Source of the DNA: Azolla caroliniana
Lineage: Eukaryota; Plantae; Polypodiophyta
Length of the DNA: 64,000 bases
Assembly (NCBI GenBank): GCA_043228905.1
Contig: JBHGNT010000016.1
Coordinates: forward strand, 18,352,001 to 18,416,000
Reading direction: 5' to 3'
Shown: positions 1-64,000 of the stretch, piece after piece
How the letters are laid out: every line of letters begins with the position of its first letter
Numbering within the stretch: position 1 is the first letter of the stretch
The notes under the pieces: model-generated
Databases searched by the model: none
Told to the model about the DNA's origin: nothing
The model's input: only the letters and a program-made list of their open reading frames with translations
Position numbers and translations under genes: made by a program

Positions 1-881
1 CCATTATTTCCCAAAATGCCGTCTGCTTAACCCCCATTAAGCAGTTATATGTACTTTTAGAGCAATTATTTTGTTGATTTATTCATTTTTTCCATTATAT
101 ATGCTTATTTAAGAAGGATTTAAGTCGATTCATCCCCTTTTTCAGAGTTATTCCCATACATCAATCTATTTATTTATCTCTAACAGGGATGCGTTACTAT
201 TATTAAGATGCAAGATTAACATATGGAGCTGCAACGCTATCTAAATAAACTATTTAAAGATATAGAGTTCATTATTAGAAGTTGGTGGCAAAGCATGATC
301 ACAGTTACAGGCTAACTAACATTATTCCAACCAAATTTCAGCTGTGATATTTGAGGGGATAAGGATTTTAATAGTTATATTTCTTTTAGGGAAAATTGCT
401 GAAACGACCCAAAATTTTAGTGAGCTGTAAATCACGGCAGTCTAACCAAAAAAAATCTAGGCAGAATTGTCAGGTGGCACTAAGTAGTAAACTCCTACAC
501 CTATATATTATCTCGGTCATTGGGTCTATAGCTCAGAGCCTTGCCCTGTAAGCCACATGTTTTTAGGTTAAATACTGATGCTTGCCCATAACAAGGACCT
601 CAAATGGCAACCAGGCCAACTAAACAGAAAAGGCTAACTTCTACAGTTTTTCCAAATACACCTAATCTTTCAGAAATTTATAAGCTTACCAGTGATATTT
701 GCCAAAAAAAAAGCTAGAATGTTATGATAAATTTAGCAATCAGCTTAATATTTGTATACTCTTGAGGTTTCGAAAAATATCAATTTGCCTGAATCATTTA
801 TACTAGCAAGGAATTTTGCTATTCTCTTTATGTGGTGATAGAATTATCATAATTAGACTACAATTCTTTCTTGAATGATAC

Positions 882-11760
<10,879 letters not shown>

Positions 11761-12089
11761 AGCCGAGAGGATTTATATGGAAAGGGAAAGGCACAAAAAA
11801 AGGGATTATATGTGCAGATCAACGAGCTATTATTGAAGAATCGAAGATGCGCACTTCTGCAATGTGGCGGGAAAAGGAAAGAAAACACGAACGGAGAAAG
11901 AGAAGAGCGAAGAAAATCTCTGCAGAAGGAGGAGGAGGAGGAGGAGAAGCCACAGACAGGAGAGCTTCTTTCTGAGCTAGACCTTCTTTCCCGCCCAATT
12001 CCTCTGTGTGTGCCTTCAGGGCCGTCGATTTCGACAATCGGACGGTCACGATTCATCCCAGAGGCTTTCTCTATGCGTATGCATACATT

Positions 12090-12720
12090 AATTAACATAA
12101 CACACACATACATACATACATACCATACATACACACGTGACACATACATACCATACATACCATACATACCATACATACGTTACATAAATACACGCATACA
12201 TAGTATGAAGTTTGAACTATACGTGCATTCGCATGTGAGAATGTTTCAAACATTCGAGTATGGTAAACACCCTCGGCGTATGGTAAATACCATACTTTTG
12301 TATCCATTATTTATTATAAGGTAAAAAACATTTTAAGGTAAGAAAGTTAAGGTAAAAAATGTACCAAAAAAAACACATAATAATGTTTTGATATCATACG
12401 CATTCGTTTTCATTCGTGTGGACATAATGTTTGCCTGTGCGAGTATATTCCGTATTATGCATGCTTACATACATCCATACATGCCATACATATCTACTTG
12501 CATACATATTACACATCAAATCACATGCATGGATACATACATACACACACACATTCATACATGTCGTACTAAGCATGCTTACATACATCCATACATGCCA
12601 TACATATTACACATCAAATCACATGCATGGATACATACATACACACACACATTCTTACGTGTCTTCGTTTTTGTATTTCGTATTGTATATGTTACACATT
12701 GTAGATTTCTGTATATATAT
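12090..12720. repeat. (TACA/CA)n low-complexity region with an ~80-100-bp internal duplication
   Basis: catacatac arrays. The block catgcttacatacatccatacatgccataca...tacacatcaaatcacatgcatggatacatacatacacacacacattc occurs at ~12460 and ~12575. Confidence 0.8.
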
Positions 12721-12759
12721 ACGGTGTTTGTCGAAAAAAATTGCAGTTCTTGGTAACTA

Positions 12760-13285
12760 TTTTCCTCCATTGGTTTTCACTTGGGGCATCGTGGTTTGGA
12801 CATCACTTGTCCATGATCCGTGCCATTGTGACGTTGAACTTATGGACCATGGATTTTACACTAAACCTGGAAGTATTCATGCATTACCATTGCCGTCATT
12901 ACAGTTTTCAAGTATACAGAAGGAACTCCAACCAATATGGGAGATACTGAGTAGTACGATCGTATATAACCTCTGGAAGGCTCAGTGTTCTCTCGTTTTC
13001 CATCGACTTAAAACATCACCAAGCTAGTTTCAAATATCTGGTTAGACATAGTTCATACTTTGAAGGGTCAATGGAATGGTATAGTTGGAGATTCTGATGC
13101 TAAAATTGCTCAACGACATGAGTTTCTTATCGTCTAGACGGCTACTCCATTCATGACACCCAATTACGACACTCCTTATTGGCATTTTTTATCTCTGAAA
13201 TGGTCATTTCCCTCGCTGATCACATAGACTTAAAAATCTTGTAAAATGTTTACACTACTGACACAATATCTTTAAAATAAAAAAA
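12760..13285 (+). mobile_element. L1-type LINE 3' fragment
   Basis: ORF end ELQPIWEILSSTIVYNLWKAQCSLVFH resembles the plant L1 ORF2 C-terminal (IWK.RN..VF-like) region. An A-rich tail follows at ~13273-13285. Confidence 0.5.
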
Positions 13286-13467
13286 TTGTAGTTTTTGTGG
13301 TTTGTATATACATATATGTGCATGTAGTTTGCATTTTTAACATATGCATGTGTGGTTTGCAATTTGTATATTGAATCAGAGGCCATGCGTGTGTGATGTA
13401 AAGTAATTAGTCAGTCCCAATTAATCATGACGTCAACCATGTATGTATGTACGTGTTTAACAATCAA

Positions 13468-13812
13468 CAACGGTTCGGTTTGAACCAAACCAAACCACGA
13501 AACTGTAGACTAACGGTTAAAACAGTTTGGTTTAGGTTCAATATTTTTTTAACACTTCGGTTCAGGTTGGGGGGTGAACGGTTGTTTTCAATTTGGTTTC
13601 AATGGTTTGAAACCTCGATTTAAACGGTCAAATGGTTTCTTGATATTTTGAAATATTTTTATTTTTAAAAATTTTGTTTAATTTTTTTTAAAAATAACCT
13701 TTTCATTTTTTTAAGGAAAATCTTTAAAAATTAAAATTTGAAATAATGAAAATGTTTAATTTTTTACCTAAGTTGAAAACGGAAACCAAACCATGAAACC
13801 GTGGTTTGATGG
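13468..13812. mobile_element. MITE/DNA-transposon-like AT-rich remnant
   Basis: Repeated aacggtt/aaacc(g)/cggttt motifs flanking an AT-rich core. No clear target-site duplication (TSD). Confidence 0.3.
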
Positions 13813-14389
13813 TGTCACACACATGACTGCCACGCTTCCGAAAAGGAGGTCGTAAAGGGGAAGATAATGTCACGAACATGACTACCACACTTCTGAAAAG
13901 GCGGTCGTAAAGGGGAGGATAATGTCACGGACATATCAAGATTTGACTCTTCACCTCTTGTATATAGTCAAATATAACCAACACATCCTAATACATGGTC
14001 ATGTTATTTATATCTTAGTAGATTATTAGTAGATTATCTATTCCAAGTTCTAAGAGTTTTTAGAAGCTTCCAGAAAACTCCAGAAGCTTCTGCATGAAAA
14101 TGGGTCGATGCATGGAAGTACATGTAAATAAAGGTCACAAACATGTATAAATACTTGTAACTTCCTTGATCCCTTTCAAGGGATTCAACACTAGTCATTG
14201 ACACATCAATCTAGTATTCTTGTTCCATTCCATATTGTCTCATTCTTCATCTCTGTCTTCATGCTCTCATGTCGCTCATAACTTCTAGAGTTCCTAACCT
14301 TGTAAGTTCTAGCTCCAAGTTCGTAGCCCGTCGCTCGTAGCCCCATCATCTGTGCTTTGTTTGAGCCCGTGGTTTGTGTGTCCGTGACA
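13813..14389 (+). mobile_element. Solo Ty3/gypsy LTR with two 55-bp leading tandem units
   Basis: TGTCAC starts at 13813, 13868 and 13923. It ends GTCCGTGACA at 14389 (inverted match to TGTCACGGAC at 13923). Flanks gatgg/aatgg (4/5 TSD). tataaata at ~14146. Confidence 0.7.
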
Positions 14390-14699
14390 AATGGATTGAT
14401 GATAATGAGTGAGACCAAAGTTACATCAAACAATGTTGAGAATATGTTTTCCATGACTAGTGTTGATCTCCTTGATGTTAACAAGGGAGAACAACCCTTT
14501 TTATACATGAAGTGATGCATTCTAATACTTGCATGCCAAGCATGCTCATACTTGTAGGTCAAGTCATACATACTCGGTCTTACATACTATATTACCAATT
14601 TGCACATGCTAACTCATACTAGTCTTTATACAAAGGTTAAAGTCTAAAGTTTGCCTAGGAGAAGATATATATATATAAAAGGACCTAGGTTCGAGTTCA

Positions 14700-15310
14700 A
14701 GTTGATGTTCATGACAACATCCCAGATATTACGATGGTTTTCCTTTACGATATTGTGATAAAAGGGTGTTCTAAGTCAGAGAAAGATGAATCCCTAGATT
14801 GAGATAGATGTAGGCGCTTGCTTTGTTTCATATTATATTGAAGATTGTGAGAAAGTGTTCCCTTAACATTCTCTGGAGAGAGATCGACATTTGGACAACG
14901 AGAAATTATAGTGGTCGGGCATGTTTGTGGACCATATGGACAAAAACCTTCTCTTGGGAAGGTGAATGTTATCCAAGAAATGAAAGAGGAATTTGAGACA
15001 CTTGAACAAAAGTGTCAAGGTTCTTGGGGGCATTTGCCTTCTATCGCATTTGGATTCCACACTATGCTCATGTGGTTGGACCCTTGTATGGTTTGCTCAA
15101 AAAGGGGAAGAAGTTTAAATGGGAGCGCATACATACAGAGGCCAAGAAAGGGGCTTCAAGAACTTCTGCTCAAAGCCCCAACACAAAGGAAGCCAATCTA
15201 CATGCTTGGATCACCCATATTTTTTATATTGGACACAAGCATGTCTAGTATTGGATGGGTAATCAATCAAGGGAATGATGATGGGATAAGATGTGCAATT
15301 TGGTTTGGGT
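14700..15310 (+). pseudogene. Degraded Ty3/gypsy RT-RNase H fragment, same type as the element at 49774-56548
   Basis: VGHVCGPYGQKPSLGKV and RFLGAFAFYRIWIPHYAHVVGPLYGLLKKGKKFKW align with VGHLCGPYDWKPSLAKI and RFLGACTFYHIWILHYAHVTEPLYGLLKKGRKFEW. Confidence 0.8.
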
Positions 15311-15320
15311 TTTGTCAAAT

Positions 15321-16350
15321 TGTTGGCATAAAAGGCCAACTCCACCAAATTTGTATCCTTAGTGTGAACATGCTTCAACTGTGTGCATCTTGGTTCTTGC
15401 TTCTTACCTAATTTGCATGAATCTACTTCTCTTGTTATCCATGTTGTTTGCCTGACATCAATCCTATAAGTCCTCATCTTCCCTTGCACCAACATATCTC
15501 CATATTCAACATTCTGGTATCAGAGAAATCTTGTTGTTCGGCGGCAACGAACAACAAAAAACTGAGAAGAAAAGCTATCTAGCTAAGAGAAAAGACTAGG
15601 CCAACAACATCTACTTTCTAGAAAATGTGTTGAGAGACAAGCTCAACATTTGTGCGTAATACGATGCGTAACCAGTGCGTAGATTGGGTGCATAAAACCG
15701 GTACGCAGACCGCTGCGTAGAAAGGCCGTATCGGTGCGTAGACCGAAAGGCCGTTAGAAAGATATTCCTCGTAAGGAATATTTTTGGGAGTAAGTGTCGA
15801 GGCTCATTTATGAGCAGTCAAGTACTGTCAGTACTTGTGTCAGCCCACTATCATGGCTTGTATAAAAGTGCTCATTGAGCACATCCTATGTACAGATTGA
15901 AGATTGTTTTTGAATTTAACTTCTTGTGTTACTCTCTCTCTGTCTCTCCCCGTGCGTACTGTGAAAACCTAAGCTTTCCATTAAACCTGCATTTTCTGTT
16001 GTTCGGTTTTCCTATATTGCTTCTGCATGCCATTCTTTTTAAAATGGCTACATAGTTTGGCACAAGTGTGGAAATCTGGAAGTTCAACGGGAAGAACTTT
16101 GCACTATGGAAAGAGATGATGCAAGATGTGCTAATAATTTGAAGACAGGTCGAAGTAATATGGCACAATTCCAAGCCGTCTTTGATGTCTATTGAAGAGT
16201 GGAGATATATGCACGAAATCACATGCTCCACCATTCAAATGCATGTAGTTGAAAACGTTTATTTGAGCATCATGTGGGAGAAGTTGCATGTCGTGTACGA
16301 GAAATATCCTCCTCGTCGAAGCTCATATTGATTTGACAGTTGTTCAATAT
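15321..16350 (+). mobile_element. Ty1/copia debris: LTR end + Met PBS + gag fragment
   Basis: ...caaca then tggtatcagag (15515-15525). Gag-like KFNGKNFALWKEMMQDVL at ~16080, with stops and frameshifts. Confidence 0.6.
15628..15990 (+). mobile_element. LTR related to copia type B
   Basis: Starts TGTTGAGAGACAAGCTCAACA. Shares aggccgttag, tcctcgtaaggaata, ggctcatt..tgagca and ctttccattaaacct with 60038-60522. 3' end unclear. Confidence 0.65.
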
Positions 16351-16610
16351 TGCAAAAGATTACGTGCAGAAGCGTATGGGGAAGACACTAAGTATGATAG
16401 GCTATCCAGATGTACTACAGTTAGGTAAACATAGAGTAAGGGTAAGAGAGAGACTGAATAAGCAAACATACAAAAAAAAAACTATTACAAAAATACTCAA
16501 TACATACAATGTGTTCAATGAGAAGTATTTATAGAAGTCCTCAAAAGGATTGATCGGAGTACTAACAAGTACTTCAATGCTCATAAACGAGCCTCTGACA
16601 CTAATTTCCT
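16351..16610 (-). mobile_element. Inverted, diverged B-like LTR fragment
   Basis: Reverse complement contains gaggctcgtttatgagcattgaagtacttgttagtactcc, matching the B LTR core. Boundaries approximate. Confidence 0.45.
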
Positions 16611-17534
16611 ATATTAGGCATATAACCTAAAATAGGTCTAATGGGCACGTGTGACATTCCAGAACGACTTCCACAATTGCTCCGTCATCCAGATCCGGTA
16701 TCCAACTTCTTCAGTCGATCCGGCATCAAGTTCGGAAATTGGGCCTAGCCAACCACATCGATACAAGTCTGACCTACTGGCTTATCCAACCGGTCCGGCC
16801 CATGTTGAGCTTGCTCACTCAACTTGAGGTCGGTTTGTCATGTCAGATTTAGCCGGTCCTTGCTGGCGTCCTCACGCTTACCTCGCGCTCCTCGTCTGGT
16901 CCAGTCTCGCATTCCATGACCCCTTCTATTCCGTGCTCCTTGAGCCCTACAGTCGGTATGTTTGCTCTTTAGGCCCTTCTCATCTTCCTCATTGTTGTGA
17001 CATTGGCGCCCCTCGACCCGTCGGCTTCGGTTGCCCTCTCGTCTACTTGGCCTTCATATGATTTGGCTCCCCTGAATCAAACTCCTCGACCGAATCAGTT
17101 GTCAACTTGTCTCCGATTCACCTTTCTTCTTGTCTTTGACCACATCTACCCATCTCCTGGTTGTCAAATACGGGTTTCTCATTGTCGTATTCACACTGTC
17201 CCTTGGACAAACCAGGTTTAGGACAATTTTGTAAATATGTCAAAGGGCAGTTGCCCTACCTCTGTTAATATATAACTAACTTTATAACCTAGCTCATAAG
17301 GTTGTTTGCCTCCATTTGTTGTAACTTTGAGTTTGAATAATACAGTTGCATATTGTGTGTCATTCTCTGTCTCTCCTTCTCTCACTTTGTCTCTTTGATA
17401 TTGCTCTACCATGAGAACTTAGTGATATTCTAAGCATAGATGATGTTCTTGTTTCCGCATTGACAATCTCATACTCCAACATCTAGTATCAGAGCTTGAG
17501 GTTATTCAACTCGTTGCCCGCCGTCATTTGTTTC

Positions 17535-17988
17535 TGTTGAGATAACAAGCTAAACTAGGTTTAGCTATTTAGTCAACCATGTAACTTAGTAGTTACATAA
17601 CTAGAATCTAGTTAGAAGTGCTAACCTTAAACTCTTAAATAGGATCTTGTACTTGTACGTAAGTGGGGATACAATCTAGATCCTCCACTACCAAGAATAT
17701 TTAATATAGGACTTACATCCTTGTACTTATATTCTACTCACACATGTGCACCCTTGCACATGAATTGTATATATACCTCATTGTGGGTATTTTTGTAAGA
17801 TGATGATGCTTATTAATATAGAGAAAGGTCTTTAGCTACACTCTTGTTAATCATCCCCCATTTATATTATTGTTCATAAGTGTATCGTCCTCTCTCTCAC
17901 ACACACACAAATCACATAATCTTCTGTCTTCCACTATTTTATCAATACTCACATAATTAGACCCTAGTTAATTACCTAATTATTAACA
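17535..17988 (+). mobile_element. Solo LTR of copia type A family
   Basis: TGTTGAGATAACAAGCT...TATTAACA, co-linear with 41418-41851. TSD gtttc/atttc. Confidence 0.85.
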
Positions 17989-20006
17989 ATTTCCAACAAC
18001 ATTCTTACCCCTGTCTTCTTGAAGACCGTGAGTGTAAGATCTCATCTTGAGAAGAGAACTTCAACTTCTGGATTTGCACTCTAATGAGCTAGATTACTCT
18101 CAAGGTAAGTCGACCAATTGTACCTTGCTTCTGTGATTGCAATCGCTCAGAGCGGAATCTCTATCAAATCAGCCTCACTTGCGCTTTACTAGGTTAGACA
18201 TTGTCTACTTGTTTGTCGTAACCATTGAAAGTAGATCCAACCCTAGGAGCAACCTCATCTGTGCTTCACTCGGCTAGACGAAATCCGAGAAGAATAGTTT
18301 AAATCTGTCCCTCCAATTGTGATAGTCACTCGAAGCAAGATCGACTTGAAGGCACATAATCAATGATATGCCTCTAAAAATTGGCATTCAGAACCTATTT
18401 GGCATATAGTTGTGCTCAAGTCAACTAAGTGATATTTAGGAAGACTAGTCAGTTCTGTCCCTCCACTCGTTGTAGCAACTTGGAGCAAACTCACCATCCA
18501 ATAGTCATTCGAAACACAATCGTCAAACTCGTGTCCAAATCCGGTTAGAATGAATTCGGGTGAGCTAGTTGGTTGCACCCTACCACTGTTCATAGCCAAC
18601 TCTGCACGGAATCTCCCAAGGCCGACATAGATGGCATCAACATCTGACTCATTAGAAACGAGTCTAAGGAAGTTCGATGGATCAAACTTCAACTTCTAAA
18701 AGGAACAGATGTAGGACTATCTAATAGTCAAGGGTCAAATCGATCCAATCGAGATAGAAAACGCTCCTTTTAAAAAGCTGAATGAATGGTAGAAGTTGGA
18801 CAAAATTGTCCGCGTCACAATTCGGATGCACTTGTCAGAGTCATTGTACTTCACAGTGCAATCGTGTTTGATTTCCTTTCAACTATGGAAGACACCCTCA
18901 GACACTTATGAAAAGGTCACTATCACAAATATATATTTGATTCGGCTCCTCTACAATCTTCGGATGAAAGAATTCGATTTGGTCCAGGCACACCTGAATG
19001 AGTACAAAGGTATAAGCTCCCAGATTTCGGCTCAGGGGATGACAATCGAAGACGACTTAAAAACAATGTTGCTCTTGGGAAACTTTCGTCACAACTATGT
19101 GCAATGCGTTGACTACAACAGTAAAATACTCTGATGTCACAAGCGCAATCCTAACTGAAGCAACTCAGAGGAAATCGTTTGCAAATGACGACTAGTGTTG
19201 TGGATTTTTGGCTGCGAAGCATTCAATTTTGCGCCTAAGGATGATCACCGAAAGCTTGAGCCAGCCACGATCCTGGAAATGTATTTTCCTCGGCTATGGA
19301 TCAAAAGGCGAATTCGGCTACAAACTCTGGGATCTAGAAAACAACCAAATCATCTGAAGTTCGGGCGTCCTTTTCAATGAGTCAAAGATGCACAAGGCGG
19401 CTGAAAGGCCAATTGAAGTCAGAAGGGTCACTTTTTTCGGACACTGTGACTCCTCTTGACGGCCCAACACAACACACTAGAGCGGTAACACGACAAGTTG
19501 CTTCTACAGGAGAAGCTGACCCAGAGAGCAACATAAGTAGCGACCCATAGAGTCGATTGGCTACTAAAAAAAATGATCATCAGTGATTGTCATGATATGG
19601 CAAGATTCAAACCCATGACCTTATGTTACATGGGTCGAGCCCTTGCCATTAGACTATATATTGTAATACGAAGGATATTATTTTCATTTATTATTTCACT
19701 ATAGAAAATTGATGTATATTTCTAGATTTCTTTGGAACATTCTAGAAACTTCAGGAGTACTCCTGAAAACACTATAAAAGTAGGCACAAGGAATTATTTT
19801 GAACCAAATTGGTTCAATGCTAGTCTTAAGCCTCATAGTTATTCTTGTACTTACTCTTCTTATAATATAATATATCTTTTGTTATCATCATTCTCTCTCA
19901 TTCTCTCTCTCTGTCTCTCGTGATTTCTACACCATTTTCTCTCTCTTAGTACTAATTCACATCTTTTAGTAGTAATTCTCTCTCTGTCTTAGTACTGTTC
20001 CTGACA

Positions 20007-20260
20007 GTTTGAACTGATTTTGTCTCATTCTCTTACCCCTCCTTCCTTTCATACTAATCCTCTTATCCTCCATAGTAAAATGGCAACTGTTAGCGCTCAT
20101 GAATACCAATATGTTTTCTCAGAGCTTCAGTGCGTTTGAACTGATTTTGTCTCATTCTCTTACCCCTCCTTCCTTTCACACTAATCCTCTTATCCTCCAT
20201 AATAAAATGGCAACTGTTAGCGCTCATGAATACCAATATGTTTTCTCAGAGCTTCAGTGC
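20007..20260 (+). repeat. 127-bp tandem duplication of the leader and gag start
   Basis: gtttgaactgattttgtc...agagcttcagtgc at 20007-20133 and 20134-20260. Confidence 0.9.
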
Positions 20261-23200
20261 TTAAAAGAGAAGTTTGTAGCACTAGAACAAGAAAATCATC
20301 ATTTGTTGGGGGATCTTCTACAAATAGCTTTAGAAAAACAACAACAACACGGGGAGCTGACATTACGTGTACAACAACTTGAAGCGACTTTTGTATCACT
20401 ACAAAAACAAGGATCAAGCGCTCAAGGGACTCACAAAGAACCCAAAATCGGACTTCCTATGAAATTTGATGGGACCCGATCACAGTTCAGAGGTTTTCTT
20501 AATCAGGTACGCTTAGTGATTCAAATGCATCCTTCTCAATATCCCATCGATTCTAATGCATCCTTAATTAGGTATGCTTAGTGAGACTAATAAGCACGCT
20601 ACTTAGTGGTACGACTTTGGCATGGTTCACCCCCCTGATAGAAAAAAACTCTCCCTTGTTAAATAATTTTGAAGAGTTTATTAGCGAGTTTAAAGCCTGT
20701 TTTGGAGATACCGATAGTGTCAGGACGGCAATCAACAAAATCCGAAGATTGTGCCAAGGTGAGCGGCTGGGCCTCGGCTTATGCCGCGGATTTCCGTCTT
20801 CTCGCCATCGATATTCCTTGGGATGACCAGACATTAATGGAGCAATTTCATTTTGGCCTACGTAATGATGTCAAGGATTTACTCTTAACTTTCCCTGAAG
20901 AGCCAAAGTCATTGACAAAAGCAATCAATTGTGTGGTGCGATGCGATAACCGCCTTTTTGAACGACGTTTGGAACGTCAGTTCTAGATGCCAAGGACAAG
21001 ATTAGAGCCCACCTACACCTTAGTTGTAGCAAAACCTTTTCCAAGGGAGAGTCATATAATGTGTCTTCAGCAAATACTCCAACTCCGATGGAAATCGACA
21101 CCACACGTCGTCGTGGACCATTATCGGAAGAGGAGAAGTAGTGACGTCGAACAAATCGACTATGTCTCTATTGCGGTGGACCAAGGCATATTGCGGTGAA
21201 CTGTCCCCATAGGCCAAGAAGACAGGTAGATCAAATAGTCGCTAGTTCTAATTGTACTAAGCCCGACTCTATTTCAGTAGGAAGATCTAATAGTCCTAAT
21301 AGTACCAATAGCCCAATCCTTACAAACAAATTTGAAATACTTAGTCAACTTAAGTCCAACCAAAATAGGAGCCGTTTGGTTGGACAACCCTAGATCTGTG
21401 CAGCCCATTAGTGGTTCCATTTCCTCTAAGCAAGTTAGCAATGTGTTCTTAGCTCAAGCAATGGTTAGTACTAAAAGTATTCCTTCAATACATGTCTTAG
21501 CACTCTTAGATTCCGGAACCAACCCTTGCTTTATGGATAGGAATTTTGCCCAAGCTCATCAGATACCCCTAAGAAAACTTTCTTGCCCAACATCTGTAGT
21601 AGTTATTGATGGTCGTCCCATTGCTTCCGGAAAAATCTTAGAAGATTCAGAGCCGATTCAGGTTGTTCTAGGTAACTTAGTGTGTGTAGTATCATTTAAT
21701 ATAATTAGTAGTCCAGACCATCCAATTGTCTTGGGGTTACCATGGTTCGAATTACATAACCTAGACATAGATTGGAGAACAAGAGAAATCCGGGGATCTA
21801 CTCATAGGATTGCAACCATTTCGCTACGTCAATTGCGTGAGGAAGGACGCAAGGACGCAATGTTTGTCTTCGCAGTATCAGTAAAACCTTCCAACACCAC
21901 TAAAGAGGGATTCACAGTTCAACTTCCAGAGAAGTATCATCATTATGCCGATGTGTTCGATAAGGTACAAGCCAATACGCTTCCTCACCACCGACCATAT
22001 GATTGCCCCATTGATTTACAACTGGGAAAAGAGCCACCATGGGTCCCGATCTACAACTTGTCACCAACTGAGCTAGAAGTCCTTCGAGCCTATATTGAGG
22101 AGAATTTGGCAAACGGTTTTATTCGACATTAGAAATCTCCAGTCGGCGCACCCATTTTCTTTGTCAAGAAAAAGGATGGATCACTTTGTCTCGTTGTAGA
22201 TTACCGTGACTTGAATAAGGTCACCATCAAGAATAGGTATGCACTCCCCCTTATCTCAAGTCTTTTAGAACGGATCAATGGTGCAAGGTTCTTCACAAAG
22301 ATCGACTTATGGGGAGCATATAACCTCGTACGGATCTGACCATGAGATGAATGGAAGACCGCATTTTGCACCAGATAGGGGCACTTCGATTATACGGTCA
22401 TGCCATTCGGTCTCACTAATGCACCAACAATCTTCCAGCACATGGCAAATGATATATTTCGAGATCTCTTGGATGTTTGTTTGGTCATCTATTTGGATGA
22501 TCTACTGGTTTATTCGAAGACCCAAGAAGAGCATGATTCTCATGTATTGTTAGTACTAAAACGGCTTCGAGAACATGGTCTTTATGCAAAACTAGAAAAA
22601 TGTAGTTTCAAGTGCAACCAGGTGAAAATTTTGGGCTATGTCATCTCCTCGGAAGGCATCTCTATGGATCCAGCCAAGGTCAAAATTGTGATAGAGTGGC
22701 AGACTCCACGTTTGTTGCGAGATGTGCAATGCTTTTTAGGCCTTGCTAATTTTTACCGCAAGTTTATATAGGATTACTCAAAGCTTATTCTACCTCTCAC
22801 ACAACTTACCAAGAAGGGGAAGTCGTTTTTTTGGTCTAAAGAAGCGGACATGGCTTTTGAGAGTCTTAAGAAGGCATTCAAATTAGCTCCTATTCTAACT
22901 CATGTTGATTCGACAAAACCTTTCAGCATTGAGGTAGATGCATCGGATTTCGCCTTGGGTAGCATTCTTTCACAACAAGGCGATGATAAAAATATACATC
23001 TTGTGGCTTTCCACTCATGCAAGTTTGACGCCGCCGAAATCAACTATAAAATTCACGATAAAGAGCTATTAGCAATAATGGACTCTTTTACACAATGGAG
23101 GCAATTTCTAGAGGGGATCTTCTCATCAAGTCACCATATTCAGTGATCACAAAAATCTTGCCTCCTTCTAGAATGCTCGTGTATTAAATCAACGTCAAGC

Positions 23201-24264
23201 TTAGTGGGCCCAATTCCTTACTTGTTTCGACATCAAAATTACATATCGTCCTAGGAAGTAGCAAGGGAAGGCAGATGTGTTATCGCGACGCTCGTATATA
23301 GCACCGCGTCCCGGTGAGCCAGCATTCGATAACCAAAAGCAAGTAATCTTGGGACCGGCACGACTGCAAGCAACGCGGGTTTTCGATATGCCATTGGATT
23401 CCCACATTATCGATACCATACGTGAGGACTTGAAGATAGATGCTTTCGCTCAAGCCATTCTAGCACAAATTGATCCCTCTCGGGCATTTTGTTCACAGTC
23501 GCAACAACCAAGTATGGATTATCGACAATTCGAATGTCATGATAGATTACTATTCTTTAAGAAGCTCTTGTATGTTCCTAATGGGTCTTGTCTCCTTCGA
23601 GTAGTCCAAAATTGTCATGACACATATATAGTTGGGCATTTTGGTAGTACTAAAACGTTAGATTTAGTACAACGATCATTCTGGTGACTCAATATGTGAC
23701 AATTTGTCGAAGATTATGTTCGGACATGTGATACATGTTGCATAGCAAAGATGCCAAAACATCATCCATATGGTTTATTGGAACCATTACCAATTCCAAG
23801 CAAGTCGTGGCAATCCACTGCTCTAGATTTCATTACAGATCTTCCAATTTCTTAGGGATTTGATGCGATCTTAATAGTAGTAGACCGATATACGAAGATG
23901 GCCCATTTTCTACCATGTACTAAGGAAATCACTAGTGAAGAAACCGCCGAAACTGTTATGCGTGAGGTATGTCGGCATCATGGCCTCCCCGATAGTATAA
24001 TCAACGACCGTGGACCCCAGTTCGTCTTGAAATTCTGGAAGCACCTCTTCAAAATGCTCAAGGTCACTTGTAACCTCTCTTCCGGGTACCACCTGCAAAC
24101 AGACGGACAAGCAGAACAAACAAATCAAACGCTAGAATAGTATCTTCGGTGTTCTCTAAGCTATCACCAAGATGACTGACCAGATATTCTCCACTTCGCC
24201 GAATTTGCGTATAATAACTCTGTCCACTCATCGACTAAGGTTACACCATATTATGCTTATATGG

Positions 24265-24441
24265 GCTCTGATACCACTATTGGGTTCTTATTTTGAATCC
24301 CCAAAAACTTCACCACTTTAGGGTTATAAGAGTTTTTATGGACAAGGGGAAAAAATCTCCTAAAGAGGGAAAAAATGCCCATGTAGTCTAAGTCTGTTCA
24401 CACACATCACTGTCCTAAGTGTGTTCACACACATCACTGTA
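24265..24441 (-). mobile_element. Captured LTR-end + tRNA-iMet PBS fragment inside the chromovirus integrase
   Basis: GCTCTGATACCA (reverse complement of TGGTATCAGAGC) at 24265-24276 followed by LTR-like sequence. It is absent from the paralogous integrase of copy 2. Confidence 0.7.
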
Positions 24442-25403
24442 GCTATCATCCCCGGTGGTGTGTATTCGAAATTCCAGAGTTACCCACAAATCCTTGTGGA
24501 GAGGATTGTTTGGAGCGGTTACGCAAGATACATGCGGATTTATCTACTCATTTACAACAAGCTCAACAAATTCACAAGGATTATGTGGATCGTCATCGGC
24601 TTCCATCCAGTTTTAACATTGGAGATTGAGTATGGCTATTACGATGACACATCAAGACTACTCGCCCATGTGATAAATTGGATTATCGGCGATTGGGTCC
24701 TTTTTGTATTATCGGAAAAATTAATGATGTCGCTTTTCGTCTCGATCTACCTCCGCAACTACGGATACATCCGGTATTTCATAGTTCTCTTCTAGAACCC
24801 TATCAGGACAACACTATCCCAGGTCGTATCAAACCACCTCCACCTCCAATCGAACTTGAAGATGGACATGAGTATGAGGTTGTCGTCATCCTCGATTCCA
24901 AGATTGTTCGCAACAAGCTCTACTATTTGGTTGATTGGCTAGGATACTACTACTATAGCCCTACCGAGCGTACTTGGGAACCAATAGAGAATGTGTCCAA
25001 TGCTTATACTCTTCTTCAAGACTTCCATCGTCAATATGCAGACAAACCGGGTCCTCAATCCGAAACGACTCGTAACACTTGTCATTTTAAAGGGGGGATA
25101 GTGTCATGATATGGCAAGATTTGAACCCATGACTTATGTTACATGGGTCAAGCCCTTGCCATTAGACTATATATTGTAATACAAAGGATATAATTATCAT
25201 TTATTATTTCATATAGAAAATTGATGTATATTTCCAGATTTCTCTGGAACATTCTAGAAACTTCAAGAGTACACTCCTAAAAACACTATAAAAGGAGGCA
25301 CAAGGCATTATTTTGAACCAAATCGGTTCAACGCCAATCTTAAGCCTCATAGCTATTCTTGCACTTACTCTTCATATAATATAATATATCTTTTGTTATC
25401 ATT

Positions 25404-25445
<42 letters not shown>

Positions 25446-26600
25446 GTTCTACACCCTTTTCTCTCTCGTAGTACTAATTTGCATCTTTTAGTACTAATTC
25501 CCTCTTTGTCTTGGTATTGTTCTTGACAGTGATGATCTAGCGAGCCCAGTCAGAACGACTGTCTTAGCCACCAGAGAGATGCTCTTCCGGAATCTTCTTC
25601 ACAGATGCCGATGAACCCACATCATACGAAGAAGCATCGACATGCGCCGATTCGGCCACCTGGCATTTGGCGATGGAGTCGGTGATTAACTCCATCCAAC
25701 ATAATAAGACATGGGACTTAGTCGAACTACCAAAACACTGACGTGCTCTTTCGTGCAGATGGGTCTATCAACTCAAAGAGACATTGGATTCTACATGTTC
25801 CAAGTTTAAGGCCATATTCATTGCAAAGGGTTTTCGGCAACAATATGGTGTCAACTTTGACGAGATTTTTTCACCAGTGGGGAAAATGAACACCCTTTGA
25901 TTCCTCCTCGGTGTAGTGGTTGCTGAGGACTTGGAGCTTATTGAGTTAGATGCGAAGATGACATTCCGCCATGGCGACCTAGAGGAGGGAATTTACATGG
26001 AGCAACCGAAAGGCTTCATTGCAGCCGACCAAGAGCATCTAGTCTATCGACTCAGGAAGAGTCTTTATGGCCTAAAGCAAGCACCCCAACAATGGTATAA
26101 GAAGTTTGACGATTTTATCCAGCCAGTCAGCTTCTCAAAGAGCGATGAGGATCACTGCCTCTTCACGAAAACAACTCAAGATGGGTCTCTCATCTTCCTC
26201 ATCTTATACGTGGATCACATGCTACGCTCTGGCCAGTTTGCCAAAGAGGTTGCCAATCTTGTTCGGCAACTACAATTCAAGTTCACAATGAAAGACCTAG
26301 GTCTTGCTCGATACATTCTCAGAATGAATATTAGTCGGCTCCAGAATCAACGACAATAGTTTTTATCTCAAGTTGACTACATCAAACGTGTCCCGGAGTA
26401 TTTCAACATGCACTTGGCCAAATCTGCTTCGACCCCGCTCCCCATTAATCTTTGGCTCTCTCAACAAGACTGCCCTACATCCGGTTTGAAGGGGGAAGAT
26501 ATGAAGTTAGTACCGTATGCACCGGTAGTCAACTTCTTGATGTACGCGACAATCACGACATAACTTGACATTGCTCATGCCATAGGAGTCGTCAACATAT

Positions 26601-26870
26601 TGCTGGGAAACCATTCCCTCCGGATGGGATTAGATGGATCCAAAAGGTATCTGGAAGAGATCCGAATCAGATCCAGTGTGAACCAGAAGTAGGGACATAT
26701 TAGTAAATATGTTTGGATGCGCCTATTGAGGCCATATTTGTAAATAGCCCATAAGTTATATAAGTATAAATATAACTAGGGCAATAAGAAGTCTTTGTGA
26801 GTTAGTGAGTCGTTGCTAGTCATTAGTACTAAGAAGTGAAAGAGTGTGTGAGAGTCATGACAGGGGAAGA
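26601..26870 (+). mobile_element. Partial LTR of copia family D, truncated by the LINE tail
   Basis: tgctgggaaaccattccctccggatgggatt matches the start of LTR 62181-62697 read on the minus strand (tgttgggaaatcggtctctccggatgggatt). Confidence 0.6.
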
Positions 26871-27087
26871 GAGAGAAAGAAAAGAAAGAAAAAGAAAGAA
26901 AGATGTATTAACGTCTTCTAAGGCCAAATTTGGCCCATGAGACAATTGGTTTACAACAATAGAGTATTTATCCAGTCATCATAACTAAAAATAAAATTAA
27001 GTAAAAAAAATAGAACTTAAACTAAAAGAGTTCTAGTAGTGTACAATATGTAGTATACTCGAAAGTGACTATACACTAAGCCTAATT

Positions 27088-27662
27088 TTATTTCCACCCA
27101 AGCCTCTCGAAAAGAAGTGGGGGGTCAAAGGGTCTTGATGTGGGTTCCAATGTAGAGAGTGCCCTAGCCATGGCTTCTAGGCGGTGTAGCTCACGTTCCC
27201 TTATTTTCAATATTGCTTCCACATCACGTTGAGTTGCTTTGAAACCCGGCACCCGAGGACGTCTGGTTCTTCTCTGGTTTTCTGCCTCATCAATGGAAAG
27301 GCCGAGTGGTGCAAGTGTGTCGGCATTCGTTGTCTCCTCAGGTTCCTGAAAAACTGCATTTGTTACATGTTCATGATCATTAGCAACATTATTGTCAACA
27401 TTTTGTAATTTATTCTCTCTGTGTTGTTTTAGCTCTAGAATGTATTTGCCTAATTTCTTTATATCTAGAGTATCTAATAGTTTGGGGAGGGTGGGAGACG
27501 GACCAAGTATGTCTTGGTATTTTGCCCTTATCTCGGCATAGGTTGGACACTTGCATGTAAAGTGGTACTCATCCTCTATCTCTATGTGACATAACCTACA
27601 TATCCTTTCCTCCCTAGGGACTCCACTAGTACGACCATTTTCAATCTCAAGTTGGTGAGATG
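27088..27662 (-). pseudogene. LINE ORF C-terminal part
   Basis: Open frame SSHQLEIENGRTSGVPREERICRLCHIEIEDEYHFTCKCP...PLLFERLGWK*. Confidence 0.85.
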
Positions 27663-27834
27663 ATATTTGTAGTGCGTTTTTCTAGTGATCAATTGATCCT
27701 TGTAGGCTTGAGTTTATGTATCTTCTTTCTCTTGTTTCTATGATCATCACTCCTTATTAATATATCTTTGTAGATTTGGGTTTCTATATCTTCCTTCTCT
27801 CTCTTTTCTATCATCATCTCTCTTTTCATTTTTT

Positions 27835-27851
27835 TGGCGCTCCAGGGAGGG
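27835..27851 (+). promoter_or_regulatory. Primer binding site, probably tRNA-Asn type
   Basis: TGGCGCTCCAGGGAGGG, 6 nt after the LTR. It resembles the angiosperm Asn PBS TGGCGCTAGAAGGAGGG; tRNA identity is inferred. Confidence 0.55.
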
Positions 27852-27904
27852 TCGATCTTTTCCGTACCTTGGGAAGATTGATTGTGTCTTAGTATTACGT
27901 GGAT

Positions 27905-30900
27905 ATGGCGTTTCAATTTGCTTTCGCAGGTGATGGCGTTCAGGATGGAGGAGCTTTTTTGGCATCGTTCGAGCATCATGCGGTTTCGATTGGGAAGGTG
28001 AATGACATAGAGAAATTGCCCTTGTTGGTGGCAACTTTCTACTCAAGAGCCCGGGAGTGGTATGAGTCATTACCTCCCAACCAACAAACCAACTACCAAT
28101 TGCTCGTTCAACAATTTAGAAGCAAGTACATCCGACGTCGTAGTGCAATGGAGGTGCGAGAGGAACTATTCGCCTTGCGTATGACAACATTGATGGAGTA
28201 TTCGGAATACGAGAGGGTGTTCAAAGAGCTGTGGTCAACATGGATCCGTCTACGAGGAGGCGTAGAGGATGAGTGGTTCAAGATGGATCGCTTCAAGGCG
28301 GGCTTGAACCCTTACTTTGCAATGGAGGCAAATTTGAAGGACCCAACCAATTTTCAAACTCTTCTACAAGTGTGTCAAATATATGATAGACAACTTAAAG
28401 TGATGCGGATGGGGGTCGATACAACGGTGGCGATAGCTAATGCGAATGTGGTGTCAACTCTAAACGCCCCACATCCATCCTCTATTGTACATGGAGGACA
28501 GGTTTTTCCAAACATATTTAATTCTAATGTAGCTAACCAAGCTAGTTTACCAATGTTGCGAGATGTAGATCATCCAAGAATTGATGGAAGTTTCCCCGAG
28601 CAACTAAACCGACGACTTGACGAGCTAACGAATCAATTCCGCCAAATGCAAGCTAGTTTCAACACCAACCAAGTTCGCGAGGTGCCACCAGAAAAACGGG
28701 TCCCGGTTTGTTATTCTTGTGGTGTTGAAGGACATATTGCTACACGATGTCCTTCAAGAAGACAAGGTGGTTTAGGACGAGGTATCTATCAACTTCAAGG
28801 AGGTTCAAATGCCCCTAACAACCATGCAAATAGCAATAATCAAGTTTCTAGTGATGGAGGACCGTTGCCAATGGCTCAAGTCCCAACAATACCTTCCAAT
28901 GTAAATCTTCTTGATTTTATGTATGATACTGACGATGATTGTGATGTTGTTCCAATCAAGAGAACTCGAGCAACGCATAAGGGAAAAGAGGTGGAAGGGG
29001 AGTCAAGTAACCCTCAAATAAAGAAAAAAACTAAGGAGTCTAAGATGGAGAATCCTTCAAAAAGGCGTCGTTCAAGGAGAAAGATCAATATGGAGGATAT
29101 GCCCATGGGGAAAGGAGTGGAGCCTTTCGACCTCAAGCAAGAGCTGATTACTAATGGACCCCGGATCACTTGGCCGCAACTTCTTCAACTCTCTCCAAAA
29201 ATACGAAAAGAATGGGGACGACTAGTGAGCATACGTCAAAGTACGAAAACAGTGCACTATGCGGGGGTTGTACGAGTGAAGGAACGAAAGGATATTCGAC
29301 CTACAATACCGGTATCTATAAAAGGTTATATAATTAAGGATGCTTTAGTGGATAGTGGTGCTAGAATAAGTCTTATCTCAGAAGTCCTTATAAGTAAACT
29401 TGGTATTCCTATTTGTAAAAGTTCATCTGCGAAAGTAGCTGTAGCTGATGGAGGATTAGTACCTTGCATGGGGATTATAGAAGATGTTATCCTTGAGTGT
29501 TTTGGTATATGTATTTCTATGGATTTCCATGTTATTCCCCTTAAGGGACCCTCTTATTCCTTGGTGTTGGGAAGACCTTGGATGCAAGAACTAAATGTAA
29601 TTCAGGATTGGAGTAATGGGTTGATGACTTTGGCACCCTCCGAGAGTGTCAACATTGTCTACGACATGCGTCTTCAACGAGTGATCAAGGGTGCAAGGGA
29701 GAACAACTCATCTGATAGTGAGTATGAAGAAGAGAGTAGTGCAAGTGATAGTACTTCATCGGATTGGGAGGAGACAACATCATATGTGATATCCAAGGAG
29801 GAGAAAGAAGACAATAAAGAGGAAGAAACCATCACCCTTGAACAACGAGAGAAGATGATTTCCAAAGATATTCAAGGAGAAGATCGACAAAGGTTTGTTT
29901 CCCTACTTTCTGAGTTTCCGAGGTTATTTATAAATGACTATTCGCAAATTAGAGGAGTGGATGTCATTAAACACCAAATCAAGTTGAAGGAGGGAAGTGA
30001 ACCGGTTGCCCAAAAGCTTCGTCGGTTGGGGACTGTCCAAAAGGAGGCTCTATTAAAGGAGGTTAAAGCTTTGTTGAGGGCTGGTTTCATATACCCCGTG
30101 GAGGATTCGGAGTGGGTGTCCCCCGTTGTGGTGGTTCCTAAGAAGAATGGAAAATGGCGAGTTTGTGTCGACTTCAAACCTTTGAATGCAGCTACGAAGC
30201 GGGATCACTTTCCACTTCCTTTTCAAGATGAGATTTTGGATGAAATTGCGGGGCATGAGATGTACACGGTATGTGATGGGTATTCCGGCTATTTTCAAAT
30301 AAGAATTGCAGAGGAGGATCAAAGAAAGACAACCTTCATAACACCTTGGGGTTGTTTTGCTTATAAGTGTATGCCTTTTGGTTTAACCAATGCGGTGTTT
30401 ACTTTCAATCGTTTGGCTATACATGTTTTTCAACCCTTTTTTGGAAAATTTGTAAGGGTGTTTATAGATGATTTTGCCATCTATAGTACAAGGATTGGTC
30501 ATCTAGAGAAGGTGCGAGCGGTTTTCAAACGTCTTGATGAATGTAAAGGACAACTCAACCCCGAAAAGTGCCATGTTGGAGAAAAAGAGGTGGCGATGCT
30601 TGGACATGTGGTGTCTCTTCAAGGAATTAAGGTGGATCCCTCAAAGATCAAAGTGATTGAAAGTTTACCGTATCCAAAAGATATTAAGTCCTTGGAGGTT
30701 TTTGTTCAAAAGGTGCGATACTTTGAGAGATTTATCCACATGCTAGCCCAAGCCCTTTATCCTTTTCGAGTCATCCTTCGCACTAATATTTTTGTGTGGA
30801 ATCCTTTTATGCAAGAAAAATTTGATAGGGTTAGAGAGCTATTAGCTAAAACCCCTATTCTTCAGCCACCAGATAGAATTTCTACATTCTTTCTTTCTCT

Positions 30901-32749
30901 TAGTGTTAGCTCTCATGCTATTGGCTCTATTCTCATGCAACAAGATCCTCATAATAAGCTAATGCATCCTATTTATTATATAAGTAGAGCCATAAGTGAT
31001 GTGGAAAAAACCTTTATGGATGTGGAAAAGTGGGTGTTAGCTCTTACATATGCATGTCAAAAGTTTAGGAGCTTTCTTATCCCTCAACACTTTGTAATAA
31101 TCACTAGTATGTCACTACTCCCCTATGTACTACAACATGTAAATGTATCATCTAGAATTACAAAGTGGGCTCTTCTATTGGTCGAATTTGATTTTGAAGT
31201 TAGGCTTGAGTCCACTATGCGTGCGGAATTGGCGGATCTTCTCACTTATAGAGAGAGTCTTCATGAGGAAGATTTATCAAAGCTAAGAGATGCCCTTCCC
31301 GAACCAGATATAGAAGATGCTTTCACATTGTTCTTTGATGGTGCTTACCGAAAGGCAACAAATTTAGCGGTTGGAGGCTTTATATTAAGAAACCCCAATG
31401 GAGAGGTGGTACACGCTGAAGGGATTTCGCTTCCCAATGTCAACACCAACAATGAAGCAGAATACGCGACCTTGTGCTTTGCCTTACGACTTTGTAAAGC
31501 TAGGGCAATCAAAAGATTAATCATCAAAGGTGATTCCCTATTAATTGTCAAACAAATTCAAGGTATGTGGAAATGTCAAAGTGATGGATTACGTGGCTTC
31601 TATAAGGAGGCACTTAGATTAATGAAGTCATTTAGTAAAGTACAAGTAAAACATGTAAGTCGTGTGGATAATAAAGAGGCTGATGCGCTTGCTCAAGAAC
31701 AATTAGTGAAGATTAAAGGGGAACCTGTATGTATTTTAGAAGAATGTAAGGGTGCAGAGTCCCTCTTAGAGATACAAGAGCTTCTTAACGATGGTGTTTT
31801 CCCCAAGGATCTTAATGGGTTACAGAGAAGAAGGTTGGTATCAAGATCTTCTCAATATGTAGTGGTTGGTAAGGATTTGTATCATAAAGGCAAGGATGAT
31901 ATTCTACGAAGGGTGCCCCTTAAAGAGGAGATTGTAGAGATCCTAAGGAAGATGCATGAGGAGGCTTGTGGAGGACATTTTTCTCATGACATCATGTTGC
32001 GAAAGATTATGTTAACAGGTTTTACTTGGCCTACCATCCATAAAGACATTCACGAGTGGTGCAAATCTTGTGATGCATGCCAAAAGGCGGGACGTAGACA
32101 TCTTCGTGTGGGTCCTTTACATCCGATCGTGGTTTTTGCTCCGTTCGAGAAGTGGGGAATCGATGCGGTAGGTCCTCTTCCAAAGACCCAACATGGTAAG
32201 GAATATATCTTGGTAGCAATTGATTACATGACCAAGTGGGCGGAAGTAGCGGCAACTTCTTCAATCAAATCTAAGGACGTGGCTCAATTTATCTACCGTA
32301 ATATTTGTACGAGATTTGGTGTACCATTAGAGATTGTATCTGATCATGGTCCAAGTTTTCGTGGTGAAGTATTGGCTTACTTATTAGAGAAGTTGAAGAT
32401 AAAGCATAGGTACTCTACCCCATACTATCCTCAAGCTAATGGTGCAGTGGAGAAGGTGAATGGTATTTTGGTTAAAAATCTCCAAAAACTTGTTAATGAT
32501 AAAATGAGAACATGGGATAAATTTCTTGATGATGCTATTTGGGCATACCGTGTTTCCTTTAAGTTATCCACGGGTTTTACCCCATTCTTTTTAGTGTATG
32601 GACAAGAGGCTTTATTTCCTATTGAACTACAAGTGCGAAGTAATCGACTTATGCAAGCTTCGTGTCGTGATGGAGAAAGTGCTATGGAGGATCGATTAGC
32701 ACACAATCATGTATTGCAATATTCAAGAGAAGAAGCGGTAGAGCTCTAA
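27905..32749 (+). CDS. Gag-Pol polyprotein: gag, CCHC, PR, RT, degenerate RH, additional RH, INT
   Basis: Single uninterrupted ORF (first ATG 27905). CYSCGVEGHIATRC, LVDSGA, CDGYSGY/FIDD, aRH FDGA/NNEAEY/GDS/NKEADALA, INT HEEACGGH..CDAC, WGIDAVGP, SDHG, NGAVE. Confidence 0.93.
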   Translation: MAFQFAFAGDGVQDGGAFLASFEHHAVSIGKVNDIEKLPLLVATFYSRAREWYESLPPNQQTNYQLLVQQFRSKYIRRRSAMEVREELFALRMTTLMEYSEYERVFKELWSTWIRLRGGVEDEWFKMDRFKAGLNPYFAMEANLKDPTNFQTLLQVCQIYDRQLKVMRMGVDTTVAIANANVVSTLNAPHPSSIVHGGQVFPNIFNSNVANQASLPMLRDVDHPRIDGSFPEQLNRRLDELTNQFRQMQASFNTNQVREVPPEKRVPVCYSCGVEGHIATRCPSRRQGGLGRGIYQLQGGSNAPNNHANSNNQVSSDGGPLPMAQVPTIPSNVNLLDFMYDTDDDCDVVPIKRTRATHKGKEVEGESSNPQIKKKTKESKMENPSKRRRSRRKINMEDMPMGKGVEPFDLKQELITNGPRITWPQLLQLSPKIRKEWGRLVSIRQSTKTVHYAGVVRVKERKDIRPTIPVSIKGYIIKDALVDSGARISLISEVLISKLGIPICKSSSAKVAVADGGLVPCMGIIEDVILECFGICISMDFHVIPLKGPSYSLVLGRPWMQELNVIQDWSNGLMTLAPSESVNIVYDMRLQRVIKGARENNSSDSEYEEESSASDSTSSDWEETTSYVISKEEKEDNKEEETITLEQREKMISKDIQGEDRQRFVSLLSEFPRLFINDYSQIRGVDVIKHQIKLKEGSEPVAQKLRRLGTVQKEALLKEVKALLRAGFIYPVEDSEWVSPVVVVPKKNGKWRVCVDFKPLNAATKRDHFPLPFQDEILDEIAGHEMYTVCDGYSGYFQIRIAEEDQRKTTFITPWGCFAYKCMPFGLTNAVFTFNRLAIHVFQPFFGKFVRVFIDDFAIYSTRIGHLEKVRAVFKRLDECKGQLNPEKCHVGEKEVAMLGHVVSLQGIKVDPSKIKVIESLPYPKDIKSLEVFVQKVRYFERFIHMLAQALYPFRVILRTNIFVWNPFMQEKFDRVRELLAKTPILQPPDRISTFFLSLSVSSHAIGSILMQQDPHNKLMHPIYYISRAISDVEKTFMDVEKWVLALTYACQKFRSFLIPQHFVIITSMSLLPYVLQHVNVSSRITKWALLLVEFDFEVRLESTMRAELADLLTYRESLHEEDLSKLRDALPEPDIEDAFTLFFDGAYRKATNLAVGGFILRNPNGEVVHAEGISLPNVNTNNEAEYATLCFALRLCKARAIKRLIIKGDSLLIVKQIQGMWKCQSDGLRGFYKEALRLMKSFSKVQVKHVSRVDNKEADALAQEQLVKIKGEPVCILEECKGAESLLEIQELLNDGVFPKDLNGLQRRRLVSRSSQYVVVGKDLYHKGKDDILRRVPLKEEIVEILRKMHEEACGGHFSHDIMLRKIMLTGFTWPTIHKDIHEWCKSCDACQKAGRRHLRVGPLHPIVVFAPFEKWGIDAVGPLPKTQHGKEYILVAIDYMTKWAEVAATSSIKSKDVAQFIYRNICTRFGVPLEIVSDHGPSFRGEVLAYLLEKLKIKHRYSTPYYPQANGAVEKVNGILVKNLQKLVNDKMRTWDKFLDDAIWAYRVSFKLSTGFTPFFLVYGQEALFPIELQVRSNRLMQASCRDGESAMEDRLAHNHVLQYSREEAVEL

Positions 32750-33032
32750 AAAAAGCGTGGAAAAGAAAGCAAGCGAAACTTATCTACTAGAGGAGAACTT
32801 CATATAAAGCAAGAGGAGGAGGTGGTGAAAAGAAAGGGTTGTTTTCTTGTGGTGTTTTTCTTACCTATTCATGTAGTGCATTTTTCTAGTGATCAATTGA
32901 TCCTTGTAGGCTTGAGTTTATGTATCTTCTTTCTCTTGTTTCTATGATCATCACTCCTTATTAATATATCTTTGTAGATTTGGGTTTCTATATCTTCCTT
33001 CTCTCTCTTTTCTATCATCATCTCTCTTTTCA

Positions 33033-35923
33033 ATATTCTAAGTTGTCCAATGGCAACCCTTAGTGCATGTGGTAAGAATACATCTAGATATTTTGGCCGC
33101 GTGATAAAACCTAACTCAGAGAAGTGCATGAAGTGTTTCTTATAGTACGACATTTTAGATGGGAGTGGCTCTAGTGGGGTGATCCATTTACACCGAGTGT
33201 AAATTTGCCATATTTCTTGGCGTATTACTTTATTGCGGTTCTCATGAGAGATTAAGGTGTTATCACTCGTGTGGTTGTACCTAAGGGGAGGTAGGTTATT
33301 AATGTCTAGACCATTCGCAAGAAGCCAAGTCACCATCATGCCATACCATGAGCTAGTATAGCCGGACTCATACAATGATCGAGAGGCCTTAAAGGCTTGA
33401 TGAGATATTCTATCATGTGGTTGGCTATGTATCCTATCAATAAAGACTACAAGTTGAAAAAGTGCCTCTACTAGCATTGGGGGTAACGTGAACTCGGCCC
33501 TAATAATGTCATGTGGTACAGTCGATTTGCTTCGGAGTTGGCGTGATAGCATCATCACCAATGGTCTCTCTAATTGCGTCCACATGAAGGATGGTAATCC
33601 TGGAGCCCAAACCGCTGATGCATACATGAGGGAGGGGGTCACTAATGAGTCAAAGAGCCACCCTTTAGTCCGTGGCTCTTGAAAGTGTGCTTGGTGGCAT
33701 TGTCTCTCTAGGAGTGAGAGGGATGCATGTCCTCTCGTGAGTCTATCCTTCCCTGCCTGTGTCATCGAAAATTTACCTGAGCGGGCACTAAAAGTGACTC
33801 CGAGATATACGTACGATCCAACCACCTCGACTGGGCTATGGGAGATAGTTAGGTGACACTTAGTTCTAACTTGGGCCGATGTGTGGAAGATAAGGACTTT
33901 CGTTTTCCCTAGATTCACTACCAATCCTCGTTGTACACAAAAGTCATCTAAGGCATTGAGGTGCCTCTGTAGGTCGTGTTCGGATTTAGAGAGCAAAACT
34001 ATGTCATCCGCATAGAGCAAGATACGAACCTGCGTATCCCCAAGGACCACTCCGGTGCCTCCCTCACGAGCAATAAAATCTGTGATCTCATCAATGTAGA
34101 TCCCAAAAAGCGTCGGTGATAGGGGGCAACCTTGTTTTACACCAATAGTGCTAGTGAAACGATTGGATAGGCCACCTGGGCATCGGACACACCCGGACAC
34201 TTGTTCATATAGTGCGTAGATGGCCCATATCATATCATCTGGTATCCTCAAGCTTTTAAGTCTATCAGACAACCGATCTCTAGGGACTGTGTCAAAGGCT
34301 TTGCGGAAGTCCACAAAACAACAATATAATCTCTTCTTGCGAGCCCTAGTTTGGTCAATTAGGCATCTAAGTGTGAAGATGTGATCAATAGTGGAGAAGG
34401 CTCGTCTAAAGCCAGCTTGTTCAGGTGCACGAAGGTTTAGGGTCTCCATGTAGTCGCTAAGCTCTGCTTCCATTACTGCACCATATAACTTAGCAAGGGT
34501 ATGGCCTATCATAATGGTCCTATATGTATTTGGGTCCATGGGGTCCCCCCCTTTATGTATGGGGGTCACTGTATTCATAGTCCACTGTGGTGGAAAACCC
34601 TCCGCAAGGGCACGATTGAAGATTAGAGTTAGCAAGGGAGCTAGGCACTCTCTCGCATATATAATGTGTTCTGCTTGCAATCCTGTGTGGTCCATGGACT
34701 TCCTATGTTGTAATTTCTTTATGACCTTCATGACCCTAGAGGTCGTGAAAAGTGTCCCCGTGGTAGGCCGGGGTGTGGAAGGCATTGGAAAAGGTGGTTG
34801 GTTTGGGATTTGGTAAAGTCTCTCTGTATATGTGTGCCAAGTTTCGGGATCTTCGATGGGTGTTTGTGGTCTTGGCTCCCGTAGTCTCTTCCATGCCGTG
34901 GCGCAATCGCTACTCATGAGCATATGGTAGAGTTCCCAGTATTGGGATGCCTCCCACGCTCGTCTCTTACGACGTGTCATCTTACGCATTTCTTTGCGAG
35001 CTTGTGTGGAGGTAATACTACCATTGAGTTGCGATACTGTAAGTTGTCTATGTAGGTCCCTACAATCCTCGTCATACCATTTATTTTGTGGCATTGATCC
35101 TGATCTACCTTGATTTGAGTGTTTTGTATAAAACTGCTAGCTGCTGCGGAGTGAAGGATGTGTGTGAGTTTTGTACTAAGGCTTTCTAATGGTAGAGAGG
35201 GATCAATGGAGGGGAGATGGGCTTGAACATGTTGAGAGTATATGTCAGAGAGCTCATGTGTGAAATGTATTGTGGTGTGATGGCATGGTTGACTAGACTT
35301 GGTGACCTTAGAGATATCACATTTTAGCTCGAAGTATAAGAAGCTCTGGTCTGCGCCAATAGGGCATGGGGCCACTCGGAAGGAGTTAATCATGTGGGTA
35401 GCTTCCGGGCGCCCTATTAGATAGTCAACTGTGCTTTCCCCTCCTCCATGTGGGAAACATATGAGCTCTTCCGAGCCCGGCCACTTAGCTAAACCATTAT
35501 ATATGACCATCTGGTGCCGACTGCCAAGTTCGAGCAGATGATGGCCAAAGCTCGTGGCGTCCGCACCTTGATCCTTTGATCTACGTGTGGTGCCTATGTC
35601 TAAAGGATCAACATTTACCATTTCTAGGTTTCTATTCATCTGAAATACTGTGCATTGTCGGGATTGGGTTCTCGCATTGAAGTCTCCTACAAGAAATACT
35701 TCTCCTTGGGAAGAATATCGGATTATGTCATCCGATAGGGGTTCGTATGGAGAAGGCCCATGTGGCATTCCTTCATCGACTAATCTCGTCAAGCCACTAA
35801 TATTAGAACGTGATCCTTTTGGGGGAAAGTAACAAATGGCGAAAAATACTGCATGGTCTTTGCTTGTGGAGACTTTCATCCACATAAAACGAGCTTCTGG
35901 GTCTATCTTCATTATTTCTATCC
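33033..35923 (-). pseudogene. LINE ORF, endonuclease + RT part (one frameshift near 35100)
   Basis: Overlapping ORFs 34977-35945 and 32893-35094 in different frames. The APE C-terminal SDH motif reads ADQ. Confidence 0.85.
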
Positions 35924-36595
35924 TATTATCGTCTTCGGAAGTCAAATATGACCTATGAGACCAAAAATATTACATTTCACGTGATACGTGTGAAAGTGAG
36001 TAGTGATTGTCAATGTTCAAGAACTTTACCAATGAATGTTGCAATCGAGAGTGCACATTGTGGTTGTGAGAGGAATTCATACAAGGATTGGGCTCGGTCG
36101 AAGAGATGTGGAAAGCATGGTCGAATATGATCAAAGGCAGACCATTGTATCAAAGTGTGATACTCAGACTCACGAACTTGTTTCGGACAAAGTGTGCATA
36201 GCCAACCACTCTCATCACTTGTGCCCCAACACCATCTCTCACATCGCAATGCATGTGAGCTAAGTCGCATGGAAGCAATGGTTTGAATGGTAGATAACGG
36301 TATGGGCTCTAATATGTATCGATGTGTACGGTTCCCCCGTTCCACAAAGAATATGGTTTTGTAGTTAGGTGCAACACGTGTAGTATAATGTGTGAAGCGT
36401 GAGCCTCCACATTTGTCCCATGTCATGATACATTGGCGTTGCAAAAAGGCCTCATTTACAGAGGAATCTAGTGATGCATCATGAAGCAAGTGTCTCGTAT
36501 CCCATCTACCAAACCATTTTTCTATATCTTGCATCCAACCGGAACACACAATTTTGCTTTTATGCGTTTTTTGGATCTTTTTTCTTGCTTCCCAT
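35924..36595 (-). mobile_element. Second RTEX-like LINE 3' fragment abutting the first head-to-tail
   Basis: MRLSSHALRCER...CTLCP...ESEYHTL. 3' motif gtctcataggtcatatttgacttccgaagacgataata at 35924-35961. Confidence 0.75.
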
Positions 36596-36596
36596 G

Positions 36597-36638
<42 letters not shown>

Positions 36639-39600
36639 GGGAGTGGGGTTGAACCAGATTTTCAACGAAGAGAGAGAGAGTAGAGAGAGAGAATGATGAC
36701 AACAAGAAGTATATTATGTGAAGAAGGATATAAGAACAACTAGGGGTCTTAAGCCTGGCGTTGAACCAAATTGGTTTTGAATAATGCCACATGCCTCAAT
36801 TTATAGTACTATTAGGAGTACTCTTGAAGTTTCTAAATTATTCTAGAGAAATCTAGAATATACATGAATTTCCTATAGTTAAATAATAAATTAAAATAAT
36901 ATTGTTTGTATTATAATGCATAGTTTAATGGTAAGGGTTCTACCCATGTAACACAAGGTAGTGGGTTCAAACCTGTTTGGAGGCATATTAAACGAGGAGT
37001 GTTACGAGTCATCTTTGATTGAGGACTTGGTTTGTCTGGATATTGATGATGGAAGTCTTCAAGAAGAGCTTGAGCATTGGCCACATTTTCTACTGGTTCC
37101 CAAGTACACTCGTTTGGACTATAGCCTAGCCAATCAACCAAATAGTAGAGCTTGTTGCGAACAATCTTGGAATCGAGGATGGCAACAACCTCGTACTTAG
37201 GTCCATCTTCAAGTTCAATCGGGGGTGGAGGTGGTGTAATACGATTGGGAATATTGTTATCTTGATAGGGTTCTAGAAGAGAACTATGAAATACCGGATG
37301 TATCTGTAGTTGCGGAGGTAGATCAAGGCGAAAAGTGACATCATTAATTTTTCCGTTAATACAAAAAGGCCCTAACTGTTGATAATCCAATTTGTCACAT
37401 GGTCGAGTAGTTTTTATGTGTCGTCGTAATAGCCATACTCTATCTCCAATATCAAAACAAGATGGAATCCAGTGACGATCCACATAATCCTTCTGTGTTT
37501 TGTTGGGCTTGATGTAAGTGGGTAGATAGTTTTGCCCGAATCTTTCGTAGTCGCTCCAAATGATTCTCTGCACTAGGATTGGTGGGTAGCTTAGGAGTTT
37601 CTAATACACACTAGCGAGGATGATGGCCTGTATAAGCATAGAATGGTGTAACCCTAATAGAGGAGTGGATAGAATTATTATAAGAAAATTCAGCAAAATG
37701 TAGAATATCTGCCCAATCATCTTGTTCATAGCATTTCAAAAACACCAAAGATATTGTTGCAACATTTTATTTGTATGTTCTGCTTTACCATCTGTTTGGG
37801 GATGATATTTGGAGGAGAGGTTGCATGTGACCTTGTGCATTTTGAAGAGATGCTTCCAAAATTTAGAGACGAATTGTGGTCCACGATAATTGATGATACT
37901 ATCGGGAAGACCATGATGCCGAAATACTTCACGCATAACAATTCCTGTATGTTGAGATATCAAGCTCAACTTAGTTTAGTTAGTTAATCAACACACGTAA
38001 CTTAGTAGTTACCAAGATAGAATCTAGTTAGTGTGTTGACCTTAAAGCCTTAAATAGGATTTTGTACTTGAGTGGGATACATTGTAATATAGGACTTATA
38101 CGGTTGTACCTATATTCTACTCACACATGTGCACCTTTGCACATGAGATGTATATATACCTCATTGTGGGTATTTTTGTATTTGATGATGCTAATTTAAT
38201 ATAGAGTTAATCATCCCCCATCTTGTGTTGTTCATAAGCGTAACTTCCTCTCTGTTCCTCTCACACACATACACACATACACACATATATAACATAATAT
38301 TCTGCTTTACTTAACCACATAATTAGGTACTAATTAACATGTAGTTAATTACCTAAATCTTAACATGGTATTAGAGCGCGTGGTTTAGAAAATCCACTAA
38401 GCCCACCCGACTCCATGATTGTGTGTTCAAGACGCCGACGACAAATTTGGCTATCGGCTACCGTAGTGCCGCTACGTAGCATGTGTATGTGATCGAAGGA
38501 AGAAGAGCAAAAGAAGAGAAAACATTACAACAACATGAACACACAGATGGGTAGCTCGCTCCCTAGTGAAAAGCTAAACTGGAGCAATTGTTCATCTTGG
38601 GAATACAAGATGAATCAATACATTGTCGGCCAAGGGTGTTGGAGCTACATCAACGATGTACAAGAAAATCGACCCGACCCAAAGAACGCTGACTGCGCAA
38701 CATGGGAGCAAGCAGCAAGTGAAGTGATGTATTGCTTGGCAACATGTGTCCACGACCACATGCTTAACCACATTCAAGATGCCAAGACACCTAAAGAGGC
38801 GTGGGAGAACTTGAAGAAGATTTTTGCCGCCAACACGACCGCCTGCAAGCTTCAATTCTGGCAAGAGTTGAATAATATTCGGCAAAAAGATATGTCTGTG
38901 TCAAACTACACCGCCAAGATCAAGAGCATTTACGACTCGCTTGGCTCCATCAACATAAACGTCGACAAAGATGAGATGGTTCAAGTATGCTTGGGTGGCC
39001 TCGCACAACGATTCAACTCGTTGAGGATGACAATCTTAGTGAGGGAAAATCCTCCTTCATTCTTCGATCTCCAATCAATGTTATTGGTCAAAGAGAACCA
39101 CGTTGGAACCAAGACCAAGATGTCGGAAGGACAAATGTTCTTCTCGAATTCGGATGGTGGCCTAGGACGAGGTCGAGGCGGTAGAAGAGATCGATTCGAC
39201 CCCTCTCATGAAGGGAACTCAAACCTTTGACAACATGACAGAAGCCATCGAGGAACCTTCGTAAGAAGGGGGAGCTTCCATGCCGAACAAGGTTAGAAAA
39301 CGTGGCCCACTACTTGCAACTATTGCGGAAAAATCGGCCATCGCGAGGAGTGTTGAAAAAGAAGAAGCGAGTTGGCTTCGACACGCCGACAACTCATAAA
39401 TTACGCCACCAACTCTGAATACGAAGACTATGGTGGGCTATTCGTAATGAGACATGGAGCGAACTCTATGACAGCCTCCGACTCCATGTGCACCTCCAAC
39501 ATGGAAGACGTGTGGTTCGTCGACTCCGTTGCCTCACACCATATGACGTCACACCAAGAGTGGTTCCGTGACTTAGGAATGTCGGATTGAACCGGCTTCA

Positions 39601-42600
39601 TAGAGATGGGAGATGATACCACACATCCGATTCAATACATCGGCAATGTTCCATTCAGCAATGATGGCCAAAAGACTTGCATCAAGAATGTCTTGCACGT
39701 GCCCACAATAACGAAGAATTTGGTCTCGGTCGGCCAAATCGTGGAGCAAGGCATGCAAGTTCGTTTCAACAATGAAGGATGCTTCATCGAGAAAGATGGC
39801 TAACTCATAGCTAAAGGACGGAAAGACGGTCGAATATTCATTCTTGATTCGAACGAGGTGAAATCGGCCATGTATGCCAAAGGTCTCAAAACCGAGACGA
39901 GTGTCGAGTTGTGGCACAAGAGAATCAGCCACATCAACCTCCAACAACTCCGAGCTATGCAAACAAACGGAGTCGTCATTGGACTTCCGACATTTGAATC
40001 GAAATGAGTCGACTGAGTATGCGAAGGGTGTCAACTTGGCAAACAACATCGACTCCCATTCCAGAAGGAGAGCTCCGCAAGTAAAGGCCTCCTTGATGTC
40101 ATACATTCAGATGTATGGGGACTGGCTCAAATGTTGACGATCGGCGGATGCCGATACTATGTAACCTGCATCGACGACTACTCCCGCTACACATGGATCT
40201 TCCCGATGAAGAAGAAGAGCGAAGTGCTCTCCCACTTTCAGAAGCTCAAGAGCCAAGTCGAAAAAGAAATCGGTCGGCACATTCGATGCCTACGATCGGA
40301 TGGAGGAAAGGAGTACTTCTCTGACGGATTCACCTCCTACCTCCAAGGTGAAGGCATCTGGAGAGATTTCTCATGCTAATACACACCCCAACAAAATGGA
40401 GTCGCCGAAAAGAAGAATCGGCACATACTCGAGGTAGCACACACCATGATGCATGAGAATCATATGCTGAACTTCTATGGGCTGAAGTGGCATCCATGGT
40501 CATCTATCTTATGAAGCAGTGCACCACTAATGGAATGCATGAGCTAACTCCCTACGAGCTCCTTCTCGGAAGGAAGCCGATCCTGTCGCACCCCAAGGTG
40601 TTCGGAAGCATTGCAAATGTACGTATGCCGAACGAACAATGACAGAAGCCCGACACGAAGTCGGAGAAATGTATCCTTGTAGGATACTCGTCTGAGAAGA
40701 ATGTATACAAGTGCTATAACCCTTCGACTCGAGCGGTTTGGGTGAGTCGAGACATAGTCTTCGACAAATCGGCATCATGGTATACGCTCGATTTGGCTCC
40801 ACCCGACCCGACTGAGGAAGAGTTGAACGTCAAATCGGAGGATGATATTCAGACAAGTCCTCTACCAAAGGACAATCCAAACCCACACGGGCCTTCATGT
40901 GATGAAAGCATGTCGTGACCAAGTCCGAACTTGGACAAAGGCAAATGTAAGATGCTCGAATACGAAGTTGACCACCCCGACGACAATGATTTGGATGTGT
41001 CGGCTCACTCACAAGACAATGAGTTTGGTGTACCTATCATGTAGACACCCGGAGTAAAGAAGGCGCTCACATCGGCAAGCAAAAAACTTCGACGCTCATC
41101 TAGAGAGAAGAATGTCGTCGCTCGGCTCGACTACAATGCGTACATGACCCATCATTATGCCTTCTCGATGAAGGTTGCGGCCAAACAAGAGCTCGGGAGC
41201 TCTAGAGAAGTGGCTCATGACCCACGATGGGTGCAAGCACTTGGCCTTCGACCATTTCGCGCTACAAGCCTTCGTCACAGGCTTGAGGGGGAGGAACCGA
41301 GACTACCGCCATGAAAATACCGATGCCACAAGCCTAATAGAAGCCGACATCGAAAACCGGACAACGCCGAAAGAAAAATCGGATGTCGGATGCTATACAC
41401 TTGAGCTTGAGGGGGCGTGTTGAGATATCAAGCTCAACTTAGTTTAGCTAGTTAGTCAAAACATGTAACTTAGTAGTTACCTAAATAGAATCTAGTTAGT
41501 GTGTTGACCTTAAACCCTTAAAAAGGATTTTGTACTTGAGTGGGATACATTGTAGATCCTCCACTCCCATGTTCATTTAATATAGGACTTACATGGTTGT
41601 ACCTATATTCTACTCACACATGTGCACCTTTGCACATGAGATGTATATATACCTCATTGTGGGTATTTTTTTATTTGATGATGCTAATTTAATATAGAGT
41701 TAATCATCCCCAATCTTGTGTTGTTCATAAGTGTAACTTCCTCTCTCTCCTCCTATCACACACATACACAAATATATCACATAATCTTCCGCTTAACTTA
41801 ATCACATAATAGGTACTAATTAACCTGTAGTTAATTACCTAAATCTTAACACTATAGTTTCTTCATTAGTGATTTCTTTAGTACAGGGCAATAAATGTGC
41901 CATCTTAGTATCCCGATCAACCACTATTAAGATCGTGTTGAAGCCCTTCGAATCTGGAAGATTTGTGATAAAATCTAGAGAAATAGATTGCTAGGGCTTG
42001 ACGGGGATGGGTAATGGCTCCAATAAACTAAATGGATGATGTATGGGCATCTTTGCTCTGCAACATGTATCACATGTCCGCACGTAGTCTTCGACAAATC
42101 TTTGCATACGTGGCCACCAAAATGATCGTTGTACTAAATCCAACGTTTTAGTACTACCAAAATGTCCAACTGTGTATGTGTCATGAATATTTTGAACTAC
42201 TCGTAGATGGCATGGACCATTGGGTACATACAAAAGTTTCTTAACGAAGAGTAATCTATCATGACATTCGAATTGTCGATAATCCATACTTGGTTGTTGT
42301 GATCATGAACAGGATGCCCGAGAGGAATCAATTTAAACTAGAATAGCTTGAGCGAAAACATTTGTCTTCAAATCTTTGCGTATGGTATCAATAAGGTGGG
42401 AATCTAATGGAGTGTCAAAAATCAAGGTTGCTTGCAGCTGTGTCGGACCCAGGATTACTTGCTTTTGATTTTCGAAGGTCGGATCACCAGGATGAGGTGC
42501 TAGATACGAGCGTTGTGATAATGCATCTGCCTTCCCTTGTTGCTTGCCCGGATGGTATGTAATCTTGAAGTCGAAATGAGTGAGGAACTGGGCCCACTGA

Positions 42601-45351
42601 GCTTTTCGTCTATTTAATATATGAACATTCTGAAAGTGGGCAAGATTATTGTGATCACTAAATACAATGACTTGATGAGGAGATCCTTCTAAGAAATGCC
42701 TCCATTGTGCAAAAGAGTCAACTATTGCTAATAGCTCCTTATATATATATATCTCATAGTTGATTTCGGCGGTGTCAAATTTTGCGCGAGTGGAAAGCTA
42801 CGGGATATAGGTTCTCATCTCGCCTTGATGTGACAAAATACTACCGAGCATGAAATCCGACGCATGATAAATGGTTTTTGTGGATCAACACGAGTTAGAA
42901 TAGGGGCTGATGTAAATGCTTTCTTGAGATCCACAAAAGCTGTGTCCACTTCCTTAGACCAAACAAATGATTGCCCCTTCCTTGTAAACTGTGTGAGAGG
43001 CAAAATAAGATGTGAGTAGTCCTTTATAAACTTGCGATAGAAATTTGCGAAACCTAAAAAGCATTGCACATCTCACAATGAACATGGAGTCTACCACTCT
43101 AACACAGTTTGAACCTTAGCTAGATCCATAGAGATTCCTTCTGAGGAGATGACATAGCCTAGAAATTCCACCTGTTTACAATCAAAACTACATTTCTCTA
43201 GTTTTGCGTAAAACCCATGTTCTTGTAGTCATTTTAGTATTAATAGTACATGGGAATCATGCTCCTAGACTTGTGTCTTTGAATAAACTAGCATATCATC
43301 CAAGTAGATGATCAAACAAATGTCTAAGAGATCTCAGAATATATCATTTGCCATGTGCTTGAAAACTGTTGGTGCATTGGTGAGGCCGAATGGCATAACC
43401 GTATATTCGAAGTGCTCATATCGGGTGCGAAAAGTTGTCTTCCATTCGTCTCTCGGTCGGATCCGTACGAGGTTATATGCTCCTCGTAAGTCTATCTTAG
43501 TGAAAACTTTGCACCATTAATTCTTTCTTGAAGACTCGAGATCAGAGGAAGTGCATACCTATTCCTAATGGTGATCCTATTCAAGCCATGGTAATCCATG
43601 ACTAGGCAAAGTGATCTATCCTTTTTCTTCACAAAGAAGATGGGTGCGCCGGTTGGAGATTTCGAATGTCAAATGAACCCATTTGCTAGATTTTCCTCTA
43701 TGTAGGCTCGAAGAACTTCAAGCTCGCTTGGTGACAAGTTGTAGATCAGTCCCCACAGTGGCTCTTTTCCTAGTTTTAAATCAATAGGACAATCATATGG
43801 TCGATGTTGACGAAGAGTACTAGCTTTTACCTTGTCAAAAACGCAGGCATAATGGTGATACTTCTTTGGAAGTTGAATTGTTGACTCCCTCTTAGTGATA
43901 CTGGAAGGTTTCATTGATATTGGGAATACAAACATTGTTTCAGGTTGCGTCCTTCCTCACTCAATTGATGCAGCGAAATGGTTGAAATTCTATGAGTAGA
44001 TCCTCGAGGTTGACGATACCTAATTTCTCTTGTTCTCCAATCGATTTTGGGGTTGTGTAATTCAAACCATGGTAACCCCAACACAATTGGATGCTTTGGA
44101 CTTCTAATTATATTAAATGATATTTCACACGCCAAAATTTCTGCGACAATATGAACTGGCTCTAACTCTTCTACGATATTTCCGGAAGCAATGGGAGGAC
44201 CATCAATGACTAATATAGAAGTTGGGCAAGGAAGTTTTCTTAGCGATATTTGATGAACTTGGGCAAAATTCCTATCCATGAAGCAAGAATTGTCTCCGGA
44301 ATTAAAGAGAGCTAAGACATGTACTGGAGGATTACTTTTAGTACTAACTGCTACTTGAGCTAAGAACACCTTGCTAACTTGCTTCGAGGGAATGGAACCA
44401 CGAATGTGTTGCATAGATCCAGGGTTGTCCAACCAAACGACTCCTATTTTGGCTGGACTCAATCGTTTAACTCTTCTTCTAGTTAACTAAGGACTTCAAA
44501 TTTATTGGATAGACTTGGACTACTAGGATTATTAGACACTCCTAATGAAATAGACTCGGGTTTAGTACTAACCACTACTTGATTTACTTGTCTTCTTGGC
44601 CTATGGGGACAATTTACTGCAATATGCCCCGGTCCACCGCAATATAGACATAGTCGATTTGTTTGGCATCGTTGCTTTCCCTCTTTCGATAATGGTCTAT
44701 GACGACGTGTGGTGTCAATTTCCATTGGTGTTGGAGTATTTGCCGTAGACACATTATATGACTCCCTTGGAAAAGGGTTTGCTACAATTGAGGCATAGGT
44801 GGGCTCTGATCTTGTCCTTGGCATTTGGAACTGTCATTCCGAACGTCGTTCGAAAAGCCGGTTACCTTGATGTCATTACGTAGGTAATAGCGAAATTGTT
44901 CCAACAATGATTGATCATCCTACAGAATATCGGTGGCGAGAAAACGGAAATCCGTAGCATAAGCTGAGGCCGGCTGATCACCTTGACGCAGTCTTCGGAT
45001 TTTGTTGGTTGTTGTCCTAACTCTATTGGTATCTCCAAAACATGCTTTAAACTTGTTAATAAACTCAAAATGATTTAACAAAGGAGAGCCTTTTTCTAAC
45101 AAAGGGGCGAACCATGCCAGAGTTGTGCCACTAAGTAGTGTGCCTACCAGTCCTACTTGTGATGCATCGGTGGGATGTCGAGAAGGATACATTTGAATCA
45201 CCAAACGTACCTTATTAAGAAATCCTCTAAACTATGATCGTGTTCCATCGAACTTTATAGGAAGACCGATCTTGGGTTCTTTGGGAGTCCCTTGGGTGCT
45301 TGGTCCTTGTTGTTGCAATGACACATAGTTGCTTCAAGTTGTTGCACGCGT
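36596..45351 (-). mobile_element. Second Tcn1-like chromovirus copy (truncated, interrupted by copia A1)
   Basis: Partial 3' LTR ~36596-36986, chromodomain YEVVAILDSKIVRNKLYYLVDWLGY, INT, RH, RT, PR LFNSG, knuckle CLYCGGPGHIAVNCP. Gag is cut at 45351 and the 5' LTR is absent. Confidence 0.9.
37950..41851 (+). mobile_element. Ty1/copia type A copy 1: gag-PR-INT, lacking RT-RNase H
   Basis: LTRs 37950-38365 and 41418-41851, TSD ctgta/ctata, PBS tggtattagagc, PPT gaggggg. Gag, PR WFVDS and INT (IDDYSRYTW, LRSDGGKEY, PQQNGVAE) are present. The RT start DPRWVQA is joined directly to RH-end-like ALGLRP at ~41240. Confidence 0.92.
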
Positions 45352-46430
45352 TGTCGCGAAGTTTCGCGCGCGTGTGTTACTTGGGCAGGACCACGGGAGT
45401 CTTGGACTAGGGAGTACTCAAGGGATAAATATTTATTTATTTATTTATTTTAAATCTTATAAATATAAAGCACTCTTCGAACCCACTCTACGAATCCTCT
45501 CTACGAATTTTCACTCTACGAATCCTCACTCTACGAATCCTCACTCTACAAATCCTCACTCTACAAATCTTCACTCTACGAATCCTCTCTACGAATCCTC
45601 ACTCTACAAATCTTCACTCTACGAATCCTCTCTACGAATCCTCACTCTACGCATCTTCACTCTACGAATCCTCTCTTCGAATCCTCACTCTACGAATCTT
45701 CACGCTACGAACTCTCTCTACGAATTCTCTCTACGAATCCAAGGGGACGATAACACAAACACAAATGCCCGTACATCTTTATGAGGAGGAGGGGTACATG
45801 GGCACACCCGAAATGCTCCCTCATCACAAGACGGCCGAATGTACAAGGAAGACACGAACAAGAAAGAAAGAACGAAGGAAGGAACATGAATGATATCGGC
45901 CAAAGGAGTAAATACGTGTTCGATTCCAACACAAGAGGACCCTTTATAAATAGGGTTTGATTACAATAGCGACTTCTAGCTAATCACTGGCTCAATCAAA
46001 ACATAAATACTAAATGCCCTTAGAGACAAGAGCAAAACCGACCACGGTGAAGATGAACACATGAGCACCACCAAAATGCCAACCCCAACGAACCACGACC
46101 ACCCGAACAACGAGCACACGGGCTCGCAACGACGAACGGGGCTCACAACATCGAACCAACGTAGCTTGATCTCATGAGCAGTTCGTGTGCCAACGTGAAG
46201 AAGACGAGCACGTGGCGATGAGGGGATGAAGGGGTATGAAGAGATGAAGAGAAGTGGTGAAGAAGAAGATGAAGAGCTTTGAAGGAAAAATGGCGATAGT
46301 CTCCTCCTCCCCAAAACGTCCTCCCGAATGAGCCCCCCTCGACCTCCTTTTATAGAAAAAAGAAGAAAGGGGGGGTCGCCAATTTTGTCTTTAATGCAAA
46401 AAAGGAATAAAATTCCTTAACTCACGCTAC
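45352..46430. mobile_element. Long LTR-like insertion truncating chromovirus copy 2
   Basis: Abrupt TGTCGCGAAG start within gag, internal tandem array and tttataaata / ttttatag motifs. Right boundary and TSD not found. Confidence 0.45.
45486..45740. repeat. Minisatellite of 15/13-bp units (ctctacgaatcctca / ctctacgaatcct)
   Basis: About 17-18 consecutive units visible. Confidence 0.9.
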
Positions 46431-49400
46431 GTTGTAAAACTAGATTTGAACAGTGCACCTCTAGCTAGAAGTCAATGTGACTATCCACTAGGCCATTAAC
46501 TCTCTCTTATATAATATATAATTCTATCTCTATAAATTCTTAGCCTGTATCCCCTCTACCTTTTACCTCTCCTCTCTTTTACTTTTTACACAAGCTTGTA
46601 TGCGTCCTTTCCACCCTTTCTATGCATCCCCCATCTTGTGTTGCGCATAACTGTAACTTCCTCTCGCTCTCTTCCTCTCACACACATACACCGACACATA
46701 TCACTTAATCTTCTGCTTAGCGTAGTCACATAATTAGGTACTAATTACCCTTAATTAACTACCTAATTCTTAACATGGTATCGAAGTGTGTGGTTTAGAA
46801 AATCCACTAAGCCCACCCGACTCCGTGATTGTGTGTTCGAGACGCCAATGACAAAATTTGGCTATTACCTACCGTAGTGTCGCAACGTAGCACGTGTACG
46901 TAATCGAAGGAAGAAAAGCAAAATGGAAGACACTGCAATCAACATGAACACACAAATGGGTAGCTTGCTCCCTAGTGAAAAGCTAGACCGGAGCAATTAT
47001 TCATCTTGAGAGTACAAGATGAACCAATGCCTCGTTGGCCAAGGGTATTGGAGCTACATCAATGGCGCTCAAGAAAATTGACCCGACCCAAAGAACACCG
47101 ACTACTCAACATGGGAGCAAGCCGCTAGTTGAGTCATGTATTGCTTGGCAACATGTGTCCACGACCACATGCTTAGCCACATTTGAGACGCCAAGACGCC
47201 TAAAAAAGCGTGGGTGAACTTAAAGAAAATTTTCGCCGCCAACACGACCGCCTGAAAGCTTCAACTCTGACAAGAGTTGAACAACATTCGGCAAAATGAT
47301 ATGTCTGTGTCGGACTATACCGCCAAGATCAAGACCATTTGCGACTCGCTTGGCCCCATCAACGTAAACGTCGACGAAGACAAGGTGGTTCAAGTATGCT
47401 TGGGCGACCTCACACAACGATTCGACTCGTTGAGGACGGCAATCTTAGCGAGGGAAAAACCTCCTTCGTTATTCGACCTTCAATTAATGCTATTGGTTGA
47501 AGAGAACCAAGTCCAAACCAAAACCAAGACATTAGAAGGACAAATGTTCTTCTTGAGTTCGGATGGTGGCTGAGAACGAAGTTGAAGCGGTAGAAGAGGT
47601 CGATTTGACCCATGAAACGAAGAAAAGTCAAACCTTCGACAACAAGACGGAAGCCATCGAGGAACCTTCGGAAGAAGGGGGAGCTTCCATGCCGAACAAG
47701 GTTGGCAAATGTTGCCCATTGCTTGCAACTCTTGTGGCAAAATCGGCCACCACGAGGAGGAGTGTTGGAAAAAGAGAAGTGTGTCGGCTTCGACAAGCCG
47801 ACAACTCACAAACTACGCCAACAACTCCGAATACGACGACTACGGTGGTCTATTTGTAATGAGACACAGAGCGAACTCTATGACGGCTTCCAACTCCACA
47901 AACACATCCAACTCGGAAGACGTGTGGTTCATCGATTCCGGCACCTCACATCACATGACATCCCACGAAGAGTGGTTCAGTGATTTGCGCACACCCGATC
48001 GACCTGACGTCATAGATGGGTGACGACACCACACATCTGATTCGGTACATCGGCAACGTTCCATTCGGCAACAATGGCCAAAAGAATTGCATCAAGAATG
48101 TCTTGCAAGTGCCCACAATAACAAAGAATTTGGTCTCAGTCAGCCAAATCATGGAGCAAGGCATGCAAGTTCGGTTCAACAACAAAGGTTGTTTCATTGA
48201 GAAAGATGACCGACTCATAGCCAAGGGACGGAGAGACGGTGGCATGTTCATCCTCAATTTGAACGAGGTAAAATCAGCTTTGTATGCCAAATGTCTCAAA
48301 ACCGAGACAAACATCGAGTTGTGGCACAAGAGAATCGGCCACATAAACCTCCAACGGCTCCAAGCTATGCAATCAAAGGGAGTCATCATCGGACTTCTGA
48401 CATTTGAGTTGAAACGAGTCGACCAAGTATGCGAAGCGTGTTAACTCGGCAAACAACATCGACTCCCACTCTCAAAGGAGAGCTACACAAGCAAAGGCCT
48501 CCTCGACATCATACACGCTAATGTATGGGGATTGGCTCAAACACCGACAATCGCTGGATGCCAATTCTACGTCACCTTCATCGACGACTACTCGCACTAC
48601 GCGTGGATCTTCCCGATGAAGAAGAAGAGCGAAGTGTTCTCCTACTTCCAAAAGCTCAAGGGTGAAGTCGAAAAAGAAACCGGTCGGCACATTCGATGCC
48701 TACGATCAAACAAAGGAAAGGAGTACTTCTCTGATGAATTCACCTCCTACCTCCAAAGTGAAGGCATTCGGAGAGAATTCTCGTGCCGGCACACACCCCA
48801 ACAAAATGGAGTAGCCGAAAGAAAGAATGAGCAAATACTCTAGGTAGCACGCGCCATGATGCATGAGAAACACATGCTGAATTTCTATTGAGTTGAAGAG
48901 GCATCCACGACCGTCTATCTTATGAATCGATGCACCACCAATGGAGTGCATGAGCTAACTCCATACGAGCTCCTTGTTGGAAGGAAGCCGATCCTGTCAC
49001 ACCTCAAGTTCTTCGGAAGCATTGCGAATGTACGCATCCCAAATGAAAGCCGATAGAAGCCTGATGCGAAGTTGGAGGAATGTATCCGCATAGGATACTC
49101 GTCCGAGAAGAAGGCATACAAGTGCTATAACCATTCGACCCGAGCGGTTCGGGTGAGTCAAGACGTAATCTTCGACGAATCAACATCATGGTATAAGCCC
49201 GATTTGACTCTACCCTACCCGACTGAGGAAGAGTTGAACGTCAACTCGGAGGATGATATTTGGCCAAGCCCTTCACCAAAGGACTATCCAAGCTCTACCG
49301 AGCTAAGTGGACCACACGAGCCTCAAGCCTTCCAACCACGTTGTGGCCAAGTCCGAACTTGGACAAAGGCAAAGGTAAGATGCCCGAATACGAAGTCGAT

Positions 49401-49773
49401 CACCCTGATGATAGTGATTCGGATGTGTCAGCTCCCTCACTAGACAATGAGTTTGGTGTACCCATCATGCGGACACCCAGAGCAAAGAAGGCACTCACAT
49501 CGGCAAGCGAAAAACTTTGATGCTCATCTAGAGCTAAGAACCCTGTCATTCGGCTCGGCTACAATGAATACATGGCCCATCACTATGCCTTCGCGATGAA
49601 GGTAGCGGCCGAACAAGAGCCCAAGAGCTCCACCGAAGCGGCTCATAACTGTTGAGATACAAGCTCAGCATTGGGTGCATAAACGGGTGCGTAACCCAAT
49701 GCATAGACTAGGTGCGTAAAACCGTACACACAAAGGCCGTAATGGTGCGTAAGCCGAGAGGCCGTTAGAGCGT

Positions 49774-52700
49774 TGTCGTGGAGAAAACTGCCCCTAGGAG
49801 GAATCAAGGGGAAGAGGCATGACCCAATCCTTTTCGCGCGCGCATGTGTTTATGAATTGTACATAGCTAGGAATAGATCGGCTGATGTACATATGTACTA
49901 GGAAGGGTATTAATTGTCTAGGGAATCGATGCGTATCTCTGTCCGAAAGGACAGAGAATAAAGTTGATCTGTTTTGATGAACGGCCTCCTCGGCGACCTA
50001 TAAAAGGGAGGGGAGAAGAAGAAGAAACTATCATGTTTTGGCGAGGAGGAAGTGTTGTCGGACTGTTGCTCTCCACTACATCTCTGTGTCGGTTACCATC
50101 TGTTGCGTGTAAGCCCGTGTACTTCCAGTAGAGGCTCCACCGTGCGTTCTCTGTGTCGTCCGTGTGTGTGCATGGGACCTTCGTTTTGGGTCTGATGCTG
50201 ATTGTAATCGTTGTTGACATAGTAATTGAATCTTCTGTTCCCATTTCTCTCTCTCCCTGTTTTTCTGTGAATCGCTCTCCCTCTTCTTTCTCATGCTCCT
50301 TGGTCCAGGGCCCCCGCGGTCCTGCCTCATTTCACATGCAAGAGCGTAACAACACGACATAATTTGGTGAACCCAACGTGAAAGAAGGCGGCAAAGGAGT
50401 TGAAGATGAGGGGATCCGAGCTTGCTGAAGCTATGGCAGTAGCCGTCGACCGACTAGTGAGTGCTCGTGAGGGAAAGGGTGCCCTTGATAGGGCCGTAGA
50501 ATCTATTGTCGACACCATAGGCCGATTTGGTGGGAAGAATGCCACGAGCTATTTGGAGGCCTATCGGGCCGAAATGATCATGAGGGACATCCTGGAGGAC
50601 AGATGGTTGTTCGGATTCCCTCGATTGGTGACGCCGAGCATCCTCGTGGAGGTGCTCGAGGTGCTGACCGGATGCCAGGCTTGGGTGGAGCTCGAGGGGC
50701 GGCTCCTCGAGAAGTATGGGTACGACGATTCTCTTCAGCTATCGAAGCGGGACTTCATGGCTTGGGTTGAGAGCCCTAGAAAGGGGAGGAACGCGTTGAT
50801 GCTCCTCCAGGAATTCGAACAACGATTTGCTAGGCTGTCGGCGTTGGATTGGACCGTGCTTGACACGAACAGGGTCTTGTTGTTCGTCAAGTCGGTGCAT
50901 GTGCTGGATCGGGAAAAGGTGGCTCTCCTATTGGAGATGGATGAAGGCCTCACGACCGACTGGGCCGTGGTCAAAGGAGTCTGCGCCCGCTTTGACAAGT
51001 GGCGCGAGTGGAGCGATGAGGGCTCAACGGCGTCGGGGCCGGTCCCAGCGAGGAAGCTCGAGGAGTCGGTATCGGTGTCGGCTGGGGAGGAAGAGACTCG
51101 GAATTGGCTCGAGACGGGCCCAACCTCGAGCGGAGTGGTCCAAGGCTCTTTTGGAGGAGCGGCTTTGGAAGAGCTGACGCAAATGGTGCGCAACCTCCAT
51201 ATCGCACAAGCACGGAGGGACAACGACGATCAACCTCGTGACTGGAGGCCGCTGATGGGGCAACGATGTAGGTGGTGTGACGCCGTCAGTCACATCCGGA
51301 AAGATTACGCGTATTTCGCAGAGGCACTCCGGGCCAACGTGGTGTACCTCTGGAATGGGCGGGTGCATGCCGACGACACGCGGAAAGCCTTAGAGTTGAA
51401 CACTGGGCGTGGTGGGATGAAGCGCTTGATGGAAGAAACCGCGGTGCGACATGCGGAGGCCGTCCATTACTCAGCGTCAAGGGCGACGAGGGCCGGAAGA
51501 CGAAAGACCCTGGATTCTGGCCGCTGGTGCTGGAAGGCCTCTCCGGGGTACGGCTGAAGAAGGAGGAGACGGACCGCGCGGAACGGCGGATCCGGGAGGT
51601 CACCGGATGGGACGATCCGGTTGAAGAAAAGACTGGCTTCGTGGAAGCCGCATGCCAGAACTACGAGGTTCTGGTAGAAGACAAGCGCGTGGGAAGGGCT
51701 GGAGGGGCCGGTCCCTCACAATGGTACGAGACTCGGTTCAAACCAAAGCAAAACGATGCCGACAACATCGAGGTGCCGGATAAAACGAAATGAGTCGGTT
51801 ACCGACTGAGCATAGAGATTGAGAGGTCAACAGACGTGCAGAAGGTCCTTGAGGAGCGGATTCTTGATAGCAAGATGGAGCTGTTGCTGAGGGAGGTGCT
51901 CGGAATCGCCAAGAAGGAGTTCCATGACTCCATTGTGGACTTGGTGAAGCGAAAGTGGCTCTCGACGGAGCCGAAACCGGAGAAGCCCGTGGAGGTGCGG
52001 ACGATGCACCTAGAAGACATGGCCCTAGAGGACGAGTTGGCGCACAACTACCACGGCTCGGAGATCAACCTAATGCCCATGAACTTCTACAAAAAGGGGA
52101 AGTGGCTGATTAACACCAAGCACGGGTGGAAGATACGCGCGACGACACACGCTACGGAGGAGCTGCATGGTGCGTGCCCGAATGTACGCGTAAAGATCGA
52201 CGACTTCTTTGTGTAGGAGACCTCCTCGCACCCGGTGATACTCGGCGAGCCATACATTACGGTGGCATGGATGGAAATGAAGGTGCTTAACAACGGATCA
52301 GCGTACGCGTGCGTGAAGAGCCCAAGACGGACAACGCTTCGTTCAATTTTTGACGGTGAGGCTGAACCATGAGCGTAACCGTGAGACCCTTGGCGGTGAG
52401 AGCCGAGGGGATTTTTAGAGAGGGCTATCAAGGCGTGGGGCCGTTATAGTCCGGACACCCCGGAAGAACCCCACACGTGTACCATAGGTAGAAAATTTTG
52501 GTTCTCTGATAACGGAGGTTGTACCACAGTCGACATCAGTGGCCGGGAAAAGAAGAGGGCAGAAGAAAGACTCAGGGCGCTTGGGGTCCCCGGCCCCGAC
52601 GAAGAGATTGGCAGTGCCATGGAGGCGGTCTCCTTCGATGACACCATGGGGGAATTACGCGAGGTTGTCGAAGGAGACCTTAGTGAAGACCGGGCAGTTC

Positions 52701-55700
52701 CTGTTAATTCAGTAGAGATGTACGAAGTCATCGCTGACTTTGGGGAAAAGGTCGGGTCCGGTCGGATAGCCCGCGTGGATACCAGGTACAAGACTGTGGA
52801 CCAGAAGGTGAGGCCAGTTGCGGCACCCTTGCCAGAGGGCAGCGGAGGGCGGATAAAAGAGGTCACACGGACCCAAGTTTACGGCAACCGATTCACCAAC
52901 ATAACGCTACGAGAGCTCAAGGTTGGTGGGGGTGGGTTTCTACTACCGGCGGAGGAGGATTGGTTCCGGAGGATGCTCGAAAGGCAGGGGAAACCCTTCA
53001 CATTCTCGCCGGAGGAGATCGGGTGCGCAAACCCGACGATCGTGGAGCCGATGGTGATATTCACGGTGCCACATGTGCCGTGGAATCTCAAGCCGATTCC
53101 GGTACCCAGAGCTCACATCCCGAAGTTGATGGAGCTACTGAAGTAGAAGGTGGAGATGGGCATCCTCGAACTGTCGAATGCCCCATATTCGAATCGGTGG
53201 TTTACTGTGCCAAAGAAGAACGGCACGTTGCGCTTCATTCAGGACCTGCAACCGGTCAACAGGGTGACCACTCGTAATGCAGGTATCGGACTGACGATAT
53301 ACGAGTTTGCGGAAGCCTTCGCCGGAAGGTCAATCTATTCAATCGGTGGTCTGTACTCAGGGTATGACCAGTTCCAACTAGCCATGGAGAGCAGGGATAT
53401 CACGACGATGCGGACCCCTCTTGGCTTAGTACGGATGTGTACCCTACCGCAAGGAGGGACAAACTCGGTGGCGCACATGGTGAATGCAATGAACAAGGTG
53501 CTAAAGGACTGCATCCCATGCATCACCATGCCATTCCTGGACGACATCCCGATCAAAGGATGTCTAGTGGAGGATAAGGACGAGGCGGTTGGGCCAGATG
53601 GATGTCGGAGGTTCGTCGCGGACCACATTAATGACTGCGAGAAGGTGTTGCAAAGGCTGGAGGACGTGCGGCTCACCTTCTCCGGGGAGAAATCAACGTT
53701 CGGCCAATTGGATATCCTAGTGGTCGGTCACCTGTGCGGGCCCTACGACTGGAAACCGTCTCTGGCAAAGATAGAAGCCATCTCCGTAATGAAGGAAGAG
53801 TGCAAGTCGGTTACGGAGGTGCGGAGGTTCTTGGGCGCATGCACGTTCTACCACATCTGGATTCTGCACTACGCACATGTCACGGAACCACTCTATGGGT
53901 TGCTAAAGAAGGGGCGCAAATTTGAATGGGGCAAGGAGCATGCAGAGTCGGTCCGGAGACTGAAGGAGGCGCTTACCGTGGCACCGGCTCTCAGGAAAGC
54001 GGTCTACGGCAAGGATGTCCCCATCTACGTAACCGTTGACACAAGCCCGACCGGGATTAGATGGGTGATCAATCAGGAGGACGAGAGCGGCGCGCGGTTC
54101 CCGATCCGGTTCGGGGCGAAGCTCCTCAGTGAGCGACAACGAGGGTACGCCCAAGTTAAGCGTGAACTATGGGGTATCGTTTCGGCGGTTAAGGCCGACA
54201 AAGATTATCTTATAGGGACGGAGGTAATAATCGAGACAGACTGCCTACCGATTCTCGATATGATTTCCGGATGCGTGACTCCGGACCTGGCAATGCTCAG
54301 GTGGATCACATACATCAAGTCCCTAAATCCGGAGATACGGCACATCTCCGGGAAGGACAACGCCATGGCCAACATGCTTTCGAGAGCACGGTTCGATGAT
54401 GAGGACGACATGGTTTCGGAGGACGAGGAAGTCGGCATAGACTTCTTCGAGACAACATACATAACGAGGGAGAGGAGCCCTCCGGCACTTAACGAATTTC
54501 ACGAAGGTGAGTACGATGGGGAGTGGCTCCAGATCGGTAGGTTCCTGAAGACAATGACACCAAATGCATAGTGGACAAAGGAAGAGGCTAACCGGATTCG
54601 AAAGAAAGCTTACCGGTTCTTCCTACGGGACGAGAACATATGGAGGCTCCCAAAGAAGCGAGGCAGTGTTCCACTCCGCGTAGTGGCGAGAAAGGACGAG
54701 CAGGACAAGTTGTTAATGGCGTACCACGAGAGTCCCTTGGCCGGGCACCGCGGGACCTGGGCCACGTTCGAGAAACTGAAAGAGAAGTATTGGTGGCTGG
54801 GGCTGTACCGGGATGTGTCCAAATTCGTGATGACGTGTGAAAACTGTCAGATGCACTCCGCGATCCGGCATCGAGACGAGCTGCACCCAACCTACCCGTC
54901 GACCATCCACTTCAAATGGACGGTGGACTTAGTGACAATGCCGATGGGGGTAGGGCAGATGCGGTATCTGGTGCTTGCGCGGGAAGATTTAACGAACCAA
55001 GTGGAAGGCTACGTGCTAACGAACAAGACGACTGCGACAGTGTGCCGGTTCCTGATCGAAGAGGTGGTGTGCTGGTACTGATGCATGGGAAAAATAATGG
55101 CGGATCGGGGAGAGCTGGACGTGCAGGAAGCTGAGGAGCTGTTCGACCGGTTAGGGGTCAAGATCTCCCTCACTATGGCGTACAATCCGGAGGCGAACAG
55201 GAAGGTAGAGTGCGGACACAGACCGATCGTGAAGGCTTTGGTACGAGCGTGTGAAGGGAAGGTTAGGAATTGGCTGCGGCTTCTACCCTATGCGATGTGG
55301 GCGGACCGGACTAAGCACAGTTCGGTGACAGGGTTCATGCCGGCAGAATTGATGTACGGGCAAAAACCGATTATGCCAGTGGAACAGATGATCACTTCGT
55401 GGGTCGCGGTGGACTGGAAGGACGAGATGAGCTGGGAAGAGTTTCTGGCGGCACGGATTCGGCAGCTCGAGCGACGACCGGAGGACGTGGGGCAGGCGGT
55501 GGCGAAATTACGTGCGGCGGGTGAAAGAAACAAAGGCTGTTTCGATCGAACACACCGGCTGAGACCGAAGAAGATCGAGGAGGGCGATTGGGTGTTGGTG
55601 CACGACAGTAGCCTCGATAATTAGCACAAGGCGATGCGTAAGTTTGCGAGGAGATGGTTCGGGCCCTACACGGTGACAAGTGCGAACGACAATGGCACGT

Positions 55701-56548
55701 ATCATCTAGCGGAGCTTGATGGGACGCAGATAGCGGTACCGGTGGCCAGCAAGAGGGTCAAGATTTTCAAGAAGCGGCATGAGGATGAACCGGACCCGGT
55801 GAGCGATGGCGACGGCGGTGCCTGAATTGGGGAAGGCGAGGGTTCGGAAAACGACAAGTGATCTAGGGCCAGTTTCCGCCAAGGTTGTTCCTACCTGGCC
55901 CGTACCGGTGGACGTGCCGTTTATTGGGGGTGGATGTTGTGGAGAAAACCGCCCCTAGGAGGAATCAAGGGGAAGAGGCGTGACCCAATCCTTTTCACGC
56001 GCGTGTGTGTTTATGAATTGTACATAACTAGGAATAGATTGGCTGATGTACATATGTACTAGGAAGGGTATTAATTGTCTAGGGAATCGATGCGTATCTC
56101 TGTCTGAAAGGACAAAGAATAAAGTTGATTTGTTTTGATGTAACGGCCTCCTCAACGACCTATAAAAGGGAGGGTAGAAGAAGAAGAAACTATCGCGTTT
56201 TGGCGAGGAGGCAGTGTTGTCGAACTGGAAACCGAGGTCTCTCTCCCTCTACCGTTGCTCTCCACTATGTCTTTGTGTCAGTTACCATCTGCTGCGTGTA
56301 AGCCCGTGTGCTTCTAGCGGAGGCTCCATCGTGCGTTCTCTGTGTCGTCCGTGTGTGTGTGTGGGACCTCTGTTTTTGGTCTATTGCCACTTGTAATCAT
56401 TGTTGACATAGTAATTGAATCTTTTGTTCCCGTCTCTCTCTCTCCCTGTGTTTCTGTGAATCGCTCTCCCTCTTCTTTCTCACGCTCCTTGGTCCAGGGC
56501 CCCCGCGATCCCGCCTCATTTCACATGCAAGAGCGTAACAACATGACA
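49774..56548 (+). mobile_element. Full-length GC-rich Ty3/gypsy element C (Ylt1/fungal-like pol), inactivated
   Basis: LTRs 49774-50359 and 55935-56548, 4-bp TSD gcgt/acgt, PPT ggggtgga. Pol IQDLQPVN, LPQGGTNS, PFLDDIPIKG, TVDTS, ETDC, INT H..PLAGH..CENC, WFGPY. Stops and frameshifts present. Confidence 0.92.
50365..50381 (+). promoter_or_regulatory. PBS complementary to tRNA-Trp 3' end
   Basis: TGGTGAACCCAACGTGA versus plant tRNA-Trp 3' end ...TCACGTCGGGTTCACCA (one mismatch; tRNA sequence from recall). Confidence 0.7.
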
Positions 56549-59500
56549 ACGTTATTTCTCGTAAGGAATAATTTTGGGAGTTAGTGTAAGAGGCTCATTA
56601 ATGAGCATTGAAGTATGTGTCAGTACTCGGACAATACTTCTGTCTGTCCATAAGGACTTGCATAAAAAGTGCCAATTGAGCACATCTTGTATAGAGTCAC
56701 AGAGAATTATTTTTGAATCTAAGTTTTGTGTGTTCTGCTCACACACACACACACACTCTCTCTCATTCTCAATCTCTCTTGCATACGTTGTGTCGTGTAC
56801 AACGCTTTCCATTAAACCTTCTCTTCGTCATCTGTGTTACACGGTTGTGTTCGTTACGCTTCCATACACGCGTTGAAATCCTCTATGGCCGACAAACAAA
56901 CAAACATCACCATGAAGAACTAAAGAAAAATAAGAATGGATAGAGGGATGGTTAGCTTGCTTCCTACACAGAAGCTCGACAGAAGCAACTATACATTTTG
57001 GTCGTACAAGATGCACTAGTACCTACTTGGGCATGACTACTAGAGTTATGTCGATGGAGCTAACGACCGAGCACCTGAATGGACACATTGAGACTTCCTG
57101 GCCTGGGAACATGCGGCTAACAGAGTTCTATACTACCTTACGTCCTGTGTGAGCGACCAGCTCTTGAGCTACATTTGGGATGCCAAGACGCCAAAGGACG
57201 TGTAGGCGAATCTCAAGAGGATCTTCACCGCGAGCACAACGACCAGGAAGCTGCAACTCAGACAGGAGCTCAACAATGTCCGACAGAAAGATCTGTTTGT
57301 GGTCGATTACACGGCTCGAATCAAGGAAATCTGCGATTCTCTCGCCTCCATCAATGTAAACGTCGAGGAAGATGAAATGGTGCAGGTGTGCCTCGGAGGG
57401 CTAGCGTCCAAGTTCGGAGCTTTCCAAATGGCGGTATGCACAAGGGAGAATACACCATCATTCTTCAAGCTTCAATCGATGTTGCTCGTAGAGGAAAATC
57501 ACGTGGGTGGGTCGACAAGTACGCACTCTAACATCAAAATGTTGTACACGGAGGAAGATAGGCCCCATGGTCGTGGTGGACGTGGCGGATTGGCGCGCAA
57601 TGGAGGCAGCCAAAAAGAGCAGAACGTGCGGCATAATCAAAATGTTGGATGCAGTTCTGAACCCTCCGGAAGTAGGGGGAGTCATGGTGGCGCCGGAAAC
57701 CGGCAAGAGAAGGCTGCGATAGACTGTTGGTGTTGTGGCAAGAAAGGCCATAGGGAGAGCGAGTGTTGGAATAAACGAGCCAATTCCGACAAAGCTGGAT
57801 TGAGCCGAAGAGATGTAGAGAGGCATCAAAGGTCACACTACGTAGAAGGCTCTGAACGATCCGGAAATGGATCGGGCCCAGGCTTCGTATTGAAGCACAA
57901 GCCCCGTAAAGAGATACGGGTATAATGAGTACATGGCACAACATTATGCGTACATGACGCGAGTGGTGGAAGTGCGTGAGCCGGAGAGCCACACAAAAGC
58001 GGTGAAAGACGCAAACTAGCGTGCCGCAATGGAGGAAGAGATGTGTGCGTTATTGGACAACGAGACTTGGGACCTAGTTGACGCACATAAGGGTATGAAG
58101 CCGATCGGATGCAGATGGGTGTATAAGGTCAAATACAACACCGACAGCTCTGTCAACCACTACAAGGCCCGATTAGTGGCGAAAGGCTACGCGCAAAAGC
58201 ACAGTGTGGATTACAACGAGACCTTCGCGCTGGTCGCGAAGACGACCACCGTGCGTGTTCTGTTAGCCGTAGCAACGACGAAGGGGTGGCATCTACATCA
58301 GATGGATGTGAAAAATGCGTTCCTGCAAGGTGACCTTGAGGAGCAGGTATACATGGTACAACCCCCCAGATTCTTATCCAAACAGAACACTTCAGTAGTG
58401 TGCTGATTGAAGAAGTTGTTATATGGACTTAAGCAAGCCCCGCGAGCTTGGAACACGAAGATTACACAACAATTGCGTAAGATGGGGTTTGCACCATCGA
58501 AGTCGGACTCTTCATTGTTCATTCGGCAAGGTCGACATGGCCCGGTTAGCCTCTTACTTTATGTTGATGATCTAGTCATTTCCAGTGCCGACCTGGACGA
58601 AATTGGCCGCGTAAAGTCTCAGCTTGTGGCATCATTCAACATGAAGGATCTTGGAGACCTTCATTACTTCCTTGGGATCGATGTGATCCGCACCCTCGAA
58701 GGCATATTGATTAGCCAACATCATTACGTATTGAATATGCTCTTCAAGTTCGGGATGGCAGATTGTAAGCCCATTTCGACCCCTCTGGATAGAAACATCT
58801 AGCTTCGTTGAGATTCGGGAAAGGCGTGTGACCCGACATGGTTCCGAAAGATTGTCGGAAGCCTAATCTATTTGACGATCACTTGGCCGGATCTCAGCTA
58901 CCTAGTCGGCCTCATCAGTCAATTTATGTCGCAACCCACGGCTGACCACTTTCAGTGCGCACAAAGGATATTGCGATATGTCAGCAGCACTAAAGACATG
59001 GCGTTGCTATATCGGGCAAGCGTAGCCGAACGGTTAGTTGGCTACACGGATGCCAATTGGGTCGGCAATGCCAACGATCGTAGATCCACATCCGGATACG
59101 CATTCTCAATGGGAAATGCGGCGATCGCGTGGAGCAATAAGAAGCAGCCGACAGTAGCACTGTCGAGCATGGAGCCTGAATATCGAGGGGCAATTGTCGC
59201 TACATGCGAAGTCATTTGGCTAAAATGACTATTACGAGATCTACACGTGGAGGTGTCCGCTCCGACGACGATCTATTGTGACAACCTTAGCAGCATCCAA
59301 CTTGCGAAAAACCCCGTATTTCACCCTCAGACCAAGCACATTGAGGTGCATTACCATTTTGTCCGTGAGCATGTCCTTTCCGGTGAAGTCGAACTAGCGT
59401 ATGTTTTGATAGGTCAGCAGATTGCCGACGTATTCACCAAGCCGCTAGGTCTTGACAAGTTACGACAATTCTCGGATGCACTTGGGTTGCGCCACCTCGA

Positions 59501-60364
59501 CACATCGAACTTGAGGGGGGAATAGGAACAAGAGCATGAGCTTGAAAGGAGCGGAAGTGATCATTGTGATGCCGAGTCGGATGAAGAATTCAACTTCGGG
59601 TCGGCTGAAGAAGCCGAAGATGAGTACAGGGACCGTAACCGCAGAGAAGAGCCAAAGACAGCCGAAAAAGGGGGCGATAAGGCCAAGACCAAGACATGGT
59701 CTGACATTGTTAAAGGCCTAAAGACTGAAGACGAATTGGAGACAACCAATTTGGATGTAAGGGAAATGAATCGGAAGTGACTTATTCAATTGAAATGTTC
59801 GATTCAAACATGCCGAATCAACAAAGGGCCAAGTGGAGGAAAGGGTAGCGAAAGAAGCGCCAACACCGCGACCGCAAGGGAGCTGAGAAGGGCCACACGA
59901 GCAGACAAACAGACTGGAAGGGTCGAGGCGCACAGAATCGAATGGGTCGAGGAGCGCGTGCGAGGCGTGAAGCTAGGAGAAGTCGGAGCGAAGATCTGGA
60001 AGAGCAAGCAGAACCTCAAGTTGAGCTTGAGGGGGAGTGTTGAGATACAAGCTCAACATTGGGTGCGTAAACAAGTGCATAACCCAGTGCGTAGATAGGG
60101 TGCGTAAAATCATACGCACAAAGGCCGTAATGGTGCATAAGCTGAGAGGCCGTTAGAGCGTTATTCCTCGTAAGGAATAATTTTGGGAGTTAGTGTAGGA
60201 GGCTCATTAATGAGCATTGAAGTATGTGTCAGTACTCCAACAATACATCTGTCTATCCATAAGGACTTGTATAAAAAGCGCCGATTGAGCGCATCTTGTA
60301 TAGAGTGAAAGAGAGTTATTTTTGAATCTATGTTTTGTGTGTTTTGCTCACACACACACACACA

Positions 60365-60405
<41 letters not shown>

Positions 60406-61135
60406 TCTCTATCTCTCCTGCATACGTTGTGTCGTGTACAAAGCTTTCCATTAAACCTTCTCTTCGTCATCTGTGTTACACGGTTGTTTCTATTATGCTT
60501 CTACACACGCTATTCTTTTACAATAACCCACGATGGGTGGAAGTAGTCGACCTTCACCCACACACTACAAGCCTTCGTCACCGGCTTGAGGGGCAGGAAC
60601 CGAGATTGCCACGACGAAGAAAGCCGAAGGCCGGACGGAAGCACACGAAGCCGACAAAAGCCAAAGCGGATGTCAGATGCCTCACACTTGAGCTTGAGGG
60701 GGTGTGTTGAGAGATCAAGCTCAACTTAGTTTAGTTATTTAGTCAACCATGTAACTTCGTAGTTACCTATATAGAATCTAGTTAGAAGTGTTGACTATAA
60801 CATCTTAAAGAGGACCTTGTACTTAAGTGGGATATTCTAGATCCTCCACTCCCAAGTACATTTAATATGGGACTTACACCTTTGTACCTTTGTACACATG
60901 TGCACCCTTGCACATGAGATCTACATATACCTCATTGTAGGTATTTTTGTATTTGATGATGATGTTAATTTAATATAGAGTTAATCATCCCCCATCTTGT
61001 GTTGCTCATAAGGGTAACTTCCTCTCTCTCTCTTCCTCTCACACACACACACATACATATCACTTAATCTTCCGCTTAGCTTAGTCACATAATTAGGTAT
61101 TAATTAACCCTTCATTAACTACCTAATTCTTAACA

Positions 61136-61438
61136 ATATATATACATCTAGGGCAATCATTATGATTGGCATGAATCAATTGTAGTAGAATCACTATTGT
61201 AAAGTTACTCAAGCTCCTTGCCTTTGAGTCTCCTTGTATTCCTCTCCATATTTAGTGATTCTTTTCTTGGGGTTTGTGGACCCCCGTGGTTTTTCCCAAT
61301 TCGGGTTTTCCCTATTAAAATACATGTGTCTCTGTACTTTCTGTTTTCTGTGTTTGTGTTTGTCTGTGCACCATCATTTTGAATCTTTGCACCTGCATAC
61401 GAACGTGAAAATCGGTTGTGGCCAGTCGATTCTCAACA
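61136..61438 (+). mobile_element. 3' part of a family-D-like copia LTR
   Basis: tagggcaatca, ccgtggtttttccc and cggttgtggcc...tctcaaca match the reverse complement of LTR 62181-62697. Confidence 0.6.
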
Positions 61439-62180
61439 TGAAGATATCGAGCGCTTCGTCTTTGGACCTAATTAAATAGGCCAAAACTTTCCGAATACAA
61501 TCATCTACAAGTGTGATGAAGTATTGAGAGCCTCTTAGTGACCTTTCAAGCAATGGGCCCAATATTTGTGTGGACCAGTTCTAGGGGTTATTGTACCGTC
61601 TCGTAATGAAGAGAGTGAAGACTTCCCGTAACAACAATGCTCGTAGAAGTCCGTCTTGGACTAGAGTTTCGGGATGTAGCCGATCATATTAGTCGGTCCA
61701 ACGACATATGGCCGAGTCAGCCATGCCATAAGTTCGATTCTAACGAATCGGCTACGTTCACGACCCCTTATGGACTGATCGCCATCAACGGATACAAGTT
61801 GTTATACTTGCATCCGCTCTCGATTTTCATATTTCTTTAACTGATCATCCATGACGACTCATTGAGACTCGTTCGATACCTGACTTCGACTAGCATGCCG
61901 ATGGAGACCAGACTCCTTAGCTCGAGTATATGCCGGACTCAGTGCAAGGTGATAGTGTTGTCATTTAGCAATCGGATAGGGACCTTGCCGATCCCGTCAA
62001 TTATGCACTCCAGCACATTGCCTAATCGAATTGTGCCGTTGGCTTCGGCCGAATAGTCCGAAAACGATTCAAAGTTGGGGGTCACGTGAAATATGGCGCT
62101 ATAATCTAGCAATCGTGTTTGTGCATCTTGCACATTATATAGGACTTCATTGATCATCGAGTCCTCTAGAGACATGATTT
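61439..62180 (-). pseudogene. Degraded copia PR-INT fragment
   Basis: SAIFHVTPN...IRLGN...GIGKV (PR) and SQYFITLVDDCIRKV (INT). Confidence 0.7.
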
Positions 62181-64000
62181 TGTTGAGAAAAAAATGCGGA
62201 ATATTGCTCGGCCACAACCGAGTCTTGAACACTTCAATGAGAATGGAGAACACAGAAATGGGAACTAAAGAGTGAACACAAGATGTTTAAGTGAAAAACC
62301 CTAATAGGGAAAACCACGGGAGCCCACAGACTCCGAACTATCACTATGAAGAGAAGGGGTACAATCAGAGACTCGTAGGTGACGACCTCGAGCTCGGTTT
62401 CTTCGCTAGGCAGCAGTTACAATAGGTATCGCTCTGTATCTCTCTCTCCCTGTCTGTCGCTCTCACTGTACAACAGTTACAACAACAATAACGACACACC
62501 TCTCAAAGTGATTGCCCTAAGTCATATTTATACTTATATGAACTTAGGGCTATTTACAAATATAGCCTCAATAGGCTTACTCAAAACATATTTACAGATA
62601 TGTCATCTCTTCCGGTTCTCACTGGCTCTCTTCCGATTCTCACCGGGTCCTCTTTATTCATCACCAAATCCCATCCGGAGAGACCGATTTCCCAACAATC
62701 TCCCCCTTCACTCCGGCGTGGGATATCTTGTCAGCTCGATCCGCTTTCGGCACACGTCCAGCTTGTCGGTTGTCATGACCTTGGTCAGCATGTCCGACCC
62801 ATTCGCCTCCTTGTGGATATTCGTCAGCACAAACTCTTGATCTTCTACTCTCTCCCGGATCCAGTGGTACCTCCCCTGAATATGTTTCGTCTGGGAATGG
62901 TAGGCCGCATTCTTTGCAAGGTGGATGGCATTTTGACTCTCGCAGTAGAGCCGGTATTCCTCTTGTTGGATTCCTAGCTCTCCGATGAAGTCCTTCATCC
63001 AGATTATCTCCTTGCCGGCTTCTACAACTACCATGTACTCCGCCTTCGTGGTTGACAATGCAACCGTCTTTTGCACCCTCGACTGTCATGAAACAGCTCC
63101 CCTTGCATAGGTCATGACATAGATTATCTCCTTGCCGGCTTCTACAACTACCATGTACTCCGCCTTCGTGGTTGACAATGCAACCGTCTTTTGCACCCTC
63201 GACTGTCATGAAACAGCTCCCCTTGCATAGGTCATGACATATCTGGATGTAGACCGGCTGGTATCCGCATCGGCCGACATATCCGAATCCGTGAATCCGT
63301 CAAGTTGGGGATTACCGGAGCCAAATCGGAGGCACATACTCGAAGTGCCTTTTAGATACCGGAGTATCCACTTGACTACGTTCTAATGCTCTTTTCTGGG
63401 ATTGCTCATGAACCAACTCACCACTCCGAATGCATATCCGATATCTGGCCGGTTACATACCATTGGTATATCAAGCTCTCGACGGCAGAGGCATATGGTA
63501 TCTTCATCATATCCGCCTTTGTCCTCGAGCTTTGTTTTCTGGATAGCTTGTAGTTCGCCGGAAGTGTCGATCTGACCGGTTTCGCCTCCGACATTCCCGG
63601 ATTATGTGCATTCCCAATATCTGTCTTGCCGGCCCCAAGTCTTTCATTGAGAAGGTCCAGTTCAGAGCCTTCTTCAGCATTCGAATCTTGACTTGGTCTC
63701 GTTCAACGATTAGCATATCAGCCACATATAGGAGGAGTATCAAGAAGTCTCCTCCGTCAAATTTCTTCACAAACACGAAGTGATCGGCTTGTGTCTTGTG
63801 ATACCCTTGGTCGGTCATGAAAGAGTCGAATTTCGTATACCATTGCCGGGGAGCTTGCTTCAGTCCGTATAAGCTCTACTTCAGCCGGCACACTAGGTGC
63901 TCCTTCCCTTTCTTCTCAAATCCTTCCGATTGATGCATGTAGATCTCCTCTTCAAGGTCACCATGGAGGAATGTTGTCTTCACGTCCAACTGCTCTACCT
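62181..64000 (-). mobile_element. Ty1/copia family D: RT-RH, PPT and 3' LTR (continues beyond the window)
   Basis: LTR 62181-62697 (TGTTG..CAACA), PPT aagggggagat at 62698-62708, RH VALSTTKAEY/SDMLTK, RT SLYGLKQA and LLLYVADMLI. Confidence 0.88.
63001..63240. repeat. Perfect 120-bp tandem duplication within copia RNase H
   Basis: 63001-63120 is identical to 63121-63240. Confidence 0.95.

What the first reader, a model, noticed from the sequence alone, without database searches (positions are those of the whole stretch)
37950..61135. Complementary (bipartite) copia pair: type A gag-PR-INT and type B gag-RT-RH
Seen: A1 (37950-41851) and A2 (46625-61135) both lack RT and RNase H, with the same junction just after the (D/N)PRW motif that opens RT. 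Their 3' tails have diverged, so the deleted form appears to have replicated. B (49650-60522) has the reciprocal deletion, running from the end of gag (FVLKHK, ~57900) to the INT-RT linker YNEYM, and keeps full RT-RH. A and B have related gag, the same LTR start (TGTTGAGATA(T)CAAGCTCA) and the same PPT context (TTGAGCTTGAGGGGG), but otherwise different LTR bodies. Established: copia needs PR, INT, RT and RH, and non-autonomous elements can be mobilised in trans. Inference: A and B may form a mutually dependent two-component retrotransposon. Caveats: only one internal B copy is in the window, its gag-RT junction is out of frame by one base, and all copies carry premature stops. Similar pairs may already be reported in angiosperms, so novelty needs a literature check.
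Basis: partly seen in the sequence, partly recalled or inferred. Interest (0 to 1): 0.88.

Follow-up and report, generated by a model that had tools for sequence, protein, structure and literature searches.

The report
Copia lineage missing only reverse transcriptase
The proposed two-part jumping gene is not supported: element B is one broken copy of an ordinary complete plant retrotransposon family, whereas the A elements form a real lineage that lost its copying enzyme but keeps capsid, protease and integrase genes under selection and likely borrows that enzyme from complete relatives.

Summary
The anatomy is as described: A1 and A2 are gag-PR-INT copia elements without RT-RNase H; B, nested in A2, is gag-RT-RH without PR-INT. 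The partnership is not supported. In four DNA runs, 0 of the 32 longest listed contig pieces cross B's junction. Relatives continue from gag into protease and reach RT from the integrase linker. Of 25 informative B-type loci, 24 run gag into protease and none shares the junction. B also lost its primer site after insertion. Complete elements share the same termini. A is a real replicating lineage: six sequences join the integrase linker to one tail, two are fully open frames with intact catalytic motifs, and dN/dS is 0.14-0.39 in gag, PR and INT. Best reading: A is a semi-autonomous copia family that likely borrows RT-RH from complete sister families, B's among them, with no dependence in return. 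Known semi-autonomous families keep gag or gag-PR; keeping integrase is the variant. Not tested: whether RT-bearing A-type copies exist in the host. No earlier finding of this scan matched.

The parts
37950..38365 (+). A1 5' LTR; target-site duplication CTGTA (37945-37949) / CTATA (41852-41856)
38366..38377 (+). A1 primer-binding site, tRNA-Met 3'-end type, one change from the family motif
   Evidence: tRNA identity recalled
38535..41235 (+). A1 gag-PR-INT-linker (approximate bounds), with stops and a frameshift near 40478
41220..41417 (+). A1 deletion junction (start of RT joined in frame to the last residues of RNase H), family tail, PPT at 41403-41415
41418..41851 (+). A1 3' LTR
46625..46775 (+). 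A2 5' LTR remnant (3' 151 bp only), followed by a degenerate PBS
46940..49649 (+). A2 gag-PR-INT-linker (approximate bounds), with stops and frameshifts
49650..49773 (+). B 5' LTR, first part; left target-site copy ATAAC at 49645-49649
49774..56548 (.). Gypsy element nested in B's 5' LTR (LTRs 92% identical); not part of the A/B system
56553..56871 (+). B 5' LTR, second part; ends in a deletion that removed the LTR end and the PBS (56871|56872)
56936..57901 (+). B gag, 4 stops; ends at the out-of-frame PR-INT deletion 57901|57902 (about 1.7 kb missing, by comparison with L064 and L030)
57902..59522 (+). B end of INT-RT linker, RT and RNase H, 5 stops
59523..60037 (+). B 3' region (a related stretch follows RNase H in L002 and L003) and PPT at 60023-60035
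60038..60522 (+). B 3' LTR, complete; right target-site copy ATAAC at 60523-60527
60528..60704 (+). A2 deletion junction, family tail and PPT (60690-60702)
60705..61135 (+). A2 3' LTR

Best explanation
A1 and A2 belong to a replicating Ty1/copia lineage that lacks RT-RNase H, keeps gag, protease and integrase under purifying selection, and likely gets reverse transcription from complete sister families, while B is likely a single decayed copy of one such complete family. Shown: the A architecture recurs in six sequences, two of them fully open frames with intact PR and INT motifs; B-type gag normally runs into PR, and B-type RT normally follows the INT linker. Inferred: A transcripts make their own Gag, PR and INT; these co-assemble with a helper's Gag-Pol in mixed particles; the helper RT-RH copies A RNA using the shared tRNA-Met primer site and PPT; A's own integrase inserts the cDNA. 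B's family encodes all domains and would not need A. This B copy likely lost PR-INT by an ordinary deletion after insertion, as it lost its PBS, and is predicted to be dead even in trans.
For: A lineage: intact 936-aa P0001 and a one-frame gag-PR-INT-tail in L026, whose only stop lies just inside the 3' LTR. The linker-to-tail join without RT is in A1, A2, L026, L053, P0001 and P0002. A1-A2 internal distance is 0.18 against 0.07 between each one's LTRs. dN/dS for L026 against A1 and A2 is 0.14-0.21 in gag, PR and INT; for A1 against A2 it is 0.19-0.39, and every interval for these three regions lies below 0.6. A forms its own clade in gag (97/98) and INT (97, quick tree) trees. The nearest RT-bearing INT found is 67-69% identical (P0015). 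B: in runs X1, X2, X5, X9, 0 of the 32 listed longest pieces bridge 57901|57902. Loose ends before 57902 (95, 83, 119, 73 contigs) carry the INT-RT linker, and loose ends behind 57901 (27 in X1, 22 in X5) continue into protease. 24 of 25 informative B-type loci run gag into PR, and L064 holds B-type gag, PR, INT and RT on one contig. The closest RT relatives P0008 and P0010 (74-76%) have INT C-terminal sequence upstream. Complete L030 and B-family L002/L003 have the same termini.
Against: No host genome was held, so no genome-wide count was made. Both read-laying runs were centred on B, so RT-bearing A-type copies in the host were not looked for at the A junction. The residues at the A junction differ among copies (A1 and A2 keep the PRW motif; L026, L053, P0001 and P0002 do not), which could mean more than one deletion. 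One search lists 32 of 6,488 pieces, so a short junction contig could be unlisted, and the runs hold at most 0.36 of B's words. The loci come from other samples and perhaps other species. The helper is not identified; trans-mobilisation and expression were not tested.
Confidence: 0.82

Rival explanations
1. A and B form a mutually dependent two-component retrotransposon: A supplies PR and INT, B supplies RT and RNase H.
For: Domain contents are complementary; termini, PPT context and gag are related. A keeps INT under selection. Both LTR types are well covered in the runs laid (depth is not copy number).
Against: The B junction was not seen in any other sequence: 0 of 32 listed pieces and 0 of 25 loci. 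It is out of frame. Other deleted B-type copies break at unrelated points (L018, L024, L078). B's family is complete (L064; L002, L003, L008 for gag-PR or gag-PR-INT). Shared termini are a clade trait, also seen in complete L030. B lacks its PBS.
Confidence: 0.04
2. An autonomous A-type family with RT-RH exists or existed until recently in the host, and RT-less A copies arise from it once or several times, so the purifying selection measured acted partly in the autonomous parent.
For: Junction residues differ among A copies. P0015 has an A-like linker fused to RT. The A junction was not examined in host runs.
Against: All six A-clade sequences that show the linker-to-tail region lack RT. Two are fully open frames through the junction. 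No RT-bearing protein above 69% INT identity was found. P0015 lies outside the A clade.
Confidence: 0.12
3. All three copies are unrelated post-insertion deletions in a repeat-rich region, and no RT-less lineage ever replicated.
For: All window copies carry stops, and the region holds many truncated elements.
Against: A1 and A2 share the junction and tail, sit in different flanks, and differ by far more than their LTR pairs do. The same architecture is intact in P0001 and L026.
Confidence: 0.02

Closest known systems
Semi-autonomous LTR retrotransposons of wheat: RLG_Quinta with RLG_Cereba (PMC11302176, passages read); RLG_Sabrina_SA and WHAM with RLG_Wilma (PMC9744471, passages read)
   Same: A high-copy derivative lacks RT, keeps an intact ORF, and depends on a complete relative with shared terminal motifs.
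   Different: Those are gypsy elements that keep gag or gag-PR and lack INT; A is copia and keeps PR and INT with the catalytic motifs intact.
TR-GAG elements and the sugar-beet non-autonomous families (PMC13570524, passages read)
   Same: LTRs, PBS, PPT and gag (often PR) are kept; RT is lost.
   Different: TR-GAG-like families there keep GAG/PROT only, and the 15 families with further Pol domains are described as partly decayed; A's INT is open and under purifying selection.
BARE-1/BARE-2 of barley (named in passages and references of PMC13570524; details recalled)
   Same: A copia family with a fixed lesion in one gene is complemented in trans by a related complete family.
   Different: BARE-2 lacks functional Gag and keeps Pol (recalled, and the title of the cited paper); A keeps Gag-PR-INT and lacks RT-RH.
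Physcomitrium RLC5/tRLC5, Bryco lineage (PMC7466625, passages and section 15; bioRxiv 10.1101/2023.05.19.541548, passages)
   Same: A copia family of a non-seed plant with full-length and abundant truncated forms.
   Different: Bryco uses a half-tRNA-Met primer (PMC6317226, passages); A and B have the tRNA 3'-end type PBS. The domains missing in tRLC5 were not stated in the text I read.

Membership tests
Ty1/copia LTR retrotransposon | Copia-type gag and RT (RVT_2), with INT upstream of RT | tested here: met
   Pfam PF14223, PF13976, PF00665 and PF07727 (rve scores just under Pfam's cut-off on the fragments); order gag-PR-INT-RT-RH in relatives L030 and L064
Ty1/copia LTR retrotransposon | Direct LTRs with TG...CA ends, 5-bp target-site duplication, PBS and PPT | tested here: met
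   A1 has all; B has LTRs, TSD and PPT but lost its PBS; A2 is 5'-truncated
Non-autonomous / semi-autonomous LTR family (type A) | The same coding loss shared by independently inserted copies | tested here: met
   A1, A2, L026, L053, P0001, P0002; junction residues vary
Non-autonomous / semi-autonomous LTR family (type A) | Retained ORF intact and under purifying selection | tested here: met
   Open frames in P0001 and L026; dN/dS 0.14-0.39 in gag, PR, INT
Non-autonomous / semi-autonomous LTR family (type A) | An identified autonomous partner that mobilises it | tested here: inconclusive
   Complete sister families share termini (B family, L029/L030, P0015); which one acts is unknown
Non-autonomous / semi-autonomous LTR family (type A) | Trans-mobilisation shown in cells or particles | not testable with these tools
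   Needs particle or extrachromosomal-DNA data
Mutually dependent bipartite pair (A+B) | The B deletion recurs in independent copies | tested here: not met
   0 of 32 listed pieces; 0 of 25 loci
Mutually dependent bipartite pair (A+B) | No complete relatives with the same termini | tested here: not met
   L030 complete; B family complete by L064 and the loose ends
Mutually dependent bipartite pair (A+B) | Matching age distributions and co-expression | not testable with these tools
   No host genome; no RNA holder listed
TR-GAG | Gag (with or without PR) only, no INT | tested here: not met
   A keeps the full INT
Bryco / tRLC5 | Half-tRNA-Met primer-binding site | tested here: not met
   PBS is TGGTATCAGAGC-type directly after the LTR; criterion from PMC6317226 passages
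Bryco / tRLC5 | Placement in the REXdb Bryco clade | not testable with these tools
   No REXdb reference sequences were available

The most novel reading that the evidence does not exclude
Type A is an old copia lineage with no autonomous form left. It makes its own capsid, protease and integrase and takes only RT-RNase H from sister families with unrelated LTR bodies, through mixed particles.
Probability: 0.3. Interest if true: 0.5.

Novelty: new variant of a known kind. Interest (0 to 1): 0.3.

Why it matters
A true two-component retrotransposon would have been striking, but B does not support it. What remains is a clean example of a retrotransposon that outsources one enzyme module while selection keeps its integrase. 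The semi-autonomous families in the papers I read keep gag or gag-PR only. Type A would let one test which proteins act in cis (Gag, PR, INT) and which can be shared across families (RT-RH). Such elements are also missed by RT-based annotation.

Tried and rejected
Host genome: none held, so no genome-wide census. RNA: no RNA holder listed; no conclusion drawn. Viral-contig scans with B RT and A2 INT gave no useful locus (L001 is an 18-residue match and was left out). A search with B gag for longer proteins found only two A-type proteins among 737 candidates; this is weak evidence on B-type polyproteins. The 50%-cluster search with P0001 returned distant unnamed copia proteins, 28-46% identical. 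Cluster look-ups gave no organism names. Depth was not used as copy number. Splicing as the origin of B's junction: rejected, because the flanks in relatives show no AG acceptor and the deletion is in DNA. Segmental duplication for A1/A2: rejected, because flanks differ and A1 has its own TSD. Shared termini as a sign of partnership: rejected, because complete L030 has them. A hairpin around the PPT: z from -0.4 to -4.2, and L002 prefers another fold; inconclusive. The careful INT tree did not finish; the quick tree is cited. dN/dS for B against L002 (0.12-0.16) reflects the complete parent family and says nothing on selection after the deletion. Ten literature searches listed no complementary gag-PR-INT / gag-RT-RH pair and no INT-retaining RT-less family by title or abstract start; most listed papers were not opened. 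Subscription journals are largely missing from the library. I vaguely recall a report of complementary pairs in angiosperms and could not verify it. No supplements were read.

Full report
Observation. The window is a nest of plant retroelements. The host is likely a fern: earlier scan notes say so (unchecked), and the nearest named relatives of RT and INT include many Adiantum nelumboides proteins. Self-comparison and translation confirm the three elements. A1 (37950-41851) has two LTRs at 93.6% identity, a CTGTA/CTATA target duplication, a PBS and a PPT. A2 (46625-61135) is 5'-truncated and is split by B at a perfect ATAAC duplication. B (49650-60522) has LTRs at 90.7% identity, the 5' one split by a gypsy. 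Pfam gives gag, PR, pre-INT and INT for A, and gag and RT for B.

The junctions. In A1 the first residues of RT (HDPRWVQA) are joined in frame to LGLRP, which ends RNase H in the complete relative P0017/L030. A2 has the same join with diverged residues. In B the end of gag is joined out of frame to the last part of the INT-RT linker at 57901|57902. About 1.7 kb is missing by comparison with L064 and L030.

B is a decayed copy of a complete family. I laid contigs of four DNA runs (three studies, three organism labels) on B and on its junction. All 32 listed longest pieces stop at the junction; 6,456 shorter ones are not listed. Loose ends before 57902 (95, 83, 119 and 73 contigs) match the INT-RT linker of complete relatives. 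Loose ends behind 57901 (27 in X1, 22 in X5; rows for X2 and X9 are not among the 24 of 381 shown) match the start of protease as in L002 and L003.

Related loci say the same. Of 80 loci from metagenome contigs, 25 have a B-type gag that reaches its end with at least 90 bases beyond. 24 continue into protease, one (L078) jumps to RNase H, and none has B's junction. Other deleted copies (L018, L024) break elsewhere. L064 carries B-type gag, PR, INT, linker and RT on one contig. The closest RT proteins with upstream sequence (P0008 76%, P0010 74%) have INT C-terminal sequence before RT.

B also shows a second lesion. Its 5' LTR lacks the last 12 bases and the PBS while its 3' LTR is whole. The two LTRs are identical at insertion (established), so this deletion came afterwards and leaves the copy without a primer site. 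The PR-INT loss is likely of the same kind (inference).

Shared termini do not mark a partnership. The complete element L030 (1,451 codons, a single stop after RNase H) and the B-family contigs L002 and L003 have the same LTR start, PPT context and PBS. In the gag tree A (97/98), B (96/97) and the L029/L030 family (97/90) are three separate groups of one clade (100/99).

A is a real lineage. P0001 is an open 936-aa gag-PR-INT protein ending in the same tail as A2, and P0002 is a further-deleted form with that tail. L026 is LTR-PBS-gag-PR-INT-tail-PPT-LTR in one frame, with the only stop just inside the 3' LTR. Both P0001 and L026 keep the protease, zinc-finger and D,D,E motifs. L053 shows the same linker-to-tail join. 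So all 6 A-clade sequences that show this region lack RT. A1 and A2 differ by 0.18 substitutions per site internally, against 0.066 and 0.070 between their own LTRs (the A2 value rests on 149 bases), so they diverged as replicating lineages before inserting. dN/dS is 0.14-0.21 for L026 against A1 and A2 in gag, PR and INT, and 0.19-0.39 for A1 against A2; the linker is less constrained, 0.23-0.54 (Nei-Gojobori with bootstrap). The nearest RT-bearing INT found is P0015 at 67-69%, outside the A clade in the quick INT tree.

Against this reading: junction residues vary among A copies; the host was not searched for RT-bearing A copies; the loci are from other samples; a short B-junction contig could be unlisted; the runs hold at most 0.36 of B's words.

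Mechanism. Shown: architecture, recurrence and selection in A; completeness of B's family. Inferred: A expresses Gag-PR-INT, co-assembles with a complete relative's Gag-Pol, is reverse transcribed by the helper using the shared tRNA-Met site and PPT, and is integrated by its own INT. A cis preference of INT would explain why it stays under selection. B's family, the L030 family and the P0015 family are all candidate helpers, and none needs A.

Comparison with the known. It works like the semi-autonomous partners of wheat, RLG_Quinta and RLG_Sabrina_SA (PMC11302176, PMC9744471; passages), and like TR-GAG elements (PMC13570524; passages), which keep gag or gag-PR. It is not a TR-GAG because INT is kept. 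It fails the Bryco PBS criterion (PMC6317226; passages), so it is not filed with tRLC5 (PMC7466625, passages and section 15; bioRxiv 10.1101/2023.05.19.541548, passages). [quoted passage not shown] Ten searches listed no paper on a complementary pair or on an INT-retaining RT-less family; the library lacks most subscription journals and most listed papers were not opened.

Verdict. Observation confirmed; bipartite reading not supported (about 0.04); A is a new variant of a known kind. Interest 0.3.

Noticed in passing
window 49645-49650 and 60523-60545: B inserted into A2 about 15-20 bases upstream of A's RT deletion junction, so the nested locus reads gag-PR-INT followed by gag-RT-RH. Likely chance, but it is what makes the pair look complementary.
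   Followed up: partly
window 41403-41438, 60023-60058, 60690-60725; L030 5812-5868: The 10 bases before the G-run of the PPT are the reverse complement of bases near the LTR start, in A, B and, with one mismatch, L030. They could form a stem around the PPT-LTR border. Folding z-scores were -0.4 to -4.2 and L002 preferred another fold.
   Followed up: partly
window 41285-41292, 59500-59512, 60587-60594: A second PPT-like motif sits at the old end of RNase H, about 110-520 bases upstream of the PPT next to the LTR, in both A and B.
   Followed up: no
window 15628-16042 and 17535-17988: Solo LTRs of B type (flanked by AAATG on both sides) and of A type (GTTTC/ATTTC).
   Followed up: partly
window 16504-17100, minus strand: A fragment related to B's 3' region and LTR, with a longer LTR start.
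   Followed up: no
window 27893-32749, minus strand: An open 1,618-codon gypsy gag-pol frame that appears to carry a second RNase H before the integrase (read by eye, not scanned).
   Followed up: no
window 32893-35969, minus strand: A LINE-like endonuclease and RT region, with a 747-codon open frame (read by eye).
   Followed up: no
window 19588-25530 and 36669-45351: Two related gypsy elements in opposite orientations, about 80% identical, with a chromodomain-like end; A1 is inserted in the second.
   Followed up: partly
window 25595-26340 (+) and 62700-64000 (-): RT and RT-RNase H remnants of more distant copia families, 30-43% identical to B's protein.
   Followed up: partly
protein P0002; locus L049: A-type derivatives with further internal deletions (P0002 lacks most of INT in an open frame; L049 lacks PR and most of INT), suggesting stepwise reduction towards gag-only elements.
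   Followed up: no
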